Program-made: the position numbers and the translations under genes | Notes under the pieces: model-generated | What the model was told of the DNA's origin: nothing | What the model saw: the letters and a program-made list of their open reading frames with translations, nothing else | The model's database searches: none | Source of the DNA: Candidatus Saccharimonadota bacterium | GTDB lineage: Bacteria; Patescibacteriota; Saccharimonadia; Saccharimonadales; UBA4665 | DNA: 64,000 nt | Assembly (NCBI GenBank): GCA_028286405.1 | Contig: JAQBRP010000008.1 | Coordinates: 2,958 to 66,957, forward strand | Direction: 5' to 3' | In this document: piece after piece, positions 1 to 64,000 of the stretch | Layout of the letters: each line of letters begins with the position of its first letter | Numbering within the stretch: the stretch's first letter is position 1

Positions 1-89
1 ATGGGGTTTGTATGGAACGTGAATCGTCTTTATTTTGAAAGACTACAGCCGGCTTTACTATATTTTGTATAGTGATACAATAAAAGTAT

Positions 90-332
90 ATGAATGACGC
101 AAACATTATCGTTTACAGCGCAACCTGGTGTGCCTTTTGTCACGCCGCTAAAGAGTACTTCGACAAGCTCGGCGTAAAGTACGAAGACCGCGACGTGGAA
201 TCCGATCCAACCTTCGCCACCGAATCTGTTGTCAAGAGTGGCCAGCGGGGCATTCCGGTCATCGATATCAATGGCGAAATTATTGTCGGCTTTGACCGCC
301 CCAAAATTGATGCTGCCCTGCAAAAACGATAG
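90..332 (+). CDS. glutaredoxin-like protein (NrdH/YruB-type thioredoxin fold)
   Basis: 80-aa ORF. CxxC redox motif (WCAFC) near the N-terminus and a GIPVI motif typical of glutaredoxins. TGaTACAAT box 8 nt before the ATG. Confidence 0.8.
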   Translation: MNDANIIVYSATWCAFCHAAKEYFDKLGVKYEDRDVESDPTFATESVVKSGQRGIPVIDINGEIIVGFDRPKIDAALQKR

Positions 333-411
333 ATAAATCACAAAACTAGCGTTAGATTTCTTACAAGCCAATGCTTCATCTTCGTATTATGCTAATACTA
401 GAGGAGAAGTT

Positions 412-930
412 ATGGCCATACCTTCTATAGAATCCATGGAAACACCTTACAATAACGATAACGATCTACCGCACCTCCGCACTGCGCCAGTAACGGAAAT
501 GGTTGCGAAAGAACCCAGTGTGGGTCTGCGGCTCAAGCCGGCTCCAGAACTGTTTGATGATGATCTAAGCGAATTTTTGGGCAAATCCGTGGCTCAAATC
601 GTCACCGATTTCGAAGCGATGCGCGATGTAGACAGCAGGGAAGATCGCCGCCACGCCCGAGCCGCTTCACTCGGCAAAATGTTTAAGGAACTTGGTATGT
701 TTGGTGGTCCACCGGCCACTACCAGCGAGTTAGCGGAGGCCTTGCGCACAACCGAAGATAACGTCGACGAGAGCAATCGCATCAGCAAGCTACTCAGGGA
801 GTTTGAGGAGCACCCGGTAGTAGCCGCGATTGATGCCAGCATTGATCGGCTTAGTGGCCGCGAAAAGGTTGAGGCAATTGGGCTACTCCGCGGCGTCGTG
901 CTGCTCGTAGAGAACTCGTACGAACAGTAG
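412..930 (+). CDS. hypothetical protein
   Basis: 172-aa ORF preceded by a GGAGAAG Shine-Dalgarno. No family recognised. Confidence 0.5.
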   Translation: MAIPSIESMETPYNNDNDLPHLRTAPVTEMVAKEPSVGLRLKPAPELFDDDLSEFLGKSVAQIVTDFEAMRDVDSREDRRHARAASLGKMFKELGMFGGPPATTSELAEALRTTEDNVDESNRISKLLREFEEHPVVAAIDASIDRLSGREKVEAIGLLRGVVLLVENSYEQ

Positions 931-944
931 TTTATACTAGACTC

Positions 945-1514
945 ATGGCATTTGAGGATTTTGAGACCAAAGAGTCGGTGGTGGTGGTCTACACCGGCGA
1001 CGGCAAGGGCAAAACCAGCGCCTCGCTGGGGCTGATGACCCGCGCCCTCGGTACCCGCTGGAAGGTGGCTTTTATTCAGTTTATTAAGTATTGGGGCGTC
1101 GGCGAGCATGTTTTTATTCGTGACATCCAGCCCCTGTACAAAGACCAGCTGTACTTTTATAAGGGTGGCAAAGGCTTTTATAACGCCGGTGATATGTCGC
1201 CGCAGTCGGTAACGCCTGAGCAGCACAAGCAAGCGGCGCTCGACACTTACAATCAGGCCCTCAAGGCGGCAACCAGCGGCGAGTACGAATTAGTGATCTG
1301 CGACGAAATTAATAACGCCGTGCACGACGGGCTGCTAACCACCGAACAGCTTAAAACACTTATTACAACGCGAGCGCCCAAAACCAGCCTCTGCCTAACC
1401 GGCCGTAACTTTCCGGAGGAGCACTTAGAGCTGGTCGACATTGCCACCGAAATGCACAAATTAAAGCATCATTACGACAACAAATTTTTGGCCAATAAGG
1501 GTATCGACTTTTAA
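945..1514 (+). CDS. cobO: ATP:corrinoid adenosyltransferase family protein (CobA/CobO/BtuR-like)
   Basis: GDGKGKTSA P-loop, FIQFIK and CDEI motifs match the CobA/CobO family. TATACT 6 nt before the ATG. Confidence 0.75.
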   Translation: MAFEDFETKESVVVVYTGDGKGKTSASLGLMTRALGTRWKVAFIQFIKYWGVGEHVFIRDIQPLYKDQLYFYKGGKGFYNAGDMSPQSVTPEQHKQAALDTYNQALKAATSGEYELVICDEINNAVHDGLLTTEQLKTLITTRAPKTSLCLTGRNFPEEHLELVDIATEMHKLKHHYDNKFLANKGIDF

Positions 1515-1668
1515 AATCATTAACTTTATTTCTTAATTTCTTGTATCTGTTTGGGCTAACCATAACAGGTATAAAAAGCTTGTAAAAACTACTACTGTTT
1601 TATCTTGCCTTTGTAAGCATTCAGGTTGACAATACAAATTATAAAACCAACACGAGGGGAGAAGTGTT

Positions 1669-2136
1669 ATGGGTGTCGTCACATACGCAGGTAATGAACG
1701 ATTTATAAGCGGAGAGCAATTAGTTGCAGCCGGTCAAGCTGACTGGGAAGACCTACTAATAGCGCCACTTAACCCCGAAGATCCTGTTGTGCTAGCCAAG
1801 CTGGTTCTGTGCGACACCTTCCAGGAGCAGGGAGACGTTTTTGACACTATCCAGCCCATGTTATTACCACGCCCAGAGGGCGAAATTCAGCCCGTGGCCA
1901 GCTCGTTACCTACTGAATTTGAAGGGGTAATCAGCGAAGCCCTCAGTAAACTGGTTAATGACGGCGAAATTCAGCCCGATGCCGCCTTAACCTGTTACGC
2001 ACTACTAGGGATGGCAGCCGATTATAATGTACCGCCCGCTGAGCATGACGAGCCGAGCTACACTACCTGGGATGAGCCTCTATTCACCCTCAGCTCAGCA
2101 CGGGTGCCCAGCGACACCACAAAGATGGCAAGCTAG
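1669..2136 (+). CDS. hypothetical protein
   Basis: 155-aa acidic ORF with a GGGGAG ribosome-binding site. No family recognised. Confidence 0.5.
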   Translation: MGVVTYAGNERFISGEQLVAAGQADWEDLLIAPLNPEDPVVLAKLVLCDTFQEQGDVFDTIQPMLLPRPEGEIQPVASSLPTEFEGVISEALSKLVNDGEIQPDAALTCYALLGMAADYNVPPAEHDEPSYTTWDEPLFTLSSARVPSDTTKMAS

Positions 2137-2156
2137 CCCTTTGCTACAATAGCAAC

Positions 2157-2672
2157 ATGTCACAAGCTAAGCTTTACCTATTTGTTGGCGCACCCGGAGC
2201 CGGCAAAACTACTGTCGCCACCCTAATTCATGAAGCTACTGGCGCGGTGCACCTCTGGGCCGACCACGAACGCCAGGCTATGTTCGACGACATCGACCAC
2301 TCCAAACAGGAAAGTGAAGAGCTCTATACTCGTCTGAACGCTCGCACCGACGCGCTGCTGGCCGAGGGCAAAAGCGTTATTTTTGATACTAACTTCAATT
2401 ACCGCAAAGACCGCGACAACCTAAGGGCCATTGCCGACAAGCACGGCGCTGAAACCTGCATTATTTGGATGCAAACCCCCATAGAAGTAGCTCGGGAACG
2501 GGCGCTGCACGATGACCATCGAGACCGCAACGGCTACCAAAACAGCATGCAGCCAGCCGAGTTTGAGCGCCTAATTGACCACCTGGAACCGCCAACAGAT
2601 AATGAACGTTTCATGAGTATTGATGGCTCCAGTATTGACGCCGAGGCCATCAAGCGTCAACTTGGTATATAG
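2157..2672 (+). CDS. P-loop kinase / AAA family ATPase (AAA_33/zeta-toxin-like fold)
   Basis: Walker A GAPGAGKTT at the N-terminus; ~170 aa, typical of small nucleotide/sugar kinases. TGcTACAAT 6 nt before the ATG. Confidence 0.6.
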   Translation: MSQAKLYLFVGAPGAGKTTVATLIHEATGAVHLWADHERQAMFDDIDHSKQESEELYTRLNARTDALLAEGKSVIFDTNFNYRKDRDNLRAIADKHGAETCIIWMQTPIEVARERALHDDHRDRNGYQNSMQPAEFERLIDHLEPPTDNERFMSIDGSSIDAEAIKRQLGI

Positions 2673-3272
2673 ATGGCAAAACGAACATATTGGGGCTTAG
2701 GTAAGCGCAACTTCACGCTGCTGGTCAGCCTACTACTGACATTACTGCTAGCAATTTTGCAGCAACTGGGGTGGCTGGAACCAATTTTACAGCTTGCCGA
2801 GGTGAACCAACCCGGCATGTACACCGTCACGAACTACGTGGATGGTGATACCATCGCCGTCGATATGGATGGCAAAACCGAAAAAGTCCGCTTTATTGGC
2901 ATAGATACACCCGAAACCCATAAACCCAACACACCGGTGCAATGCTATGGGCCGGCCGCTGCCGCTCATACTAAAACCGTGATTGCGAGGGCCGGTGGCA
3001 CGGTACGCCTGGCGGCCGACCCGCTAGGGACTAACCGCGATCGCTACGATCGGCTGCTGCGCTATGTGTACCTGCCGGATGGCACACTGGTCAACGAGTT
3101 AAACATTCGTGAGGGTTACGCTTTTTACTACCCGTACTTTCCATTCACTAAAAAACCTGCGTTTGCCGCCGCACAAGCCGAAGCCCAAAAGGCCAACCGC
3201 GGGCTATGGGGCAACTGCACCCCAACGCCGACTGATCAGGGTGGTTACACCATGGCCCAGCCAGCTACTTAA
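2673..3272 (+). CDS. membrane-anchored thermonuclease (staphylococcal nuclease/SNase family)
   Basis: N-terminal TM helix followed by DGDTI...VRFIGIDTPE...RLLRYVY...G.A motifs of the SNase family. The ATG directly follows the upstream stop (TAGATG). Confidence 0.8.
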   Translation: MAKRTYWGLGKRNFTLLVSLLLTLLLAILQQLGWLEPILQLAEVNQPGMYTVTNYVDGDTIAVDMDGKTEKVRFIGIDTPETHKPNTPVQCYGPAAAAHTKTVIARAGGTVRLAADPLGTNRDRYDRLLRYVYLPDGTLVNELNIREGYAFYYPYFPFTKKPAFAAAQAEAQKANRGLWGNCTPTPTDQGGYTMAQPAT

Positions 3273-4135
3273 TCAATAAAGGTGGCGGGGTTTACCCGTG
3301 GTGGTAGGCTGGCGCTAAACAATTGAGCCAATGAAAAACGGCTTAGCCGTTCGTCGTAGCCACGGGTAAGCATGCAAATAATTGGGTACACCAGCAGCAC
3401 GAAGGCTACTACTTGGTACATCACTCGCCCCTTGCTGACACCGTGATACAGGTAGGTGCGGGGACCGGTTAGGGCGTAGTCGGCAAATCGCCAAAAGCCG
3501 GTGCCGCATTGGCGATGACAAACACTGACGCGTAATTCTTCCGCGAAGCGAGCGGCGTAACCATGTCTGTTTGCGTGCAGACCAATGTCGAAGTCTTCGT
3601 GCAGGCCAGACTCGTGGCAAACCTCGCGTTTGATTGCTTGCCACACCTGGCGGCGCAGCGCCATATTGGCACCCTGTAAACCAACCAGTGTACCGAGGCG
3701 GCGGTGCAAGTAACGACGCCAAAATAAATCAACCCGGCTAGCCAGTTTTGCGGCCCCAATTTCGCGGACGCTAACCGAGCCAGTTACCAGATCAATCTGC
3801 GGATCGGCAAACAAATCGATGAGTGTGGCAATCCAATCGTTAGAAATAATCGAGTCACCATCAATCCGGGCAATAATATCGCCCCGGGCGGCGTTAAAAC
3901 CGCGGTCGCGGGCATAGACGACCCCTTGACGCGGTTCGCGCAGCAGGCGCACAAACGGGAAGCTGCCGGCAATTGCCGCCGTGCCGTCGGTGGAGTTGTT
4001 ATCAATCACCAGCACTTCGTAGGGCTGCACGGTTTGTCGGGCAATAGCCTGGAGGCAAGCCCGAATTCGGTCGGCCTCGTTGTATACTGGAATCACCAAA
4101 CTAATGCGTTTGTATTTATTCATGAGCACTTTCAA
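3269..4135 (-). CDS. glycosyltransferase family 2
   Basis: N-terminal ISLVIPVYNE...VIDNNSTDGT and DGD motifs of GT2 (GT-A fold). Confidence 0.85.
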   Translation of the reverse strand: MKVLMNKYKRISLVIPVYNEADRIRACLQAIARQTVQPYEVLVIDNNSTDGTAAIAGSFPFVRLLREPRQGVVYARDRGFNAARGDIIARIDGDSIISNDWIATLIDLFADPQIDLVTGSVSVREIGAAKLASRVDLFWRRYLHRRLGTLVGLQGANMALRRQVWQAIKREVCHESGLHEDFDIGLHANRHGYAARFAEELRVSVCHRQCGTGFWRFADYALTGPRTYLYHGVSKGRVMYQVVAFVLLVYPIICMLTRGYDERLSRFSLAQLFSASLPPRVNPATFID

Positions 4136-4141
4136 TTATAT

Positions 4142-5245
4142 ATGACAAACCAAAGAACATCGTACGGTGAGAAGCTGAGAACCGGCCTAAAAATTGCCGG
4201 TCACTTCTTGCCCGAGCTGCCACATTCTCGCTGGGGCCGGCGATTATTGGGCGGATTTATGGTGCTAGTACTGCTTGCCCTGGGCACCATGTACGGCATC
4301 GGTCGCTGGTATGTGCATTCGGTCAGCGACCAGCCGCAGGTGATTGGTGCCAGCTTTATACCGGCCTACGCCTCTAGCTTGGGCGTTGACCCACAGCAAA
4401 CGCTCGACGGTATGCTAAACGACCTACACGTTAAGCACCTGCGACTGGTGAGTTACTGGGATCAAATGGAGCCGCAGCCGGGCAGCTATGACTTTAGTCA
4501 GCTCGACTGGCAGTTTGCTAAAGCCGAGGCCGCGGGCGCTAAAATTACCCTTAGCGTTGGTTTGCGTCAGCCACGTTGGCCAGAGTGTCACGCCCCCTCA
4601 TGGGTCGATACCTCAAGGCCCTCGGCCGAGTGGCAACCGCAGCTCGAAAAGTTTATGACGGCGGTGGTGAACCGTTATAAACACAGTCCGGCGCTGCAAA
4701 GTTACCAAATAGAAAACGAGTTTTTCTTAAAGGGTTTTGGCATTTGTACCAACTTTGAGCGGTCGCGGCTAGTCAGCGAGTTTAACCTGGTTAAAAAGCT
4801 CGACCCGAAGCACACGTCAATTGTGAACCGCAGTAATAACGCCCTGGGCACCCCCATGGGCGCACCAATCGCCGACGAATATGGCGTGTCGATTTACCGT
4901 CGGGTGTGGGACGCCACGCTGACGCACCGCTACCTGGAATACCCATGGCCGGCTTGGTTCTACTCGTTTATGGGCGGCATCCACAAAATTACCCAGGGCC
5001 GCGATTTAATGATTCATGAAATGCAGGCCGAAGCTTGGGCACCGCATGGCACGGTGAATAGCATTAGTCTTGAGGAGCAAAATAAGTCGCTGGATGCTCA
5101 CCGCCTAGCAGGCCGCTTTGAATTTGCCCGCGATACCGGCCTGCGTACCGTTGATATGTGGGGTGCCGAGTACTGGTACTACCGCCAGCAAGTGTTGCAC
5201 GATCCCTCGCTGGTAAACGTGGCGCGCCAAGAATACGCCAAGTAG
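4142..5245 (+). CDS. membrane-anchored glycoside hydrolase-like protein (clan GH-A TIM barrel, GH42/GH5-like)
   Basis: TM helix, then YWDQMEPQPGSYDF and IENEF motifs typical of clan-A glycosidases. The start was moved to the ATG at 4142 because the longer ORF (3926) overlaps the GT2 gene on the other strand. Confidence 0.55.
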   Translation: MTNQRTSYGEKLRTGLKIAGHFLPELPHSRWGRRLLGGFMVLVLLALGTMYGIGRWYVHSVSDQPQVIGASFIPAYASSLGVDPQQTLDGMLNDLHVKHLRLVSYWDQMEPQPGSYDFSQLDWQFAKAEAAGAKITLSVGLRQPRWPECHAPSWVDTSRPSAEWQPQLEKFMTAVVNRYKHSPALQSYQIENEFFLKGFGICTNFERSRLVSEFNLVKKLDPKHTSIVNRSNNALGTPMGAPIADEYGVSIYRRVWDATLTHRYLEYPWPAWFYSFMGGIHKITQGRDLMIHEMQAEAWAPHGTVNSISLEEQNKSLDAHRLAGRFEFARDTGLRTVDMWGAEYWYYRQQVLHDPSLVNVARQEYAK

Positions 5246-5247
5246 TC

Positions 5248-6246
5248 TTAGACTTTAAGGCCTTGCAGCATAATTGCGGCGTGCAGGTCGATGTCGTCAC
5301 CACCGGCGTGATGCATGCCTTCAAGTGCCAGGGCACCGACGCGCCCCGGGAAAGCTGTTTGTAGGTCGTGGGCTATTTGTTCCATGCGATCATTATCAGT
5401 GATTTCGCTGGCCGTACCCCACGCAACAGTAGCCCGCATACCCGGCTGTTCTTGGAGGGCAGCGAGTGCCCGACCGGAAAAACTATCTCGAGCCAGCGTG
5501 ATGGCCGTGGCCAGATTGCCCACGCGCGCCATGCCGGCCCAGTAGCGAGCGCTGCCCTTATGGGCGATCTTGCGAGCCTCAATAAGGGGATCGCTTTGAG
5601 CAGCGTTAACATAATCATCAAGTACTTTGCCGCTGCGGGCAAAGTCAGTCAGTAATTTGAGGCCGCGGTTAGCCACAGCGGGCGACTCGGCCCACACACC
5701 ACGTTCTGCTTCAATTTCAAAGTTAGCTGCTTCGCTGGCTGCCGTAGCCGCTCGATCGGCACCGTAAGAGTAACCTAGGGTGTCGAGCGTCCGTACGCCA
5801 TCATCCTGTAGCTGGCGCAAGGCCAGCCAGACCGTATGGCTTAAATTACCAGCCGCCGTACCCGGCAAATCGCTAAATCGTAATAGGTTATTGCGGTTTC
5901 CGAGCAGAGCGGGGCTGCCGACCACCACTAGTCTCTCGACGGGCTGGGTACCAAAGAGCCGCATGGCTCGCATGGCCATATTTTCATCAACCGCAATACC
6001 TAGAGGCGCAAACAGCAGGCGAGCATGCGTTTCGTCATACTCAACAGCAGGCCGTAGGTCAAGATACTCCAGCTTGCGATGCGTGTCGGGAAGAGGGCGA
6101 CTGAGCAGCGGGCCATCGGCCAGGCCGTAGGCATCGGCCAGCTCGGTGTAGGACTGCCTGTTTTGGCGCTCAGCAGCATCTTCGACGGCGGCTAAAACGT
6201 CCTCGTCAAAATTATAATAGGCCTGTAACCGCTCCGCAGTAGACAT
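5248..6246 (-). CDS. hypothetical protein, possible alpha/beta-hydrolase fold
   Basis: 332-aa ORF with a GYSYG (GxSxG-like) nucleophile elbow and a C-terminal His-rich motif. The assignment is weak. Confidence 0.45.
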   Translation of the reverse strand: MSTAERLQAYYNFDEDVLAAVEDAAERQNRQSYTELADAYGLADGPLLSRPLPDTHRKLEYLDLRPAVEYDETHARLLFAPLGIAVDENMAMRAMRLFGTQPVERLVVVGSPALLGNRNNLLRFSDLPGTAAGNLSHTVWLALRQLQDDGVRTLDTLGYSYGADRAATAASEAANFEIEAERGVWAESPAVANRGLKLLTDFARSGKVLDDYVNAAQSDPLIEARKIAHKGSARYWAGMARVGNLATAITLARDSFSGRALAALQEQPGMRATVAWGTASEITDNDRMEQIAHDLQTAFPGRVGALALEGMHHAGGDDIDLHAAIMLQGLKV

Positions 6247-6313
6247 CTACATATTGTTACATATTTTTATTGATTTGTCACTAGGGAGGTTATCCTCTAC
6301 AATAACTACTGTT

Positions 6314-6778
6314 ATGGCTCGCAAGAAACCCAACGCACCGAAACAGATTACCAACCGCCGCGCCCGCTTCGATTACGAACTGGGCGACTCTTTGGTGGTC
6401 GGCGTTGAACTAACCGGTGCCGAAACTAAAGCCCTGCGCATGGGCCACGGCCAACTTCGGGGGGCCTACGTTACCGTCAAACAAGAGGAGCTATTTTTAA
6501 TTAACGCCGCCATTAACGGCACCAGCGGTGTGCCGATCGAGGAATCTGAGCAAACCCGAGCCCGCAAGCTGCTGGCTAAGCGCCGTGAAATTGCTGCCTT
6601 AATCGCCGCCAAACAGCAGGGTCAAACCATTGTGCCACTCGAGCTATTAACCGGGGGCCGCTACATTAAACTGCGCATTTCAGTGGGCCGCGGCAAAAAA
6701 CTGTATGACAAGCGCCAAACCCTTAAAGCTCGCGATGAGAATCGCAGCATAAACGCCGTCTTGAAAAGCCAAAGGTAA
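6314..6778 (+). CDS. smpB: SsrA-binding protein SmpB
   Basis: N.RARFDYEL...G.EL.G.E.K motifs and a basic C-terminal tail. Start chosen at the ATG at 6314, which has TACAAT 10 nt upstream. Confidence 0.85.
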   Translation: MARKKPNAPKQITNRRARFDYELGDSLVVGVELTGAETKALRMGHGQLRGAYVTVKQEELFLINAAINGTSGVPIEESEQTRARKLLAKRREIAALIAAKQQGQTIVPLELLTGGRYIKLRISVGRGKKLYDKRQTLKARDENRSINAVLKSQR

Positions 6779-6782
6779 CCCC

Positions 6783-8447
6783 ATGATTTTAAACGTCGAT
6801 ATTACCGAGAAGTCTTTTGGTGACAAGCAGCTCTACCACGAGCTGGCCTTTACGCTGGCCGCAGGCGAAAAAGTTGGCTTAATTGGCCGTAACGGCACTG
6901 GCAAATCCACGCTGCTGCACATGATTACGGGCGATGACCGCGACTACCAGGGTGACATTACCCTCAAGCGCGGCACCATTTTAATTGCTAGTCGCCAGGA
7001 ACACCACGGCCACGAAGACAAAACGGTGCTCGACTACATTCAGGGCGATTTACCAGAGTTTGCCGAGTTGCACCATATTATTACCACTTACCCAGCAACC
7101 ATGGGCGACAACCAGCGCAAACTGCAGCGCTACAGCGACGCCCTGGAGCGTTTTAGCCAGCTGAACTACTTCCAAACCGAGGACGAGCTCACCCAGATGT
7201 TTGCCGACTACCAATTGCCAGCTGAAAAGCTAGAGGTACCACTCGATACTTTGAGCGGTGGCCAAAAACGAATGGTCGAGCTGGTAAAAGTACAGCGCGC
7301 TAAAGCCCACCTGGCGCTGATTGACGAGCCTACCAACCACATGGACTACCGAGCTAAAGAATCGTTTATTAAGTGGCTCAAAGCTGCCCAGGAAGCAATT
7401 GTAGTTATTACCCACGACCGTGACGTGCTACGTGAAGTCGACAAGATTATTGAAATCCGTAACGGCCAGGCTTACACCTTCCGCGGTAACTACGAGCAGT
7501 ACTTGAGCATTAACAAAAACCAGGTCACCGCCCAGGTGAATGAGTACGACTTAACCCAGCGCCGCATTTCTAACCTAGGCGAGGACTTGATTCGCTTTAG
7601 GCGCATGAAAGAAAAGGCTCACGACCCGGGCACGGTGAAGCGCTTTAAGTCGCAGGAAATGAAAGTCGCCGCCGAGCTCCGTAGATTATCGGCCATTAAG
7701 CAGCCGTCGTTCTGGATTGACCGTGAAAACGCCGATGACCTCAACCCCAAAATGACCAATGCCTACCAAAAGTACAAAGCCAAAAACATTCGCATGACCG
7801 CCAAGACCGACGACAGCCGCTCATCGCAAATGCTGGTGCAAGCCCACGAACTGAGCCTGGGCTACGGCGACTCGCCGCTGTTTGCAGGCGTTGACTTCAC
7901 CTTGCGCGAAGGCGAACGGATTCGCCTGCACGGCCGTAACGGTGCTGGTAAAACTACACTGGTTAATGCCATCATGGCTAAGGTGCACGACCTGCCGCAG
8001 GAATCAAATGTTTTTGGCGGCACGCTGGCCGTAGCCAAAGAATTAGCACTCGGTTTATACGAGCAGGAGATTGATCCTAAATACTTGCCCATGACGTTGC
8101 ATGACGGTATTGAGCAATCCTTCCGCGACAAGGGCTTGCCGCTAAACGACCAAAAAATAAAGCAGCTGATGGGCGAGTACTTGTTTAATCCCGCCAGCGA
8201 CGGGGACGTGCCGATTAACATGCTCAGCGGTGGCCAAAAAGCCCGCTTCCAGCTAATCCGCATGCTGATGAACGACCCCAGCATTCTAATTTTGGACGAA
8301 CCGACTAACCACCTTGACCTGCCAAGCATAGAAGAGCTCGAAAACACCCTCAGCACCTACCAAGGTGCGGTAATTTACATTTCGCACGACTCCTACTTTG
8401 CCAAGAAGGTCGGCGGCGAAACGGTCCAAATTGGCACAGCCACCTAG
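6783..8447 (+). CDS. ABC-F family ATPase (two ABC domains, no TM domain)
   Basis: Duplicated Walker A (GRNGTGKS, GRNGAGKT), LSGGQ signatures and Walker B (LILDEPTNHLD), with a charged linker. Confidence 0.85.
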   Translation: MILNVDITEKSFGDKQLYHELAFTLAAGEKVGLIGRNGTGKSTLLHMITGDDRDYQGDITLKRGTILIASRQEHHGHEDKTVLDYIQGDLPEFAELHHIITTYPATMGDNQRKLQRYSDALERFSQLNYFQTEDELTQMFADYQLPAEKLEVPLDTLSGGQKRMVELVKVQRAKAHLALIDEPTNHMDYRAKESFIKWLKAAQEAIVVITHDRDVLREVDKIIEIRNGQAYTFRGNYEQYLSINKNQVTAQVNEYDLTQRRISNLGEDLIRFRRMKEKAHDPGTVKRFKSQEMKVAAELRRLSAIKQPSFWIDRENADDLNPKMTNAYQKYKAKNIRMTAKTDDSRSSQMLVQAHELSLGYGDSPLFAGVDFTLREGERIRLHGRNGAGKTTLVNAIMAKVHDLPQESNVFGGTLAVAKELALGLYEQEIDPKYLPMTLHDGIEQSFRDKGLPLNDQKIKQLMGEYLFNPASDGDVPINMLSGGQKARFQLIRMLMNDPSILILDEPTNHLDLPSIEELENTLSTYQGAVIYISHDSYFAKKVGGETVQIGTAT

Positions 8448-8465
8448 GAAGGTCCGCTTGCCGGG

Positions 8466-8494
8466 TTGCAGCCCCCGCCCAGATTCGCTATAAT
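8466..8494 (+). promoter_or_regulatory. sigma70-type promoter for tRNA-Asn
   Basis: TTGCAG (8466-8471), a 17-nt spacer, then TATAAT (8489-8494), ~45 nt upstream of the tRNA. Confidence 0.6.
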
Positions 8495-8539
8495 CCATCT
8501 GTTACGGACGGCCAAAGGCCACCCATAACAACCACCTAT

Positions 8540-8614
8540 TCCGGCTTAGCTCAGTGGTAGAGCGTCTCGCTGTTAACGAGAATGTCGCTGGTTCGAGCCC
8601 AGCAGCCGGAGCCA
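8540..8614 (+). tRNA. tRNA-Asn (anticodon GTT), CCA encoded
   Basis: Hand-folded cloverleaf: acceptor TCCGGCT/AGCCGGA, D arm GCTC/GAGC, anticodon stem TCTCG/CGAGA with loop CTGTTAA, T arm GCTGG-TTCGAGC-CCAGC; 75 nt. Confidence 0.92.
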
Positions 8615-8622
8615 AGCATAAG

Positions 8623-8651
8623 CACTTTGCGAAAGCAGAGTGTTTTTGTTT
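8623..8651 (+). terminator. intrinsic terminator after tRNA-Asn
   Basis: CACTTTGC-GAAA-GCAGAGTG hairpin followed by TTTTTGTTTT. Confidence 0.7.
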
Positions 8652-8742
8652 TAGATATACCCGTTGTTGTGAGCGTACCTCTCTATACGCCCAGGTATAA
8701 ACGGGGTAGCCGAATTACCGAATACCATGATATAACTGAGTC

Positions 8743-9144
8743 ATGAAATTCTTTGAGTGCCCGGTAGCAGCGCAGGATTTTTATAGCGTGCGCAAGCTGA
8801 CAAATGAGCTTGCAGAGGCCCCTACAGACGAAGAACGGGAATACTACTTTCTGGAAGGTGAAGAAGACAAATTTGCGCGGATCGGCTGCAGTGTGGGTAG
8901 TTGTTCTGTCCGAGCAATTGCATCAGTCCAGACTACCCGCTCAAGAATAGCCACTTTCTACGCTGAGAATCCAGGTGAGTGTATCCGCACCGAGGAAGAG
9001 AGAGCCTCGCTGGAATCTGACTTGCCGATACCTTACCTTCAGTCGTTAGCGACGCCTTCGGAAACTTCAAAACCAGTCTTGGGCTCTCCCAAAAAGGCTA
9101 AGTACTCAGGGGTACGGGCATTAATCTCAAAACTATTAACATAG
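8743..9144 (+). CDS. hypothetical protein
   Basis: 133-aa ORF with TGaTATAAC 6 nt before the ATG. No family recognised. Confidence 0.4.
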   Translation: MKFFECPVAAQDFYSVRKLTNELAEAPTDEEREYYFLEGEEDKFARIGCSVGSCSVRAIASVQTTRSRIATFYAENPGECIRTEEERASLESDLPIPYLQSLATPSETSKPVLGSPKKAKYSGVRALISKLLT

Positions 9145-9256
9145 TTGCTGCCATCATATTCACAGTTGCGAAGTTCGCCCACTAGGGGGAGCCAAAGTTA
9201 GAACCAAAATTACAGAGACGAAAGTCTCTGTTTTTATTTTGGGGTATGATGAGTCT

Positions 9257-9550
9257 ATGCTAATCATTTATAAGGTCTCGATTAAACACAACAAAATATC
9301 CGCATTCCAGAGACTAGCGGATAAAACACTCATCCCAGAAGCACTTAAGCTTTCTGGTTGCAAACTATTCTCTCTTTACCAGAATCTGAGCAATAAAAAT
9401 GAATTCATATTCCATGAAATCTGGGACACAGAAGAAAACGTTCATCAGTACAAGTTAAATCTTATTTCCAAGTTGGGGAAACCGCATCTAAACGAAGAAT
9501 TTCCTGCTTTCATGAACGATATGATTGAGACTGATGAAGATCTAGTTTAA
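9257..9550 (+). CDS. possible ABM-domain (antibiotic biosynthesis monooxygenase-like) protein
   Basis: ~97 aa with the F.FHEIW.tEE....H signature common in ABM/YgiN-like proteins. AT-rich. Start chosen at the ATG at 9257, with TATGAT 6 nt upstream. Confidence 0.45.
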   Translation: MLIIYKVSIKHNKISAFQRLADKTLIPEALKLSGCKLFSLYQNLSNKNEFIFHEIWDTEENVHQYKLNLISKLGKPHLNEEFPAFMNDMIETDEDLV

Positions 9551-9552
9551 TC

Positions 9553-9749
9553 GCAGTTATAACTTCCTCTACTGTAGTGAGCCAAAGTAAAAGACCCTCC
9601 ACAGGAGGGTCTTTTACTTTGTTTTCGGATGTTGGTCAAGGAACCAGATGCCATGGGCATTCTGGTTCGGTAGAGCGAGGACGCGCGCAGAAGCTAGCTT
9701 CGAGCACACCACAGCGGCAGAGCGTAGCGACCCAGCAGCCGGAGCCAAG
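9553..9749 (+). repeat. ~197-bp island repeat unit 1: 35-nt motif, terminator hairpin, second hairpin and decayed tRNA-Asn 3' part
   Basis: Aligns along its length with 10142-10336. It ends in CCCAGCAGCCGGAGCCAAG, an exact 19-nt copy of tRNA-Asn 8598-8616. GGTAGAGCG and TTCGAGC tRNA-like blocks lie inside. Confidence 0.8.
9587..9625 (+). terminator. intrinsic terminator
   Basis: GTAAAAGACCCTCC-ACA-GGAGGGTCTTTTAC hairpin followed by a T-rich tail. Confidence 0.7.
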
Positions 9750-9787
9750 TTTTTGACTAAATACCGCTTTTGTGATATTTTATTTTT

Positions 9788-10111
9788 ATGAATACGCCTG
9801 AAAAGACTACTACAATTGAACTTTGGAAAGACGAGAAGAAAATAGGCTTCAACGTTGAACCGCCTTTAAGCGATGACGAGCTGACTGCCCTAGAGTGGAC
9901 TGGAGCAGCTGAATATTTTTTTGCAGACCAGCAGCAAGAACCGCCAAGAACGGAATCGTGGGCATGGAGGCAAGACGCTCCAGAGTCACCAATACCTAAT
10001 ATCGACATGCATGATTTTGTAATACGGGCCTGGGCTCATCAAGTGCAAATGCTCCGTGAACTGCAAGGCCATGAAGTAGCCGTGGTCGACCGCCTTGATT
10101 CTGACGCATAG
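9788..10111 (+). CDS. hypothetical protein
   Basis: 107-aa acidic ORF lying between the two ~197-bp repeat units. Confidence 0.4.
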   Translation: MNTPEKTTTIELWKDEKKIGFNVEPPLSDDELTALEWTGAAEYFFADQQQEPPRTESWAWRQDAPESPIPNIDMHDFVIRAWAHQVQMLRELQGHEVAVVDRLDSDA

Positions 10112-10141
10112 CTTGAAATGCTAGTCGGGTCTAGCTTTATT

Positions 10142-10336
10142 GCAGTTATAACTTCCTCTATTGTGGTGAGCAAATGAAAAAGGCCTAGCAATGCTAGGCC
10201 TTTTTCATTTGTTTCGTCCGTTGGTCACAAGAACCAGATGCTTTGCATTCTGGTGCGGTAGAGCGAGGATGCGCGCAGAATCTAGTTTCGAGCACTACTT
10301 TGCGACAGGGCGAAGCGACCTAGCAACCGAAGCTAA
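10142..10336 (+). repeat. ~195-bp island repeat unit 2 (diverged copy of 9553-9749)
   Basis: Same order of 35-nt motif, terminator hairpin, AACCAGATGC/GCATTCTGG hairpin and GGTAGAGCGAGGA block. It ends in the degenerate tRNA end GCGACCTAGCAACCGAAGCTAA. Confidence 0.75.
10174..10214 (+). terminator. intrinsic terminator
   Basis: ATGAAAAAGGCCTAGCA-ATGC-TAGGCCTTTTTCAT hairpin followed by TTGTTT. Confidence 0.7.
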
Positions 10337-10360
10337 CTGAGCCTGAACCCTAAACCATGA

Positions 10361-11605
10361 TCATACCTTTTTTTGCTGAGACTTTAATTCATCATTCCAC
10401 ATGGCGTAGACCGGAATAAAAAACCCCATTTCTTCGGGTGAGGGGTAATCAACATTTTCTTCATCAAAAACGATTTGGCCGTCAACCCTGGTGAAAGCAG
10501 CTGTGATACCTAGACTTGTCCCATCTTTTCCTAGCATCATTAGACTAAGTGCCTCTTTCTTGTTTCTCATGCCGCCTATTTCTTTTCCTTCTTTAATTCT
10601 TTTATCCCACTTTTTTACATCTGTAATTGTCCACGTTTCGGCAATAAAAATGACTGCATCACCTGAGAGTTCATTAACGTATGCAGCAAGTTGATGAGAA
10701 AACAAAATTTTTTCTGACCTATCCCTAAAAACGGCCGCTAATGGATTGAACCCGGTCGACGTATGCACGAATGCCATCGATAGATAGCTTCCGTCCTTTT
10801 GGATCATAAACTTAGCAATTCTAAAAAGTGACTTAGCTGCCTCGTTAACATTTTCGCTTGAAATAGTCTCTGCAACCTCACCGTATCTTTCGCGAGCCAG
10901 CTGCACCATCTTGTCATCTCTTACGATCGGGACAATACTTCCTCCAACCGACTCACCTGATCTAAACTTGAACCTGGCAAAGCGAAATGAATCGTCGTAG
11001 CTTAAATCATTCTCGATATCGTTGCCAAGATTCAGCGGAGGACCCTGATAGCCGTCTTTTCTATCTAGGTATATCTCCAGGTCACTCACAAGCATACAAA
11101 GGAACTGAAAAACGTGAATTAAGACATGGATTAATTCATCCGATTTTCCTTCTACATCTACCCTGTACATTCTTTCAACCTCCATGGTTGCATATGACAG
11201 TTCTGGTTTATCTATAATTTGTTGTTTAGCATTCGCAATCACATCGTCCGTACTAGTCCTATAATCGTAATGTGCCTCGAAAATAACCCTTGCATAATCT
11301 GTCAACGTAATGAGTGAGGCGTAACTTTCTGAGGCAATTACATCTTCATGTACCACCTTGGTTCTTTTTGCGTGTAGCCACTTCATGTACGGATCGGCCT
11401 TCATGGTTTCTCGCCATGGCAGGTACCAAGTGTCAAAATTCGGGATTTCTTTTTTATTCGACTGAACTGCAAATGTGAGGTTACGGCACGCTTGAATGAG
11501 TGAGTGGGAATATGTGAAGAACCGCTCAGGGCTTTGATAGTTTTTAACCGCATCAACGAGCAAATAGTCTAGTTCTTTAATTTTATGCTCGAGGTTTCCA
11601 ACCAT
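10361..11605 (-). CDS. hypothetical protein (414 aa, AT-rich orphan)
   Basis: Long clean ORF, noticeably more AT-rich than the backbone. TGgTAATTT 6 nt before the ATG on the minus strand. No family recognised. Confidence 0.6.
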   Translation of the reverse strand: MVGNLEHKIKELDYLLVDAVKNYQSPERFFTYSHSLIQACRNLTFAVQSNKKEIPNFDTWYLPWRETMKADPYMKWLHAKRTKVVHEDVIASESYASLITLTDYARVIFEAHYDYRTSTDDVIANAKQQIIDKPELSYATMEVERMYRVDVEGKSDELIHVLIHVFQFLCMLVSDLEIYLDRKDGYQGPPLNLGNDIENDLSYDDSFRFARFKFRSGESVGGSIVPIVRDDKMVQLARERYGEVAETISSENVNEAAKSLFRIAKFMIQKDGSYLSMAFVHTSTGFNPLAAVFRDRSEKILFSHQLAAYVNELSGDAVIFIAETWTITDVKKWDKRIKEGKEIGGMRNKKEALSLMMLGKDGTSLGITAAFTRVDGQIVFDEENVDYPSPEEMGFFIPVYAMWNDELKSQQKKV

Positions 11606-11662
11606 GAATATAAATTACCACGATGCCAAAGGAACTTACAGTGAAACATGCTTAGCGCATGC

Positions 11663-11677
11663 TGATATAGTTAACCC
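11663..11677 (+). promoter_or_regulatory. extended -10 promoter directly abutting the start codon (leaderless type)
   Basis: TGaTATAGT followed by TAACCC, then the ATG at 11678. Confidence 0.5.
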
Positions 11678-12061
11678 ATGGCCCAAATCGACCAAACCCA
11701 CATAATTAACGCACCCATAGACAAGGTCTGGTGGGCGCTCACGACTGCCGAAGGCGCCGAACAATGGGGCGCTGGCCCCGCCAAAATGAACCCCACCGAC
11801 GGTGGTGAATTCAGTTACTGGAACGGCGACATTCACGGCACCAACACCGAAGTCATCCCCATGATGCTTCTAAAACAAGATTGGTACGGCCACGACGATC
11901 CGACCAAGCTCTACAAAGTCACTTTTAAATTCTTTTCGCCAAATACAACAACCACCGAGGTACACTTAACTCACAGCGGTGAGCACGACGACATCAAGAA
12001 GGACGAAGCCGACTGGCAAGACTACTACTTCGACCCGCTCAAGAAGGCACTGGAACGATAG
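11678..12061 (+). CDS. SRPBCC-domain protein (AHSA1/START-like)
   Basis: INAPIDKVW.ALT..E....W motif and ~127-aa size, typical of Aha1-like SRPBCC proteins. Confidence 0.75.
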   Translation: MAQIDQTHIINAPIDKVWWALTTAEGAEQWGAGPAKMNPTDGGEFSYWNGDIHGTNTEVIPMMLLKQDWYGHDDPTKLYKVTFKFFSPNTTTTEVHLTHSGEHDDIKKDEADWQDYYFDPLKKALER

Positions 12062-12089
12062 CCTAGGCGGGGGTGCGGTCTCAGCAGTT

Positions 12090-12104
12090 TGCTATAGTTA
12101 ACCC
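12090..12104 (+). promoter_or_regulatory. cassette promoter TTTGCTATAGTTAACCC (leaderless type)
   Basis: TGcTATAGT plus 6 nt, then the ATG at 12105. Confidence 0.5.
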
Positions 12105-12446
12105 ATGCAATACATCTTCCACGAACCAACCGACTACATCTTCAAGGACCGCGATGGCCACGATGGCAAATCATTCGGCACAAACAGCAAAACAAGCGGC
12201 CACCTGATTATTGAGTGTACCGACAAGCTAACCGTCGCCCTAACACAAAACGAAGTTGAGTTTAATTACTACGTCATAGCAGGCAATGGATATTTTATTC
12301 TGAACGACGAGAAGCAAGCCGTCAGCACTGGCGACCTAGTAGTAATACCGCCCAAAACAAAATACACCTTTGGCGGTCAGCTCAAAATGCTACTTATTCA
12401 GACATCACCGTGGTCTGCGGACCAGGAAACAGTTGAGCGACTCTAG
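12105..12446 (+). CDS. cupin-domain protein
   Basis: 113-aa beta-rich ORF with a G.GYF.....Q.V..GDLVVIPP..KY.F pattern resembling small cupins. Confidence 0.55.
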   Translation: MQYIFHEPTDYIFKDRDGHDGKSFGTNSKTSGHLIIECTDKLTVALTQNEVEFNYYVIAGNGYFILNDEKQAVSTGDLVVIPPKTKYTFGGQLKMLLIQTSPWSADQETVERL

Positions 12447-12519
12447 GCAGCTCATGATTATTTGGGCGTTCCTATGTTAGCCCGCGAGATACCTACAGCA
12501 GACCACTGCAACCAGGCTA

Positions 12520-13224
12520 TCACTCTGTAATTTCGCCAAAAAACTTTGTGGTGGCTATCTTACCAGAAGCGATAGCATATCTGTCTACCGGCCAGAACGG
12601 TAAAAGGCTAAGTTTTTTACCAGACTCCCTGGCATATAGCATCCATAAGAATGGATTAATACCTACCATGAACGGCACATCGCCTGGGGTGAATCCATCA
12701 GAAAATGCGGCGGCGTTTGCGACAGCGAGCACCGAAGCAGTGTAGCCCGCCCAAAATAAACTATTAATTTCTAGCGACTTCAAGGCTGCCTCAGAAAGGC
12801 CAGGTCGAATAGCCTTGTTAAGCAGTGTTGCCCTGGCACTTGGGGAGCGCACTTGGCGCACAAGGTCAGGGTACTGCTCGTCGAAGGTTGCACTATCCAT
12901 TTTTACGCTTGCCGTTTTTGCCGCTACGCCACCGCTCGACGACGCTCGCTTTTCCGCGCTTGCCGTTGAGCTGGCTGCAAGTGATCCGTCTTCATGTACG
13001 GAGCCGCTGAATATAGGCGTCAGGGAAGTGCTTGATTCACAGGTAATGCGCAGGACATCGGCGCTAATGAGACGTCTAACACCGTCTAGACCCCGTACGT
13101 TTACGCCTAGCCGCTCTTCGTCAAAGCCAACCGGCAGCCCAAGCGAGTCAATGCTAACTGTGTCAGTTAACTTAACGGCTTCTGGGAGTGCAACGAATCC
13201 TCGTGGCAGATCATGATTGGACAT
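12520..13224 (-). CDS. hypothetical membrane protein
   Basis: C-terminal hydrophobic helices. Start placed at the ATG at 13224 (TAATAT 7 nt upstream on the minus strand) rather than the TTG at 13260. Confidence 0.45.
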   Translation of the reverse strand: MSNHDLPRGFVALPEAVKLTDTVSIDSLGLPVGFDEERLGVNVRGLDGVRRLISADVLRITCESSTSLTPIFSGSVHEDGSLAASSTASAEKRASSSGGVAAKTASVKMDSATFDEQYPDLVRQVRSPSARATLLNKAIRPGLSEAALKSLEINSLFWAGYTASVLAVANAAAFSDGFTPGDVPFMVGINPFLWMLYARESGKKLSLLPFWPVDRYAIASGKIATTKFFGEITE

Positions 13225-13291
13225 TTTGCTGATATTATCGTCATTTGTACCACATTGCAAGCATGAGCACTCTGGTAGACCAATGTCTGTT

Positions 13292-13306
13292 TGCTATAGT
13301 TAGTCC
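13292..13306 (+). promoter_or_regulatory. cassette promoter TTTGCTATAGTTAGTCC (leaderless type)
   Basis: TGcTATAGT plus 6 nt, then the ATG at 13307. Confidence 0.5.
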
Positions 13307-13801
13307 ATGACAGATCGACTAAAGGCCTGGGGTGACAAGAAGATTATCCGCATAGCGTGCTGCTTCATTTTTAACGAAACAGGTGAGGTGTTACTATTGC
13401 AGCGCCATTCAGATGACCTCGGCGGTGGGAAGTGGGGAACGGCCGGTGGCCGTATTGAACATGGCGAAGAACCGAAGGCTGCAGTCATACGGGAAGTGCG
13501 TGAAGAGACAGGATTACAACTTGACGAGATTGAAGAGCTAGGCACACATGAGATTCGAATGCCACATGGGGCCGTACATATGACTAGTTTTAGGTCTATC
13601 ATCCAAGGCTCTGTTACTATCGTTATCGATCCCGAAGAGCACCACGAGTACAAATGGTTCGACATTAGTACTATAAAAACTGGTGATTATATTCTATGGG
13701 GTATCCCGACCATTCTGCACGATTTTGGACTGCTGGACGACTTTGATACCGATCCGACGTTAGCCGACGGAAGTCAGGCCGTTTTGTTGGGTTTGCTATA
13801 G
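13307..13801 (+). CDS. NUDIX hydrolase
   Basis: Nudix box G.W..AGGRIEHGEEP..AVIREVREETGL. Confidence 0.85.
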   Translation: MTDRLKAWGDKKIIRIACCFIFNETGEVLLLQRHSDDLGGGKWGTAGGRIEHGEEPKAAVIREVREETGLQLDEIEELGTHEIRMPHGAVHMTSFRSIIQGSVTIVIDPEEHHEYKWFDISTIKTGDYILWGIPTILHDFGLLDDFDTDPTLADGSQAVLLGLL

Positions 13802-13808
13802 TTAAGTT
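13794..13808 (+). promoter_or_regulatory. cassette promoter overlapping the upstream stop codon
   Basis: TGcTATAGT plus TAAGTT, then the ATG at 13809. The TAG inside TATAGT is the stop codon of the NUDIX gene. Confidence 0.5.
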
Positions 13809-14384
13809 ATGAGCAACGCAATCCTAGTCCCCGGCCGCCCAGATAAAGAAGAGCATTACGCCCCAGCCCTCCCCAGCAACAGTGAAGACCACTGGTTTAG
13901 CTGGCTCAAGCGCCAACTAATTCTAAAGGACATCCACGCAGTTTCAATAGAGCCGCCATTTCCATTCAGACCTCGATATAACGAATGGAAGAAAGAGTTT
14001 GAGCGCTTTGATATTACATCTGACACATTATTAGTTGGGCATAGCTGCGGCGGCGGATTCCTAGTACGCTACCTGAGCGAACACAAGGAATTGCAGGTTG
14101 GCAAAGTAGTGCTAGTTGCGCCTTGGATTAACCCCGACAACTACGAAGTGTCTGACACCGCCGACTTCTTCGAGTTCGACATCGACCCAGACTTTCCAAG
14201 CCGAACAAAAGGCGTATCGGTATTTATATCGAGTGACGATGATCCAAGTGTTGTTAAAACCGTCGAAATCCTAAAGGGTAAGGTGCACGATCTAGACATC
14301 CACCAGTATGCCGACAAAGGTCACTTCTGCCGAAACGATCTAGGAACCGATGAGTTCCCTGAACTACTGAGCACTTTGCTATAG
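13809..14384 (+). CDS. alpha/beta serine hydrolase (YdeN/RBBP9-like)
   Basis: ILVPG...HWFSWL start and LVGHSCGG nucleophile elbow; ~190 aa, as in YdeN-type esterases. Confidence 0.7.
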   Translation: MSNAILVPGRPDKEEHYAPALPSNSEDHWFSWLKRQLILKDIHAVSIEPPFPFRPRYNEWKKEFERFDITSDTLLVGHSCGGGFLVRYLSEHKELQVGKVVLVAPWINPDNYEVSDTADFFEFDIDPDFPSRTKGVSVFISSDDDPSVVKTVEILKGKVHDLDIHQYADKGHFCRNDLGTDEFPELLSTLL

Positions 14385-14391
14385 TTAACCC
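14377..14391 (+). promoter_or_regulatory. cassette promoter overlapping the upstream stop codon
   Basis: TGcTATAGT plus TAACCC, then the ATG at 14392. The TAG inside TATAGT terminates the hydrolase gene. Confidence 0.5.
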
Positions 14392-15270
14392 ATGAATGAA
14401 ATAGCTGTCCTCGACTACCGATTCCTGCCCGACACCAAAGCCGAAATTCAAGCGCTTGCCAGCAATGAAGTATTGTTCCCATGGGAACGCTGCCCAGAAG
14501 CCGAACGCATTACCCGCACAGGCACAGCCGACATAGCCCTCGTGACTCCCTGGGACATGATAGACACAACCTACTTAGACGCTTGCCCGCAACTCAAATA
14601 TGTTGGGCTATGCGGTACTTCCACCGCAAACATCGATTTGGACGAACTCGATCGGCGGGGCATTGCCTTTAGCAATATCGTCTCGGGCGACAAGGAGTCA
14701 GTGGCCGAGTTCTTTTTCATGCAGCTTGTAAGTCTGTCTCGAGGGCTAGGCGAATACCAGTGGAAGCCCGGCGAGCAACACGAACTCGTCGGACGCCGCA
14801 TTGGCATCATCGGTCTCGGAGCAGTCGGCAAAGCTATGGCGCACATGGCACTGGCATACAAAATGGATGTCGTTTATTTTAGCCCTCACCGTAAGCAGGA
14901 TTGGGAAGACAAAGGTATAGCGTACTTGGAAAAGAACGAGCTATTACAAACAAGCGAGATCGTTATGCTCTGCACCCCCACAAATGTCGAGGTGCTGGGC
15001 GAAGCCGAGTTTACGGCGATGAAGGCCGGAAGCATTCTCGTGCAAGCGTGTGGTGGCAATCCCTTTGATAAGCCGTCATTTTATAATTGGATAGCCCAGG
15101 ACGACAACTTCGCCCTGTTTGATATGTCAGCCAGTGAACAAAACTACCAAGCCTATCAAGATTTACCGCGAGTCATATTTTCCAGATCAGTAGCAGGTGA
15201 TACTTACGAGTCAAACGAACGCCGTGGCAAGCGAGTTGTCGAAAACTTGCACAACTACTTAAATTCATAA
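14392..15270 (+). CDS. D-isomer-specific 2-hydroxyacid dehydrogenase family protein (possibly catalytically degenerate)
   Basis: The NAD-binding motif GIIGLGAVGKAMA is present. Positions aligned with the catalytic GRG Arg and PH(I/V) His read CGG and SRSV. Confidence 0.7.
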   Translation: MNEIAVLDYRFLPDTKAEIQALASNEVLFPWERCPEAERITRTGTADIALVTPWDMIDTTYLDACPQLKYVGLCGTSTANIDLDELDRRGIAFSNIVSGDKESVAEFFFMQLVSLSRGLGEYQWKPGEQHELVGRRIGIIGLGAVGKAMAHMALAYKMDVVYFSPHRKQDWEDKGIAYLEKNELLQTSEIVMLCTPTNVEVLGEAEFTAMKAGSILVQACGGNPFDKPSFYNWIAQDDNFALFDMSASEQNYQAYQDLPRVIFSRSVAGDTYESNERRGKRVVENLHNYLNS

Positions 15271-15281
15271 TCAGACCTAGG

Positions 15282-15363
15282 AGTTACTGACCGTATTGTA
15301 GTGAGCCAAGAGGCTTATGCTTAAAAGACTTCTTCGGAAGTCTTTTTGTTATATAGTTAGCAT
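15282..15363 (+). repeat. cassette junction module J1: 35-nt motif ending GTGAGCCAAG, terminator and TATAGT promoter
   Basis: Related to 19549-19642 and 20316-20431. Terminator AAAAGACTTC-TTCG-GAAGTCTTTTT at 15323-15350; TATAGT at 15352-15357, 6 nt before the ATG at 15364. Confidence 0.7.
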
Positions 15364-15942
15364 ATGCAAACTTTCTGGCTCATCCTTGCGACGGTTGTTA
15401 CCGTTGGTTCAGTCATTCCATATGCACGCGACATCCTAAAGGGAAGTAGCCGTCCAAACATAGTATCCTGGATAACCTGGACGTTGCTTACCGGTATCGC
15501 AACAGCGGCTGCAATTAATGCTGGCGAATACACAACGGCCATATTCACTGGTTCAGCCGTGTTAGAAACGGCGATTATTGTTGTGCTGGGTTTAAGATAC
15601 GGTTATGTTAAATACACCCGCTTTGATGTTGTCTGCCAGGTGAGTGCAATTGTGGGCATCGTGTTATGGCAGCTCTTCGACTCGCCAACCGCGGGCGTAC
15701 TCGCGAGCGTCACGATTGACTTCATTGGCGCGCTACCAACGATTCGGCATTCATGGAAAATGCCCAGTGAAGAAACATGGTCCACCTACGCACTGGCAGG
15801 ACTTGGTGGAATATTTGCGATCTTCGCGTTAACATCCTACAACTGGGTCAGTCTAACTTACGCCGTTTATATCGTCATAATTAACATGCTTTTGTCGGCA
15901 ATCATTATTTACAAGATGCGATCAAGCCCCCAAATTTTCTAA
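15364..15942 (+). CDS. hypothetical polytopic membrane protein
   Basis: 192 aa with about six hydrophobic helices. Confidence 0.55.
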   Translation: MQTFWLILATVVTVGSVIPYARDILKGSSRPNIVSWITWTLLTGIATAAAINAGEYTTAIFTGSAVLETAIIVVLGLRYGYVKYTRFDVVCQVSAIVGIVLWQLFDSPTAGVLASVTIDFIGALPTIRHSWKMPSEETWSTYALAGLGGIFAIFALTSYNWVSLTYAVYIVIINMLLSAIIIYKMRSSPQIF

Positions 15943-15980
15943 GCTCGAGTAGCATTTGGTTCCAATCAATCCAATCGAGG

Positions 15981-15997
15981 GGAGCCAAGCATAAGCA
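15981..15997 (+). repeat. exact 17-nt direct repeat of the tRNA-Asn 3' end plus flank (att-like)
   Basis: GGAGCCAAGCATAAGCA is identical to 8608-8624. Confidence 0.8.
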
Positions 15998-16024
15998 TTA
16001 TGAGTAAGGGCAAAATATCTCTTT

Positions 16025-16041
16025 TGCTATAGTTAATGCAT
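16025..16041 (+). promoter_or_regulatory. cassette promoter TTTTGCTATAGTTAATGC
   Basis: TGcTATAGT upstream of the ATGs at 16036 and 16042. Confidence 0.45.
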
Positions 16042-16710
16042 ATGAGGCATTTATCGAAGAAAGCCACCTTTATACTGTCAGCTGTGCTTATTGTGGGCGG
16101 CCTAGGCATGCTAACATGGAGTGCGTTCTTACTTTTTGGGCAGCCTGGAGGAGCCCCAGCCAGCGACCAAACCACAGCGCGTGCTCCCTCAAGCCAAACC
16201 GAACCGTCCTCAATCCGGTCAAGCCCCGACGATATCTCTAACTATAAAGTCGCTTCCAGCCTACCAAAATTCATAACCATACAGTCAATTGGCGTTACAA
16301 AAACACGAATCAAACACCTAGGGCTAGCGGATAATAATCGAATTGCCGAACCGGACAATCTTTATGACACTGCCTGGTATACCGGAAGTTCTAAGCCGGG
16401 TGAGCAGGGAGCGATGTTTATTTTTGGTCACGTCTCGAGCTGGGAGGCTACTGGCATTTTTTATAATCTTAAGAACTTAAAGCCAGGAGATCGCATTACT
16501 ATTCAGCGTGGCGACGATCAGTTATTTCTCTACGAAGTAAGCTCAACTAAAACATACCCTGCCGACCAAGTAGATATGAACGCCGTGCTTGCACCCGTGA
16601 ACCCCAAAGTCCCCGGTCTTAATCTTATGACCTGTAGCGGAAAGGTTATAAAGGGAACAAACGATTTTAGTGAGCGGCTGGTAGTCTTTGCGAGCCTTGT
16701 AAAAAATTAA
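16042..16710 (+). CDS. class F-like sortase
   Basis: N-terminal TM anchor; TAWY...PGE.GA..IFGHV and LMTCSG (TLxTC-type catalytic Cys) motifs. The start could be 16036 or 16042. Confidence 0.75.
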   Translation: MRHLSKKATFILSAVLIVGGLGMLTWSAFLLFGQPGGAPASDQTTARAPSSQTEPSSIRSSPDDISNYKVASSLPKFITIQSIGVTKTRIKHLGLADNNRIAEPDNLYDTAWYTGSSKPGEQGAMFIFGHVSSWEATGIFYNLKNLKPGDRITIQRGDDQLFLYEVSSTKTYPADQVDMNAVLAPVNPKVPGLNLMTCSGKVIKGTNDFSERLVVFASLVKN

Positions 16711-16712
16711 TG

Positions 16713-17747
16713 TTAGTAGTGTTTACGCTGTTTTTTGTAAATTAGCCCCAACCCTGCGCCCATTGACACTATGCCAGTTAGCGCAATCGCCGTAGCAATG
16801 GGATCATGCTTACTAGGTGCGCCATGACCGGTTTTCGGGGCAATTATGGTTTGTCCTGCGCCACCGGATAAATTACCAGATGAATTACTGATGATATTTA
16901 GACCTCTTACGACGCCGATTTGGTGGGCCGTATTTTCTGTGAACCACATATTATTATCCGGGCCGGCGGTAATGTGAATCGGGCTGCTCATTGCAGTAGG
17001 CACACTATACTCGGTAATTGTACCGGAAGGGGTAATCTGGCCGATCTTATTACTAATGACTTCCGTGAACCAGACATTGCCGTCCGGGCCGGCGGCTATA
17101 CCGTACGGATAGCTCCCTGACGCAAGATCATACTCGGTAATCGTACCGCTCGTAGTGATTTTACCGATTTTATTGGTATCAGTCTCCGTAAACCACAGGT
17201 TGCCGTCCGGACCGGCGGTGATACCGCTTAACGAAATATTTGGACCAGGAACGAGATACTCGGTTATGGTACCTGTAGGCGTAATTTTTCCAATTTTGTT
17301 TGATACCTGCTCCGTAAACCACACGTTACCATCCGGGCCTGCTGCGAGAAAGGAGGGCAGGCTGTTTGACGTGGTGACAGTATATTCCGTAATCGTCCCG
17401 CTGGGTGTTATCTTACCAATTTTGTTAGGGATCTGCTCCGCAAACCACAGGTTGCCATCCGGGCCGGCGGTGATATTTTGTGTGCCACTAGTTGGACTAG
17501 GGATATCATATTGAGTTACCGCACCGCTGGTAGTAATCTTGCTAATCCTATTGCTATCGTTCTCTACATACCATAGGTTACCATCTGGGCCAGCAGCAAT
17601 TCCATCGGGCTCAGAAGTCGAAGACGGAAGCGTGTACTCAGATACTGTCACGGCAGCCAACACCGACGGAGCGGTGACGAAGGTGGCGAAAAGCATAGTT
17701 GCCACAAGAAAAGATCCACGTCTTATATATGCTCGTATATGACCCAT
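16713..17747 (-). CDS. secreted beta-propeller repeat protein (virginiamycin B lyase/Vgb-like repeats) with a C-terminal cell-wall sorting signal
   Basis: Signal peptide. About six tandem ~40-aa repeats (ITAGPDGNLWFTE..NKIGKITPSGTITEY). C-terminal APKTG, then a hydrophobic helix and a KKQRKHY tail. Confidence 0.7.
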   Translation of the reverse strand: MGHIRAYIRRGSFLVATMLFATFVTAPSVLAAVTVSEYTLPSSTSEPDGIAAGPDGNLWYVENDSNRISKITTSGAVTQYDIPSPTSGTQNITAGPDGNLWFAEQIPNKIGKITPSGTITEYTVTTSNSLPSFLAAGPDGNVWFTEQVSNKIGKITPTGTITEYLVPGPNISLSGITAGPDGNLWFTETDTNKIGKITTSGTITEYDLASGSYPYGIAAGPDGNVWFTEVISNKIGQITPSGTITEYSVPTAMSSPIHITAGPDNNMWFTENTAHQIGVVRGLNIISNSSGNLSGGAGQTIIAPKTGHGAPSKHDPIATAIALTGIVSMGAGLGLIYKKQRKHY

Positions 17748-17835
17748 GTCGGTTGTTTCCTTTTTAGCTTATGGTTTAAATATACTACAGTTTACTGATT
17801 CTATGTTCATATATGTCTCATCCAACCCCGTAAGC

Positions 17836-17861
17836 GGTTCGAGACCAGAAGCGGGAGCCAA
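17836..17861 (+). repeat. decayed tRNA-Asn 3'-half relic
   Basis: GGTTCGAGACCAGAAGCGGGAGCCAA compared with the tRNA sequence GGTTCGAGCCCAGCAGCCGGAGCCAA; same orientation as the tRNA. Confidence 0.65.
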
Positions 17862-17904
17862 CATTAGATTCAAGTTTACAGAGTTTAGGGCTAATGCTTT
17901 TATT

Positions 17905-18580
17905 TTAAACGCGAACGAGCTCAATTGCCTTGGCGGTACTGTTAACTGAGGGGAATGTAAAACTAAAGCCAACACCGTTTTCCAGTTCTCTTAGAATTGT
18001 GTCGGTATGCTCGATTTGCCGTAGGCTTCGCAACGGGCCTAGGCGGGCCATGCCTCCGGGTTTTAATACTCGCAGTATTTCTGAATAGCCGTCAACGTGT
18101 GCACCATTACTGCCGCCACAGTCATAAAGACATGTCGGAAACGCCCATGTAGATGTAACTCGGTCGAAGCTAGCATTACGGAACGGCAGCCTCTGTGCTA
18201 GTCCTGCGGCTGCGACACGACTTGCGACGTAGCTTGTGTAGCCCTCGCCCTCCATTTCCATAGTTTCTTCAATACCCGATAGAATACCGACTTGCTTTAT
18301 ACTCTTTTACATTAGACGAGTTGTAAGCCCAGTCGGCGAATTGAGGGTTTAAGTTTATGACCTTAGGCTTCTCCGAATCGTCTTCGAATAACGCGTGTAT
18401 AGAGCGCGCAATACCTTCAAAGCCGGATCCAATATCCAGCACCAGCTCTGTGTTTGCAAAAAAGTCTTTGCGCTCATTTGTACTCCAGTCGGCCATACCC
18501 ATGTCCCAGAATGGCGTCTCCAAGTCACCTGAAAAGACAGTCGGAGTTCTATAGGCAGCGGTGGCGGGATATTCGGACAT
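17905..18580 (-). pseudogene. class I SAM-dependent methyltransferase, disrupted (stop plus frameshift)
   Basis: The upstream ORF carries motif I (VLDIGSG). The downstream ORF carries LPF.NASFD and LRVLKPGG. They are separated by a TGA at 18269-18271 and lie in different frames. Confidence 0.55.
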
Positions 18581-18794
18581 TTTGATTAAAATACCATAAA
18601 TTAATACCTTTGTAAATTATGCCAGCGCCTCCTTGATTATGTGTAACCCGCGACAAAGACCAAGTACCCCAAATCATTGAAATCATCAAAGAAGTCCATC
18701 CATACGAAGAAGTCGTTATAGATGTCTATCCCTTGCGGCAGTTGTGACGTCCTTATGCTTGCAACCTAAGAACAAATATTCATACTTAGACCTA

Positions 18795-19046
18795 ATGATC
18801 GAAACTTCAAGGTTCCTAAGCCCCGACGATCGCCTAGAACACCACGGCGACCTCATGGAAGCCCTAATCCGTCAGAACGGCGGCGCAATACACATGAGTA
18901 AACTGTTATGCTCCGACGCACTCGGCAACCACATGACAGATGGGGATATCAAGGAAGCGTTCGGCCACGGGCTTAAAACCCTCCGCTTCGACTTTGAGCA
19001 GATCGATGCAGACGAGGCTGCGGTATTCCTTATAACCAATGACTAG
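18795..19046 (+). CDS. hypothetical protein
   Basis: Start placed at the ATG at 18795 (CATACT 8 nt upstream). No family recognised. Confidence 0.35.
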   Translation: MIETSRFLSPDDRLEHHGDLMEALIRQNGGAIHMSKLLCSDALGNHMTDGDIKEAFGHGLKTLRFDFEQIDADEAAVFLITND

Positions 19047-19483
19047 CTCGAATGCTCATCTCCATTCGGCTCAAACTCCACCGTCCACTCAATACCAAAT
19101 TTGTCTCTAAACATCCCAAAATACGTATCCCAGGGGCTATCGCCCATAGGCACTTCAATCGTTCCGCCTACAGTAAGTCCGTTGAATATGCTGTCAGCTT
19201 CTGGACGACTTTCGGCGTAGACCGATATTTTAGACCTGTTTTCATTTTCATTTACTGGACCCATACTTTCAGGAACATCATTGGCTATTAAAGTATTTCC
19301 ACCAATAGGCAACGTAATACGCATGATTTTATCTGCTTCGCTTTCTGGGACAGGGAACTCTGAACTTTCAAGATCTTTGAAGCGCACTATGCTTGCGAAC
19401 TCCCCACCAAACACCGATTTGTAAAAATTGAAGGCTTCTTCGGCATTTCCGTTGAAGTTAATGTAAGGATTGATAGTCGCCAT
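19043..19483 (-). CDS. VOC family protein (PhnB/glyoxalase-like)
   Basis: INPYINFNGNAEEAF.FYKSVFGGE N-terminus is typical of PhnB-like VOC proteins. Start placed at the ATG at 19483, which has an AAGGGGA Shine-Dalgarno. Confidence 0.75.
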   Translation of the reverse strand: MATINPYINFNGNAEEAFNFYKSVFGGEFASIVRFKDLESSEFPVPESEADKIMRITLPIGGNTLIANDVPESMGPVNENENRSKISVYAESRPEADSIFNGLTVGGTIEVPMGDSPWDTYFGMFRDKFGIEWTVEFEPNGDEHSS

Positions 19484-19548
19484 TAGATTATTCCCCTTAG
19501 TAAACATTTAGTTTCATTCCTATTTTAGCAAGCATATCTCGTTTTATC

Positions 19549-19642
19549 ACAGTTATAATTTCCTCTATCGTTGTGAGTCATTACGCTAATGCTTAAAAGA
19601 CTCCTGCTCCGCCGCTGTGCGAACGGAAGTCTTTTTGTTTTG
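19549..19642 (+). repeat. cassette junction module J2: 35-nt motif plus homologous terminator with an expanded loop
   Basis: ACAGTTATAATTTCCTCTATCGTTGTGAGTCA, then GCTTAAAAGACTCC...GGAAGTCTTTTTGTTTT. Confidence 0.65.
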
Positions 19643-19706
19643 ATTACGCTTGCACTCTTGCATCAAAAGCGTATAAATATTGACAATCTAACTGCAGAGG
19701 ATACAT

Positions 19707-20279
19707 ATGAGACGATTTGCCGAGTGCGATGCAGTACTCTCAGCTCCAACAGAAGGAATAAACGACTACCTAGCTCGGCTAAATGCTAACGAAGAGCACC
19801 CTGAACTATTGTTAGCGGTAGATGCAATAAAGGTTTTTGAAGGTGAACGCCAGGGCACCGGCAAATACTACGATGAAAACGGCCCTGGTAATGCGAGGTA
19901 CCTCGGAGACTTTACAGGTTGGGCTATGAAGCCTGTGCTTGAAGCCGTCTATAAGCCTGACTTTTCAAGTAGTGTAGTGCTCGGTTATGATGGAAGGCGC
20001 TTTAAATCCATCTGGCTATTAGGAGGTACGCTTAGTCTTAAGGGCGAGGTAGAGATAGGGGACGCTAATGATGAACTCCTAGAAGCATTGAATGACCCAG
20101 AAGGATTAGATGTAAGCACTATAAAGATGTATAAGCCACGTCGTGCGCGTCGCTTCGCGTCTGAGCCAGTTCTTATGGCATATGAAGAGAACAGGGTACA
20201 GAAGGAATTGTTCAACCCAGATATTGCACGGTATCCAAGGCTTGCCTTGTCTGGATTTCGTTCTCCCGGCGACGTCTAG
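19707..20279 (+). CDS. hypothetical protein
   Basis: 190-aa ORF with a GAGGA Shine-Dalgarno. No family recognised. Confidence 0.45.
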   Translation: MRRFAECDAVLSAPTEGINDYLARLNANEEHPELLLAVDAIKVFEGERQGTGKYYDENGPGNARYLGDFTGWAMKPVLEAVYKPDFSSSVVLGYDGRRFKSIWLLGGTLSLKGEVEIGDANDELLEALNDPEGLDVSTIKMYKPRRARRFASEPVLMAYEENRVQKELFNPDIARYPRLALSGFRSPGDV

Positions 20280-20315
20280 GATACGTCCAGACCCACCGTT
20301 AAATCTCGCTTTATT

Positions 20316-20431
20316 ACGGTTATGACTTCCCCTATCGTTGTGAGCCGAGCTGTACGCCAAAGCTAGTCCGAATGGTTCACCGGCCCAAAAAGACTTCTTA
20401 GGAAGTCTTTTTGTCTTGCTATAGTTAAGGG
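20316..20431 (+). repeat. cassette junction module J3: 35-nt motif, terminator and orphan TTGCTATAGTTAAG promoter
   Basis: ACGGTTATGACTTCCCCTATCGTTGTGAGCCGAG; terminator AAAAAGACTTC-TTAG-GAAGTCTTTTT at 20387-20414; TGcTATAGT at 20417-20425 with no ORF behind it. Confidence 0.65.
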
Positions 20432-20448
20432 CTGAAAAGGTCGAGATA

Positions 20449-20877
20449 TTATTCGTTAGATTGACAGTCTTGGCAGTACCCATCCACCTCGAACTGGTGA
20501 CGGCGTGGCTGAAAGCCGAACTTCTTTGCCACATCCTGGATAAACTCGTCAATGTGGGTTTCGTCTTCAATATCAATAACCTTGCCGCAGCGCAGGCAGC
20601 TCAGGTGGTGGTGGTGTCCGGTAAATTCATCTGACAGCTCGATTTTATACTTCCAGCCGATATAGATACGGTGGGCAATACCAAGTTTTTCAAACAGATC
20701 AATGTTTCGATAGATTGTCACGCGATCGACTTGGCCGTCGGCCTTCATTAAAATTTCATTAAGTGATTGCGGCTCAGAGTGAAGAAGAAGCCTGAAAGTA
20801 GCTTCACGAGCTTTGGTAATTTGGTGGCCTTGATTCTTCAGAATCAACCTAAGCTTGGCAAGTTCATCAATTGGCAT
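20449..20877 (-). CDS. Fur family transcriptional regulator (Fur/Zur/PerR)
   Basis: Winged-helix N-terminus, HHHHL.C..CG and C..C metal-site motifs. Confidence 0.85.
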   Translation of the reverse strand: MPIDELAKLRLILKNQGHQITKAREATFRLLLHSEPQSLNEILMKADGQVDRVTIYRNIDLFEKLGIAHRIYIGWKYKIELSDEFTGHHHHLSCLRCGKVIDIEDETHIDEFIQDVAKKFGFQPRRHQFEVDGYCQDCQSNE

Positions 20878-20893
20878 GTTTCAACTTTACTCC

Positions 20894-20914
20894 AATTTGC
20901 AACAGAATTGCAAT
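20894..20914. promoter_or_regulatory. candidate operator (tandem TTGCAA-containing repeat) in the fur divergent intergenic region
   Basis: AATTTGCAACAGAATTGCAAT lies between fur (-) and the 20943 operon (+). Confidence 0.3.
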
Positions 20915-20942
20915 GTTTTTCACTCCGCCGTAGTGTAGAGGC

Positions 20943-21788
20943 ATGACAGAAGTATTCACCCAATCACACGCCGAAGACGCCATAGCGCGAACCAATGATT
21001 TCTTGCTACAAGAACGCGACACCGGACTGGATGGCGATTTTGCCAGCCAACAGGTAGCCGGACGCGTGGAATCCGTTCGGGATCGAGCACGTGACCTACT
21101 TGAGTCAGTGCCACACCCCAAACTAGATGGTCTCTATATACCGCTGAGTAAACATAATGCTGGTCGCTTCGATGAAGCTGCGACCGTATTGCCTGGCTAC
21201 CTTGTATTGGTACCCTCGGCCATGGTCGAGACTGGCACCTCGGTATTTTATCCAGCAGTAGTCAGCGAAGACGGCTTCAAGCACAATGCACTGCGCTTGC
21301 ATGTTTTAAAGCAGCCTTACCGTCAACAAGTTCGTTACGGTGCATCTGTAATACTTTCCGCTGCCGGGCAAGCTGAAACAGCGGGCATCGGTGATCACGG
21401 CCGTCAGTCTAATGACGGCGTCGAAGTTGAGCACTTTGCTACATTGCTCGCCGCCGGCAGCGATCCTGCAGTGCAACAAGCTTGGCGTTCTGGTGAGCAC
21501 GTTAATCACGCTTGGCGACAACAGCGTAGCAGCTCAGTCACGACTGAGGTATCGAATCGCTTGTTTGGTAACGATATCCCGCAAGCCACCATTACAATTT
21601 CTAAACAGCAAATCGAAGAAGGTAGCGCCATGCTACTCTGGCACCGCGGCATGCAGGACGAGCAAAGCGGCCAACCAGAATCGGCTACACAACATAACGC
21701 GCTACTGGTCGTGCAGGGGCTCGGCTTTGAAGCCCTCAGCAATGCTAACCCTCGCGGCATTGATGACATTCGGAGACTCATTGCATGA
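20943..21788 (+). CDS. hypothetical protein
   Basis: 281-aa ORF divergent from fur. TAGTGT 6 nt before the ATG. ATGA overlap with the next gene. Confidence 0.5.
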   Translation: MTEVFTQSHAEDAIARTNDFLLQERDTGLDGDFASQQVAGRVESVRDRARDLLESVPHPKLDGLYIPLSKHNAGRFDEAATVLPGYLVLVPSAMVETGTSVFYPAVVSEDGFKHNALRLHVLKQPYRQQVRYGASVILSAAGQAETAGIGDHGRQSNDGVEVEHFATLLAAGSDPAVQQAWRSGEHVNHAWRQQRSSSVTTEVSNRLFGNDIPQATITISKQQIEEGSAMLLWHRGMQDEQSGQPESATQHNALLVVQGLGFEALSNANPRGIDDIRRLIA

Positions 21789-22198
21789 AAAGCGCCGAAG
21801 CAGCCCCTGCTATGGTCGATGATGTCTTCTCACTTGAGGGCAGCTTTGACATTAATGCCGCCTTTCAAGAAGCCATGAAGGGCGTTATTAGTGACGAAGA
21901 AATAGCCCTGGAGGAAAAAGTCCGCCGCATGGAAGTCATTGTCGCGGAAGGCAGTTCTGAAACGTACCGCAACTTTGTTGACTTTAGGGCTATGGCAACA
22001 CAAATGGAAATGGCCTGCATGCACGATCACAATCTGCATGATGCGACCGATGCTAGTGAGTCACTTAGTGGCTTTCGAGATCTGCATAGTAGTGAAGACG
22101 GGCATGGTCACGGCAAGCATGACGAAGAAAATGACAAGAAGAAGGGCAAAAAGAAGAAAAAGAAGCGCGGGTGGTTCTACATTCTGCTAGACGACTAG
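21785..22198 (+). CDS. hypothetical protein with a His-rich and poly-Lys C-terminus
   Basis: 137 aa; contains HSSEDGHGHGKHDEENDKKKGKKKKKKRGW. Translationally coupled to the upstream gene. Confidence 0.5.
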   Translation: MKSAEAAPAMVDDVFSLEGSFDINAAFQEAMKGVISDEEIALEEKVRRMEVIVAEGSSETYRNFVDFRAMATQMEMACMHDHNLHDATDASESLSGFRDLHSSEDGHGHGKHDEENDKKKGKKKKKKRGWFYILLDD

Positions 22199-22202
22199 TC
22201 CT

Positions 22203-22745
22203 ATGAAATACAAAACCCTAGTAGTGTTGGTTGCCTGCGTGGCGGTTGGAGGATATTGGCTGTACGGACAATCGTACAAGCCAGTCGTTCACAACTCCGA
22301 GTTAACGCTGGCATCACTTAATTACTGTGCGGGCGAAAAGACTAAGACAGTGATTGTGAGTGTAGCCAAACGCCATCTATGGGCCTGTGAAGGCAACAAG
22401 CAACAGTACATATCACCAGTTATTACTGGCTATGTGGGCAATGCTGTCAATCTTACGCCAATTGGGACCTACGAGATTTATGCCAAGCAAACCGACCGAG
22501 ATCTCAAAGGTTCGGACAATAAGGGCAGTTGGAATGAGCACGTAGACTACTGGATGCCGTTTTTGTATAACCAGTACGGTGCCTACGGCTTTCACGATGC
22601 AGAATGGCGACAGCAGGATGATTTTGGGAAGATTAGCTCAAATAGCGTCAATGCATCGCATGGATGCGTAGAACTACCCGATAAAGCTTCTACTTGGCTC
22701 TACAAATGGAGCGAAATCGGCACCGTAGTCAAAATAGTTAACTAA
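22203..22745 (+). CDS. L,D-transpeptidase (YkuD family)
   Basis: N-terminal TM helix. YGFHD...SHGCVELP catalytic motif. Confidence 0.8.
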   Translation: MKYKTLVVLVACVAVGGYWLYGQSYKPVVHNSELTLASLNYCAGEKTKTVIVSVAKRHLWACEGNKQQYISPVITGYVGNAVNLTPIGTYEIYAKQTDRDLKGSDNKGSWNEHVDYWMPFLYNQYGAYGFHDAEWRQQDDFGKISSNSVNASHGCVELPDKASTWLYKWSEIGTVVKIVN

Positions 22746-22803
22746 GTGTCTCATTCAACTCCTTAAAATAGTTCCAGACCACTATGCTTGGTACACTAGA
22801 AGC

Positions 22804-23013
22804 ATGCAAAAAATAGCAACGCGAATATTTATCTTCGCTTCTATCACATTCGGTATTATAGGAATATTAGTAGTACTAACGGCCTCAGGTCCCGACAAGC
22901 CAGACTCCAATCTAAGCCAAATATTTATACGACTTCTTTTCATAAATGTGTTTATTATCCTGCCATCTTTTGCGCTCAGCATTGCCGGTAAGTACCTAGA
23001 CGGCAAATCGTAA
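22804..23013 (+). CDS. small hydrophobic membrane protein
   Basis: 69 aa with two predicted TM helices; AT-rich codons. Confidence 0.4.
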   Translation: MQKIATRIFIFASITFGIIGILVVLTASGPDKPDSNLSQIFIRLLFINVFIILPSFALSIAGKYLDGKS

Positions 23014-23057
23014 CTAAAAGATCCTCCAGTTCGGGGTACGCCCCAGGGGTCACATTA

Positions 23058-23085
23058 TTGACATTTCACAGTTTTATGCTAATAT
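23058..23085 (+). promoter_or_regulatory. near-consensus sigma70 promoter
   Basis: TTGACA (23058-23063), a 16-nt spacer, then TGcTAATAT (-10 at 23080-23085). Confidence 0.65.
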
Positions 23086-23124
23086 GTACTCGTCTCACCG
23101 GGGTTTAGCCCCTTGATGCACATT

Positions 23125-23136
23125 ACAGAGTAGAGA
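23125..23136. repeat. left copy of an exact 12-nt inverted repeat, ACAGAGTAGAGA
   Basis: Its reverse complement occurs at 23711-23722. Confidence 0.85.
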
Positions 23137-23137
23137 G

Positions 23138-23194
23138 ACTTTTGACAGGCAAAGAGCTTATTTAAAGAAGTAGGTTCTTTGCCTAGTCAAAAGT
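23138..23194 (+). other. long interrupted hairpin in the 5' leader of the GC-rich ORF
   Basis: ACTTTTGAC-AGGCAAAGA pairs with TCTTTGCCT-(A)-GTCAAAAGT around a ~20-nt loop. Confidence 0.6.
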
Positions 23195-23229
23195 ATTGAC
23201 TACGAGCACGGAAAGAAGGGAAGCTCACC

Positions 23230-23640
23230 ATGCACAAGATCATTCTTGTCATTGGCGAAGTCACCCGCGACCAATACCAGGAGCTCCGCATCCTGGTGCT
23301 GCACGAGGGCCACCTGCCCAAGATCGTCCGGCTCAGTGCCGACGAGTTCTTCCTCGACTCCGAGAGCCTGTGGAGGCTGTACGCGACTCCCGAGCAGAAG
23401 GAGCACGAGCTGCATCTGGCGATGCACGGTTCCACCCAGGAGGAGGACGAAGCGTCCATAGGACTCACCCAGTCGATGGCCGCGCAGCACCTCCAGGCCT
23501 ACGACGGTCTTCACTCCGTGCTGCTCGGCAGTGACGTCGTGGACCAGTACCACCCACTTGATTGGATGGGCAGCGCTCTGGCAGGACTGGACTGTCCAGT
23601 CTGGACGCTCGAGGGTGACGGCCTCCTGGTCATCGGCTGA
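23230..23640 (+). CDS. hypothetical protein, compositionally foreign (GC3-rich)
   Basis: 136-aa ORF. 34 of the first 40 codons end in G/C (hand count). AAGGGA-type RBS. ORFs of 60 aa or more are open in 5 of 6 frames here, and the frame was chosen by third-position bias. Confidence 0.6.
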   Translation: MHKIILVIGEVTRDQYQELRILVLHEGHLPKIVRLSADEFFLDSESLWRLYATPEQKEHELHLAMHGSTQEEDEASIGLTQSMAAQHLQAYDGLHSVLLGSDVVDQYHPLDWMGSALAGLDCPVWTLEGDGLLVIG

Positions 23641-23652
23641 CATGCCCTTCGT

Positions 23653-23691
23653 GGGTGACCGACAGATTGCAACTTGACCTGTCGGTCACCC
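23653..23691 (+). terminator. perfect 13-bp hairpin downstream of the GC-rich ORF (no U-tract)
   Basis: GGGTGACCGACAG, a 13-nt loop, then CTGTCGGTCACCC. It could be a terminator or a protein-binding inverted repeat. Confidence 0.45.
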
Positions 23692-23710
23692 ACCGCGCTC
23701 TCCATGCCAA

Positions 23711-23722
23711 TCTCTACTCTGT
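23711..23722. repeat. right copy of the exact 12-nt inverted repeat, TCTCTACTCTGT
   Basis: Reverse complement of 23125-23136. Confidence 0.85.
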
Positions 23723-23835
23723 CCCCAACCCAAGTTTTGATACTTTTTCAAGGTTTAGTTTGGGGTCAAAAGTTCTAAGTTCGCCCACTGCACCCTCAGG
23801 TTATCAATGAGGTAAATTCGAAGATAGGTGAGTTC

Positions 23836-24114
23836 CTAGGCTAGCGGCCACTTGCCAGTCTTCTGGCGGTGGATACAACCAGCCCAGCAGCATGGTCGGC
23901 GCTTGCCCTCGGCTAGTTCTGTGTGCGTCCGCATAACTCTGCGGTCTCTGGTTTCAAAAAGTTTGGCCGACTCCACCCAGCAAATCCATTCGTTGCGGGC
24001 CAGCGGTGTAATGTCGTTCCAGGCGGCTAGCGCTTTGGTGTCAGCGGTCAACGCTTTTCGTAAATCGGCCGGCAATTTGTGCCAGGTACCGCTAGGAATT
24101 TGTAGTTTGTTCAT
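23836..24114 (-). CDS. YdeI/OmpD-associated family protein
   Basis: 92 aa with LP.DL..AL......W....P..R.EWI.W......ETR..R pattern typical of the YdeI C-terminal domain. Confidence 0.7.
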   Translation of the reverse strand: MNKLQIPSGTWHKLPADLRKALTADTKALAAWNDITPLARNEWICWVESAKLFETRDRRVMRTHTELAEGKRRPCCWAGCIHRQKTGKWPLA

Positions 24115-24171
24115 GTGGCTACTAGTATACTTAACTTAGGCACAATATATTGCTAAGCGAGGGGAGCATGT

Positions 24172-24915
24172 ATGGCACAAACACCAGACTTTACCGGTCT
24201 CAAAGCACTCTTTATTAACTGTTCAATTAAAAAAGATAAGTCCCAGTCGCACACCCAACGACTCATGGATAAAGTGGCACATATTATGACAAGCCAGGGC
24301 GTAGCCGTGGAGCAAATCTATGCGCTTGACCACGCCATAGCCTTCGGCATGATTAAAGACGGGGCCGATGAAGGCCAAAAAGACGACTGGCCCAGCATTC
24401 AAAAAAAGATTATGGCCGCCGACATACTGGTGATTGGTACGCCAATTTGGCTGGGCGTAAAGTCGAGCGTCGCTACCCAAGTTATTGAGCGTATGTATGC
24501 CTATAGCGGTGACCGCAACGATAAAGGTCAGTACCGGTACTACGGCAAAGCTGGCGGCTGCATTATAACCGGCAACGAAGACGGCATTAAGCACTGCGCC
24601 ATGGACATTTTGTACGCTCTGCAGCACATCGGTTACATGGTGCCCCCGCAAGCCGATTGCGGCTGGATTGGCGAAGCCGGTCCCGGCCCGAGCTACGGCG
24701 ATACCGAGTGGGACGGCCAGCCAATTGGCGACGGCAAAACTCCCATGGGCTACAACAACGACTTCACCAATCGCAACGCGACCTTCATGGCCTGGAACTT
24801 AATGCACACCGCTAGCATGCTTAAAGCTAATGGCGGCATCCCGGCAGTCGGCAACACAACCGAAGATTGGGAACATGTCACCAACGCTAAGAGCGACAAC
24901 CCCGAATACCAATAG
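24172..24915 (+). CDS. flavodoxin-like NAD(P)H-dependent FMN reductase family protein
   Basis: ALFINCS...ADILVIGTPIWLG..SS....VIER motifs of the flavodoxin-fold reductases. Confidence 0.7.
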   Translation: MAQTPDFTGLKALFINCSIKKDKSQSHTQRLMDKVAHIMTSQGVAVEQIYALDHAIAFGMIKDGADEGQKDDWPSIQKKIMAADILVIGTPIWLGVKSSVATQVIERMYAYSGDRNDKGQYRYYGKAGGCIITGNEDGIKHCAMDILYALQHIGYMVPPQADCGWIGEAGPGPSYGDTEWDGQPIGDGKTPMGYNNDFTNRNATFMAWNLMHTASMLKANGGIPAVGNTTEDWEHVTNAKSDNPEYQ

Positions 24916-24978
24916 GCAGGGCTCTACTCTACCCGTCGCCTTGCGTACTAGTTAATAACTTATTGCTATACTAGCCGT

Positions 24979-27714
24979 ATGCCTAAAACAACCACACCAA
25001 ATTCCAAACCGACCGACAAACTTTTACCGCGACTGAGCCTGTTCTTTTTTGACCGCCCCTGGCTGAGCGTTTCGCTGTGGCTCGTGGTGCTAGTCTTTGG
25101 CATTCTGAGCTACACCACCTTCATGAAACGCGAAGGTTTCCCCAGCATTAATATTCCAATTGTTATTACCAGCGGCACCTACGCTCACGATGCTGCCACC
25201 GTTGACAGCCAACTAGGCAAACCAGTATCCGACATCGCTCTGAAACAAGCCGGCGTTAGTAGTGTGCTAACAACCAGCCAAGACAACTTCATGCAAACCA
25301 CCGTGCAATACGAAGAATCGGTCGACACTACCAAGGCTAAAAAAGATCTCGAAAAAGCTATCGCTGCTTCGCCGAACGTGCCAAAAGACGCCAAGTTTGA
25401 ATTTGCTGCACCATACTTTGGGGCTACTGGCGGTTCGCTCGAAAAGATTGATGCCAGCGTTTCGCTATTCGACAAAAACCAAACCCGCTCCACAGCTGAG
25501 CTTACGGAGCTAGCCGACCAAGCGGTAGTCTACTTAAACCAGCACAAGGGTGCCCAGGTGGCGAACTTCTTTGTACAGTCACCATTTACGAGTGTTAGTG
25601 ATGTCAGCGGTACTAGCACCGAGGTGCAGCGTACCTTTGATCGCTACGGTGACTCAGAACAGGGCAGGCCGACGTTTAACAACTCCGTCATCATTGGCGT
25701 CAGCGGCATTAAAAATGCCGACGTTATTGAGCTGGACGAGCAAATCCAAAAAGCGCTCGACGGCCTCGAACAGCAACCCGGCTTCAAGAATATCGACACG
25801 GCCATTAGCGCCAGCTTTGCGCCATCGATCGAGGAAAGCGTTAGCGAACTACAACGCGTACTGCTGGAAGGCTTAATTGCCGTACTTATTATTGGTGCCA
25901 TCGTGATTGCCCTCCGTGCTTCACTCATCACCGTCATCTCAATGGTTACCGTGCTGGCAATTGCCATCGGCGTGCTATTCCTGACCGGCTACTCGCTGAA
26001 TGTCATTACTTTGTTCGCCCTCATTTTGGGCCTGTCACTGATTGTGGACGACACCATTATTATGGTTGAGGCCCTTGACGCCGCCAGACGTAAACACACC
26101 ACCGCCAGAGCCGTGGTGGCCGAAGCTAGCCGCAAAGTGAGCCGGGCCATGTTGGCCGCCACGCTTACGGCCGCCTTTAGTTTTGCACCGTTGCTATTTG
26201 TATCGGGCATCCTGGGTAGCTTTATTCGAGCCATTCCAACCACCATTATTTCGTCGTTGGTGGTGAGCCTCATTGTGGCGCTCATTTTCATTCCATTGTT
26301 TGCGCGCTTTGTACTGCTCGGTAAGAAGCAACTGGGCAAAGAGGGGCACGTTGTAGAGCTCGCCGCCGGCTTCGAAGAGCGCCTGGCAAAAGCCATTGGC
26401 AAACCAATGTTGTGGTCCAAGGGCCGCCGCGCCAAGCAAGTATTAGTTGGCTTTGGAGCATTAGTGGTCAGCGCCGTGTTTATCATGGGTGCCGGCGTGC
26501 TGTTTAGCAAAGTCACCTTTAACATTTTTCCGGCCAGCAAAGATAGCAACCAAATCGCCATCGGCATTACCTACCCCAGCGGTACATCCGTGCCGGAAGC
26601 CGAAGCCATTGCCGACACCGTCGACAAAAAAGTGTCGACCATTCTGGGCAGTAATTTAGTTGATGCTTCGTACTTTGGCGCTGCCAATAATCAGCTGGCC
26701 ACCCTTACCGTGAACTTGGTTTCTTACGGTCAGCGCGACGACACCGCGCCACAGTTTGTGGAGCGCATCAACAAGCAGCTACAGGGCACCGTCGACGCCC
26801 AGGTGAAGGCCTATCAAGTCGATGTTGGCCCACCGGCTAGCGGCTTTACAGTTAACATTGCTGCCGACGATCGTGGCACTGCTACTAAGCTGGCTACTGA
26901 CCTGGCTGCTTTCCTGAAACAAGAAGACCTTAAGCGACCCAGCGGGGAAGTCGCTAAGTTTACCGATGTAACCGTCGGCAACACCGATGTCTTTCAGCGC
27001 TCCGAAGGCAAGCCTATTCTGACAGTCAGCGCCAACTTTGATGGTACCGACACCTCCACGCTAACCACCTTGGCCGAAGACGCCGTCAAAGCCAAGTTCA
27101 CCGCCGACCGCCTGCAGCAGTACGGCATGAACAGCGACGCTCTTACCTTTAATATTGGGCAGGAATCTGAAAACCAAGACTCCTTCAAGTCACTGGCCCT
27201 AGCGTTCCCGATTGTACTGCTTGCCGTCTTCTTACTGCTTGCCATCCAGTTCCGTTCGCTGCTCCAACCACTGCTAATCTTCATGGCCATTCCGTTCAGC
27301 CTGTTCGGCGTCGCCTTTGGCCTGTTCATTACCGACAATCCGATTAGCTTCTTTGCACTACTCGGCTTCTTTGCGCTCATCGGGCTGAGCCTAAAGAACA
27401 CCATTCTGCTAACCGACTTTGCCAATCAAGCTCGACGAGCCGGTATGGGGCCGATTGATGCCGCTGTCGCCGCACTTGCCGAGCGCTTCCGTCCATTAAT
27501 TGCCACCAGCCTGACGGCCATTGTGTCACTCATTCCGCTAGCCCTGACCAGCCCATTCTGGGAGGGCTTAGCCTTTACGCTGATATTCGGCCTAGCCTCG
27601 AGTACCATCCTGGTAATCTTAGTCTTCCCGTACTACTACCTCGGCGGGGAATATGTCCGTATGAAGACCCGCCAGCTGTTCCGCTGGATTCGCCGCAAAG
27701 CAACCAGAACGTAA
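24979..27714 (+). CDS. RND superfamily efflux transporter (AcrB/AcrD/AcrF-like)
   Basis: 911 aa with two blocks of ~6 TM helices separated by large extracytoplasmic domains. LSLIVDDTIIMVE motif. Confidence 0.8.
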   Translation: MPKTTTPNSKPTDKLLPRLSLFFFDRPWLSVSLWLVVLVFGILSYTTFMKREGFPSINIPIVITSGTYAHDAATVDSQLGKPVSDIALKQAGVSSVLTTSQDNFMQTTVQYEESVDTTKAKKDLEKAIAASPNVPKDAKFEFAAPYFGATGGSLEKIDASVSLFDKNQTRSTAELTELADQAVVYLNQHKGAQVANFFVQSPFTSVSDVSGTSTEVQRTFDRYGDSEQGRPTFNNSVIIGVSGIKNADVIELDEQIQKALDGLEQQPGFKNIDTAISASFAPSIEESVSELQRVLLEGLIAVLIIGAIVIALRASLITVISMVTVLAIAIGVLFLTGYSLNVITLFALILGLSLIVDDTIIMVEALDAARRKHTTARAVVAEASRKVSRAMLAATLTAAFSFAPLLFVSGILGSFIRAIPTTIISSLVVSLIVALIFIPLFARFVLLGKKQLGKEGHVVELAAGFEERLAKAIGKPMLWSKGRRAKQVLVGFGALVVSAVFIMGAGVLFSKVTFNIFPASKDSNQIAIGITYPSGTSVPEAEAIADTVDKKVSTILGSNLVDASYFGAANNQLATLTVNLVSYGQRDDTAPQFVERINKQLQGTVDAQVKAYQVDVGPPASGFTVNIAADDRGTATKLATDLAAFLKQEDLKRPSGEVAKFTDVTVGNTDVFQRSEGKPILTVSANFDGTDTSTLTTLAEDAVKAKFTADRLQQYGMNSDALTFNIGQESENQDSFKSLALAFPIVLLAVFLLLAIQFRSLLQPLLIFMAIPFSLFGVAFGLFITDNPISFFALLGFFALIGLSLKNTILLTDFANQARRAGMGPIDAAVAALAERFRPLIATSLTAIVSLIPLALTSPFWEGLAFTLIFGLASSTILVILVFPYYYLGGEYVRMKTRQLFRWIRRKATRT

Positions 27715-27719
27715 AAATA

Positions 27720-28394
27720 CTAGAGGTACAGATCTTTGAGCTGAGCTATGTCGAACACCACGATGTAGTCTCCCTCATCGACGGTCAGCAGATCGCGGCT
27801 AGTCAAACTAACTAGAACGGCGTCAGCTACTTCCTTGGATATGTTCAGCTGTTCAGCCATGTCGACTGGCTTGAGCGGAACAGTTATTCTAATGCCCGTT
27901 TTGTCACCATGTTCGATTTCTTCCCCAAATTCATTGGCTAAGCAAACAAGCTGATGGGCCATCTTTTTGTACTCGTCTTTAAGCGCATTGCTGGCGAGCC
28001 GCTCAATGTTGGACTTCAGACGTAGCCCGGCTTCATAAAATAAATCGACGTATAGATCATGGTTTTTTTCTACAGCTTCAACCACTACTCTGTCGCTAAT
28101 GCTGTATATTTCGATATCGGTCATAGCTTGGTAAACGTAAATCAGGTTCTGTTGATTCTGTTCGATACCGAATATCTTCTTATAAAGCTGCGACAAGGGG
28201 AAGATGTGGCCAGGACCATAAATCAGCTCAATGACTCGGTTGTCGTCGTCGGCAACCTGGTAGCGCTTGACGTATCCAGTCTTTAGCATAAACAATGTTT
28301 CAGCAAAATTTTGAGAGTGAAAAACCTGACCAGCGGAGTGGTTTTCGAGACGCCCATTTTCCTGCATAAAGACAGCTAGCTGCTCAGGTACCAT
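27720..28394 (-). CDS. Crp/Fnr family transcriptional regulator
   Basis: 224 aa. N-terminal cNMP-binding-like beta barrel and a C-terminal HTH (MAEQLNISKEVADAVLVSL). Confidence 0.7.
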   Translation of the reverse strand: MVPEQLAVFMQENGRLENHSAGQVFHSQNFAETLFMLKTGYVKRYQVADDDNRVIELIYGPGHIFPLSQLYKKIFGIEQNQQNLIYVYQAMTDIEIYSISDRVVVEAVEKNHDLYVDLFYEAGLRLKSNIERLASNALKDEYKKMAHQLVCLANEFGEEIEHGDKTGIRITVPLKPVDMAEQLNISKEVADAVLVSLTSRDLLTVDEGDYIVVFDIAQLKDLYL

Positions 28395-28501
28395 GAAGTT
28401 TCATTATAGGCAGCTTCTACAGCATTGCAAATCTCGCACCTTGAGAGTTGACGTACGTATATAATCAAGTTACTATTTTTACAAATGTATAGAGGTATAT
28501 C

Positions 28502-29842
28502 GTGAGTACAGGGGAAAAGCATGAGCTAGGTCACGATAGCCCCCGGGAGCTGTTGGTCGCCGAGCTCGCCAGCTGGAAAGAGGCGGGACCCGGTGTAGAG
28601 CCAGAGACTGCCGCCATGATTGGCATGATTCTGATAATGTATGAGTCCGAGAAGGCGTCAAGTGAGCAAAACAAAACGGCACCAACTCCCATTCTAGACC
28701 TCATTGAGGACGCCGCCGACAGTACTATTGCCAAGCGTCAGATCCGAGCCCCAGCGGGAGCCAGCATGTTTCGGACATCGGTCGTTAACTATTTCCGAAA
28801 ACGCTTTGCCGAAGATGGTAAGGAGTTCTCGGACGCTAACCGCACCAGCATAGAGGACTGGATAGATCCTGTTGTTCTCCTTATGGAGGATCTTACCAGT
28901 GAAGACAGCGTGACCGTAGGCGGTCTCAAAACCGGTATGGCTTTTCACAACGCTGCCACTCCTGCCAAAAGCAGGTACGTCCCTGCCGATGTCCTGTCAC
29001 AGCTAGTAGCAGAACGATTTCCTGAACGGGCGAGGGGGCTAGACCTTGGAACAAGCGTTATGGTCGGCCCCTTACAGATCATGCACAAGAAGCAGTTCAG
29101 GCAGGACTTTCGAATGAGCGAAGTGACTGTTGAGCAGCCCAACAAACGACACCCCACAAGACTGACCGAGCGCGTTAACCGCCTGGCGGCTCGGCCACCG
29201 GTGTTCAAAAGCTTCGTCGGCGTTGACGTTTTACCGTATTACTATGAAGACATTCAGAAGTATGACCCTGGCTTCGCCGAGTACGCCCTTATGGGGCTAC
29301 GCCCCAGTGAGCGAAACGATCCCGCCCACTTCGGAACCATTCGAGCATTGATGGATAAAAAGCAAAAGGGGGCCTGGAACTATACGCCCGAGTCTGGCGT
29401 CACCTTTCATTTGGGAGATCTTCTAGTGCCCGAAGATTTGGGGGCCTTCAAAGAGGAGCACCCAGAGCCGTTCGACTTTATTATTGCAAACTTCGTCACC
29501 CAAGAGCTGGCACTGGAAGACCAAATAAGAATGCACGCCGTTCTAAATGATCTCACTTCGGAAAATGGAATCATTGCCTACATCCACCAGGCCTATCTAC
29601 CTGATCCCCGACGACCAACGCCCACCCCAATAACAGGCCTGGTGCACTATGATACGTACGCCATGCTGCCATGGCGCAGCAACATGCACGTTGTCGATAA
29701 GCTTAATCCGCATGATAGAGATGGACTGCAGCAAGTTATGACCTTCCATGACAACCGCTGTCAGATCGCCAAAGTCGGTAAGGGTTCACTGGTTGTGAAC
29801 GGTGAGCTGGTACCAGTTGCCGATCTTATAAAGCACTCGTAG
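28502..29842 (+). CDS. hypothetical protein
   Basis: 446-aa ORF with a GTG start. The FDFIIANFV...ENGII segment faintly resembles a Rossmann methyltransferase fold. Confidence 0.5.
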   Translation: MSTGEKHELGHDSPRELLVAELASWKEAGPGVEPETAAMIGMILIMYESEKASSEQNKTAPTPILDLIEDAADSTIAKRQIRAPAGASMFRTSVVNYFRKRFAEDGKEFSDANRTSIEDWIDPVVLLMEDLTSEDSVTVGGLKTGMAFHNAATPAKSRYVPADVLSQLVAERFPERARGLDLGTSVMVGPLQIMHKKQFRQDFRMSEVTVEQPNKRHPTRLTERVNRLAARPPVFKSFVGVDVLPYYYEDIQKYDPGFAEYALMGLRPSERNDPAHFGTIRALMDKKQKGAWNYTPESGVTFHLGDLLVPEDLGAFKEEHPEPFDFIIANFVTQELALEDQIRMHAVLNDLTSENGIIAYIHQAYLPDPRRPTPTPITGLVHYDTYAMLPWRSNMHVVDKLNPHDRDGLQQVMTFHDNRCQIAKVGKGSLVVNGELVPVADLIKHS

Positions 29843-29913
29843 CCAAGTAAAAAATGTTACTGCTGCTCAGCAGTAAAACCGGTATCCTGGAGCAACAGTA
29901 AGGGAGACTTGCC

Positions 29914-30498
29914 ATGCACTACAACCTAGAGGAGGGTATGCAGCCTACCTGGCGCGACCGCTTTGGCTCAATTACCGAACAGCTCACCGGACGCAACGTG
30001 CTACCGATTGCCGTGGCGGCCATTGCAGCGCTGTGGATTGGCCTTATTTTTACTGCCATGCAGCAAACCGGACCGGCAAATCCCGGCACACCCAGTGACC
30101 TGACCGGCACCAAGTCCAGTCCCGGCATGGCTGTCGCTGGCACACCAGCAAATAATCCGAGCCTAGCAACACCCGGTAGTTCCGACAGCCTTGCCGCTAC
30201 GCAGGTTGTGCAGTCAACAGCCAACGCCGCCGCCATGAACAGCAGCACTGCCGCTACCGAGAACACTGTGGCACCAACCGTAGCGCCAATTGTTGGTGGC
30301 CGCGGTGGCGGTGGCGATGACAGCGGTGGCGGTGGAAGTCCAGCTGTCACTGTCCCAGCCCCGGAGCTACCAGCACCGGTTCCTGACCCAGTCCCAGTTG
30401 TCGACTTAACCGTCGACACGCCGCTGACGCCCGACCCAATTATCATTGACGTCGACCCCGACAACGGACTGCAGCTCGATCCGGGCCTTGGCTTGTAA
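29914..30498 (+). CDS. hypothetical membrane-anchored low-complexity (Pro/Ala/Gly-rich) protein
   Basis: AAGGGAG Shine-Dalgarno, one TM helix, then a low-complexity tail. The antisense ORF is judged an artefact. Confidence 0.45.
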   Translation: MHYNLEEGMQPTWRDRFGSITEQLTGRNVLPIAVAAIAALWIGLIFTAMQQTGPANPGTPSDLTGTKSSPGMAVAGTPANNPSLATPGSSDSLAATQVVQSTANAAAMNSSTAATENTVAPTVAPIVGGRGGGGDDSGGGGSPAVTVPAPELPAPVPDPVPVVDLTVDTPLTPDPIIIDVDPDNGLQLDPGLGL

Positions 30499-30526
30499 CT
30501 AAGACCGCCGGTGTTACAATGGCTGC

Positions 30527-31255
30527 ATGAAACCGCAGACCTTCGCTGACCTCAAGCCCAAAATTGTTTTAGGCATTGCCGCCCATCCCGATGACCTCGA
30601 CTTTGGGGCTGGTGGAACGTTGGCAGCCTTCGCTAAGCAGGGAGCCGAAGTACATTACTTGCAACTGACCGATGGCGGCAAGGGGTCATCCGACCCAAAC
30701 ATGACCAGCGCAGAGATTATAAAAATTCGTCAAAACGAACAGCAGGCCGCTTGCCAGGCGATTGGTGGCACGAGCGTACACTTCCTGAATCACCCTGACG
30801 GGGAATTGGAAGTCACCATGGCTCTCAAAGAAGAAATCGTCAAGGTCATCCGTACCATTAAGCCGGATGTAGTCATTACCACCGACCCGACCATGGTCTA
30901 CGATGCCGAATATGGCATCATTAACCACTCTGATCATCGTGCTGCCGGACAAGCAGCGCTAGACGCAGTCTATCCGTTAGCCCGCGACCATTTGGCACTC
31001 CCCAAGCTGTACGCTGAAGGCTACCAGCCGCATAAAGTGAAAACCGTGCTCATGACTAATTTTACCGGTCATAACTTCTTTGTAGACATCACCGATTCGC
31101 TAGAGACTAAGTTCGCCGCCGTAAAGGCCCACGCCAGCCAAATCCAAGATTACGACCGTCTGAAACAGCTGTTCACGGGCATGGCTGAAAAGCACGGACA
31201 AGCGGCCGGCTGCCAATATGCCGAAGGTTTTGTACGCCTCGATGTAATGCTCTAA
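30527..31255 (+). CDS. PIG-L family deacetylase (LmbE-like)
   Basis: AHPDDLDFGAGGTLA and HSDH motifs. Confidence 0.85.
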   Translation: MKPQTFADLKPKIVLGIAAHPDDLDFGAGGTLAAFAKQGAEVHYLQLTDGGKGSSDPNMTSAEIIKIRQNEQQAACQAIGGTSVHFLNHPDGELEVTMALKEEIVKVIRTIKPDVVITTDPTMVYDAEYGIINHSDHRAAGQAALDAVYPLARDHLALPKLYAEGYQPHKVKTVLMTNFTGHNFFVDITDSLETKFAAVKAHASQIQDYDRLKQLFTGMAEKHGQAAGCQYAEGFVRLDVML

Positions 31256-31437
31256 GCGACTCGAACCATAAAATGTTTGCGCCAAACGCGCAACTGTGGC
31301 ACTATTAAGGGGCTAGAACAAGCTGCTGGTTAATCTATTCAGAGAATTCTACGCAATTAAATAAGTTATTTCGGCATACGGGGCGCAGCTAAGTGATCAA
31401 TCTCTTACCTCTAGAACGAAGAAAGAGGTACATATAA

Positions 31438-31737
31438 ATGGCAAATAAATTATTCGTAGGTTCATTAGCTTGGACTGCTACTGACGCTGACTTGGAAGAA
31501 TTTTTCAAGCAAGCTGGTACAGTTGTAAGCGCTAAGGTCATCGTTGACCGCGAAACCAATCGCTCTAAGGGCTTCGGTTTCGTAGAAATGAGCACTGACG
31601 AAGAAGCCAAAACAGCTGTTGATACCCTCAACGGTAAAGACCTTGCTGGTCGCCCAGTTGCGATTAGCGAAGCTCGTCCCCAAGCTCCACGCGAAGAGCG
31701 TAGCTTCGGTGGCGGCGGTGGCGGTAACCGCTACTAA
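31438..31737 (+). CDS. RNA-binding protein (single RRM domain, Gly-rich tail)
   Basis: RNP2 KLFVGSL and RNP1 KGFGFVEM motifs. GGGGGGNRY C-terminus. Confidence 0.9.
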   Translation: MANKLFVGSLAWTATDADLEEFFKQAGTVVSAKVIVDRETNRSKGFGFVEMSTDEEAKTAVDTLNGKDLAGRPVAISEARPQAPREERSFGGGGGGNRY

Positions 31738-31756
31738 TTAAGCCCCGTGCTTAATT

Positions 31757-31785
31757 AAAAAGAGGCCCTCCGGGGCCTCTTTTTA
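31757..31785 (+). terminator. intrinsic terminator
   Basis: AAAAAGAGGCCC-TCCG-GGGCCTCTTTTT. Confidence 0.8.
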
Positions 31786-31807
31786 GTGCGTGCTATAGTG
31801 CTACTAG

Positions 31808-32974
31808 ATGATTGTCGATGTACTCATACTACTGCTGATAGTTAGTGCTATATTCCGGGGCCGAGAAATTGGCTTCGTGCAACAACTATTCTCAACCATT
31901 GGTTTCTTTGGTGGTTTGGTCCTGGGTGCCCTGTTACAACCCTATACCGTGTCGCTGGCGCACAGTGAACTAAGCCGTTCGCTGGTTACGCTGGCCACGA
32001 CGCTAGGATTGGCTTTTTTGTTCCTCGGTATTGGTGAATACCTAGGAGCCCTGCTTAAGCGGAAGCTCAAAATGGGCAAGGCCGACCGCTTGGACAATGG
32101 GCTCGGCTCGGTGCTTAGTGTTGTTACAGTGCTACTGGCCGTTTGGCTCAGCGCCAGTGTTATTAAAACCCTGCCATTTTATGAGTTACAGAACCAGGTG
32201 CGGCAATCAAAAATTGCCACCGCGCTCAGCCGGCAATTACCCTATGCGCCAGATGTTATTGCCAGTCTCGGGCACCTGGTTGATCCCAACGGTTTTCCGC
32301 AAGTATTTAGTGGCGGCGAGCCCAATCCGCCCGAGCATATTAACTTGCCGTCCTCCAGCCAGCTACTGGCGGCCGTTAGTAAAGACCGTGAATCGGTAGT
32401 CAAAATTGTAGGGCAGGGCTGTGGCGGCGTGGTCGACGGCTCCGGCTTTGTGGTCGGCGACGACATGGTGGTTACCAATGCCCACGTGGTGTCAGGTATT
32501 TCGCGGCAGTACGTGCAAGATAGCAAGGGCACCCACAGCGCCACGGCCATTTGGTTCGATCCAACACTTGATTTGGCTATTTTACGAGTTTCCAACTTGG
32601 CAGGCGATCCGCTAACCCTTGACCGTACTACCGCCAGCCGTAATACGCCAGCGGCAGTACTCGGCTACCCGGGCGGGGGTGGCTTTACAGCCAATCCGGC
32701 GTCGGTGCTCAACCAATTTACCGCCACCGGACGTGACATATACGGCCGCGGTCACAGCGAACGCAGCGTCTACGAAGTTGCCGCCGACGTCGAGCAGGGA
32801 AACTCCGGTGGGCCACTGGTCACCGCCGATGGTTCAGTGATTGGCGTGATTTTTGCCCGCTCCACCTCATATAACAATGTCGGCTATGCCCTGACGATTG
32901 ACCAAGTGACGCCAGCCATTAGCCAGGCCGGGGCTCGTAACTCACCCGTCAGCACCGGCAGCTGCGCAGAGTAG
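31808..32974 (+). CDS. MarP-like membrane serine protease (CvpA domain plus trypsin-like domain)
   Basis: Four N-terminal TM helices (CvpA-like), then TNAHVV, D.A.L and GNSGGPL catalytic-triad motifs. Confidence 0.8.
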   Translation: MIVDVLILLLIVSAIFRGREIGFVQQLFSTIGFFGGLVLGALLQPYTVSLAHSELSRSLVTLATTLGLAFLFLGIGEYLGALLKRKLKMGKADRLDNGLGSVLSVVTVLLAVWLSASVIKTLPFYELQNQVRQSKIATALSRQLPYAPDVIASLGHLVDPNGFPQVFSGGEPNPPEHINLPSSSQLLAAVSKDRESVVKIVGQGCGGVVDGSGFVVGDDMVVTNAHVVSGISRQYVQDSKGTHSATAIWFDPTLDLAILRVSNLAGDPLTLDRTTASRNTPAAVLGYPGGGGFTANPASVLNQFTATGRDIYGRGHSERSVYEVAADVEQGNSGGPLVTADGSVIGVIFARSTSYNNVGYALTIDQVTPAISQAGARNSPVSTGSCAE

Positions 32975-33010
32975 TCCTACCACCGTGTTACAATAAGCGT
33001 TAGCATTGTT

Positions 33011-34384
33011 ATGAAAAAACAAACAGCATTACTAAAGCGCGGTGCTGAAGCGCCAGCCGAACTGCTAGACAGAACAATCGTCGCCACTCAGGTGATGAGC
33101 GCCACACTATCTAGTGACAAAATGGTCAAAAAAACCAACGCCTACTGGCACATGCTGGGGCCGGGCCTGACAACCGGTGCCTCGGACGACGACCCATCGG
33201 GTATTGCCACCTATTCCCAGGCAGGGGCCAAGTACGGCTTTCAGCTGCTGTGGCTGGCACCGCTAACATTCCCGCTCATGGCCACCGTCCAAGAAATGTG
33301 CGCCCGCATTGGCATGGTCACCGGCCGGGGCTTGGCCGGCAACATCCGCGTGCACTTTAACAAACGGCTACTCTACCTTTGTACTACGTTGCTATTTGCC
33401 GCCAACGCTCTAAACATTGGGGCCGATCTGGGAGCCATGGCCAAAGCCGTGCAACTACTGAATCCGCAGATCAACTTCGGTTTGCTGGTAGTCGGCTTTG
33501 CGCTGGCCAGCATGTTCATGCAAATTTTTACACCCTACGTACGCTATGCCCGCTATCTGAAGTGGCTTGCCCTGATACTGCTATCCTACGTTTTCTCAAC
33601 CTTAATGGCCCACCTTGACTGGTCGAATGTATTGCACCACGCCGTTATACCGAGCATTCACTTCGATAAAGACCAGCTATTCATGATCTGTGCCATCCTT
33701 GGTACCACTATTTCGCCATACCTGTTCTTTTGGCAAACTTCGCAAGAAGTAGAAGAACAAATTCTACAGGGTAAAACCACGCTGGCCGAACGGCAAACCG
33801 CCACCGCAGCGGCCGATATTAAAAGCATGCGCATTGACGTGTGGAGCGGTATGTTCTTGTCGAACCTGGTGATGTTCTTTATTATTGCCGCTTGCGGTGC
33901 CTTACTGTTTACCCACGGGATTACCAATATTCAAACCACCGCCCAGGCCGCCCAGGCACTACGGCCGTTTGCCGGTGATGCCACCTACTTCTTGTTTAGC
34001 ATCGGGCTGATCGGTACCGGTCTGCTGGCAATTCCGGTGCTGGCCGGCTCCAGCTCCTACGCCATTTCCGAAAGCTTCCGCTGGAAGGAAGGGCTGTACC
34101 GCAACCTGCGCCAGGCCTACGCCTTTTACGGCGTGATTATTATTTCCATGCTGGTGGGCTTGGGGCTCAACTTTGTCGGTATTGATCCGATTAAAGCATT
34201 AATTTACGCGGCCGTAGCCAACGGGCTCGTAGCTCCAGTGATTTTGTTCTTCATTGTGACTATGAGCAGCAACAAGAAAATCATGGGACGCTGGACAAAC
34301 AAACGCTCCACCACCATCATTGGCTGGATCGTGACACTCCTCATGTTCGCTTCCGGCGTGGCCGCCATTATATCGTTAGTGTAG
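33011..34384 (+). CDS. Nramp family divalent metal transporter
   Basis: GPG..T.ASDDDPSGIATYS.AGA.YG..LLW motif and ~11 TM helices. The start may lie further downstream. Confidence 0.85.
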   Translation: MKKQTALLKRGAEAPAELLDRTIVATQVMSATLSSDKMVKKTNAYWHMLGPGLTTGASDDDPSGIATYSQAGAKYGFQLLWLAPLTFPLMATVQEMCARIGMVTGRGLAGNIRVHFNKRLLYLCTTLLFAANALNIGADLGAMAKAVQLLNPQINFGLLVVGFALASMFMQIFTPYVRYARYLKWLALILLSYVFSTLMAHLDWSNVLHHAVIPSIHFDKDQLFMICAILGTTISPYLFFWQTSQEVEEQILQGKTTLAERQTATAAADIKSMRIDVWSGMFLSNLVMFFIIAACGALLFTHGITNIQTTAQAAQALRPFAGDATYFLFSIGLIGTGLLAIPVLAGSSSYAISESFRWKEGLYRNLRQAYAFYGVIIISMLVGLGLNFVGIDPIKALIYAAVANGLVAPVILFFIVTMSSNKKIMGRWTNKRSTTIIGWIVTLLMFASGVAAIISLV

Positions 34385-35599
34385 CTACTCGTTGCGCAGG
34401 GCAGCGATCGGGTCTTTGCGAGCAGCTTTGAGGGCTGGCAAAGCGCCAAACAAAATACCGAATCCACAGGCCGCCAGGCAGGCGACGCCCGCAGCGCGCC
34501 AATCGTAAATCGGTGCTAGGCTGGTAAAAATACGCAGGAACAGGCAGACGAAGAAGGCAAAAATAGCACCCAGAATACTGCCGACCACACACAGCACCGC
34601 CGCCTCAGTTATAAACTGATTTAAGATTTGCCGGTTAGTCGCCCCGACAGCTTTACGAATACCAATTTCATGGATGCGTTCGGTAACCGACACCAGCATG
34701 ACGTTCATAATGCCAACGCCACTGACCAGCAGGGTAATAATAGCCGCCGCCACAATCAGCTGGGTTAGCAGATCGAAGGCTGAGGTGGTAGCTTGGGCTA
34801 ACTCGGCTGGTGTCAGCACCGCAAAATCATGCTGGCCACCGTGTTTTTTGGCCAGTGCCTTGGCAACTGCCGCATCGGCATCAGTAAGGCTGTGGTCACT
34901 ATCGACTTTGGCCAGTACTTCATACACTGGCGCACCGTTAGGTGCCAAGCTGCGGACTGCCGCGTTCGGTACAAAAATGGCGTTATTAAAATTGGTGCTG
35001 CCGGTAAATGGCGTCGAGGCAAACTTGTCGAGCACGCCACTGACAATAAACTGCTGGCCGCGAATCGTAAAGCTGCGGCCCAGCGGTACCCGCTGATCAA
35101 ACATTTTGTCGGCTGCCGTCGCCCCCAGCACCGCCAAGTTATTGCTATCGGTCGAACTAAAGAAGGCACCAAAGGCCAGCTCCTGGTTCACGACAGTTGA
35201 TAGCTCGCCACCGACAGCAAAGACCACGCCGTTAAACGACGAATCACCCTGGGCGGAGCCGGCCACAATCGTTAGGGGCACGCTATCGACCACACTCGGC
35301 ACTTTACTAATGGTGTTGACGTCTTTGGTCGTGAGCGAAGCGGTGGCGTTGGCTTCCGTCAGCGTCGCCAGCGATGACTCGGTACCGCCAATTTGGGCCG
35401 GTCGAATGGTCAGTACATTCTTACTGTACTGATTGGTTTGCTCGGTGACGGCCGACTTAATGCCGTTACCAATGCTCACCACGCTGGTAACAGCTGCCAC
35501 GGCAATAATAACGCCCAGCATGGTCAAAAAGCTGCGCGCCCGGCTGGAGCGCATGGTATGCAGCGCCATGCCGATGTTTTTGTTCAACATAAATGTCAT
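34385..35599 (-). CDS. ABC transporter permease (MacB/FtsX family)
   Basis: MacB_PCD-like periplasmic domain between TM1 and TM2, and a C-terminal FtsX domain (RIHEIGIRKAVGA). Confidence 0.85.
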   Translation of the reverse strand: MTFMLNKNIGMALHTMRSSRARSFLTMLGVIIAVAAVTSVVSIGNGIKSAVTEQTNQYSKNVLTIRPAQIGGTESSLATLTEANATASLTTKDVNTISKVPSVVDSVPLTIVAGSAQGDSSFNGVVFAVGGELSTVVNQELAFGAFFSSTDSNNLAVLGATAADKMFDQRVPLGRSFTIRGQQFIVSGVLDKFASTPFTGSTNFNNAIFVPNAAVRSLAPNGAPVYEVLAKVDSDHSLTDADAAVAKALAKKHGGQHDFAVLTPAELAQATTSAFDLLTQLIVAAAIITLLVSGVGIMNVMLVSVTERIHEIGIRKAVGATNRQILNQFITEAAVLCVVGSILGAIFAFFVCLFLRIFTSLAPIYDWRAAGVACLAACGFGILFGALPALKAARKDPIAALRNE

Positions 35600-36504
35600 G
35601 ACTTGGCTCGTTTCTGGGTAGCTTTGGGTTTTTTACTACTGGCGCGCTTACGGGACTTGGCTTTGGTGCGCACCGACGGTTTGCTGGGCAGGGCTTTCAT
35701 GAGTGTTGAAACACCCGCCAAGTCATCTTCTTCGCTGGACCTCGAAACGTTATACATCTGCTTGCGAGCGGTTTTAGCCACCTTACCAATTTCGGTTTGT
35801 TCATCTTGGATAATTGCACCATCGTGCATATAAATAACTCGAGTGGCGTAGCGGGTGAGTTCGGGGTTGTGGGTCACGAAAATAATAGTGTTGCCGACCT
35901 TGTGCAATTCGCTGAGCAGCTCCATGACCAGCAGACTACCGTTACTGTCGAGGTTGCCGGTAGGCTCATCAGCTACTAGCAGGCTGGGGTTGTTCACCAG
36001 CGCCCGAGCAATGGCCGCGCACTGCACCTGCCCACCGCTGAGCTGGCCAGGCAAGAAGTACTCGCGGTTCTGCATACCCACACGCTCTAGAATGTTGCTA
36101 GCAATTTTTTGTCGTTTAACCGTGCCCATGCCGGTATAGCTAAGGGGCAGGGCAACATTTTCGAGCACCGTTAGGCGCGGCAGCAAGTTAAAAGACTGAA
36201 AAATAAAGCCCAACGTGTCACGGCGTAACTTGGCTGCCTGGTTGGATCGCAAGCGATCAACCCGGCGACCGTTCAGGGAATAGGTACCGTGGGTTGGGCG
36301 ATCCAGCAGGCCAATCAGATTCATGAGCGTGCTTTTACCGCAGCCACTGGGCCCCATAACGGCCACGAATTCGCCTTTTTCGATCTTTAAACTGACTTCG
36401 TCGAGCGCCAATGTGGTAGCATCGCCGAAGCCGTACAGTTTACTGACGTCTTGTAGTTCAATAACAGCCATTCCTACCCAGTTTAAACCTGTCTTTGCGT
36501 TCAC
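35596..36504 (-). CDS. ABC transporter ATP-binding protein (MacB/LolD-like) with a Lys/Ser-rich C-terminal tail
   Basis: Walker A GPSGCGKST, LSGGQ, and Walker B LLVADEPTGNLD. A ~70-aa basic tail. The start is either the GTG at 36504 or the ATG at 36471. Confidence 0.88.
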   Translation of the reverse strand: MNAKTGLNWVGMAVIELQDVSKLYGFGDATTLALDEVSLKIEKGEFVAVMGPSGCGKSTLMNLIGLLDRPTHGTYSLNGRRVDRLRSNQAAKLRRDTLGFIFQSFNLLPRLTVLENVALPLSYTGMGTVKRQKIASNILERVGMQNREYFLPGQLSGGQVQCAAIARALVNNPSLLVADEPTGNLDSNGSLLVMELLSELHKVGNTIIFVTHNPELTRYATRVIYMHDGAIIQDEQTEIGKVAKTARKQMYNVSRSSEEDDLAGVSTLMKALPSKPSVRTKAKSRKRASSKKPKATQKRAKS

Positions 36505-36634
36505 TGCAACCCGCTAATGTAGTAATTTTTGGCCCTTGGGGTAATCGAGGCACGCAACTGGTGTTTTTTGCTATATTCACTTTTCACTCATCAGCAATAA
36601 TTCTGTATAATGAACTCCTGTCGAGCCGATACAC

Positions 36635-36724
36635 GGAGAGGTGCAAGAGTGGTTTAATTGGCACGCTTGGAAAGCGTGTGTGGCAGCAATGTTACCAAGG
36701 GTTCGAATCCCTTCCTCTCCGCCA
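36635..36724 (+). tRNA. tRNA-Ser (anticodon GGA), CCA encoded
   Basis: Acceptor GGAGAGG/CCTCTCC, anticodon stem CACGC/GCGTG with loop TTGGAAA, long variable arm, T arm AAGGG-TTCGAAT-CCCTT. Confidence 0.9.
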
Positions 36725-36730
36725 GCACTA

Positions 36731-37585
36731 TTAACTTTCTATAGTTTTCTTAATCGCATGTAAGCTAAGGTCAGCCACTAGCTCCAGCATAGGGGCCATC
36801 CCAAGCGACGTATTATCAATAGTTATGGCCAGCGGTAAGGCTTCACCGCCATGTGACTGCCAAGATTGGTCCACCGCCTCCTTAGCCGTCATAGTATCTG
36901 GATTAAATATCACAGTCGCGGTTGGCGATATAAACGGTCGGTCGGCTCGCTGACGATCACGATTGCGCCGCCCCAAAACGTGCTCAGTTTCGGCTGCGAT
37001 CTGTTCGTCCGTAGGGTCGGTTATACCTCGATTCAGCCAAGCCCGCCTAGCGGCTTCTGCTGGCTCGCAGGTCATATACAAGTCGAGAACCGTATGTACC
37101 GGGATAGTTAGGTTAGGCAGCTCGTCTTCTACGCGACGACGGGGATTGCGGCCGTCCAAAATAATAACATCAGCTTCGGCTTCGTGCGCCTTTTCAATTG
37201 AGAGCTTAAACCATTCAGCGCCTGCTTGCTGAGCCAGGGGCAGCTCACCAAGCACCGACACCGACTTAGAAATCGCATGGCGTTGCAAGTCACCCAGGTC
37301 GAGCGTCCGATCGTAGGCTTGACGCGTTTCATATATCGCCTGCGCGGCTTGCTCCAGTACAGATCCACGCGGTAATTCATCGGCTTCGTCTAGTTCGAGA
37401 TATTGGCGTACGAGAGCTACGTAGCGCCGGTAAAAATCCCCAGCAACGTCGTAGTAAACATGGTATTTTTGAGTGAGAGCTTCGACAATAGCCTTGCTAG
37501 CGGCACCTTTGCCGGTCTTGGTTTCACCGTCAATGTAAACGGCCAGTAGCATTTTGCTCTCGGGCATTAGGGTATAGTCTAGCAA
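36731..37585 (-). CDS. cytidylate kinase-like protein
   Basis: By-eye alignment to Cmk: IDGETKTGKGA P-loop, D.AGDFYR, ILDGRN, CEPAEAARR and RRNRD.QR blocks. Longer than typical Cmk. Confidence 0.6.
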   Translation of the reverse strand: MLDYTLMPESKMLLAVYIDGETKTGKGAASKAIVEALTQKYHVYYDVAGDFYRRYVALVRQYLELDEADELPRGSVLEQAAQAIYETRQAYDRTLDLGDLQRHAISKSVSVLGELPLAQQAGAEWFKLSIEKAHEAEADVIILDGRNPRRRVEDELPNLTIPVHTVLDLYMTCEPAEAARRAWLNRGITDPTDEQIAAETEHVLGRRNRDRQRADRPFISPTATVIFNPDTMTAKEAVDQSWQSHGGEALPLAITIDNTSLGMAPMLELVADLSLHAIKKTIES

Positions 37586-37616
37586 ATTACAGCGGTGGAG
37601 GCTATACTGGCCGCAT

Positions 37617-38420
37617 ATGATTAAAGTCTACTCCTGGAACGTCAACGGTATTCGGGCCGTCATTAAAAAAGAGCTGTGGCAACCATTTATTGATGCCGAG
37701 CAGCCCGACATCATTTGTTTACAAGAAACCAAAGCCAAGCCCGAACAGGTCGAAATCGACCTGCCAGGGTATGATCAGTTATGGTATTCGGCCGAAAAGC
37801 CGGGCTATTCTGGTGTCGCGCTATTCTCAAAACTAAAGCCGCTGCAGGCAGTGAACGGTTTTCCGCAAGATATTATTGAGCAATTTGGTGTGACCGGTGA
37901 CACCTACGGCGATCCTAATAAAGAAGGCCGGGTATTGGCAGCTGAGTTCGAAAAGTTCTGGCTGGTAACCGTCTACACACCAAATGCCAAAGATGATTTA
38001 AGCCGCATTCCGGTGCGCCACGACCACTGGGATCCAGCCTTTTTAGCCTACTGTAAACAACTCGAAGCAAGCGGTAAGCCAGTGCTATTCTGTGGCGATT
38101 TAAACGTCGCCCACACCGAAGATGATCTGGCCAATCCCAAGCCCAACCGCGGCAAACGGGGTTTCACCGACGAAGAACGACATGGCTTTCAGAACTTTGT
38201 TGATGCTGGTTTTATCGACACCTTCCGCCTGTTTACACAGGGTAATGGCCACTACAGTTGGTGGTCGCATTTTGCCAAGTCGCGCGAACGTAATGTCGGT
38301 TGGCGCATTGACTATTTCTTGGCCTCTGAAAGCCTGCGAAACAACATTAAGACAGCTACCATCCATGCCCAAATTATGGGCTCGGACCACTGTCCGGTGA
38401 GCGTTACGCTCGACATCTAA
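37617..38420 (+). CDS. xth: exodeoxyribonuclease III
   Basis: SWNVNGIRA, CLQETK, GDLNVAH and SDHCPV motifs. Confidence 0.9.
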   Translation: MIKVYSWNVNGIRAVIKKELWQPFIDAEQPDIICLQETKAKPEQVEIDLPGYDQLWYSAEKPGYSGVALFSKLKPLQAVNGFPQDIIEQFGVTGDTYGDPNKEGRVLAAEFEKFWLVTVYTPNAKDDLSRIPVRHDHWDPAFLAYCKQLEASGKPVLFCGDLNVAHTEDDLANPKPNRGKRGFTDEERHGFQNFVDAGFIDTFRLFTQGNGHYSWWSHFAKSRERNVGWRIDYFLASESLRNNIKTATIHAQIMGSDHCPVSVTLDI

Positions 38421-38992
38421 TGGCCACCAAAGTCGCCATTCAATACGGAGTTGTTACCGGGCCATGGGTTGGCAAAAAATTTCGACGCGCATTGACGGCC
38501 GCTGGGTACCGGCACGTCGAGGACATCGCCGAAGCCGACATCATCATCACCCACTCCGCTGGTTGTTTTTGGCTACCCCCGAGCGACCAGCCACTGCTGC
38601 TTATTAATCCGCTGTACTGGCCAGGGAAGACCATAAGGCAGCGAGTCAAAGACCGTGCTCGATCACACCGCCACTACCGCCAGAACGGCTATCCGCTCGG
38701 CTACTGGTTGGGCCGCACCTGGTGGGGCGTTTACTACGGGATTGTTGATTACCGGCGTACCCGCAAGATAATGAACTACGCCGAGCAGTTTGACTTACCG
38801 CAAGCTATCGCTGCGATTGCCGGGCGACGAGTCGTTATTGTACGCAACGACAAAGACGACTGGCTGACGCCCGATCTTGACAGCCTCCGGGCGGCAAATC
38901 CTAAATTGAGTATTATCAGCGTGCCCGGCGACCATGACAACTGCTGGTATAACCCCGAACCGTACATTGCCGCAATCAGGAGCCTAGTGTAG
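38420..38992 (+). CDS. hypothetical protein
   Basis: 190-aa ORF overlapping the xth stop by 1 nt. The HSAG motif hints at a hydrolase fold, but weakly. Confidence 0.45.
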   Translation: MATKVAIQYGVVTGPWVGKKFRRALTAAGYRHVEDIAEADIIITHSAGCFWLPPSDQPLLLINPLYWPGKTIRQRVKDRARSHRHYRQNGYPLGYWLGRTWWGVYYGIVDYRRTRKIMNYAEQFDLPQAIAAIAGRRVVIVRNDKDDWLTPDLDSLRAANPKLSIISVPGDHDNCWYNPEPYIAAIRSLV

Positions 38993-38996
38993 CTAT

Positions 38997-39782
38997 ATGG
39001 ATCATTCGTACTGGCAGCGGCAGACTGCCGACAAACCGCTATTCCCAGATTTGCTGTGGAGTCGACCCGAAAACCGGGCCCATGCCGGTAAATTATTAAT
39101 TGTTGGCGGCAACGCCCACGGATTCGCCGCGGCCGCCGAGGCTTATGCGCTGGCAAATAGTGCCGGGGCGGGCAAGATTCGGGTTTTGCTGCCGGACGCC
39201 CTGCAAAAAAGTGTGGGCCCCATGTTTGCGGCAGGGGAATATGCCCCCAGTACGCCAAGCGGCAGTTTCGCCCAAACGGCACTGGGTGAGTTATTACCCA
39301 TGGCACATTGGGCCGACGGCGTACTGCTGGCTGGCGATCTCGGCCGTAATTCTGAAACCGCTATTTTGATAGAGAAGTTTTTAACTAAACATCCTGGGCA
39401 GGTGACACTTACCAAGGATGCCATCGAATATATTACTTCGCAGCCAGCCCTGGTTCGGGAACGGGCCAATACGTTGCTGGTGCTCAGTTTCTCGCAGCTA
39501 CAAAAATTAGCCGTGGAGCTCAAGTTTCCTATCGCCTTTACGTCAGGCATGGACTTGCTACGGGCAGTCGATGCCTTGCATGAGCTTAGCGGAGCCTTTC
39601 CGTTTGCCATTATCACTCGACATCTCGACAATTTGCTGGTGGCAATCGGCGGGCAGGTGAGTAGTACGCCGTGCAAAGTCGATGAGCGCGTTTGGCGGCT
39701 CAAAAAGGCTTCGAGCGCAGCAGTTTGGCGGCTGCAGAACCCGAGCAAACCATTTGAAGCCTTAACTACTGCTGTTGCATAA
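38997..39782 (+). CDS. YjeF C-terminal-like carbohydrate kinase fold protein (possible NAD(P)HX dehydratase)
   Basis: HAGKLLIVGGN.HGFAAAAEAYALANSAGAG motif resembles the YjeF_C N-terminus. Confidence 0.5.
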   Translation: MDHSYWQRQTADKPLFPDLLWSRPENRAHAGKLLIVGGNAHGFAAAAEAYALANSAGAGKIRVLLPDALQKSVGPMFAAGEYAPSTPSGSFAQTALGELLPMAHWADGVLLAGDLGRNSETAILIEKFLTKHPGQVTLTKDAIEYITSQPALVRERANTLLVLSFSQLQKLAVELKFPIAFTSGMDLLRAVDALHELSGAFPFAIITRHLDNLLVAIGGQVSSTPCKVDERVWRLKKASSAAVWRLQNPSKPFEALTTAVA

Positions 39783-39829
39783 TCTATTAAATTTGAAATT
39801 TCATTAAATAACGGTTATAATATATTATT

Positions 39830-40732
39830 ATGTCTCTTGCAACTGGGGCACCCACTGAAACCCTCACACCTGCTGTGCTCACTGCTGGGCAAGTTTACAT
39901 GGACTACGCCATTGAGAGCGCCGCTCATCAGCAACATCCGTCGTCGGAAATAAGTGATAACGAGTTCTATCGGGCATCACTCCACTTAGCCTTGGTCTGG
40001 AAAGCAACCAGGGACACGCTAGGCGACCCCAGGGAAGATCCGCTCAACCAATTGGCACTTGATGCACTCGAGGATCTACCGCACAGGACAACAAGCCAGC
40101 TTTTTTATCGGAACGTACTCCTAAACGCTCATGAGCTAGTGACTAGTCGACGCCAGGAGGTTAGTCCCGAGCTAAAACAACGAGTGTATGTCCACGCCGC
40201 AGAACGCGCACTTGATATGCGTAATATTGTAGAGGAAAGTCGTCGTCGTCCCGAACACACCCCACGACTTCAACGCATACTGGGTATCGCCTGCAGCACC
40301 GCTGTTGTAAACCGTCATGGCTTCGCTATGCCAGCCCCGGCGCACCAATTACTTAATAACTATGTCTATACTCACGGCAGCGTCTTGCTGCGCCGCGACG
40401 ATACAAGAACACTCCTTGGCGGCGGCCTGCGCTTCGACACGCAATTTGATTGCGCAGGATACAACGACCACCAGCAGGGCGATCGGGCGGCATTTACAAA
40501 AGGGTACTCCCCGTCGGTACGGCTACTTTCGGCGCATTGCGATCTACAACTTGAGGGTGATGATCGAGGGGTTGATGGCGTGCTCGATGCCCTTGAAGTT
40601 GACCTGGACGAAGGCGAGACACCAGCGAAAACCATAGAGCAACTCGATAAGCTGAGCGACAAGCTTATACGGACATTGATTTGGGGCAAGTCTCGAAGTG
40701 GGACGCGTCAGCCGCACCGCAAGAGGAAGTAG
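39830..40732 (+). CDS. hypothetical protein
   Basis: 300-aa ORF with TATAAT 8 nt before the ATG. No family recognised. Confidence 0.5.
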   Translation: MSLATGAPTETLTPAVLTAGQVYMDYAIESAAHQQHPSSEISDNEFYRASLHLALVWKATRDTLGDPREDPLNQLALDALEDLPHRTTSQLFYRNVLLNAHELVTSRRQEVSPELKQRVYVHAAERALDMRNIVEESRRRPEHTPRLQRILGIACSTAVVNRHGFAMPAPAHQLLNNYVYTHGSVLLRRDDTRTLLGGGLRFDTQFDCAGYNDHQQGDRAAFTKGYSPSVRLLSAHCDLQLEGDDRGVDGVLDALEVDLDEGETPAKTIEQLDKLSDKLIRTLIWGKSRSGTRQPHRKRK

Positions 40733-40856
40733 GGGGATATCCCTCTGGGATATATCTGCGTCGCTTACTCGGAGCAAGCTCCTGCGTGAGCTCCTTGCTA
40801 TCTAACCCAACTCGCTTCGCTCGCTAGGGTTCGGTTCCGCTACGTTGCTCGGCCAG

Positions 40857-40894
40857 AAAGTAAAAAGACTAGCAGTTGCTAGTCTTTTTACTTT
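40857..40894. terminator. bidirectional intrinsic terminator
   Basis: AAAGTAAAAAGACTAGCA-GT-TGCTAGTCTTTTTACTTT. Confidence 0.75.
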
Positions 40895-40979
40895 TGGTGG
40901 GCGAGGAGGGAATCGAACCCTCACTCCGTAAGGAACACGATTTTGAGTCGTGCGCGTATACCAGTTCCGCCACTCGCCC
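40895..40979 (-). tRNA. tRNA-Leu (anticodon CAA), CCA encoded
   Basis: On the reverse complement: acceptor GGGCGAG/CTCGCCC, anticodon stem CACGA/TCGTG with loop CTCAAAA, long variable arm, T arm GAGGG-TTCGATT-CCCTC. Confidence 0.88.
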
Positions 40980-41092
40980 CTAAGCCGGTGGACGGCTCAT
41001 AATCTGTTATAAGCATAATTGCTTACCGGAACGTGGCTCAATTGTACTATACTTTACTATCAGAGAGCCACAAGTGGCAGAATCAAAATAGT

Positions 41093-42412
41093 ATGACCGA
41101 TCACCCCAACCCCACCGACAATAATTCCAAAAGCCAGTCCGATGGTTACGTCTTGCCGCGCAGCGATCCCAAGCTCGCGCCGTCAGCTGGTAGCAACGAA
41201 GCGGCCGACGTTATTCGCGATAAACTGGCCAAAATTTATGCCAGCGAACCAGACGCCCAAGCTGAAGAGCAAGAAGCCGAGACCGCCAAGCCACGCACTA
41301 AACACCAGCAGTTCATATACGAGCTCAATCACTCCGGCAAAGACTTAGCCCACATCCAAACCGAGTGGCACAACTACTACATTAATCTGCCCGACGATGA
41401 GAAACATGCCGTTTGGCAGGAGTTTTACGCCAGTAACGAAACGTCGCAGCACGGCACCCAGCAACTGCCGGCCGACACGCCCACCGACGCCGAAAAAATG
41501 GCCAGCATCCGCAGTCAGCTCGGTACCAACAGCGGGGTCACCAAAAAAGCTCGACAAGACAAGCGCAGTACCAGCGACATCCAAAAGAGCATTCACGACC
41601 AGTTTAGTGGTCGCCGCAAGCCAAGTGCCAAACAACATTTGCAGTCGCTGCTGTTTGGCCTGACTATTGGCACCGTAGCCGTCCTTATATTTCTGTTTGG
41701 TTTCTTTAACGAAGTTATAATTGCGCCGTTTATTCAGCCGGCCCGCACCAGCGCTGCCACGCCGCTGATTGTTACCAGCGACACCGTAGCACCATCGGCC
41801 ACACCACAGGTGATTATTCCTAAAATTAACGTCCAAATCCCGATTCAGTTCGACATTAACGCCACCGATGAAGCCACCATGCAAAAGGAACTAGAATCTG
41901 GCGTAGCGCATTATCCAACCACTTCCAACCCCGGACAAAACGGTAACAGTGCCTTCTTTGGCCACTCCAGCAACAACATCTTCAATAAAGGGAAATACAA
42001 GTTCGCCTTTGTGCTGCTGCATCAGCTGGTGCCGGGCGATACCTTTTACATCACCAAGGACAGTAAAGTTTACGCCTACAAGGTGTTCAACACCAAGATT
42101 GTTGAGCCGAATCAGGTCGAGGTACTCGACCCGGTTGAGGGGCACACCGCTACAGCCACGCTCATCACCTGTGACCCGCCAGGCACCAGTTTACGGCGTC
42201 TAGTAGTAACCGGTGACCAAATCAGCCCCGACGTCAGTAGCAACGCGGCGGTCAGCAGTAACACCGAAGTCACCGCTGAACCGCAGCTCACCGGCAACGG
42301 TCAAACTCTGTGGGGCCGCTTTATTAGCCAAGGAATCAGTAAAGCGGCCATCGTCGTGGCTGTAGTTATTACCTTTATCGTGGTGGTTCGCAAAACGCGA
42401 CCAGACTACTAA
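41093..42412 (+). CDS. sortase (class E-like) with a long N-terminal region and TM anchors
   Basis: FGHSSNNIF and ATLITCDPPGT (TLxTC) motifs. The start is uncertain: GTG at 41033 or ATG at 41093. Confidence 0.75.
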   Translation: MTDHPNPTDNNSKSQSDGYVLPRSDPKLAPSAGSNEAADVIRDKLAKIYASEPDAQAEEQEAETAKPRTKHQQFIYELNHSGKDLAHIQTEWHNYYINLPDDEKHAVWQEFYASNETSQHGTQQLPADTPTDAEKMASIRSQLGTNSGVTKKARQDKRSTSDIQKSIHDQFSGRRKPSAKQHLQSLLFGLTIGTVAVLIFLFGFFNEVIIAPFIQPARTSAATPLIVTSDTVAPSATPQVIIPKINVQIPIQFDINATDEATMQKELESGVAHYPTTSNPGQNGNSAFFGHSSNNIFNKGKYKFAFVLLHQLVPGDTFYITKDSKVYAYKVFNTKIVEPNQVEVLDPVEGHTATATLITCDPPGTSLRRLVVTGDQISPDVSSNAAVSSNTEVTAEPQLTGNGQTLWGRFISQGISKAAIVVAVVITFIVVVRKTRPDY

Positions 42413-43884
42413 AGATCGGCGGCGGTGAGCAGGGTAGTCTGGGTCAGCTGGGCGGCAGCGCCGGCAGTACCAGCCGTAAAGGCGTAGACATACTTGTAGT
42501 CAGGGCTGAAGAACGGTGCCGCGCCGGCTGTCGCGGGCATTAAGGTCTGGTGATTTCGCTGGTCATAATCAAACACCTGCAGCTTGCTGCCGCTCACATA
42601 GGTCAAACGATTGCCGTCCATCCACTCGGCGTGCGCTTGCGGGGCGTCGGGGGCGTCAGGCCGAGTGTACACGTAGGCGCGCTTTAAAAAGATATCGTAT
42701 ACCCCAAACTGAGTACCACCTTCAGCCACAATATATTGGGCAGTTGGCGAAAATGAAACGTAGCTCGGGTTTACAACCTTAATAGCTCGAATGGCAACCG
42801 CTGTCTTAATCGACTTGTCGCTCAACTGACCAACAGGATCGCGGTAGATGTAAACAACGCCATCGGCCACCGCGCCCAGCACTACGTATGGCGCACCGCG
42901 ATAGCTGGCCATGTCGAGCAGGTAGGTGTTGCTAGCAGATACTTCGCGGATACTATACTGTTTGCCATTAACGGCAATCACAATATTGGCCTTACCGGCT
43001 CGGGCACCGTCGGCGGTGGCGTAGAGCATCGTTTTGGAACCATACGATTTGTAGCTCAGCACACTGTCGAGCAACTTGACTGGCGTAGGATTATCGAGGC
43101 TGGCGGTGCTTACCGTACCGGGGACACTATCTAAGAGATTATATTTGTCATATTTGTTATCAATCAAGGTTAATGTCAGCGGGTTACTGCCCAGTGTTTG
43201 GTTAAGGTTCACCGACTTAGCGACGTCGTTACGGTCAACCAAAATAAATTCGCTGTCCGTGCCAGCCGTGTGCTTCAGCAGCACATGCTGGTTGTCATCG
43301 GCCCATTGCACAGCTGCCCAGCTTTGCTGGCCGTTATTTAGGCGAACAACTGCCGTCGGTAATGTCAGGGCTGTGGCAGCTTCAGCGGGGTTCTTTAAAT
43401 CGTACAGGTCGAACTTGGTAGCGATTGGTGTTTGCTGAACCAGTAACCAGCGACGGTCGGGGCTCTGGGTAGAAACACCCGGTGCCACCGCGTAATCAGC
43501 CTGGTTTTTGGTTACTAAGTCCTTAGGAAACAGGAAGGGGTAGTCAAAGTGCTGCACGTCGCCACCCTGGACGCTAATACTACGCTGCCAATCGCGATAG
43601 CCAGCACGCGTCAGTCGAGCGTCGTAACGACCAGCTGGCAGGCTCAGACGGGTGTTGGTCTGATCCTTCTTGTGGCCGTTTAAAGAGATGTCAGCCGGAT
43701 TGGGCTGACTCGACAAGAACACTAGTCCGTTTTGGACTACTTGGCCCTTGCTGTTCACACCGAAACCGTTTGCTTGGTAGACCAGCACCATGGTGCTAAT
43801 TAAAATGGCAATGCCAATCAGCACATAGCCGCTGTAGAGCAGAATGGCGTGTTGTCGTCGTTTTTTGGGGTCGAGAAAGTCCAT
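42409..43884 (-). CDS. PEGA domain-containing membrane protein
   Basis: N-terminal TM helix followed by a PEGA-like module (ISLNG......T...LSLPAGRYDARLTRAGYRDW). Confidence 0.75.
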   Translation of the reverse strand: MDFLDPKKRRQHAILLYSGYVLIGIAILISTMVLVYQANGFGVNSKGQVVQNGLVFLSSQPNPADISLNGHKKDQTNTRLSLPAGRYDARLTRAGYRDWQRSISVQGGDVQHFDYPFLFPKDLVTKNQADYAVAPGVSTQSPDRRWLLVQQTPIATKFDLYDLKNPAEAATALTLPTAVVRLNNGQQSWAAVQWADDNQHVLLKHTAGTDSEFILVDRNDVAKSVNLNQTLGSNPLTLTLIDNKYDKYNLLDSVPGTVSTASLDNPTPVKLLDSVLSYKSYGSKTMLYATADGARAGKANIVIAVNGKQYSIREVSASNTYLLDMASYRGAPYVVLGAVADGVVYIYRDPVGQLSDKSIKTAVAIRAIKVVNPSYVSFSPTAQYIVAEGGTQFGVYDIFLKRAYVYTRPDAPDAPQAHAEWMDGNRLTYVSGSKLQVFDYDQRNHQTLMPATAGAAPFFSPDYKYVYAFTAGTAGAAAQLTQTTLLTAADL

Positions 43885-43912
43885 ATTTGGTTGGTATGTA
43901 GTATGAAGCCTC

Positions 43913-45163
43913 TTGCAGTGTCACACAAGAGGGGTTACTATATTTAGCAGAGGCGTACCGCTTACGCTAAAGTGTGAATTAAAGGACAAAAAAAGAGTGG
44001 CAAAAAGAAATACCAGTATAAAAATTAACGGCCAGCACTACGATGCGCTGACCGGTGTTTTATTAACTGATATTTCGGCCGCCCCGAAGCAGCCAGTTGT
44101 TAAGTCAATTGACGGTGTTGTGGGCAAGCAGCCCAAGCACACTCCAGCGCCAACCATTATCAAACCGGAGCCCCTCGAAGTGCGAGCACCGAAAGCGGCC
44201 GCTGTCCGCACGCCAGCCGCTCATGCTAAGGCTCACTACACAAAATCTTCAGCCACCCTCATGCGCCACGCTGTAGCTAAACCACAGGCGCAGTCACTGA
44301 AGCGTCACGTCAAAGTGCAAAGTTCAACACTGTCCACCACCCAAGCGCACCACCCCGTCAAAGTAAACACTAAGCTCTCGGTGTATGGCCTTAACCATCA
44401 GCGGGCCGCTCGAGCCGCCCAGGTTAGCCTGAGTCCAAAGATTGCCCGTTTTGCCCAAGAAGTCGTCAGCGCCACGCCAGTCGCCGTCGAGCAGGCCCTA
44501 TCGGCCCTCAACAAAGCAATTGTTATACCACAGACCATTACTGCCAGCCCGGTGTACCGACCCGACGTTATGCCAGCCCGCACCCGCAAAACGGCCAGCT
44601 CTGACATTTTTGAGCAAGCTTTACTGCGTGCCACGTCGCACGAACAACCAGCCCCAATCATAGCCGGCAACAAAAAGAATCGCCGCGCCGCTCGCTCGCT
44701 ACGCCGCCGGATGATTAGCTACAGCGCTGGTGCGGTTGCTGTCCTGGCACTAGCCGGCTTCTTAGGCGTGCAACACGCCGACACCATTCAGTTCAAAGTA
44801 GCGACTAATAAGGCCGGCTTCTCGGCGACCATGCCAGACTACAAGCCAATCGGCTTCGTCGTTGATTCAGTGCGCTCTTATAACGGCTACGTGGGTGTGA
44901 AATACGTGGCCGACACCATTGAAGGCAACCGCAGCTTTGCCATCACCGAAAAGCCCTCCAGCTGGAACAGCAACACGCTGCTGACTAACATCCAAGCTAA
45001 TGGGGAAGATACCGCCTACCAGACCATCGAAAAGGCCGGCCGCACGGTGTACGTCTACGGTAATAATCAGGCCGCCTGGGTAAACAATGGCATTTTGTAC
45101 CAGCTCGCCGGCAACGGCGCATTGGCCGTCCACGAAATCGGCCAAATCGCCGCCTCGATGTAA
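43913..45163 (+). CDS. hypothetical membrane protein (C-terminal DUF4367-like domain?)
   Basis: TTG start in the track. Basic N-terminal half, one TM helix, and a C-terminal beta-rich domain. The start is uncertain. Confidence 0.45.
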   Translation: MQCHTRGVTIFSRGVPLTLKCELKDKKRVAKRNTSIKINGQHYDALTGVLLTDISAAPKQPVVKSIDGVVGKQPKHTPAPTIIKPEPLEVRAPKAAAVRTPAAHAKAHYTKSSATLMRHAVAKPQAQSLKRHVKVQSSTLSTTQAHHPVKVNTKLSVYGLNHQRAARAAQVSLSPKIARFAQEVVSATPVAVEQALSALNKAIVIPQTITASPVYRPDVMPARTRKTASSDIFEQALLRATSHEQPAPIIAGNKKNRRAARSLRRRMISYSAGAVAVLALAGFLGVQHADTIQFKVATNKAGFSATMPDYKPIGFVVDSVRSYNGYVGVKYVADTIEGNRSFAITEKPSSWNSNTLLTNIQANGEDTAYQTIEKAGRTVYVYGNNQAAWVNNGILYQLAGNGALAVHEIGQIAASM

Positions 45164-45204
45164 ACTTTTGCCAGCCATAGCGTCTACCTCTATAATGAAG
45201 CTCA

Positions 45205-46632
45205 ATGACCACCGTTAGAACTCGTTTTGCGCCCAGTCCCACCGGCTATTTGCATGTTGGTGGTATTCGTACCGCGCTGTTTGCGTTTCTGCTAGCCCGC
45301 CAAGCTAATGGCCAGTTTGTGCTGCGCCTGGAAGACACCGACAAAAAGCGTGAAGTCGCCGGCTCCGACCAGCACCTCATGGATAGTCTGAAGGCCCTTG
45401 GCCTGCAGTACGACGAAGGCCCCGACATCGGTGGCCCCTTTGCACCATACCGCCAGAGTGAGCGCCTCGACCACTACCAAGGCTGGGCCAAAAAGCTGAT
45501 CGATAGCGGCCGAGCCTACGCCGACCCGTACACCTCAGCCGAAGTCGAAGCTTTCCGCGAACAAGCCAAAGCCACCAAAAAGCCATTCTTATTCCGCAAC
45601 CACCGCCCAGAAAACCCACCAGCCTGGGACGGCAGCCAACCACTGCGCTTTAAGTCCGACCCCAAAGCCTACGACTGGCAGGACGCGGTTATGGGCAAGC
45701 TGCACACCGGCCCCGAAGTTGTCGACGATTTTATTCTGGTTAAGTCCGACGGCTATCCGACCTACAACTTTGCCCACATCGTCGACGACGCCGAAATGGA
45801 AATCAGTCACATTATTCGTGGCCAGGAGTTTTTAGCCTCGATCCCCAACTACCTAAACCTGTACGAAGCCCTCGAGCTAACACCGCCCATTATGGCCACC
45901 ATGCCCCACGTGCTGGGGCCTAGCGGCAATAAAAAGCTGTCCAAGCGCGATGGCGCCAAAGATGTGCTCGATTACCTACGCGAAGGCTACCTGCCCGAGG
46001 CGCTGGTGAACTTCATTGCCACCCTGGGCTGGAATGACGCCACCGAGCAAGAAATTTTCACCATACCCGAGTTAATTGAAAAGTTCAGCCTGGAACATGT
46101 TGGGCGGGGCGGGGCACGCTTCGACGAACAGCGCCTGCTGTGGATGAATGGCAGCTTTATTCGTAATCTGTCCCTCGACGAGCTGTTTGAGCGCTGCGCC
46201 CAGTTCTGGCCGCCAGAAGCCGCTGACGCCAGCGATGATTATAAAAAGCAAGTCCTCGGCCTCGTGCAGGAACGCCTCAAATACTTCGGCGAGCTGCCAG
46301 AGCTCAGCCGCTTCTTCTTTATTGATCTACCGATCAATGCCGACCTTATCAGCAGCCACAAACAGCTCAAAAAATACGAACCGCAGCAGCTCAAACTTCT
46401 GCTTGAAAAAGTAGCCAACAGCTTAGAAAGCAGTGATTTTACCGCCAGTGACCTACAAGAGCGCTTGAACGTGCTCTTAGAAGAGACCGGCGAAAAGCCG
46501 GCCGTGCTGTTCAGTTTGGTGCGCATTGCCACCACCCAGGCACCAGCCAGCCCCAGCCTAGCCGAGACCCTGAGCGTACTCGGCAAAGTAGTTAGTCTGC
46601 GACGACTACAGGCTCAGCTAGCTGCGCTGTAA
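45205..46632 (+). CDS. gltX: glutamate--tRNA ligase
   Basis: RFAPSPTGYLHVGG (HIGH) and KLSKR (KMSKS) class I motifs. 475 aa. Confidence 0.92.
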   Translation: MTTVRTRFAPSPTGYLHVGGIRTALFAFLLARQANGQFVLRLEDTDKKREVAGSDQHLMDSLKALGLQYDEGPDIGGPFAPYRQSERLDHYQGWAKKLIDSGRAYADPYTSAEVEAFREQAKATKKPFLFRNHRPENPPAWDGSQPLRFKSDPKAYDWQDAVMGKLHTGPEVVDDFILVKSDGYPTYNFAHIVDDAEMEISHIIRGQEFLASIPNYLNLYEALELTPPIMATMPHVLGPSGNKKLSKRDGAKDVLDYLREGYLPEALVNFIATLGWNDATEQEIFTIPELIEKFSLEHVGRGGARFDEQRLLWMNGSFIRNLSLDELFERCAQFWPPEAADASDDYKKQVLGLVQERLKYFGELPELSRFFFIDLPINADLISSHKQLKKYEPQQLKLLLEKVANSLESSDFTASDLQERLNVLLEETGEKPAVLFSLVRIATTQAPASPSLAETLSVLGKVVSLRRLQAQLAAL

Positions 46633-46672
46633 AAGCTACTGGCTGCAAGCGTAAGCATGATATAATTGGGGT

Positions 46673-47932
46673 ATGCAAAACGACTTTGTGCCCCAAGGGC
46701 CAACGAAGCCGGCACCTACCAAGCTCAAACCAACATCTGCCAAAAAAACCAATCAAGAGCAAGCTGTGCCGTTCCAAACGCCTGATCAGGTGAGTGAACA
46801 CGATCAAGGCCTTGCAACCGTGCCCATTGACCCGTCTGCAACGCCACCGGTACGCGGCAGCGGTCACCACTGGTTTAACTTGCCGTGGCCGCCGAATCGA
46901 GTCGAGATTATCGCCATTGGCGTGGTGCTCATTATTGCCATCTTTGGCGTAGCCGGCTTTGCTATTTTGCACAAGCCCAAAGCAGTCGAGACCGTAGCCA
47001 CTATTACCCCCGTAAAACAAGCCGCTCCAAAGCCGACGACGGTCGCTTCCACGCTGTCGGGTTTGCCAGTGCAGCCCGAGATTAACCAGCGCCCGGTAGT
47101 AGGCGTGATGATCGAAAACAGCCAAGAAGCCCGTCCGCAATCGGGGCTCAGCGAAGCGGGCGTGGTGTTTGAAGCCATTGCCGAGGGCGGCATTACCCGC
47201 TTTTTGGCCTTATTCCAAGACCAGCAGCCAACCAACATCGGCCCAGTCCGCAGCGCTCGACCGTACTACGTGCAGTGGAGCGAGGGCTTCCGCGCCGCCT
47301 ACGTCCACGTTGGCGGCAGCCCAGCAGCGCTACAGAACATTAAAGACTGGAACGTCCAAGATATTAACCAGTTCTACAATGCCGGGCCATTCCACCGTGT
47401 GTCATCCCGGCCATCGCCACATAATATGTACTCCAACGTAGTCGATCTGGCCAATGTAGCCACCCAAAAGGGGTACAAGAGTGAGTTCACTGGCTTCGCC
47501 CGAAAAGCAGCCAAGGCCGTCACCCCACCGACTGCCAGCTTAATCGACCTTAATATTTCGAGCAGCCTGTACAACGTGCACTACGCCTATGACGCCGCCA
47601 GCAACAGCTACATTCGATCCGAGGGCGGGGCCGAACAGATTGACAACAATACCGGCAAGCATCTAACGCCCAACGTAGTTATCGCCATGGTGGTACCCGT
47701 AGCCGCCGGTGCCAAAACCGCCCAGGGTGGTAGTTATAGTGACTACAACCCACTTGGTAGCGGGGTGGCCTACGTCTTCCAGGATGGCGTGGCAACGGCT
47801 GGTAGTTGGCATAAAGCCACCAACACCGCGCAGATCACCTTTACTGACGCCAGCGGGGCAGCGCTTAAGCTAAACCCCGGTCAAACCTGGATTAGCGCCG
47901 TCACCGCGCCCTCAAAAGTAACTTATAAGTAG
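46673..47932 (+). CDS. DUF3048 domain-containing protein
   Basis: TM anchor, then the PVVGVMIEN...ARPQSGL..A.VVFE..AEGGITRF.A.F signature of DUF3048 (YerB-like). Confidence 0.8.
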   Translation: MQNDFVPQGPTKPAPTKLKPTSAKKTNQEQAVPFQTPDQVSEHDQGLATVPIDPSATPPVRGSGHHWFNLPWPPNRVEIIAIGVVLIIAIFGVAGFAILHKPKAVETVATITPVKQAAPKPTTVASTLSGLPVQPEINQRPVVGVMIENSQEARPQSGLSEAGVVFEAIAEGGITRFLALFQDQQPTNIGPVRSARPYYVQWSEGFRAAYVHVGGSPAALQNIKDWNVQDINQFYNAGPFHRVSSRPSPHNMYSNVVDLANVATQKGYKSEFTGFARKAAKAVTPPTASLIDLNISSSLYNVHYAYDAASNSYIRSEGGAEQIDNNTGKHLTPNVVIAMVVPVAAGAKTAQGGSYSDYNPLGSGVAYVFQDGVATAGSWHKATNTAQITFTDASGAALKLNPGQTWISAVTAPSKVTYK

Positions 47933-49464
47933 TGGAACACCTCGCTCATCTATCCCGCCAAATCAAAGCCAGCCTGATTATTGGGTTGCTGGTTAGTAAT
48001 GGTCTCTTAATTGGAGCCTACTGGCTGAGCGCCACGATGTTTGGGCTTGATGCCTGGGTAATTCTAGCGCTACTAATTCTGCTGACCATCGTGCTGTCGC
48101 TGGTTGTCGCCGCCATACTTGGGCGGCTATTCATGCAGCCCGCTAAAGCCCTGTGGCAGGTTATTCTACACGTTAGCCCCAGCGAGCACGGTGTAGCCGC
48201 TCCAAATATTGAATCGCTGAAGATTGGCCGCGAACTGGTGGCTAACTTAGCTTCCCAGGTGTACGGGCTGGCCAATGTCGTGGCCGAGAGCAATAAAAAG
48301 AGCGAGCCCACCGAGCAGGACTATGGCTTTGCCGCCACCAACCTGCCGTTACCGTTATTTGTGCTGGACGCTGCTGAAACAATTCAGTTTGCCAATACCG
48401 CCGCCGCGGTTTACGTTGGGCAACCGATCGCCGAACTACAGGGCAAGAACATTTACATGGTGCTCGATATGGCTTTCCCGAGCGAGAGCACGCTCGATAC
48501 CTGGCTTAAAAACGTCAAAACCAACAACGCTACCGCGAGCGAAAGCTGGGAGCGCGTGCGCCTGAATGTCATCGACAATCATCCAACCCGCTTATTCGAT
48601 CTGGCGGCCTACTACAATAAAGACAACCCCAACCACCAGGAAACCATGCTAGTACTGTTTGATCACACTAAGCAGTATTCGCAGGATGACCAGGCCATTA
48701 GCTTCATTGCGCTCAGCGTCCACGAGCTACGCACGCCACTAACGCTGCTGCGTGGCTACATTGAGGCTTTCGAAGAAGAGCTTACCGGTCAGCTCAGCCC
48801 CCAAATGAATGACTTTATGCAAAAAATGAGCGCTACCGCCCAGCAGCTGACAGCCTTTGTAAATAACATCTTGAATGTTGCTCGGGTGGATGATGACCAG
48901 TTGGAGCTACGTCTACAAGAGGAGGACTGGTCCCAAATTATTGATAGCGCCGTGGCCAACCTGTCGCTACGCGCCAAAGTCCGTGGCATTAGCCTGCAAT
49001 CCCAGGTAGCACCTGATTTGCCAAAAGTTGGCGTCGACCGCCTGAGCATTCACGAGGTTATCAACAACCTGGTCGACAACGCCATTAAGTACAGCGGCAG
49101 CAGCACCTCGATTCTGATTGATGCCCATCTTTCTAAAGAGGGCCTGGTTGAAACCACCGTGCAAGACAAGGGCGTCGGCATTGGTGCCGACATTATGCCT
49201 AACTTATTCACCAAGTTTTACCGCGACCACCGCAACCGGGCGCAAATTGGGGGCACCGGATTGGGCCTGTACTTATCGAAGGCAATTGTTACCGCTCACG
49301 GGGGTAACATCTGGGTCCGCAGCAAGCCTAACGAGGGCAGCACCTTCGGTTTCACGGTGAAACCGTACAGTCAGCTTGCCGAAGAGCTTAAAAACGGCGA
49401 TAATAAAGATATTGTCCGTGGTGCTCACGGCTGGATCAAAAACCACTCACTCTACAGGAGATAG
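47932..49464 (+). CDS. sensor histidine kinase (TM, PAS-like, HisKA, HATPase_c)
   Basis: H-box SVHELRTPL, N-box NLVDNAIKY, G-boxes DKGVGI and GTGLGL. GTG start overlapping the upstream stop by 1 nt. Confidence 0.88.
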   Translation: MEHLAHLSRQIKASLIIGLLVSNGLLIGAYWLSATMFGLDAWVILALLILLTIVLSLVVAAILGRLFMQPAKALWQVILHVSPSEHGVAAPNIESLKIGRELVANLASQVYGLANVVAESNKKSEPTEQDYGFAATNLPLPLFVLDAAETIQFANTAAAVYVGQPIAELQGKNIYMVLDMAFPSESTLDTWLKNVKTNNATASESWERVRLNVIDNHPTRLFDLAAYYNKDNPNHQETMLVLFDHTKQYSQDDQAISFIALSVHELRTPLTLLRGYIEAFEEELTGQLSPQMNDFMQKMSATAQQLTAFVNNILNVARVDDDQLELRLQEEDWSQIIDSAVANLSLRAKVRGISLQSQVAPDLPKVGVDRLSIHEVINNLVDNAIKYSGSSTSILIDAHLSKEGLVETTVQDKGVGIGADIMPNLFTKFYRDHRNRAQIGGTGLGLYLSKAIVTAHGGNIWVRSKPNEGSTFGFTVKPYSQLAEELKNGDNKDIVRGAHGWIKNHSLYRR

Positions 49465-49467
49465 CTA

Positions 49468-49884
49468 ATGGATAATCAACCAGGTCAAACTATTCAACCC
49501 GACAACCCTCAGGCGGTTAAAAAAGTACTGTGTATTGAAGACGAACACTTTATTGGCGAGCTGTACGATCGCGCCCTCAGTAACGCTGGCTACAAGATGA
49601 CCCTGGCTGTCGACGGGGCAGAGGGCCTAAAGCTAGCCCAAACCGACGAGTTCGACATTATTCTGCTCGATTTAATGGTGCCGACCATAACTGGCATCGA
49701 AATACTGCGCGCCCTGCGTGACCCAGCCCAAACACCGCACCTCAAAGCCAAGATTATTATCACGACCAATCTTGAACAGCGCGAAGACGTCCGAGCCGAC
49801 ATCGAAAAGCAGGCCGACGGTTACGTAGTCAAAGCCGAGCTGACACCACATGAGCTCGTCGGCGTTCTACTAAAACTCGCCTAG
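49468..49884 (+). CDS. stand-alone response regulator receiver protein
   Basis: CIEDE...DIILLDLMVP...K receiver motifs. 138 aa with no output domain. Confidence 0.85.
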   Translation: MDNQPGQTIQPDNPQAVKKVLCIEDEHFIGELYDRALSNAGYKMTLAVDGAEGLKLAQTDEFDIILLDLMVPTITGIEILRALRDPAQTPHLKAKIIITTNLEQREDVRADIEKQADGYVVKAELTPHELVGVLLKLA

Positions 49885-50190
49885 AGGTCACTTCGTGGTA
49901 AAAAATACGGCTTGGCAGGCCGCAAGCATAAGCCTATACTTTTAGGTAGCCATGTACGGGACGGCTGTTTCAAGCTCTCCTCCGTGCAGACTTATTTACA
50001 GAGTTGCATACACACTAGCCTCGGCAAAGCGTCACTGCGTTCACTCTTTCAAAGCTCCAGTTATCGACAATAGAAATCGGACCTGCAAACGGTCACTCCG
50101 AATTCGTCGACAGCTTCCATCGTCCTAATCCGTTTCGACTCAGTAAAACGAGTTGCCTCTTTTATTTACCCTAAGTGGAGCTTTAAACTT

Positions 50191-50457
50191 ATGACTACCT
50201 CTGTAAACCAAACTATTGAAATAACCTCACTGGGCTTTAGCCGCCGACCGCAAAACCCCGTACTAGAAGCCTTCCCCAAGCGCATGGTCTGGGAAGACCG
50301 CGAATACACCTTCGTCGAAATCGGCATGCACTTTTTGATCAAAAAAGGGCAGGAACTGATTCGCTTATTTGACGTTAGCGACGGCCAGAACGATTATCGC
50401 CTAAAGTGTGACAGCAGCAACCACTGGACGCTGGTTAGTATGCGAGCTGCGGCGTAG
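50191..50457 (+). CDS. hypothetical protein (first gene of the UmuD-like/polymerase operon)
   Basis: 88-aa ORF with a GGAG Shine-Dalgarno. No family recognised. Confidence 0.5.
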   Translation: MTTSVNQTIEITSLGFSRRPQNPVLEAFPKRMVWEDREYTFVEIGMHFLIKKGQELIRLFDVSDGQNDYRLKCDSSNHWTLVSMRAAA

Positions 50458-50479
50458 TGGGCAGGGAAGCAGAACAACT

Positions 50480-50857
50480 ATGCACGATCATTTGGAACCT
50501 ATGGCCAACGGCCAAGAACCTACCGGCGTCTCGATTCACAGCGGTTTTCCCAACCCGGCAGCCGACAGCCAGGGGCGTCCGGGTGGGCTAGCACTCGATT
50601 TAAACCAGTTACTGGTGCAGCATCCCAGCAGTACCTACCTGTTCCGCATTAGCGGCCATCACTGGGCCGAGCAGGGCATTTTTGACGGCGACATTGCCAT
50701 GATTGACCGAGCTCTGTCAGCCAGCCCACACGACATCGTGCTCATTTGGCTGGACGACAACTTCGAACTGCACCGCCGTAACCGTCTTACCGAAAATCAA
50801 CATATTTGGGGCGTGGTTAGCGCCATCATCCACCCCCGTAACAAAGGAAGTATCTAA
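50480..50857 (+). CDS. UmuD-like S24 peptidase-fold protein (catalytic dyad apparently substituted)
   Basis: Gapless by-eye alignment to E. coli UmuD across GFPNPAAD...LDLNQLLVQHPSSTY...GDIAMIDR...DIV. SGDSM reads SGHHW and TVKK reads ELHR. Start placed at the ATG at 50480. Confidence 0.75.
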   Translation: MHDHLEPMANGQEPTGVSIHSGFPNPAADSQGRPGGLALDLNQLLVQHPSSTYLFRISGHHWAEQGIFDGDIAMIDRALSASPHDIVLIWLDDNFELHRRNRLTENQHIWGVVSAIIHPRNKGSI

Positions 50858-52137
50858 TGTTTGCACTTATCGACTGTAATAATTTTTTTGTCAGCTGTGA
50901 GCGGCTTTTTCAGCCCGACCTTAACGGCCGCCCAGTGGTCGTCTTATCAAGCAACGACGGCTGCGCCGTGGCCCGCAGTAACGAGGCCAAGGCCCTCGGC
51001 ATTCCCATGGGGGCACCGGCTTTCAAGTACCGTGACATGTTCAAGCAGCACCAGGTCAAGCAGTTCTCGGCCAACTTTGAGCTGTACGGCGACATTTCTG
51101 ACCGCCTGACTCGCTTACTAACGACGGTTACATCCCAGATCGAGCTCTATTCCGTCGACGAATCATTCCTCGATTTAACAGAGATGAACATCACGGACTA
51201 CCGCGCCTGGGGCGATCAATTACGCCAGCGCATTTGGCGCGAAATCGGTGTACCAGTGTCGATTGGCATAGCGCCAACTAAAACATTAGCCAAACTAGCC
51301 TCCGAACGAGCCAAAAAGGACAGGGGACTAGACGGCGTTTTAAGCCTGGCCAAGCTGCCCGACTGGCTGATCGACCCCCAGCTGGCCGCCGTACCCATCG
51401 AAAGCATCTGGGGCGTGGGCTGGCGGCTGGGGCCCAAGTTGCGGGCTATTGGCGTGCACACGGCGCTCGACCTAAAGCAGCTGCCGCGCAGCCGGGCCAC
51501 CCAAATGATGGGCGTGCACGGCCGGCAAATGGTCTGTGAACTCAACGGTATGAGCTGCCTGCCGCTGGAGCGGGAGCATAAAGTCCGCCAAAGCGTTATG
51601 CACGGCCGGATGTTTGGTGAAGATACCACCGATTTCAGCGTCATAGAGGCCGCTATCGCCAGCCTAACCGCTCGAGCCACCCATCGACTCCGCCAAGATG
51701 GTTTACTGGCTCAGCGAGCCTGTCTGTCGCTCAGCGGCAACCGCCACAAGCCCGGCTACAAGCGCCACGAGCTGTGGTTTACGTTTAGCACGCCGACCGC
51801 CGACACCGGCCTAATTACTGCCCAAATAATCGCCGAGCTCGACAAAACCTACAATCGGGCAGAGCAGTGCCACCGGGCCAATGTACTGCTGTTCGATTTA
51901 GTTCCGCAAGACTCGGTACAAGCCGACCTACTCGGCTATGTCGATCTGCAGCAAAATACACGCAGCCAAAGCCGCCTGGCGGCCGTCGACCAGATTGCCG
52001 CGCGCTTCGGCAAAGCCCGCATTGGCTATGCCGCCGAAAAGCTCAGTCAAGCCTGGCAGCCCAAGCGGCAACTGCGCAGTCCACGCTATACTACTAACTG
52101 GGATGAGCTACCCCAAGCCCGTTTAAGCCCGGGCTAA
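50857..52137 (+). CDS. Y-family DNA polymerase (UmuC/DinB-like)
   Basis: MFALIDCNNFFVSCE, VVVLSNNDGC-like, SVDE.FLD and KLASE motifs. The ATG overlaps the UmuD-like stop. Confidence 0.9.
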   Translation: MFALIDCNNFFVSCERLFQPDLNGRPVVVLSSNDGCAVARSNEAKALGIPMGAPAFKYRDMFKQHQVKQFSANFELYGDISDRLTRLLTTVTSQIELYSVDESFLDLTEMNITDYRAWGDQLRQRIWREIGVPVSIGIAPTKTLAKLASERAKKDRGLDGVLSLAKLPDWLIDPQLAAVPIESIWGVGWRLGPKLRAIGVHTALDLKQLPRSRATQMMGVHGRQMVCELNGMSCLPLEREHKVRQSVMHGRMFGEDTTDFSVIEAAIASLTARATHRLRQDGLLAQRACLSLSGNRHKPGYKRHELWFTFSTPTADTGLITAQIIAELDKTYNRAEQCHRANVLLFDLVPQDSVQADLLGYVDLQQNTRSQSRLAAVDQIAARFGKARIGYAAEKLSQAWQPKRQLRSPRYTTNWDELPQARLSPG

Positions 52138-53553
52138 GCGACTGCTAGTCCCGTTATCATAAGGATCGGGCATAAGCACGGTGTGCCCGGTAGGGGACTT
52201 GAGTCGGTCCCATCCACCGCCCACCGTCTCATGCTGTCGGGCCAGTAAATAAGCTCTGTGGTGAGCTCGAGTAAAGCGCGGAGATTTGCGCATAAAAGCG
52301 TCAATACGACTATCACTTTTGGCAAAAAAGTCCGGCTGTTTCTTGCGCCAGTACCGTTCCGCGACAGCAGTGGGGTGAATTTTATCCCATACTATGTCGG
52401 CAACCGCAACGGGCGCATTATTATAATCAATATCACTACTGTCGGTTCGTTCAGCATAACGTTGCAAGAAGTGCAGGCGAGCAGCCCATTCGACTCGATC
52501 ACGAAGGCACTCAACCATGTCTTCGGAACGTCCTCGGGTAGACTCAAGGTCATCACATACTCGAAGCCATTCATGTGCCGCCATTACCTCATCATGTGGA
52601 AGAGTAATGGTAGTAGTAAGTTCTGTGGCCATCGTAGCCAGCTGTCGCTGCAAACTAATTGCCGTTATCTGTTTGCCAGACCGCGTTTCGTAATCATTCT
52701 TCATATCTGTATCTCGGGCAAATCTCCGCGCCCCGGTCTTAGAATTCTTGATCATCAGATCCCGCCAATCTTGCTCAGGAAAAAGATGCTGATGTTCAAG
52801 CAGGCGCAAAACGAGCGAACCAGTCGCCAGCCCCATAAATCTAGCCCATGGCGAGTGGGCCGCATCGCAATAGCGAAACTCTAGTCTTTCCCAGTCTTTC
52901 GAATGCGGCTCCATGCCGCCCAAGCCAGCACTAGACCAAGAGAATACCGGCTTTGTTTTGGCACGGACCCTATCACCATACGTACCCAAGCGAAATATGT
53001 CGGCTTCGCTTCCTACCAAAATATCGTGAGCCTTTTGGCTCAAGGTAAATTTCGCGCCGAGCGTACCCGCACCCGCCCAGATAACACGCGAAATGGCGTA
53101 CGCCCCAAGGACACTAGCATCGTGTCGTTGATCATCCTCGAGATCGTATTTCGGCGTTAATAAATTCTGATGATAACCGACAGACTTAAGCCCGAACTTG
53201 CCACGACCACCGGTTCGTCTGTATATAGGTATCTCATCGCCAGAAACACTTTTAGCGGCAGCTCTTATAATTCGCTCGCCAGCCATCTCGGTGCAAACTG
53301 CCTCGTGAGGACCGAGGCTTTCGGGTGTAGCGTATTCTGCTAAGCTCACGTCCTGATATAAACGGGCAGCATTCTTAAGAAATTGTCCTTCGTGAAACCC
53401 ATAGCGCCGTGTAGCACGCTCTATGAGCTGTCGAAGTTCTGGAGGATTTGTGCCCTCGACCGGCAGCAAATACTCCATCTCGGTACCCATAATACGGTCA
53501 GGGGGAGCGTCACTTCTAAAGTCTTCTGCAGTATAAACTGGCATGTGAGGCAA
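52123..53553 (-). CDS. Pup ligase/deamidase family protein (PafA/Dop homologue)
   Basis: By-eye alignment to M. tuberculosis PafA: RIMGTEMEY vs RIMGIETEF, FLKNAARLYQDV..AEYATPE vs [22 protein letters not shown], GYHQN vs GCHEN, WAGAG vs CGAGK, LSQKA vs LSQRA. Confidence 0.78.
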   Translation of the reverse strand: MPHMPVYTAEDFRSDAPPDRIMGTEMEYLLPVEGTNPPELRQLIERATRRYGFHEGQFLKNAARLYQDVSLAEYATPESLGPHEAVCTEMAGERIIRAAAKSVSGDEIPIYRRTGGRGKFGLKSVGYHQNLLTPKYDLEDDQRHDASVLGAYAISRVIWAGAGTLGAKFTLSQKAHDILVGSEADIFRLGTYGDRVRAKTKPVFSWSSAGLGGMEPHSKDWERLEFRYCDAAHSPWARFMGLATGSLVLRLLEHQHLFPEQDWRDLMIKNSKTGARRFARDTDMKNDYETRSGKQITAISLQRQLATMATELTTTITLPHDEVMAAHEWLRVCDDLESTRGRSEDMVECLRDRVEWAARLHFLQRYAERTDSSDIDYNNAPVAVADIVWDKIHPTAVAERYWRKKQPDFFAKSDSRIDAFMRKSPRFTRAHHRAYLLARQHETVGGGWDRLKSPTGHTVLMPDPYDNGTSSRLARA

Positions 53554-53634
53554 CCTCAGTTATTTATACTGTTGTACCCCGGCAGCGACCAACTGTCAAC
53601 TGGCCTGTGGTACTATCGTAGCTAAAGCTCACCT

Positions 53635-54063
53635 ATGAAGATTCATATTATTACCATCGGTCAACCCAAGCTCGACTACGCCCGCCAAGGCTGGGACGAG
53701 TACTGGCAGCGCCTCAAGCACTACCACGACATCCGGGTTACGCACATTGCAGACAAGCATAACGATACCGAGCATATCCTCGAAGCAGCCGGTAGTAGCT
53801 ATACAATCGCTCTTGAAATAGAGGGGAAGCAGTTTAGCAGCCCCGAATTGGCCCAGTTTTTAGAAAAACGAGCCCTGGACGGCCGGGAAGTTAGCTTTTT
53901 AATCGGTGGCCCAGACGGATTACCCGATGAAATTCGGCAGCAGGCCAACTACCAATGGAGCTTTGGCCGGCTAACACTGCCGCATGACCTCGCCATGGTC
54001 ACACTACTTGAAGCGCTATATCGAGCCAGCACCATCAATGCTGGACAACCGTACCACCGCTAA
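53635..54063 (+). CDS. rlmH: 23S rRNA (pseudouridine1915-N3)-methyltransferase RlmH
   Basis: SPOUT-fold RlmH motifs: I..IG....Y...G..EY..RL, FLIGGPDGL, LS.G..TLPH. Confidence 0.88.
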   Translation: MKIHIITIGQPKLDYARQGWDEYWQRLKHYHDIRVTHIADKHNDTEHILEAAGSSYTIALEIEGKQFSSPELAQFLEKRALDGREVSFLIGGPDGLPDEIRQQANYQWSFGRLTLPHDLAMVTLLEALYRASTINAGQPYHR

Positions 54064-54083
54064 TAAATGTGCTAAAAATCACG

Positions 54084-54127
54084 TTGACACCCCGCGTCTG
54101 AGGGCGTAATATAACAATATTGTTATA
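54084..54127 (+). promoter_or_regulatory. TA-operon promoter with an overlapping 18-bp perfect palindrome (candidate antitoxin operator)
   Basis: TTGACA (54084-54089), a 17-nt spacer, then TAATAT (54107-54112). Palindrome TATAACAATATTGTTATA at 54110-54127. Confidence 0.6.
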
Positions 54128-54157
54128 TAGGAGGCTAGCTTATGGTACGGAGGGTAC

Positions 54158-54490
54158 ATGAATATCAAATTCTGGAAAACAGCATCAGGCAGATATCCGG
54201 TGAAAAACTTTATAATGACGCAAAGTAGCGGACCAGCGCAGCGCATTATGAAGGATATCGACCACCTAAAAGAACAAGGCCTCAGGCTGCTTGCCAGCAA
54301 TAAGCTGAAGAAGCTACGGGGGTATGACAATTTATACGAGCTCCGCACCAAGCACGGTAAGCTCGATTACCGAATATTATTTAAAGAATCGCGCGGCACA
54401 GCCTGGTTACTAGAAGCCTTCCAAAAGCAGGGCAACACCACCCCGGAACGCTACATCAAGACAGCCATAAGGAGAGGATCAACAGTTTAA
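54158..54490 (+). CDS. type II toxin, RelE/HigB superfamily (phage Gp49-like)
   Basis: 110 aa. F.....G..PV..F and LYELR....G..YRILF patterns typical of Gp49/HigB-like toxins. Followed by an HTH antitoxin gene. Confidence 0.75.
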   Translation: MNIKFWKTASGRYPVKNFIMTQSSGPAQRIMKDIDHLKEQGLRLLASNKLKKLRGYDNLYELRTKHGKLDYRILFKESRGTAWLLEAFQKQGNTTPERYIKTAIRRGSTV

Positions 54491-54507
54491 TCTGTAGAAA
54501 GGATTAT

Positions 54508-54942
54508 ATGGATTGGGACATTATAAAAGCTCAGTTACTTGAGGACCCCAAACTACGAGAAGCATACAACAAAATCGACTTGCCACACGCTATTGGCAAA
54601 ATGATAATCGATGCCCGCATCGCCAAAAATATGACACAGGCGCGGCTCGCCGAGCTCGTTGGCACCAAACAACCCGGCATCGCTCGGCTAGAGAAGGGCA
54701 ACGCCTTACCCAGCCTGTCACTACTACAAAAGATTGCCAACGCTTTCAACACTCGCTTGCTACCACCACGATTCGAATTCTTGGAGCAACTACAATCCGC
54801 TGCCGCCAGCTTCAGCTTCCATCACATATATGGAGGTAACGAATGGAGGCAACCCGTAACCCCCTATAATCAGGCCATCCACCGAGACTGGAACCAAGAT
54901 TACCCACTACTAACTACGACTAACACCTATACCGCACGCTAA
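54508..54942 (+). CDS. XRE-family HTH antitoxin (HigA-like) with a C-terminal extension
   Basis: MTQARLAELVGTKQPGIARLEKG...PSL..L.KIA.AF HTH_XRE motif. Confidence 0.78.
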   Translation: MDWDIIKAQLLEDPKLREAYNKIDLPHAIGKMIIDARIAKNMTQARLAELVGTKQPGIARLEKGNALPSLSLLQKIANAFNTRLLPPRFEFLEQLQSAAASFSFHHIYGGNEWRQPVTPYNQAIHRDWNQDYPLLTTTNTYTAR

Positions 54943-54955
54943 GGAGATAACTACC

Positions 54956-55423
54956 GTGAAATACAGCAATATATTCACACTACTCGCCAAGGACATCAGC
55001 ACCGATGCCAGCGACAGCATGAACACTTACACCAAAGTACTTGATACTTTCAACGCCGAAGTTGATGCCGATGAGCTCGCCAAACAAGGCATTAAACTGG
55101 GTGAGCAGCCCATAATCCTGCCCATTAACTTTGCAATTGGCACATCATGGACGCTTGGCGAACAGACCGCTGAAGATACTTTTTTGACCGTTAAGATCAA
55201 TATTGTCGATCCCAAGGGCAAAGAACTCGGTGGACCAGAGCAAGAACACCAACTACCAGCCGGTATCAACCGTCTTAACATCAACTTCAACAATAACGGG
55301 CTGCCTATCACCGTTAAGGGCGATTACGTGCTGCAAAGTCTGCTCGTTGACCGCGCTGGCAAAGTGCTGGCGCAGGGTGAATATCCCTTTATTGTGAACG
55401 TAGAGCAGCATAAGAAGGCTTAG
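54956..55423 (+). CDS. hypothetical protein
   Basis: 155-aa ORF (GTG start) directly after the antitoxin gene. No family recognised. Confidence 0.5.
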   Translation: MKYSNIFTLLAKDISTDASDSMNTYTKVLDTFNAEVDADELAKQGIKLGEQPIILPINFAIGTSWTLGEQTAEDTFLTVKINIVDPKGKELGGPEQEHQLPAGINRLNINFNNNGLPITVKGDYVLQSLLVDRAGKVLAQGEYPFIVNVEQHKKA

Positions 55424-55490
55424 ATTTCCTAGAAGAGTGCAGCCAAGTCGAGAGGGGCATTCCAGCTCAAGGACTGAATACTTTTACTCT

Positions 55491-55635
55491 GGTGACTCCT
55501 GCGGGATAGCGCACGTTAATCCAGCCGCCCGCTTCGCTGGGGCTGTGACTAACGACCGAACCCTGCGGCTTCAATTCTCAAAGAGAATTACCAATAAAAA
55601 AGCCCACCTGCGGTGAGCTGTTTTATTGGTGACCC
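55491..55635. repeat. ~146-bp direct repeat, distal copy (contains a terminator and tRNA-Glu 3'-end mimics)
   Basis: Aligns with 56827-56972 with about seven differences by eye. Begins GGTGACTCCTGCGGGA and ends TTGGTGACCC. Confidence 0.85.
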
Positions 55636-55769
55636 AGCGACGAACGAGTTTATAACCTTAATTGATGAATTAATGCGCTGGAGGGGTTTACTGGGCAGTA
55701 GGTTCAGGCAGTACCAGATTAGCGGTAAAGGGGTACGGCGTTCGTTTAATTCCCGGTAGTGTTTATACC

Positions 55770-56702
55770 TTAACTGGCAATAGCCCGTACTACGACATTG
55801 ATAGGGGTATTCTCTATACACGACTGTAAGTTGGCCAGTATTTCCGCGCCTTGCTTATCGTTAATTTCTTCTGTGTTGTAAGCAATGTGCGGGGTAGCAA
55901 TGACATTTGGTAACCTTGCAAGCTCAACGATAGTATCGCTCGGTACACCTGTTAGCGGTTCGCCATCAAATACGTCTAGCCCAGCACCACGTATCCGATT
56001 GACTCTTAGTAGTTCGGCGAGCGCACTCTGGTCTACAACAGCACCGCGCCCAACGTTCACTAAGATTGCTGTGTGCTTCAGGAGATTCAATCTACGCTCG
56101 TCAACTAAGTTTCGGGTGCCATCGTTTAGTGGAGCGCAGATGACGACAAAGTCAGAGTCACGTAGTAGGGCGTCTATTTCATCTGATGTCGATTTTGAGT
56201 TCACATAATGCACTCTCATACCGAGTGCTGAGGCTATTTTTTCTATTCTTGTGCCGATATTCCCGTAACCAATGAGCCCCAACTTTTTATCGCTGAGTTC
56301 GTAGCCAGTAAAATCCTGGCTCCATTTGCCCGACCGTAATGTATCGCTACCTTGTACAAGATTGCGATTTACTGCCATCAGCAGAGACATAGCATGCTCA
56401 GCTACAGCCTGACTATTAAAGGTTGGGCAGTTGAGCGTTGTTATGCCCTTGGAAGCGGCGTATGTGGTGTCCACCCATTCATAACCAACGGCGGGAACAA
56501 TAATGTATTTCAGGTTTGGTGCGGCATCAATAACATCGGAGGTGATGTCAACATAGCTAGCGGTAATAATTTCTGCATCATGAATACGTTTTTTGAGCTC
56601 ATCGTTATCTGGCAAGTCATCAAAGACATCTGCGCCCAGCTCTCTAATTTTGTTCTTGTAGTCGTCGGACATGTTAATTTTGTCGGGCAGGACTATCTTC
56701 AT
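55770..56702 (-). CDS. D-isomer-specific 2-hydroxyacid dehydrogenase (NAD-binding)
   Basis: GLIGYGNIGTR NAD motif, VNVGRGAVVD, DVF..EP and TPHIA catalytic motifs. Start placed at the ATG at 56702 (MKIVLPD), which has a GGAG Shine-Dalgarno. Confidence 0.85.
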   Translation of the reverse strand: MKIVLPDKINMSDDYKNKIRELGADVFDDLPDNDELKKRIHDAEIITASYVDITSDVIDAAPNLKYIIVPAVGYEWVDTTYAASKGITTLNCPTFNSQAVAEHAMSLLMAVNRNLVQGSDTLRSGKWSQDFTGYELSDKKLGLIGYGNIGTRIEKIASALGMRVHYVNSKSTSDEIDALLRDSDFVVICAPLNDGTRNLVDERRLNLLKHTAILVNVGRGAVVDQSALAELLRVNRIRGAGLDVFDGEPLTGVPSDTIVELARLPNVIATPHIAYNTEEINDKQGAEILANLQSCIENTPINVVVRAIAS

Positions 56703-56826
56703 TCGATACGCTCCATTAGTGTTGCACTTCTTATAAACACCAGTATAGCTGTTTGTATATTTTACCCCTACAAACAAAAGCGCCGCCATCGTGGCGACGC
56801 ATCGTCTCATCTGTTAGATTCAGCTT

Positions 56827-56972
56827 GGTGACCCCTGCGGGAAGGCGCACGTTAATCCAGCCGCCCGCTTTGCAGGGGGCTGTGACTAACGACCGAACCC
56901 TGCGGCTTCAATTCTCAAAGAGAATAACCAATAAAAAAGCCCACCTGCGGTGAGCTGTTTTATTGGTGACCC
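56827..56972. repeat. ~146-bp direct repeat, tRNA-proximal copy (overlaps the tRNA-Glu 3' end)
   Basis: TTGGTGACCCCTGCGGGA at 56825-56842 is an exact 18-nt copy of 56963-56980, which is the tRNA-Glu 3' end on the minus strand. Confidence 0.85.
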
Positions 56973-57040
56973 CTGCGGGAGTCGAACCCGCGATTTTCTG
57001 GATGAGAACCAGACGTCCTGGACCACTAGACGAAGGGGCC
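56964..57040 (-). tRNA. tRNA-Glu (anticodon CTC), CCA encoded
   Basis: On the reverse complement: acceptor GGCCCCT/AGGGGTC, anticodon stem TCTGG/CCAGA with loop TTCTCAT, T arm GCGGG-TTCGACT-CCCGC; 77 nt. Confidence 0.9.
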
Positions 57041-57237
57041 GAGCGAGGAAGAGAATAAAATTGTGTTTACATAATTTTATTCTTTCCGAGCGAGGTTCCT
57101 ATTTGCCATAGGTAAATAGGGGCCACGACTCTTCTCGAGCTAGAAAATAATACCACACCTCTGTTAAGACGTCCACCAACCCCATTGCGTTAGCGCTTAA
57201 AAACAGGGATAATGACAGCAGAAAATAATATACACAT

Positions 57238-58569
57238 ATGGACTCCAAACTTTTAATCGGTATCGTGGTGGGCTTACTGATAGTAATTGCCGGTTTGTTG
57301 GTAACTATTCGTTTCCTATATACCCGTCATAAAGTTGGTAAGAGTGGCCAGCAGCTGTTGGCCGCCGATTTGCAAGATGAAAAGGTGCGCTCTGGCATCA
57401 TCCTCAATAGCATCGAAGACGGCGTCGTACTGATTGACGAAAAAGGCATAATTCAGCTATTTAACCCCGGTGCTAGCAACATTACTGGCTGGCCAGCCAC
57501 TGAAGCCAGCGGCATCGAGTGGCGTAGTGTTATTAAGCTCGTCAACGAAAAAGGAGAGCCGTACGACGAGGCATCTCACCCCATTAAACGAGTTATGGAA
57601 TCTGAGGCGCCAATCCGCGACAATACCGCCATACTGGTCTCACGCAATGATAAACAGCAACCGATCTCGCTCAGCCTGACGCCGCTGCTCGACAAAAATA
57701 AGCATGTCTACGCCGCCGTCGCCGTATTCCGCGATGTTACCCAAGAGCGTCAAGAAGAAAAGCAGCGCAGCGAATTCATTAGTACCGCCAGCCACGAAAT
57801 GCGCACGCCGGTGGCCGCCATTGAAGGCTACCTATCACTGTCTATGAACGAAAAAGTCAGCACCATTGATGCTCGAGCCCGCGGCTACCTCGAGAAAGCT
57901 CACTCTTCAACCGAGCACCTGGGGCAGCTGTTCCAAGACTTATTGAACAGCGCCAAGGCCGAAGACGGCCGCCTCACCAGCCACCCGGTAGTCGTAGAGA
58001 TCGGAGCCTTCCTGGAGCAGCTCAGCAACGATCTACGGTTCGTGGCCGAAAAGAAAGGGCTAGCCATGGAATTCATGGTCGGTTCCAGCCAGAACATTGA
58101 TGCCACCAACAATGCCCGCAATAGCATTAAGCCACTGTACTACGTCAAAGCCGACCCCGACCGCCTTCGTGAAGTGGTCACTAACATCTTTGATAATGCC
58201 GTAAAGTATACCGATTCTGGCAAAGTGACCCTCGGTCTAACCGGTGACCCCAACGTCGTGCAATTTTACGTTCGTGACACTGGGCAGGGCATTCCAGCCG
58301 AAGACATTCCCCATCTGTTCCAGAAGTTTTACCGGGTCGACAACTCGGCCACGCGAACCATTGGCGGTACCGGTCTGGGACTATTCATTTGCCGCAAAAT
58401 TATTGAGCTCTACCAGGGCCGTATTTGGGTAGAGAGCACCCCCGGCAAGGGCAGCAGCTTCTTTATTAACTTACCCCGCCTGAGCAGCGCTGCAGCCACC
58501 CAAGCCCAGGCCCAAGAAGCCACCACTATCAAGCCGCTTACCACCGTAACCACCCCCGTGGTACAATGA
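57238..58569 (+). CDS. sensor histidine kinase (TM, PAS, HisKA, HATPase_c)
   Basis: H-box ASHEMRTPV, N-box NIFDNAVKY, G-boxes DTGQGI and GTGLGL. Confidence 0.9.
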   Translation: MDSKLLIGIVVGLLIVIAGLLVTIRFLYTRHKVGKSGQQLLAADLQDEKVRSGIILNSIEDGVVLIDEKGIIQLFNPGASNITGWPATEASGIEWRSVIKLVNEKGEPYDEASHPIKRVMESEAPIRDNTAILVSRNDKQQPISLSLTPLLDKNKHVYAAVAVFRDVTQERQEEKQRSEFISTASHEMRTPVAAIEGYLSLSMNEKVSTIDARARGYLEKAHSSTEHLGQLFQDLLNSAKAEDGRLTSHPVVVEIGAFLEQLSNDLRFVAEKKGLAMEFMVGSSQNIDATNNARNSIKPLYYVKADPDRLREVVTNIFDNAVKYTDSGKVTLGLTGDPNVVQFYVRDTGQGIPAEDIPHLFQKFYRVDNSATRTIGGTGLGLFICRKIIELYQGRIWVESTPGKGSSFFINLPRLSSAAATQAQAQEATTIKPLTTVTTPVVQ

Positions 58570-58600
58570 TGCTAACCATAAGCTTTTAAAAGGAATACCC

Positions 58601-59785
58601 ATGTCAAAAGTTCTACTCGTCGAAGATGACAACAACCTACGCGAAATATATGAAGCGCGTTTACAGGCGGAGGGCTATGACATCATATCGGCCCGCGACG
58701 GGGAAGAAGCCCTGGTAGTAGCCAAGAGTGAGCTACCCGACCTGGTAATTTCTGACGTCATGATGCCCAAAATTAGCGGCTTCGAAATGCTCGACATTAT
58801 GCGCAATACCGAAGGTCTCAAGCAGGTGAAGGTCATCATGCTGACCGCTCTCGGCCAAGCCGAAGACCAAACCCGCGCCGACAGCCTGGGTGCCGATCGG
58901 TACCTGGTCAAATCACAAGTTACCCTCGAAGACATCGTCAATGCCGCCCAGCAACTGCTGACGGGCAGCAGCCCGGCTGATGCCACTGCAGCAGCTCCCG
59001 TGCCGACTGAAGCCGCACCGGCGACCGAAGAATCAGTACCCGCACCGGCTGAGCCGACCACGCCCCCACCAGTTATTCCGCTGGCTACTGCGCCACCAGA
59101 AGAACCCGAGGCTCCTGTCACGCCACAGATGCCACCAACACCTGTATCCGTTGTACCGGATGTACCCGCAGATGACAGCACCCCCACCAGCACAGACACG
59201 CCAGTCGAACCAGCAGTTGAATCCGTTGAACCACCTGTCAGCGAACCACAAACCGACGAACCACAGACCAGCGCCCAAGAAGGTGCCGCCGTTGAGCAGC
59301 AAATCGAAAGCTTCGTCCAGTCACAGCCCGGCACGCCGCCAACGACAGTCGAGCCCGAAGCTAGCCAGGCTCCGACTACACCCGAACAAGAACAAGCGCT
59401 TAACGATGCACTCACCAGCCTCAACGGCAGCGAAGCCACCTCAACACCTTCTGCGATACCAGTTGAGTCACCCACCGATGCCACTCCAACACCTGAAGAA
59501 TCCAGCACGGCCACCCACAAAAAGGTTATCGTGCCTATTACCGAAGACGGCGAGGCCACCAAGAAAAGCCTCGATCAGCTGCTAGCTGAAGAGGCGGCCG
59601 AAGAAGAGGGCCAAGCAGCACCAGCCAGCGAACCAGCTCCCGTAGAGGAAGCCCCGGCACCAGTTGAGGCTCCCGCCGAACCAGCAAGCGCCCCCGAAGT
59701 GGCAGCCGCGCCAGAAGCACCAACCGAAGCCCCCAAGCCACCCGCCGGTAAAGGCGATTTTGACCCCAACAGCATTGCGCTCTAA
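58601..59785 (+). CDS. response regulator receiver domain fused to a ~270-aa Pro/Ala/Glu/Thr-rich low-complexity tail
   Basis: VLLVEDD...DLVISDVMMP...K receiver motifs, then a PxP/AP/EP-rich sequence with no recognisable output domain. Confidence 0.8.
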   Translation: MSKVLLVEDDNNLREIYEARLQAEGYDIISARDGEEALVVAKSELPDLVISDVMMPKISGFEMLDIMRNTEGLKQVKVIMLTALGQAEDQTRADSLGADRYLVKSQVTLEDIVNAAQQLLTGSSPADATAAAPVPTEAAPATEESVPAPAEPTTPPPVIPLATAPPEEPEAPVTPQMPPTPVSVVPDVPADDSTPTSTDTPVEPAVESVEPPVSEPQTDEPQTSAQEGAAVEQQIESFVQSQPGTPPTTVEPEASQAPTTPEQEQALNDALTSLNGSEATSTPSAIPVESPTDATPTPEESSTATHKKVIVPITEDGEATKKSLDQLLAEEAAEEEGQAAPASEPAPVEEAPAPVEAPAEPASAPEVAAAPEAPTEAPKPPAGKGDFDPNSIAL

Positions 59786-59802
59786 TCTGTTACACTGGGC
59801 TC

Positions 59803-60462
59803 ATGCGAATTAATAAATTTGTTGCCCAAGCCACCGGCCTCAGCCGACGCGCCGCCGATCAAGCTGTTGCCGCTCAGCGGGTTACTATTAATGGCGTGGC
59901 TGCCGAGATGGGTAGTTCCGTAGCAGATACCGATACCGTCAACCTTGACGGCCAGCCGCTGGTCACGACTCAGACACGCACCATTTTGCTACACAAACCA
60001 GTCGGCTTTGTGGTTAGTCGAGACGGGCAGGGCAGTCGCACGGTGTACGATCTGTTACCAACCGACTTGCACGACCTAAAGCCCGTCGGTCGCCTCGACA
60101 AAGATTCATCGGGTTTGCTATTACTGACCAACGATGGCGACCTAGCCAACCGACTGACGCACCCCAGCCGGCAGAAGCGCAAGGTGTACGAAGTAACACT
60201 TGATACACCACTGCAACCACTGCACCGGCAAATGATCGCCGAGCATGGCCTACAACTTGAAGACGGCCCAAGTAAGTTGGGCCTCGAGCGCCAGCACGAC
60301 GGTGACGATACCGCTTGGATTGTCGCCATGCACGAAGGCCGCAACCGGCAGATTCGCCGCACCTTTGCGGCGCTGGGCTACACCGTCACTCGTTTACACC
60401 GCACGCAGTTTGGTGAGTACCGTTTAGATCAACAAAAAACAGGCACCTTTCGGCACCTGTAA
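59803..60462 (+). CDS. pseudouridine synthase (RsuA/RluB family, N-terminal S4 domain)
   Basis: MRINKF.A...G.SRR.AD S4 motif and GRLDKDSSGLLLLTNDG catalytic Asp motif. Confidence 0.9.
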   Translation: MRINKFVAQATGLSRRAADQAVAAQRVTINGVAAEMGSSVADTDTVNLDGQPLVTTQTRTILLHKPVGFVVSRDGQGSRTVYDLLPTDLHDLKPVGRLDKDSSGLLLLTNDGDLANRLTHPSRQKRKVYEVTLDTPLQPLHRQMIAEHGLQLEDGPSKLGLERQHDGDDTAWIVAMHEGRNRQIRRTFAALGYTVTRLHRTQFGEYRLDQQKTGTFRHL

Positions 60463-60479
60463 ACTACACGAAAAGAGAC

Positions 60480-61391
60480 TTATCGAGAAGGTTGAGTCGG
60501 CAGGTACAGTGCACCCACAATCAGGTCGTGATCAGATAGAGGTTCGCCGTTCACATCACCATCAACTGTCAAGCCCCGCACCACTCGGTGCCCAACGGTC
60601 TCAAAATGCCGGCTCGTTAAAATGTGATCAAGTTTTACAGCAATACCCATTTTACGCATTGTGGGCTCATTCGTATCATCAATGTCCTCCAAGCCAACTT
60701 CGCTTAGCATGGCAAGTGGTGTACCAATGGCCATCTGACTAAGCCGCTGGGCCGTAGAAGCGTTTCTCTTGAGCCAAGGCTGCCTCTCACTGGGATTTGG
60801 TGACACCGAGGGCAGGGCATTTACTGCCGGCCCAAGAGCACGAAGAGCTCTGGGCAGAAAACCCTTAGGGTTCATGCTATTAAAGTCGCCGGCCACCGCG
60901 GTCGGTCGCGCTATGCGTGTAACTCCCGTATCATCAGTCTCAAGGGGAAGATAGTGATCAAGAAACGCCCGCGTGTCTTCAATGCGAAGCTGTTCGTTTT
61001 TATCATTACCATGCTGTCCAAAAAACGTGAATGGTTCACCCGAAGCTGGGTCGTACATTTGAGCTGTCATCGCAAAACGACCAGATAGTTTTACAGGGCC
61101 AAGACCTGTAGTAAGTTCGCGCTTGGCAATAATCAAAAGACCACGAGCGTCGGGTCGCCTATCGCTTACCTCCTGGTCAATCTGTGCAAACACGTAGTCT
61201 CTTTTTTTACTCTGGAGGTCGGCTAGAAAGTTTTCATTAATCCCGCCATCACCGACCAGGTAGGCCTCTGGAAAAATGGCCACGGTCGGCTGGTGGAAGT
61301 CAATTTGCTCCAACACGGCCAGTGCTTTTTGACCATCACTTAAAGCACTCGCTACATTGTAAGAAAGAATGGTCGTCGTCTCAGCCGTCAT
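60480..61391 (-). CDS. endonuclease/exonuclease/phosphatase (EEP) family protein
   Basis: ILSYNV N-terminus, GDFN and LSDHD motifs. Confidence 0.7.
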   Translation of the reverse strand: MTAETTTILSYNVASALSDGQKALAVLEQIDFHQPTVAIFPEAYLVGDGGINENFLADLQSKKRDYVFAQIDQEVSDRRPDARGLLIIAKRELTTGLGPVKLSGRFAMTAQMYDPASGEPFTFFGQHGNDKNEQLRIEDTRAFLDHYLPLETDDTGVTRIARPTAVAGDFNSMNPKGFLPRALRALGPAVNALPSVSPNPSERQPWLKRNASTAQRLSQMAIGTPLAMLSEVGLEDIDDTNEPTMRKMGIAVKLDHILTSRHFETVGHRVVRGLTVDGDVNGEPLSDHDLIVGALYLPTQPSR

Positions 61392-61457
61392 TATTAATCA
61401 TTGTACATCCAAATTATGATTTTGTCAATAGTCCTACCTCTGGTATAATACTTGTAA

Positions 61458-62822
61458 ATGGCTAAAAAATTACCAATCATCGCTATTGTCGGCCGTGCCA
61501 ACGTGGGCAAGTCCAGCTTGTTCAACGCGATTTTAAATCGCCGTGAAGCGATTGTCGCCCACGAAGCTGGCACCACCCGTGACAGTATTATGGCCAAGGC
61601 CGAATACCAAGAGCAGCAGTTCTGGCTGGTCGACACCGCTGGCGTTAAAACTCCCGAAGACGACTTTGAATTCACCATTCAGGAACAGATCGAACAGGCC
61701 GCCGACAGCGCCGATGTTATTTGGGTCATGGTTGAGGCCAACATACCCATCACCGAAGAAGACCGTAAGGTTGCCAAGATGGCGCTACGCTCTAAAAAGC
61801 CAGTCTTCCTAGTTATCAACAAGCTCGACCGCGCCAACGGCGCTGACCTCAGCGGCTTCGACCGTCTGGGCATCAAGCCAATTATCCGCACCTCCATCAA
61901 GCAAGGGCAGGGCGTGCAGCAGCTGCTCGACACGCTAATCACAATTATCCCCAAAGCGACACTAGCCGAAGACGACAACCGCCTGCACATTGCTTTGCTG
62001 GGCCGACCTAACGTTGGCAAATCACAGCTATTCAATACGCTTTCCAAGAAACAGCAGGCGATTGTCGCCGATCGCGCCGGCACCACCCGCGACATTAACC
62101 GCTCCATCGTGAAGTACCAGGGACGTGAAATTGAAATCATGGATACCGCCGGCATTCGCCGCCCCGGTAAAATCGGCGTTGGCATTGAGCACTTCAGTGT
62201 TATTCGCACCCTAGCTGCCATTGAACAGTCCGATATTTGTTTTCTACTGATGGACGTCAATGAAATCGGCGTGCAGCTCGACCAAAAAATTGCCGGCATG
62301 ATCAAAGACGCCGGCAAGGGCTTGGTTCTGGTTGTTAGCAAATGGGATGCCGCCGAAGAAAAAGACGCCTTTACCCGCGACGCCTTAGCGCCGGTTATCG
62401 GTCAGCACTTCGATTTTGTACCATGGGCACCACTGGTTTTCACCAGTGCCATCACCGGTCAGAATGTCACTAAACTCTTCGACCTGGCTCAGGAAATCGA
62501 CCAAACCCGTGCCACCCGTGTTACCACCCGCGAGCTCAACAAATGGCTCAAAACCGTCACCGACATGCACCCCCCAGCCGGCCTTAAAAACCGTGCTCCC
62601 AAGCTCAACTACATGGTGCAAGAAGACGACAACCCCACACCGGCCTTCAAAATCTTCGGCAGCCACACCAAGTTCCTGCACTGGAGCTACAAGCGCTACC
62701 TAGACCGCAACATGCGCGAAAAGTTCGGCTTTGCCGGCACGCCAATTCAACTGTGGTTCATCGAGAAGCACATTACCCACAAGCACGGCTCTAGCCCAAC
62801 TAAAGACACGCCGCGGCCCTAG
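61458..62822 (+). CDS. der: ribosome biogenesis GTPase Der (EngA)
   Basis: Two GTPase domains (GRANVGKSSLFN and GRPNVGKSQLFN; DTAG twice) plus a KH-like C-terminus. TGgTATAAT 8 nt before the ATG. Confidence 0.92.
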   Translation: MAKKLPIIAIVGRANVGKSSLFNAILNRREAIVAHEAGTTRDSIMAKAEYQEQQFWLVDTAGVKTPEDDFEFTIQEQIEQAADSADVIWVMVEANIPITEEDRKVAKMALRSKKPVFLVINKLDRANGADLSGFDRLGIKPIIRTSIKQGQGVQQLLDTLITIIPKATLAEDDNRLHIALLGRPNVGKSQLFNTLSKKQQAIVADRAGTTRDINRSIVKYQGREIEIMDTAGIRRPGKIGVGIEHFSVIRTLAAIEQSDICFLLMDVNEIGVQLDQKIAGMIKDAGKGLVLVVSKWDAAEEKDAFTRDALAPVIGQHFDFVPWAPLVFTSAITGQNVTKLFDLAQEIDQTRATRVTTRELNKWLKTVTDMHPPAGLKNRAPKLNYMVQEDDNPTPAFKIFGSHTKFLHWSYKRYLDRNMREKFGFAGTPIQLWFIEKHITHKHGSSPTKDTPRP

Positions 62823-62863
62823 CACTGGACAGCTCGCAGCACTAATGCGACACTTTAATAACT

Positions 62864-63505
62864 ATGTCTTGGCTCACTAACCGACCGCAAGCCACCGATT
62901 CCATACAGCTGTACAGCATGGGGCTTAATAAAACAGTGCTACTCGTGGGACTGGGCAATCTCGGAGCCGAGTATGACCTGACGCGCCACAACGTCGGTTT
63001 CTACGCCCTTGACGCCTTTGTGGAAGCCACCGAGGAAATGTCGGCCTGGACCGATAAGAAGGACTTTAAATGCCACCTCAGCAGCGGTCAGCTCGGCGAA
63101 ACACGGGTGATCGCCATTAAGCCCACCACTTTTATGAATTTGAGCGGCGAAGCAGTGCAAGCGGCAGCCGCGTTTTATAAAATTGCCGCCGGGAGTATCG
63201 TGGTCATCCACGACGAACTCGATGTCGACTTTGGTCAGATCCGCCTGCGAATGGGTGGGAGCAGTGCCGGCCACAACGGTATTAAATCGGTGTCAAAGCA
63301 CCTTGGTGAAGAGTACGGGCGTATTCGGATTGGCGTTGGGCCAAAAACTCCTGAGCAAATCGATAGCGCCGACTTTGTACTACAAAAATTCTCAGCGGCA
63401 GAGCAGGGGCACTTGCCAGCTTTGAGCCGCGAGACCAATGCTATTTTGAACGAGTACGTTTACGGTGGTCAGTTGCCGCACGACACTCGCAGTTTTATTG
63501 TGTAA
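62864..63505 (+). CDS. pth: aminoacyl-tRNA hydrolase
   Basis: LLVGLGNLG.EY..TRHNVGF, IHDELD and GGHNG(I/L)KS motifs. The true start may be the internal ATG at 62918. Confidence 0.88.
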   Translation: MSWLTNRPQATDSIQLYSMGLNKTVLLVGLGNLGAEYDLTRHNVGFYALDAFVEATEEMSAWTDKKDFKCHLSSGQLGETRVIAIKPTTFMNLSGEAVQAAAAFYKIAAGSIVVIHDELDVDFGQIRLRMGGSSAGHNGIKSVSKHLGEEYGRIRIGVGPKTPEQIDSADFVLQKFSAAEQGHLPALSRETNAILNEYVYGGQLPHDTRSFIV

Positions 63506-63707
63506 CGCTATAACCCTGAGCTGCCGCTTCGTAACGCATCGCCTCGGCCACCGCTTCATCGCGCTCTCCTAGGGGTAACCTACCCAATTTGGCAATGATC
63601 TCATGAGCATGACCCCTGTAAATAGCTGCCGCTTCATCAGCACTCAGTACCGCTTCAGCTCTTACGTAGGTATCGGTAGCAATTTCTCTATCACTTAGTT
63701 CAGCCAT
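63495..63707 (-). CDS. hypothetical small protein
   Basis: 70-aa ORF convergent with pth (overlaps its 3' end). No family recognised. Confidence 0.3.
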   Translation of the reverse strand: MAELSDREIATDTYVRAEAVLSADEAAAIYRGHAHEIIAKLGRLPLGERDEAVAEAMRYEAAAQGYSVTQ

Positions 63708-64000
63708 GGCACTCCCTGCATTTATAACCCTATTATAAACTCATCCCGTCGATGCGTACTAAAAAAGGCCAACGAGAGGGGGTGGGCACCGCTCGTTGAC
63801 CTATTTCAGGTGGTAATCGCTGATAAATCAGTATTCCCACCGCTGTCCCGAAAGACATCCCGACTACCTTTGCGAAAACATAAGTAGCTAGTTGACCCTT
63901 CAAGCCCACCCGGGTGAAATCAGCATCGCAAAATAATCGGCGACGTATCTCTGCAAAAGCAGAACCATTTAGGCTCACACTTGATCGGGGGATTTCTTAA

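Follow-up and report, generated by a model that had tools for sequence, protein, structure and literature searches.

The window analysed here, i.e., the whole stretch of 64 kb, carries a tRNA-Asn(GTT) gene at positions 8540-8614 of the plus strand (ARAGORN call; Rfam score of 70.5 bits), with a conserved left flank represented by an ABC-F ATPase gene (6783-8447, plus strand), which served as the query for the retrieval of homologous loci, and a conserved right flank represented by fur (20449-20877, minus strand). The initial annotation had described about 11.8 kb of accessory genes between tRNA-Asn and fur, and this was borne out, as was its gene list; ABM, SRPBCC/AHSA1, cupin, NUDIX, Ser_hydrolase, 2-Hacid_dh, a sortase and its substrate, VOC and a split methyltransferase were all found. 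GC content is low across most of this interval (0.44-0.49, as compared to 0.51-0.57 in the flanks). The last six bases of tRNA-Asn, GAGCCA (8609-8614), comprise the end of the acceptor stem, the discriminator base and CCA, and at least 10 junctions in the interval, all in the same orientation, have this sequence in common with the tRNA; we conclude that GAGCCA at the end of tRNA-Asn is the common recombination core. The tRNA is followed by a terminator block ("R type A", AGCATAAGCAC-hairpin-TTTTTG; 8615-8652, plus strand).

The modules nearest to the tRNA carry an orphan ORF of 133 aa (module 1; 8743-9144, plus strand), an ABM-domain protein (module 2; 9239-9550, plus strand) with a terminator hairpin ahead of it (9195-9238), and an orphan ORF of 107 aa (module 3; 9788-10111, plus strand). 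A minus-strand ORF of 414 aa (10361-11605), whose sole match is PHROG 19262 (unknown function), is not recognisable as a recombinase. Five plus-strand genes, each with its own promoter, occupy 11678-15270 and encode SRPBCC (11678-12061), cupin (12105-12446), NUDIX (13307-13801), Ser hydrolase (13809-14384) and 2-hydroxyacid dehydrogenase (14392-15270) proteins; no credible gene was found in the ~0.86 kb from 12447 to 13306. No intact cores are present between the genes of this run, whose junctions have collapsed to a core remnant plus promoter (e.g., GAGCACTTTGCTATAGTT at 14369). This counts against the array reading given below, and the modular origin of the run is deduced from these collapsed junction remnants and from homologues elsewhere, as the Ser hydrolase and 2-hydroxyacid dehydrogenase genes have homologues that represent single cassettes in loci L007 and L068, respectively.

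Farther along, a module left end of a different type ("R type D"; 15309-15363, plus strand), consisting of GCTTATGCTT, a terminator hairpin (15323-15347) and a TATAGT promoter, precedes a gene for a 192-aa membrane protein (15364-15942, plus strand), the homologue of which in L120 likewise lies 3' of a tail1 core (see below). The cargo at 16036-17747 pairs a sortase (16036-16710, plus strand) with a Vgb_lyase-like beta-propeller protein (16713-17747, minus strand) in which a signal peptide is combined with an APKTG sorting signal at the C-terminus, while that at 17905-19507 comprises the split methyltransferase (18269-18580 and 17905-18261, minus strand), an ORF of 100 aa (18744-19046, plus strand) and a VOC/glyoxalase gene (19043-19507, minus strand), which shares 76% identity with an L010 gene; cargo genes of the window are thus seen as single cassettes in L007, L068, L120 and L010. 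The last module (19581-20279, plus strand) contains an R type D terminator (~19585-19640) and a 190-aa ORF (19707-20279), and a terminal R type D (20348-20430, plus strand) contains a terminator (20387-20412) and an orphan TTGCTATAGTTAAG promoter without a gene behind it. The terminator hairpins previously noted at 15323, 19595-19640 and 20387 were confirmed.

A repeated junction motif of 29-35 nt had also been described; it is strong at 9555, 10144 and 19551 (3 mismatches or fewer; 0 expected in shuffles), while the copy at 20318 is present but weaker (6 mismatches) and the copy at 15282 is present but truncated, with a 27-nt internal deletion as compared to its L068 homologue. On the minus strand, this motif encodes W-L-T-T-I-E-E-V-I-T-A/V-I-K-x-D-L-stop. 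Across 78 unique motif sites, third codon positions are the most variable (e.g., entropies of 0.52, 0.20 and 1.42 bits for positions 1, 2 and 3 of codon 12), and entropy leaps to ~1.8-1.9 bits directly past TGG. The motif is contiguous with C-terminal fragments of large serine recombinases (LSRs; domains Resolvase, Recombinase and Zn_ribbon_recom) in L116, P0122, P0132, P0136 and P0138. Two types of tail were distinguished, i.e., tail1 (TTIEEVITxIKxDL), found on the full-length LSRs P0293 and P0314 (locus L141), and tail2 (PxVxxLRN...), with which the full-length LSRs P0274 (locus L142) and P0300 natively end and which is also found at the attR of L001; these full-length LSRs are all encoded on other contigs. 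We conclude that the 35-nt motif constitutes the 3' coding end of an LSR gene and encodes the native C-terminal tail of the enzyme. What is new here is that the motif repeated between modules represents the severed coding end of this gene; the supposedly missing integrase is identified through its footprints.

Seven orphan tails of this kind were counted in the window, along with three copies of the tRNA end, in a single orientation and all within 9165-20347. The tails, all read on the minus strand, include a tail2 remnant (WLPLVGELRN...; 9165-9194) ending in the core GAGCCA (9189-9194), a degenerate tail2-like remnant (WLPSIGLIGT; 15958-15997) with core GAGCCA (15982-15987) and a decayed R type A, and five tail1 remnants. 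The latter are located at 9540-9584 (the motif as first described, WLTTVEEVITAIKLDL...; core GAGCCA at 9579-9584), 10129-10173 (core mutated to GAGCAA, W codon now TTG), 15282-15308 (the truncated copy; core GAGCCA at 15303-15308), 19536-19580 (core mutated to GAGTCA, W codon now a stop) and 20303-20347 (the most decayed, RLTTIGEVITVIKRDL; core GAGCCG at 20342-20347). Decay grows with distance from the tRNA, the cores at 9189, 9579 and 9742 being intact and those at 10168, 19575 and 20342 mutated. Both exact tRNA-end copies that had been reported, i.e., the 19-nt CCCAGCAGCCGGAGCCAAG (9731-9749) and the 17-nt GGAGCCAAGCATAAGCA (15981-15997, included in the tail2-like remnant), were recovered; among the decayed copies, those at 10315-10336 and 17836-17861 are real, but those at 15301-15310 and 20341-20349 amount to no more than the GAGCC(A/G) core at the end of the motif. 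Five copies of GGAGCCAA were counted in the 64 kb, all of them on the plus strand and between 8608 and 17861. The 19-nt copy closes a gene-less module termed the X block (9585-9749, plus strand), made up of a terminator hairpin, a conserved stretch of ~110 nt and the copy itself; a second, more decayed X block (10174-10337, plus strand) ends in a decayed copy (10315-10337), and the copy at 17836-17861 (plus strand; core 17855-17860) is a remnant of the 3' third of the tRNA (GGTTCGAGACCAGAAGCGGGAGCCA).

Domain searches revealed no recombinase or transposase domain in window ORFs of at least 200 aa, and tblastn revealed no LSR gene or remnant in the window. The earlier statement that no recombinase is recognisable thus holds for the ORFs, but not for the motif. 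In these elements, the LSR gene lies on the opposite strand and heads towards the attachment site, which sits within the 3' end of the gene itself, where the core GAGCCA forms the codons TGG-CTC (W-L); in the free form, the gene runs on into its native tail of 16-45 codons. After insertion, the gene body lies directly against the tRNA, its reading frame continuing into the tRNA sequence to produce tails such as WLRLLGSNQRHSR, and the native tail stays at the far end of the insert, beside the second GAGCCA. Approx. 100 of the best 120 LSR homologues (modal length 492 aa) end in W-L followed by the reverse-strand translation of a tRNA T-arm/acceptor end; such a tail is the integrated state, which is common among these best 120. 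An LSR abuts tRNA-Asn in a relative with 89% ABC-F identity, and in L001 the order is tRNA-Asn, a minus-strand LSR overlapping the tRNA, 9.3 kb of cargo, tail2-GAGCCA, an X block and the ancestral post-tRNA sequence.

Loci L001, L002 and L004 retain the synteny of SmpB, ABC-F and tRNA-Asn, but the DNA 3' of the tRNA is wholly different among them and from the window. In L004, only ~1 kb separates tRNA-Asn from fur, again the right flank, and the R type A sequence also lies 3' of the tRNA; this sequence has moved outward in L001 and L002, where the ancestral post-tRNA sequence is displaced by 9.5 and 4.8 kb, respectively. These data support the initial proposal that site-specific insertion took place repeatedly at a single tRNA, with earlier modules being stacked outward. 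At least nine further loci, on metagenome contigs, also show tRNA-Asn followed by an array of tails (median core spacing ~0.9 kb). In other Saccharibacteria, such junctions bound modules of ~0.3-5 kb, mostly with one gene, which have a terminator at the start, usually an extended -10 leaderless promoter, and a tail plus GAGCCA at the end. Metagenome contigs also showed gain and loss of cassettes precisely at the boundary of the motif, as seven locus pairs share the left flank and differ in the right flank and eight pairs show the reverse, with every break at GAGCCA.

Overall, we interpret the interval as a probable accretion array (probability approx. 0.78) built by an LSR family that inserts DNA at the extreme 3' end of tRNA-Asn. 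Each incoming module would recombine at the tRNA GAGCCA, so that it would have to bring a terminator for the tRNA, and would shove earlier modules towards fur. As the window is without a recombinase gene, the array would represent a partly decayed record of LSR-type insertions of enzyme-less modules. We favour action of the recombinase in trans, one of the alternatives raised initially; another element of the same cell may provide the LSR that moves LSR-less modules, and the distal junctions of this MAG may have decayed later, as reflected in the mutation of cores, the truncation of one tail and the collapse of junctions. The absence of an LSR gene or fragment from the 64-kb window counts against the array reading, and so does the fact that, in LSR-less modules, the right half-sites (terminator types A-D) are unlike the gene-side half-site of LSR-bearing elements. 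Canonical LSRs act solely between attP and attB and depend on both half-sites; the textbook mechanism therefore does not account for trans-mobilisation of these modules. Such movement would resemble that of ccr-less SCC cassettes and of cis-mobilisable elements. The closest precedents for the array architecture are SCC elements and the published ssrA islands of Dehalococcoides, where a serine recombinase overlaps attL and integrase-less islands share the array (PMC3146451); with this precedent and the LSR adjoining tRNA-Asn in L001, the suggestion of a non-classical mechanism was not upheld.

One could alternatively propose that each junction marks a whole LSR-bearing island later deleted to one or a few genes and a tail, and that LSR-less modules were never mobile. 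Short LSR C-terminal remnants (76-190 aa) are indeed abundant (82 of 82 matches; also L116 and, next to tRNA-Asn, L002, L006 and L009), the cores and tails of the window are decayed, and this lineage of the candidate phyla radiation (CPR) has reduced, deletion-prone genomes. We nevertheless consider this explanation unlikely, if worth weighing, as LSR-less modules occur in differing contexts with breaks exactly at GAGCCA. An LSR-less insert of 1,506 bp with GAGCCA alone on its flanks distinguishes L093 from L095, whose strains are 99.9-100% identical, and four contigs of different context each contain, between cores, an LSR-less cassette of 860 bp (95-96% identical). Moreover, modules have a terminator directly after the core, a start that random deletion would not yield repeatedly, and ~430 kb of motif-bearing contigs contain ~90 tails but only one full LSR.

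With their length (~100 bp) and identity (74-95%), the repeated junctions (tail, core and terminator) could serve as substrates of RecA-mediated homologous recombination, by which modules would be shuffled, duplicated and taken up; the two motif-plus-X units of the window (9541-9749 and 10130-10336) resemble a tandem duplication and could in part be a local duplication, a point against the array reading. As a general explanation, homologous recombination seems improbable, since breakpoints lie exactly after GAGCCA even without homology between partner flanks; the sequences left of the two GAGCCA copies at the L095 insert differ (GGTGAGCCA vs CTCGAGCCA), leaving only 6 nt in common.

Degraded tyrosine-integrase islands or a prophage, with the 17-19-nt tRNA-end repeats as att sites, are suggested by the X blocks, which end in tRNA 3'-end copies of 17-29 nt that break in the T loop. 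A tRNA 3'-end copy with such a break is the usual footprint of tRNA-targeting integrases. This origin is highly improbable for the array, as neither the window nor the Pfam lists for 13 gene-annotated loci include a tyrosine recombinase, phage structural genes are absent, most junctions match the tRNA in GAGCCA alone and, in L001 and L099, it is an LSR that lies at the tRNA. The extent of tRNA identity at the X blocks, as compared to the 6-nt core elsewhere, counts against a single system, and these blocks may be the trace of a second, different insertion system.

As noted initially, the array resembles an integron in its layout, in that short units, most of them with one gene, are separated by a recurring junction element and lack a neighbouring integrase; this arrangement is genuine and widespread in Saccharibacteria. 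A true integron or CALIN (attC cluster without integrase) can nevertheless practically be dismissed, as the junction element is a serine-recombinase coding-end remnant rather than a folded attC palindrome, docking takes place at the end of a tRNA, IntI is absent and the cassettes have their own promoters. The conserved promoter TTGCTATAGTTA occurs six times, solely between 12089 and 20427 and solely on the plus strand (0.27 expected); it does lie 6-8 nt before an ATG at five sites, but the copy at 20416 has no gene. Leaderless promoters of a looser form, TGnTATA(A/G)T-N6-8-ATG, are not restricted to the interval, with further copies at 31791, 46658 and 61441.

The interval analyzed here, from a Candidatus Saccharibacteria MAG, is bounded on the left by tRNA-Asn(GTT) (8540-8614, plus strand), which directly follows an ABC-F gene (6783-8447), and on the right by fur (20449-20877, minus strand). 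It contains approx. 20 short ORFs, and its GC content is 0.44-0.49 across most of its length, as compared to 0.51-0.57 in the flanks. The genes and domains that the initial annotation had listed for this interval are indeed present in the window ORFs, and both the exact 19-nt and the exact 17-nt copy of the tRNA end are real; GGAGCCAA was found at five sites, on the plus strand only and all within 8608-17861. The 29-nt motif is present at 9555, 10144 and 19551 (chance expectation: none), with weaker copies at 20318 and 15282. The terminators at 15323, approx. 19600 and 20387 are real and related to each other, and the TTGCTATAGTTA box has six exact copies, which are confined to the interval. 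No recombinase or transposase domain was found in any window ORF of at least 200 aa. While the observation was borne out as a whole, the interpretation attached to it held in part: accretion at the tRNA site stands, whereas the recombinase that had been described as missing could be identified, and the mechanism, for which a non-classical alternative had been considered, is of a known kind.

As an exact-protein look-up of the window ABC-F gave no match, homologous loci were fetched via ABC-F homologues. In close relatives, the upstream synteny (ATP synthase ... SmpB, ABC-F, tRNA-Asn) is kept and the DNA past the tRNA is unrelated. UvrD, CHAT and DUF4365 genes are located past the tRNA in the related locus L001 (ABC-F identity 89%); a reverse transcriptase (RVT_1) with an HTH protein, a deaminase and a zeta-toxin-like kinase are found in L002 (88%), and only a kinase and a NUDIX gene (approx. 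1 kb in total) precede fur in L004 (82%). The AGCATAAGCACTTTGCG-hairpin represents the sequence directly 3' of the tRNA in the window and in L004; it is displaced to 4.8 kb downstream in L002 and to 9.5 kb downstream in L001, preceded both times by GAGCCA, i.e., the last six bases of tRNA-Asn. In relatives with ABC-F identities of 69% or less, tRNA-Asn is no longer located directly after ABC-F, and among these distant relatives a tRNA-Asn near ABC-F was found in L036 (69%) alone, approx. 3 kb downstream. In these relatives, the genes carried by the tRNA-Asn islands appear to be defence-related (L001 15501-20820; L002 12913-14221). Contigs of several related MAGs end right after ABC-F or the tRNA (L003/L005 at 11782; L006, a 2,258-bp contig); short-read assemblies seem to break off at the hot spot, as they would in repeated or heterogeneous DNA.

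The first gene past tRNA-Asn in L001 (11760-13238, minus strand) encodes a protein of 492 aa, which we classified as a large serine recombinase (LSR) because it carries Resolvase (PF00239), Recombinase (PF07508) and zinc-ribbon (PF13408) domains. This LSR ends inside tRNA-Asn, with its last 13 codons representing the reverse strand of the tRNA. A total of 1983 homologues were found at E <= 1e-20, and nearly all of the best 120 have the same three domains. The identification of the LSR rests on these relatives; there is no such gene within the window, where a tblastn search with the L001 LSR had its sole match in the 13 codons shared with the tRNA. C-terminal LSR remnants are located beside the tRNA in L002, L006 and L009. 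A second Resolvase-domain gene (CcrA or DsiA type) next to the LSR was not found in the Pfam lists for L001 or for the contigs L141 and L142, which carry full-length LSRs.

A scan of metagenomes with the 35-nt junction motif returned 81 loci, in all of which conservation runs to ...GTGAGCCA and is followed immediately by unrelated sequence. On the minus strand, the motif reads TGG CTC ACN ACN ATA GAG GAA GTT ATA ACT ..., which translates to W L T T I E E V I T (V/A)(I/V)(K/R) x D L, with a stop a few codons on. Among the 78 unique sites, variation is mostly at third codon positions, and entropy is near-random directly past the W codon. The same peptide (tail1) directly continues C-terminal LSR sequence in L116 as well as in the database proteins P0122, P0132, P0136 and P0138, and it forms the end of the full-length enzymes P0293 and P0314 (locus L141). 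A second tail (tail2), WLP(L/A)V(D/E)xLRN..., terminates the full-length proteins P0274 (locus L142) and P0300, and is also found at the far end of the L001 island and in the window at 9165-9194. Approx. 100 of the 120 best full-length homologues end instead in W-L plus DSNQRP-like peptides; as these peptides are the reverse translation of the T arm and acceptor end of a tRNA, they mark the integrated state. The existence of native as well as tRNA-derived tails thus places the attachment site inside the LSR gene. As judged from these sequence comparisons, the peptide encoded by the 35-nt motif is the natural C-terminus of LSRs. Insertion at the tRNA GAGCCA would swap the tail of the LSR and leave the native tail stranded at the other end of the insert. 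For annotation, this means that what is taken for a conserved "intergenic motif" at the border of an island can be the detached 3' coding end of a recombinase gene, from which att sites, insertion polarity and recombinase family can be read even where the enzyme gene is absent.

LSR genes were also observed in other contexts. In L142 (a 5,936-bp contig), the full-length LSR with native tail2 adjoins a REP_ORF2-G2P rolling-circle replication protein; this contig may represent a free, plasmid-like form of such an element. Neither L141 nor L142 has a terminal overlap as a sign of circularity. At approx. 9454-10375 in L139/L140 and at 680-2744 in L099 (flipped), an LSR or LSR remnant is located beside an HSP20 gene, with no recognisable tRNA. 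As L139 has the native tail1 in a chromosomal context, attP-form remnants exist in chromosomes too.

In the window, 10 same-orientation GAGCCA-type junctions follow the tRNA in tandem, and all tail remnants are located within 9165-20347 in a single orientation; a further match to the tail pattern at 49314, inside a histidine kinase gene, was taken as chance. From the tRNA outward, the tRNA core is followed by a module terminator block of type A, orf133 (ORFs are named by length in aa) and a tail2 core, and then by a terminator, the ABM gene and a tail1 core. The third module is a gene-less X block with the 19-nt tRNA copy at its end, the fourth consists of orf107 and a tail1 with its core mutated to GAGCAA, and the fifth is a second, decayed X block. 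The sixth comprises orf414 (minus strand) and five genes with their own promoters, with junctions collapsed to remnants, e.g., GAGCACTTTGCTATAGTT, and the seventh is a truncated tail1 core. Farther out, a type D terminator, orf192 and a tail2-like core are followed by a decayed type A terminator, the sortase gene with its propeller substrate and a remnant of a tRNA 3' third, and then by a tenth module with a split methyltransferase gene, orf100, the VOC gene and a tail1 with the core GAGTCA. A type D terminator, orf190 and a tail1 with the core GAGCCG form the eleventh module, and a type D terminator with an orphan promoter precedes fur. Junctions are intact near the tRNA and the two most distal ones are the most mutated, which fits outward ageing, with a gradient that is only rough.

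Several genes of the array were examined individually. The 414-aa ORF (10361-11605, minus strand) is placed where relatives have LSRs, i.e., on the minus strand just right of a core. It was rejected as a hidden recombinase, with no match in Pfam, NCBIfam or PADLOC; its sole match is PHROG 19262, a family of unknown function (E = 1.4e-11). No credible gene was recognized at 12447-13306, approx. 0.86 kb within the gene run, where just two ORFs are present, of 246 aa (minus strand, TTG start) and 133 aa (plus strand), both without family matches; this segment is probably a decayed module. The methyltransferase gene at 17905-18580 (minus strand) is a pseudogene, with the VLDIGSG SAM-binding motif in 18269-18580 and the C-terminal part of Methyltransf_11 in 17905-18261. 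The gene at 16713-17747 (minus strand), which adjoins the sortase gene (16036-16710), encodes a Vgb_lyase/NHL-like beta-propeller with a signal peptide and a C-terminal APKTG sorting signal; its blades correspond to five to six direct repeats of 123-126 nt (16935-17604). A second gene with a sortase domain was observed outside the island at 41033-42412, beside a PEGA-domain protein (42409-43884, minus strand).

TGnTATAGT is located 6-8 nt before the ATG of most array genes; several genes of the array are on the opposite strand. The exact 12-mer is specific to the island, while the promoter type is not: a TGnTATA(A/G)T extended -10 element is also located 6-8 nt before the ATG of housekeeping genes of the window (31791, 46658 and 61441), and the same type follows the tRNA terminator in L004. 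The promoter type therefore represents a feature of the lineage, and the spacing suggests that leaderless transcripts are usual in this organism. In the modules, the promoter is near-consensus, and the copy at 20416 has no gene behind it.

An order of tRNA-Asn, tail, tail and so on was observed in many loci, with a median core-to-core spacing of approx. 0.9 kb. Seven pairs of loci are 90-100% identical left of GAGCCA and unrelated right of it, and conversely, eight pairs match right of GAGCCA and are unrelated left of it. An 860-bp module (terminator, gene and tail1; the gene appears to be RibD_C-like from reading its unscanned sequence) is 95-96% identical in L079, L107, L110 and L138; homology stops at the cores on both sides, and the left neighbour is the tRNA in L110 and tail2 in L079. 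Moreover, L093 and L095 are 99.9-100% identical apart from a 1,506-bp insert in L095, which contains three ORFs, none of them a recombinase, and has GAGCCA on both sides, precisely at a tail1 core. Natural variation (the L093/L095 insert and the 860-bp cassette in four contexts) suggests that recombinase-less array members are mobilised via the same sites. Window genes recur as modules of this kind elsewhere: a homologue of the dehydrogenase (81% aa identity) is enclosed by the tRNA and tail1 in L068 and one of the Ser hydrolase by tRNA-Asn and tail2 in L007, an orf192 homologue comes after a tail1 core in L120, and L010 has a homologue of the VOC gene.

The junctions could alternatively represent the simple decay of full LSR islands. 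We favor movement of LSR-less modules through GAGCCA cores, as suggested by the breaks at GAGCCA, the L093/L095 insert, the recurring modules, and the ratio of one complete LSR (L099) to approx. 90 tails in approx. 430 kb of motif-bearing contigs. Every module starts with a terminator, presumably because the module becomes the sequence that follows the tRNA when it is inserted. The right half-sites of the LSR-less modules are unlike the gene-side half-site, and LSR-less modules with unrelated right half-sites are a puzzle that the standard LSR attP x attB model does not explain.

One reading of these data, to which we assign a probability of roughly 40%, is that Saccharibacteria carry a serine-recombinase counterpart of the integron, in which an LSR acting in trans moves cassettes. 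The CCA end of tRNA-Asn would be the docking site, and the LSR C-terminal coding tail together with GAGCCA and the terminator would be the recombination site of the cassette; cassettes with their own promoter, most of them carrying a single gene, would be moved into the array and out of it by the LSR. Reactions of the attL x attR type and of the attP x attB type may alternate, and the exchange of a native for a tRNA-derived tail would switch LSR activity or stability. Saccharibacteria and other CPR bacteria have tiny genomes, and their gain and loss of accessory genes is little understood; if the reading is true, these genome-reduced episymbionts would have a dedicated system for the exchange of accessory genes. 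The data suggest that small modules, each equipped with a promoter and a terminator, are stacked and exchanged at a single hot spot between tRNA-Asn and fur, which is served by one abundant recombinase family. The core used by these LSRs is defined, very short and located at a universal tRNA end, so that the enzymes may also be of practical interest as integration tools. No description of this system in Saccharibacteria or Patescibacteria was found within the literature searched.

The closest precedent is provided by the ssrA islands of Dehalococcoides, which follow in tandem a single-copy gene for an RNA whose 3' end is tRNA-like and are bounded by this gene or by direct repeats of its 3' end (McMurdie et al. 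2011, PMC3146451). Their CcrB-like LSR is encoded on the reverse strand next to attL, with the 3' end of the ORF always overlapping attL or the RNA gene, a short conserved motif is located just upstream of each repeat, and fifteen islands without an integration module were proposed to be cis-mobilisable (PMC3146451). The tandem layout, the LSR overlapping attL, the border motif and the integrase-less members are thus common to both systems. The targets differ, however, with a junction at the terminal GAGCCA (discriminator plus CCA) of tRNA-Asn here as compared to a 20-bp repeat and T-loop insertion in Dehalococcoides (PMC3146451). The second small serine recombinase (DsiA) and the six-gene integration module of Dehalococcoides were not seen here; the modules described here are mostly single-gene, 0.3-5 kb in length and equipped with their own leaderless promoter, while the Dehalococcoides islands are multi-gene. 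Unlike in Dehalococcoides, the far-end motif is readable as the native C-terminal tail of the recombinase, and the host phylum is Saccharibacteria.

The experimentally studied analogue is formed by SCC/SCCmec and the ccr-less pseudo-SCC elements at rlmH (orfX) of staphylococci, where LSRs insert at the 3' end of a housekeeping gene. SCC arrays are tandem composites with short direct repeats as borders, in which recombinase-less cassettes are moved by Ccr in trans; CcrC-type elements also have no recombinase partner. As in ssrA islands, the LSR of the relative L001 is located next to attL with its 3' end overlapping the target gene; SCC differs in its protein-coding target, its CcrA/CcrB pairs or CcrC, att sites outside the recombinase gene and a size of tens of kb. 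In the accretion of ICEs and CIMEs, elements without an integrase retain their att sites and accumulate in tandem with integrase-bearing elements at a common site; unlike the modules described here, these elements are large and use tyrosine integrases and long att repeats. An attP inside a gene is found for SSV1-type archaeal integrases, int of the Myxococcus phage Mx8 and mycobacteriophage integration-dependent immunity; integration alters the C-terminus of the gene spanning attP in all of these, which are tyrosine integrases or repressors rather than a serine recombinase. Overall, the system described here apparently differs from its precedents in having a single recombinase, and it is also set apart by very small modules with their own promoter and terminator and by a recognisable stranded tail.

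Compared to integrons, the likeness consists of ordered, small and mostly single-gene cassettes at one docking site beside a fixed anchor, and of recombinase-less cassettes that outnumber recombinase genes. On the other hand, a serine rather than a tyrosine recombinase is involved, docking takes place at a tRNA end, and the junction is a coding remnant with a 6-nt core and a terminator rather than a folded attC, with cassettes having their own promoters. No tyrosine recombinase domain (IntI or other) was found in the window, where the anchor is the tRNA; the junction motif shows codon-phase conservation and ends an LSR ORF, and most genes have their own TGnTATAGT box. The array is not considered an integron, as no IntI, no attC and no common promoter were recognized. 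A classical island or prophage inserted at the tRNA by a tyrosine integrase fits poorly: no such integrase was found in the window, and long tRNA repeats (17-29 nt) occur only at X blocks, with other junctions sharing 6-7 nt.

The gene-less X blocks (135-170 bp) were found in at least 12 loci; a terminator at a core forms their start, and their last 15-29 nt are those of the 3' end of the resident tRNA. Examples are located at 9585-9749 and 10174-10337 in the window, 21077-21254 in L001, 14038-14207 in L010 and 3272-3460 in L078. A terminator hairpin is followed by a structured stretch and the copy of the tRNA-Asn 3' end, so that the block resembles the 3' third of a tRNA with an interruption in the T loop. 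A single small hairpin was supported by covariation (RNAalifold); a long-range helix predicted from a single-sequence fold (z = -2.5) was not recovered by the alignment. A pseudo-tRNA or known RNA was rejected, as ARAGORN and Rfam gave no match, and so was minus-strand coding as an extension of the LSR tail, as no conservation of the reading frames was seen by eye among the window, L001 and L010. By analogy with Dehalococcoides, X blocks may have been left behind by a second insertion system that acts in the T loop; alternatively, they may represent a small RNA or a protein-binding site. A 135-bp mini-insert in L002 was discarded as a close homologue of the window X block, as the similarity is weak. 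Two tandem units with the X-block hairpin motif GCGCGCAGAAGCTTGCTTCGAGCAC were also observed in L036 (6957-7163), not next to any tRNA end.

Follow-up and report, generated by a model that had tools for sequence, protein, structure and literature searches.

What is the short GC-rich block that stands out within a 64,000-nucleotide stretch of Saccharibacteria DNA (hereafter the window), and what keeps it different from its surroundings? At its centre lies a single + strand gene (23230-23640) for an acidic alpha/beta protein of 136 amino acids with a pI of 4.7, which is listed in a Ca. Saccharibacteria MAG as hypothetical. A preliminary description, made from the letters alone, had guessed a Saccharibacteria-like organism, which is correct; the sequence features that it listed were all re-found in place, one hairpin stem being longer than reported. 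Sliding GC content (300 nt) reaches its maximum of 0.63 over the block, compared with about 0.41-0.48 in the immediate flanks, so that the expected compositional peak is real.

The coding sequence is GC3-rich and strongly structured. Its GC content is 0.62, with values of 0.71, 0.34 and 0.82 at the three codon positions; as GC2 is low, the compositional bias sits at synonymous sites. This GC3 is the highest among window ORFs of at least 120 amino acids (the others span 0.41-0.70), and the antisense shadow of the gene reaches 0.71. The earlier counts hold: 34 of the first 40 codons end in G or C, and ORFs of at least 60 amino acids are open in five of six frames. The neighbouring genes had been said to favour A/T-ending codons, which is true of the small membrane-protein gene but not of typical window genes, whose GC3 is 0.5-0.65. 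The ORFs examined as codon-usage reference encode response regulators, methyltransferases and similar proteins, but neither ribosomal proteins nor EF-Tu. An assembly chimera was considered as the source of the block and ruled out: across positions 22136-25211, the same sequence is found in an independent Logan assembly of SRR13312974.

Such composition had been read as a sign of host-to-epibiont transfer, that is, of recent import from a high-GC actinobacterial donor with no time for amelioration. The gene does hold the GC3 extreme of the window, high-GC coding DNA typically shows the order GC1 > GC2 < GC3 seen here, and the neighbourhood is one of variable accessory genes. Its 3' hairpin has no U-tract, a lack often ascribed to actinobacterial terminators. 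The distribution of relatives argues against such an origin. An exhaustive HMMER search (phmmer) of 1.84 billion representative proteins returned about 28 relatives of 111-153 amino acids, 26-47% identical to the query and sharing a conserved histidine and the N-terminal motif ILVIGxVTxxQYQxxRLxxLRxGHxPKIVR. A word-index protein search gave back the query alone, and the family profile six proteins. No homologue was found beyond small proteins on Saccharimonadales-type contigs in searches of 5.8 billion and 1.84 billion proteins, and plasmid and phage collections hold neither a protein nor a DNA match to the gene. Most contigs with relatives bear no taxonomic label; all those that can be placed belong to Saccharimonadales/Patescibacteria. 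Among them, L012 is a Saccharimonadales MAG, and for the TyrRS encoded on L005 the nearest named relatives belong to the same groups. As far as its contigs can be placed, the family is uncharacterised and confined to Saccharimonadales.

We compared 13 phylogenetically related loci, including the window. In all 13, the GC3 of the family gene exceeds the median of its neighbours, by 0.06 to 0.36, in hosts with a GC content of 0.43-0.56. Third codon positions are only 36-55% identical between members, which amounts to saturation. Since GC3 is high in spite of this, the bias must be maintained and is no residue of recent import. Moreover, the promoter and UTRs that are conserved along with the gene are AT-richer than the coding sequence (GC of 0.45 for the 5' UTR). 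We conclude from these alignments that high GC3 is a maintained trait of the whole gene family, and import from Actinobacteria is very improbable. Compositional islands are usually taken as horizontal transfer; this one is a maintained, gene-specific trait, and selection on the mRNA, for structure or stability, would account for it in place of actinobacterial ancestry. An antisense overlapping gene was rejected as the reason for high GC3: the 147-amino-acid antisense ORF is interrupted in 8 of the 13 loci. In a synonymous-shuffle control, antisense stops depended solely on the choice of Leu and Ser codons.

The protein itself is of no recognised family, as first supposed: Pfam, NCBIfam, PHROG and PADLOC contain no match to it. 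Its description as acidic and His-rich stands for the window copy, which has nine histidines; relatives have one to six, and His-richness is not a family trait. A profile search of PDB with the protein gave no sequence match. AlphaFold2 yields a confident model from the family alignment (pLDDT 96.4, versus 41 from the single sequence), for which Foldseek detects no significant structural neighbour, resolvases and HUH proteins included; the best TM-score, about 0.37, is to generic Rossmann-like folds. A likeness of the N-terminal motif to the RVST..Q of serine recombinases was dropped, given this confident model with no resolvase neighbour and no sequence match in PDB.

The flanks of the gene outdo the protein in conservation: DNA identity is 61-83% in the 5' UTR and 49-60% in the coding sequence, compared with 26-46% for the protein. 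UTR profiles, scanned over some 170 kb, match solely beside family genes. A profile search with a sub-alignment of the family hit one genome locus and no viral contigs. The leader motif TGCCTRGTCAAAAGTNTTGRC has seven matches in metagenome contigs, all by chance within unrelated genes, and none in viral contigs.

Transcription would begin at a sigma-70-type promoter (23058-23085, +), formed by TTGACA, a 16-nt spacer and a TG-extended TAATAT. It matches the consensus at 10 of 12 positions in addition to the TG extension. As noticed early on, it is nearly consensus; it is also the top promoter-like site in 4 kb. An equivalent promoter is present in 12 of the 13 loci: a pattern scan identified it in ten, visual inspection in L003 and L005; L010 has a weaker candidate -10 box alone (TAGAAT). 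The transcription start is predicted at about 23092. There the transcript fold places hairpin P1 (23092-23119, +), with a GGGG-UUUA-CCCC core and an outer tier. All 11 loci that carry the repeat arms described below have an equivalent two-tier hairpin, which begins a few nucleotides from the predicted start and has a dG of -6 to -11.5 kcal/mol.

The long leader hairpin that had been pointed out, P2 (23138-23194, +), is supported by RNAalifold and by pair counts. Its inner stem (23147-23184) comprises 16 pairs, 10 of them with double changes, and is 92% paired; none of 500 shuffles matches it. The outer stem, ACTTTTGAC/GTCAAAAGT, is 80% paired in the alignment and is missing from the short-leader variants L008, L013 and L027. 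The small hairpin P2b, GTCAA-AAGTA-TTGAC (23186-23200, +), covaries as well: four of its five pairs show double changes, and 98% of its cells are paired. P2b and the outer stem of P2 exclude each other, so that the two may form a switch. Just 5' of the ATG, conserved alignment columns mark a purine-rich Shine-Dalgarno region, GGAAAGAAGGGAAG, followed by AGCTCACC (23210-23229, +). The 3' arm of the leader hairpin was reported to recur downstream. GTCAAAAGT indeed occurs at 23186 and 23765, and has an additional copy at 58603. Pairing of the second copy (23765) with 23138-23146 was rejected, as it would cross the helix described next; this copy is better placed in the right boundary region.

The 12-nt repeats of the block are exact reverse complements, as claimed: ACAGAGTAGAGA, with a conserved GCACATT box just before it, at 23125-23136, and TCTCTACTCTGT at 23711-23722 (both on the + strand). 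Each arm is unique in the window. Exact 12-nt inverted repeats with arms 100-1000 nt apart number nine pairs in the window, compared with about 2.5 in shuffles. Such repeats are therefore not unusual alone, and acquire significance only through comparison with other loci.

That comparison speaks for base pairing between the two UTRs. The repeat is kept in 11 of the 13 loci, and in these the arms form the longest possible helix between 5' and 3' UTR, of 11-14 bp (12 bp and perfect in the window). Compensatory double changes affect 8 of 15 pairs, a result matched by none of 500 shuffles, and L018 carries three compensated substitutions. In the alignment 86% of cells are paired, falling to 33-51% when the register is slid. 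Both arms are missing from L010, which has a T-run terminator in their stead: the T-run is borne by its equivalent of the 3' hairpin. In L012, the ACAGAGTAC box is paired with a local upstream partner, GTACTCTG. The arms lie inside the predicted transcription unit, between promoter and terminators: wherever a canonical terminator can be seen (L003 and L013), it is downstream of the 3' arm, and in the window no + strand terminator is found within 23085-23929. Of the three readings first offered for the repeats, pairing of the transcript ends around a loop of ~575 nt is thus the one that holds, the helix covarying within the predicted transcript and appearing in its minimum-free-energy (MFE) fold.

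The other two readings place the function of the repeats in DNA, as terminal inverted repeats of an IS200- or MITE-like insertion or as crossover sites of an invertible segment. Co-varying inverted repeats would also be expected if one protein recognised both ends, the genomic context does vary among genomes, and the unit recalls IS200 in outline, being ~0.7 kb long with a single small ORF and with hairpins close to both ends. Conservation, however, runs past both arms: the promoter, P1 and a GYACWTY box are conserved on their 5' side and another hairpin, P4, on their 3' side, and the true edges of the unit are tRNA-like direct repeats. The promoter lies outside the arms, yet is fixed in position. 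The protein has no transposase or recombinase match by sequence or fold, and the gene is single-copy in each genome fragment examined. As for inversion, the antisense ORF that it would place behind the promoter is the one broken in 8 of 13 loci, and one orientation is found at every locus, five independent contigs of one relative included. The exchange of a distal partner for a local one in L012 suits base pairing, not protein-bound termini.

Mismatch types give a further indication. Over the helices, G·U cells outnumber A·C cells by 55 to 26 (p=0.002), and in the leader by 22 to 4, an excess which points to pairing at the level of RNA rather than DNA. In the closing helix alone, the 12 core pairs show two G·U cells and one A·C cell, the sole internal non-Watson-Crick cell being G·U; these are so few that constraints on the arms at the DNA level are formally possible. 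Taken with the RNA-type G·U excess of the neighbouring helices, a DNA-level role of the repeats appears improbable.

Downstream of the gene, a hairpin with no U-tract had been described with a 13-bp stem. There is no T-run, as stated, but the stem of this hairpin, P3 (23651-23693, +), is a perfect, GC-rich one of 15 bp. Seven of its ten consensus pairs show double changes, and it is no canonical terminator. Directly 3' of the 3' arm, covariation also supports P4 (23723-23765, +), an AU-rich two-tier hairpin in which 7 of 16 consensus pairs carry double changes, including TTGAA/TTCAA swaps. It is found in the window and in L005, L006, L008, L018, L019, L027 and L028, and is missing in L002 and L003. 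A segment right after the stop codon that could act as an anti-Shine-Dalgarno (CCCTTC in the window) was discarded: on inspection, it is not kept in relatives.

Folded as a whole, the predicted transcript has an MFE of -305.5 kcal/mol, to be compared with -244.8 for shuffles (z=-7.5), and its MFE structure includes P1, both arms, P2, P3 and P4. With 30 synonymous permutations per gene and one control gene per locus, the coding sequences fold with a mean z of -1.49 (negative in 11 of 13), and neighbouring genes with +0.31. The excess is modest, z being near 0 in three of 13 members. Could the flanks and the GC-rich body be a functional structured RNA, of dual function or an RNA partner of the protein, in which coding is secondary? 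The whole-transcript z, UTRs that outrank the protein in conservation and a coding sequence folded beyond its synonymous permutations would all agree with this. Strong three-base periodicity, a conserved protein alignment and a model with a pLDDT of 96, on the other hand, reveal real coding selection, and conserved long-range pairs within the coding sequence are not demonstrated. Rfam offers no family match either: in the window it recognises four tRNAs only, and at 22950-23850 sub-threshold miRNA-hairpin noise. We hold a primarily RNA-based function to be quite improbable.

Long-range helices between the flanks of an RNA also form the processing stalks of rRNA precursors, in which 16S and 23S are enclosed by paired 5' and 3' flanks. 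The likeness lies in a whole RNA body, of ~0.5-3 kb, being looped out by its flanks; here, in contrast, the helix encloses a protein-coding ORF, is only 12-14 bp long, and cleavage is not evident. Pairing of 5' and 3' UTR within one bacterial mRNA has essentially one well-studied case, icaR of Staphylococcus aureus. In this mRNA, a UCCCCUG anti-Shine-Dalgarno motif of the 3' UTR was shown by experiment to pair with the Shine-Dalgarno sequence (Ruiz de los Mozos et al. 2013, PMC3868564). The pairing prevents initiation and gives rise to an RNase III site, and its authors called it "a singular example" (PMC3868564). Both systems have complementary 5' and 3' UTR segments in one transcript, and in short-leader variants of our family the helix likewise reaches the Shine-Dalgarno region. 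They differ in that the arms studied here are not anti-Shine-Dalgarno sequences and lie mostly about 90 nt 5' of the start, in the conserved hairpins P1, P2, P3 and P4 that are added, and in the kind of support: covariation over a gene family here, experiment for icaR.

The precedent raises the question of whether the helix has a role in negative regulation or in processing, serving as a substrate of double-strand-specific RNase, as a brake on initiation, or as both, with the P2/P2b switch controlling access. In L008, L013 and L027, 10-11 nt separate the end of the 5' arm from the ATG, and the arm overlaps or adjoins the Shine-Dalgarno sequence GGAGG/GGAAG; the outer stem of P2 and P2b, mutually exclusive, are also each supported. 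Yet in 8 of the 11 arm-bearing loci, namely the window and seven further long-leader loci, the helix is 88-97 nt 5' of the start codon, where it cannot cover the site of ribosome binding, and the arm has no anti-Shine-Dalgarno motif to begin with. A helix of 12-14 bp is short for canonical RNase III. Finally, to judge from its near-consensus promoter and its end hairpins, the transcript looks designed to be highly expressed and to persist. A purely negative role is accordingly rather unlikely, though it retains appreciable weight.

The reading that we favour, and consider reasonably likely, is that of a self-contained single-gene cassette restricted to Saccharimonadales and equipped with a dedicated RNA scaffold, including the helix that closes 5' end on 3' end. 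The mRNA would comprise, in order, the promoter-proximal P1, the UTR-UTR helix, P2 with the competing P2b, the gene, P3, and P4 outside the closing helix. The UTR-UTR helix would close the ORF into a loop of about 575 nt. With both ends sequestered, such a compact mRNA could withstand decay that depends on the 5' end as well as decay by 3' exonucleases, and the landing site of the cassette would not influence its expression. In short-leader variants, the closing helix abutting the Shine-Dalgarno sequence may also hold back translation, as in icaR. On this model the mRNA is portable, heavily structured and probably long-lived; its ends, half-life and pairing in vivo are what we infer from sequence. 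A stabilising role of the closing helix is a guess: a cleavage site for double-strand-specific RNase or a translational repressor would be equally possible.

The principle known from icaR thus recurs as a conserved, covarying UTR-UTR architecture dedicated to one gene family of the candidate phyla radiation, combined with terminal hairpins and a coding sequence that stays GC-rich and folded against its genomic surroundings. Should the helix stabilise or gate the message, this would be a natural, compact and portable expression module, and a test case for the control of mRNA lifetime in ultra-small epibiotic bacteria.

The term cassette is suggested by the boundaries of the unit. In L008, L027, L006 and L012, tRNA-3'-end-like direct repeats bracket it. 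In L008 and L012 the unit is immediately 3' of a tRNA (tRNA-Gln in L012); GGGGCACCACTATTGACAAA is repeated in L008, a tRNA-Gln end is duplicated in L006 (79 nt, 97% identical), and L027 has 40-nt repeats on both flanks. The junction ...ACCA-CTATTGACA is identical in L008 and L027. A profile built from the boundary repeats of these two loci, which also matches the genuine tRNA 3' end in L008, finds diverged forms in the window. On the left, its second-best window match is 23027-23066 (E=0.03), containing the motif AGTTCGGGGTACGCCCCAGGGGTCACA (23027-23056, +), 1-2 nt 5' of the -35 box. This motif also resembles the 3' end of the window's own tRNA-Glu, CGCAGGGGTCACCA. On the right, the motif AAGTTCTAAGTTCGCCCACTGCACCCTCAGG (23768-23800, +) contains the third-best match, on the same strand at 23768-23788; with E=1.2 it is weak alone, and its position is that of the clear copies in L006, L008 and L027. 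The interval 23027-23800 would then be a tRNA-repeat-flanked unit, mobile if genomic context is a guide.

This context is variable. Genes flanking the cassette are different in every genome; in the window they are YkuD, a small membrane protein, OmdA and FMN reductase. The accessory cargo of the neighbourhood includes NUDIX, GNAT, APH, glyoxalase and methyltransferase genes. In L006, L008 and L027 a repeat follows almost every gene, the units of the array being 0.6-0.8 kb long with one gene each. Such single-gene units behind tRNA genes, with tRNA-3'-end-like repeats between them, hint at cassette-based plasticity in Saccharimonadales, a mechanism of which we found no published description. 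A recombinase encoded elsewhere, acting site-specifically on the tRNA-like repeats, would move the cassette or would once have done so. No integrase or mobility gene is found among the called genes of the loci, on contigs that are short, or among the window ORFs tested. The neighbours of the module and the tested island ORFs have no recombinase domain, some ORFs matching no family at all.

Three known systems offer a comparison. In Prochlorococcus tycheposons, variable genes gather beside tRNA genes in units bordered by complete and partial tRNA 3' ends, and successive integrations drive older units deeper into the island (Hackl et al., bioRxiv 10.1101/2020.12.28.424599). The Saccharimonadales units share direct repeats resembling a tRNA 3' end and a position next to an intact tRNA. 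They are in turn tiny (0.6-0.8 kb), no tyrosine recombinase or hallmark gene is found in any locus, and their mobility is what we infer. Integron cassettes resemble them as arrays of single genes with a repeated site after each and accessory cargo nearby, but the boundary repeats here are direct, tRNA-3'-like and non-palindromic, with no attC R''/L''-L'/R' boxes, and intI is not found; the cassette also brings a strong promoter of its own, which integron cassettes usually lack. Elements of the IS200 type (IS200/IS605) are similar in size (~0.7 kb), in their one ORF of ~140 amino acids and in having hairpins near both ends, one of them in the leader. Unlike them, the cassette is single-copy, ends in direct tRNA-like repeats, has hairpins that tolerate G·U as RNA does, and encodes a protein that matches no Y1/HUH transposase model or fold.

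More speculatively, two linked novelties could meet here: a tRNA-anchored system of single-gene capture and a portable closed-loop mRNA. The first would be integron- or tycheposon-like, with a tRNA-3'-end-like repeat after each cassette and an unlinked recombinase serving the array; the second would join promoter, 5' cap-hairpin, closing helix and a folded GC-rich coding sequence into a chassis for long-lived, context-independent expression in an ultra-small cell. We regard this combination as possible rather than probable. Actinobacterial-type codons on an armoured mRNA could even indicate a message or gene meant for the high-GC host of the epibiont, an idea that none of the tests supports.

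The window contains a tRNA-Asn island of its own. No integrase is recognisable in it, and its 414-amino-acid, low-GC ORF at 10361-11605 has no Pfam match. The tRNA-Asn end is repeated at 9718 and 17831.

The ORF that the preliminary description placed at 23230-23640 is present; its 136-aa product carries the annotation "hypothetical protein" in a Candidatus Saccharibacteria MAG. It was said to match no known family, and Pfam, NCBIfam, PHROGs and PADLOC indeed gave no match. In a word-indexed search, the query itself was the sole match among 5.8 billion proteins; phmmer, run exhaustively against 1.84 billion cluster representatives, recovered 28 relatives. Nearly all of them are 111-153 aa long, with 26-47% identity. 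Shared features are the motif ILVIGxVTxxQYQxxRLxxLRxGHxPKIVR at the N-terminus and a conserved His. This establishes a real gene, one of a small family specific to the lineage. The family is acidic (median pI 5.0), as was claimed of the protein; the histidine richness noted with it is peculiar to the window copy.

Using the 28-sequence alignment, AlphaFold2 produced a very confident alpha/beta model of the protein (pLDDT 96.4, pTM 0.86). Foldseek found no significant neighbour in the PDB or BFVD, the best TM-score being ~0.37 to generic Rossmann-like folds, and a family profile search of PDB sequences gave no match. A serine-recombinase-like N-terminus was considered and dropped, since neither search provided a neighbour to support it.

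The gene stands out in composition: its GC content is 0.62, against 0.517 for the whole window, with GC1, GC2 and GC3 of 0.71, 0.34 and 0.82. As GC2 is low, the bias lies at synonymous sites. No other ORF of at least 120 aa in the 64 kb exceeds a GC3 of 0.70, barring its own antisense shadow (0.71). Windowed GC peaks at 0.63 over the ORF and is 0.41-0.48 in the flanks; of the first 40 codons, 34 have G or C in third position, and ORFs of at least 60 aa are open in five of six frames across the block, all as described. The contrast drawn with neighbouring genes preferring A/T-ending codons did not hold as a general rule, because most genes in the window have a GC3 of 0.5-0.65. A Logan assembly of SRR13312974, which sampled the source community, is identical to window positions 22136-25211 (zero mismatches), so the GC-rich block is no binning or assembly artefact.

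This composition had been attributed to host-to-epibiont transfer from Actinobacteria. We compared 13 loci: the window and 12 further distinct relatives with genomic context retrieved. The placeable contigs carrying the gene belong to Saccharimonadales/Patescibacteria; locus L012 is from a Saccharimonadales MAG, and the named proteins closest to the TyrRS encoded on L005 come from the Saccharimonadales and Patescibacteria group. Plasmid and phage records gave no relative at protein or DNA level. In 13/13 loci the GC3 of the family gene (0.57-0.90) is above the median of its neighbours (0.33-0.67), and members share just 36-55% identity at aligned third codon positions, which amounts to saturation. 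The UTRs travelling with the gene are AT-richer (GC of 0.45 for the window 5' UTR). Because the bias persists in every lineage despite saturation, is limited to the CDS and is missing from neighbouring cassettes, high GC3 is a maintained property of the gene and no trace of recent transfer; an actinobacterial import is not supported.

The flanks are better conserved than the protein. Relative to the window, identity is 61-83% in the 5' UTR and 50-73% in the 3' UTR, as compared with 49-60% for CDS DNA and 26-46% for protein. In ~170 kb searched, nhmmer profiles of both UTRs matched solely beside family genes; Rfam contained no family matching the module. What is conserved is, judging by its covariation, RNA structure.

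Central to this structure is the exact 12-nt inverted repeat found at 23125-23136 and 23711-23722. Nine such repeats with arms 100-1000 nt apart occur in the window versus ~2.5 in shuffled sequence; taken without comparative evidence, this one is therefore unremarkable. However, in 11 of the 13 loci its homologue is the longest possible helix between the 5' and 3' UTRs (11-14 bp). In an anchored alignment of this closing helix 86% of cells are paired, pairing falls to 33-51% when the register is slid, and 8 of 15 pairs carry changes on both sides, a covariation matched by none of 500 column shuffles. Compensated changes include G>A with C>T in L002 and L019, G>T with C>A in L006 and A>G with T>C in L013; all three substitutions in L018 are compensated. 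L010 lacks both arms together, and its 3' hairpin has a T-run terminator. In L012 the ACAGAGTAC box pairs with a GTACTCTG that lies a short way upstream, at the transcript 5' end: such a swap of a distal for a local partner fits base-pairing and is unfit for protein-bound termini. The first of three proposed readings of the repeat, pairing of the transcript ends to close a loop, is supported. In L003, an additional 3'-arm box, GTACTCTGT, directly follows the stop codon (6406-6420), ~78 nt upstream of the regular 3' arm; it could be an alternative partner for the 5' arm.

Other helices covary as well. P1 (23092-23119), a two-tier hairpin starting from the predicted 5' end, is present in 11/11 arm-bearing loci. 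The interrupted leader hairpin P2 was found where described (23138-23194); 10 of the 16 pairs of its inner stem show double changes (92% paired), as do 4 of the 5 pairs of P2b (GTCAA-AAGTA-TTGAC, 23186-23200; 98% paired). The outer part of P2 competes with P2b; it is 80% paired in the alignment and, by inspection, covaries in L018 and L028. Double changes affect 7 of 10 pairs in the 3' hairpin P3 (23651-23693) and 7 of 16 in the AU-rich P4 that follows the 3' arm (23723-23765). P3 is perfect and devoid of a T-run, as reported; its stem has 15 bp, two more than claimed.

Over the helices as a whole there are 55 G·U cells and 26 A·C cells (binomial p=0.002); in the leader alone the counts are 22 and 4. 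The helices thereby appear to act as RNA read from the + strand, although in the closing helix alone, whose one internal non-Watson-Crick cell is a G·U, this test is powerless. The two remaining readings of the repeat operate at the DNA level: terminal inverted repeats of an insertion, or an invertible segment placing a 147-aa antisense ORF behind the promoter. Both are disfavoured by the G·U excess, by the local partner in L012 and by the tRNA-like direct repeats at the unit boundaries; the invertible segment is disfavoured also by the antisense ORF itself, which is broken in 8 of 13 members and is a by-product of missing TTA, CTA and TCA codons. Canonical terminators, where visible (L003, L013), lie downstream of the 3' arm; no terminator-like site was seen on the window + strand at 23085-23929.

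The minimum free energy fold of the predicted 709-nt transcript includes P1, the 12-bp closing helix, P2, P3 and P4. Its energy is -305.5 kcal/mol versus -244.8 for dinucleotide shuffles (z=-7.5, 20 shuffles). Per nucleotide, the CDSs fold at -0.31 to -0.43 kcal/mol, neighbouring genes at -0.19 to -0.30. Against their own synonymous-codon permutations the CDSs are more stable, with a mean z of -1.49 (11/13 negative) versus +0.31 for neighbours.

Transcription would start from the promoter described as TTGACA-16 nt-TGcTAATAT, confirmed at 23058-23085: with 10/12 matches and the TG extension, it is the top sigma-70-like site in a 4-kb scan. A near-consensus equivalent (TTGACA or TTGATA, 16-17 nt, TGnTAnAAT) precedes the gene in 12/13 loci, L010 having a weaker candidate only. 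Leaders come in two discrete sizes, 131-144 or 53-55 nt. From P2b to the start codon (23201-23229 in the window) they are conserved past the needs of a Shine-Dalgarno sequence (CTACGAGCA...GGAAGG...AGCTCACC-ATG), and so is the P2 3' strand, TTGCCTAGTCAAAAGTATTGAC. The near-invariance of both stretches, although the proteins are 30-46% identical, suggests sequence-specific contact with a protein or the ribosome; strong conservation of TTGCCTAGTCAAAAGTATTGACTACGAGCA in the leader likewise suggests protein or ribosome contact.

Sequence comparison of 13 loci, a small number, establishes the architecture of the module and its evolutionary conservation. We propose that the transcript folds to a compact body in which P1 caps the 5' end, the two UTRs are clamped together and P4 stacks outside the clamp. 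With both ends hidden in this way, the mRNA would escape decay that depends on the 5' end or on 3' exonucleases. Together with a strong promoter and a folded CDS rich in GC, this would make a long-lived unit whose expression does not depend on the insertion site of the cassette. The main rival is an inhibitory clamp, as in icaR, where pairing of the 3' UTR with the Shine-Dalgarno sequence blocks initiation and makes an RNase III substrate (PMC3868564). The three loci with short leaders speak for this rival, as their clamp abuts the Shine-Dalgarno sequence; the eight long-leader loci, with the clamp 88-97 nt upstream of the start codon, speak against it. Because P2b and the outer part of P2 exclude each other, a further switch may operate in the leader. 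Intramolecular 5'UTR-3'UTR pairing is rarely documented in bacterial mRNA, and the covariation supports the present case as a new variant. It comes with an uncharacterised Saccharimonadales protein family, inside cassette-like tRNA-anchored arrays of putative mobility.

The genes flanking the module are different in every genome. In the window it lies between the genes for YkuD and a small membrane protein and those for OmdA and an FMN reductase; other loci have RpfB-KsgA/GNAT, GT2/APH, NUDIX/RecG and further neighbours. In L008 the unit begins directly 3' of a tRNA gene, and GGGGCACCACTATTGACAAA is repeated after it. It follows tRNA-Gln in L012, and in L006 it lies within a run of small ORFs behind tRNA-Gln; there, the last 79 nt of tRNA and trailer recur right after the unit (97% identity), with shorter copies after most small genes. 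In L027, a ~35-nt motif, AAGTTCGARGTACGYCCAMCAAGGGGYACCA, stands directly before the promoter, again after P4, and also behind neighbouring genes. A profile of the L008 and L027 boundary copies picks out the true 3' end of the L008 tRNA. Its matches in the 64-kb window are all on the + strand, at 9164-9199 (E=1e-4), 23027-23066 (E=0.03) and 23768-23788 (E=1.2); the latter two bracket the module exactly, and the unit therefore spans ~23027-23800.

The match at 9164-9199 comes right after a 133-aa ORF without family match. Partial repeats of the 3' end of tRNA-Asn (8540-8614) occur at 9718-9747 (17 nt exact) and 17831-17860 (23/30). Accessory genes (AHSA1-like, NUDIX, serine hydrolase, 2-hydroxyacid dehydrogenase, sortase, Vgb lyase) fill 8540-17860, which looks like a tRNA-anchored island of several units. 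Tycheposons (10.1101/2020.12.28.424599) are also tRNA-anchored islands with partial-tRNA repeats; a difference is that neither the loci nor those window ORFs that were tested yielded an integrase. Inside the island, a 414-aa ORF (10361-11605, - strand) has unusually low GC and GC3 (both 0.41); considered as an integrase, it was rejected, having no Pfam match and no recognisable recombinase domain. A second att-like partial repeat in the window involves tRNA-Glu (56964-57040, - strand), whose last 16 nt recur at 56826-56855.

Runs of small, mostly unannotated genes behind tRNA genes were seen in L006 (4990-12000), L008 (1-4200) and L027 (800-2000), with a 30-40-nt tRNA-3'-end-like direct repeat after nearly every gene. 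L006 and L012 carry a repeat of tRNA-Gln type; that of L008, L027 and the window is tRNA-Arg-like. In several cases CTATTGACA, the -35 box belonging to the unit downstream, comes immediately after the copy. Saccharimonadales genomes in general may be punctuated by repeats in this array-like way.

Two further observations concern the window. A 137-aa ORF (21785-22198), acidic towards its N-terminus and rich in His and Lys in its tail (...HGHGKHDEENDKKKGKKKKKKRGW...), is translationally coupled to an upstream 281-aa ORF, and 4 nt separate it from the YkuD L,D-transpeptidase gene that follows; it has no family match in Pfam, NCBIfam, PHROGs or PADLOC. Finally, the strongest local inverted repeats of the window are four perfect hairpins (9583-9621, 10171-10211, 31756-31785 and 40857-40894) of 13-20 bp with 1-4-nt loops and A-rich 5' arms (e.g. 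CAAATGAAAAAGGCCTAGCA), probably bidirectional intrinsic terminators.
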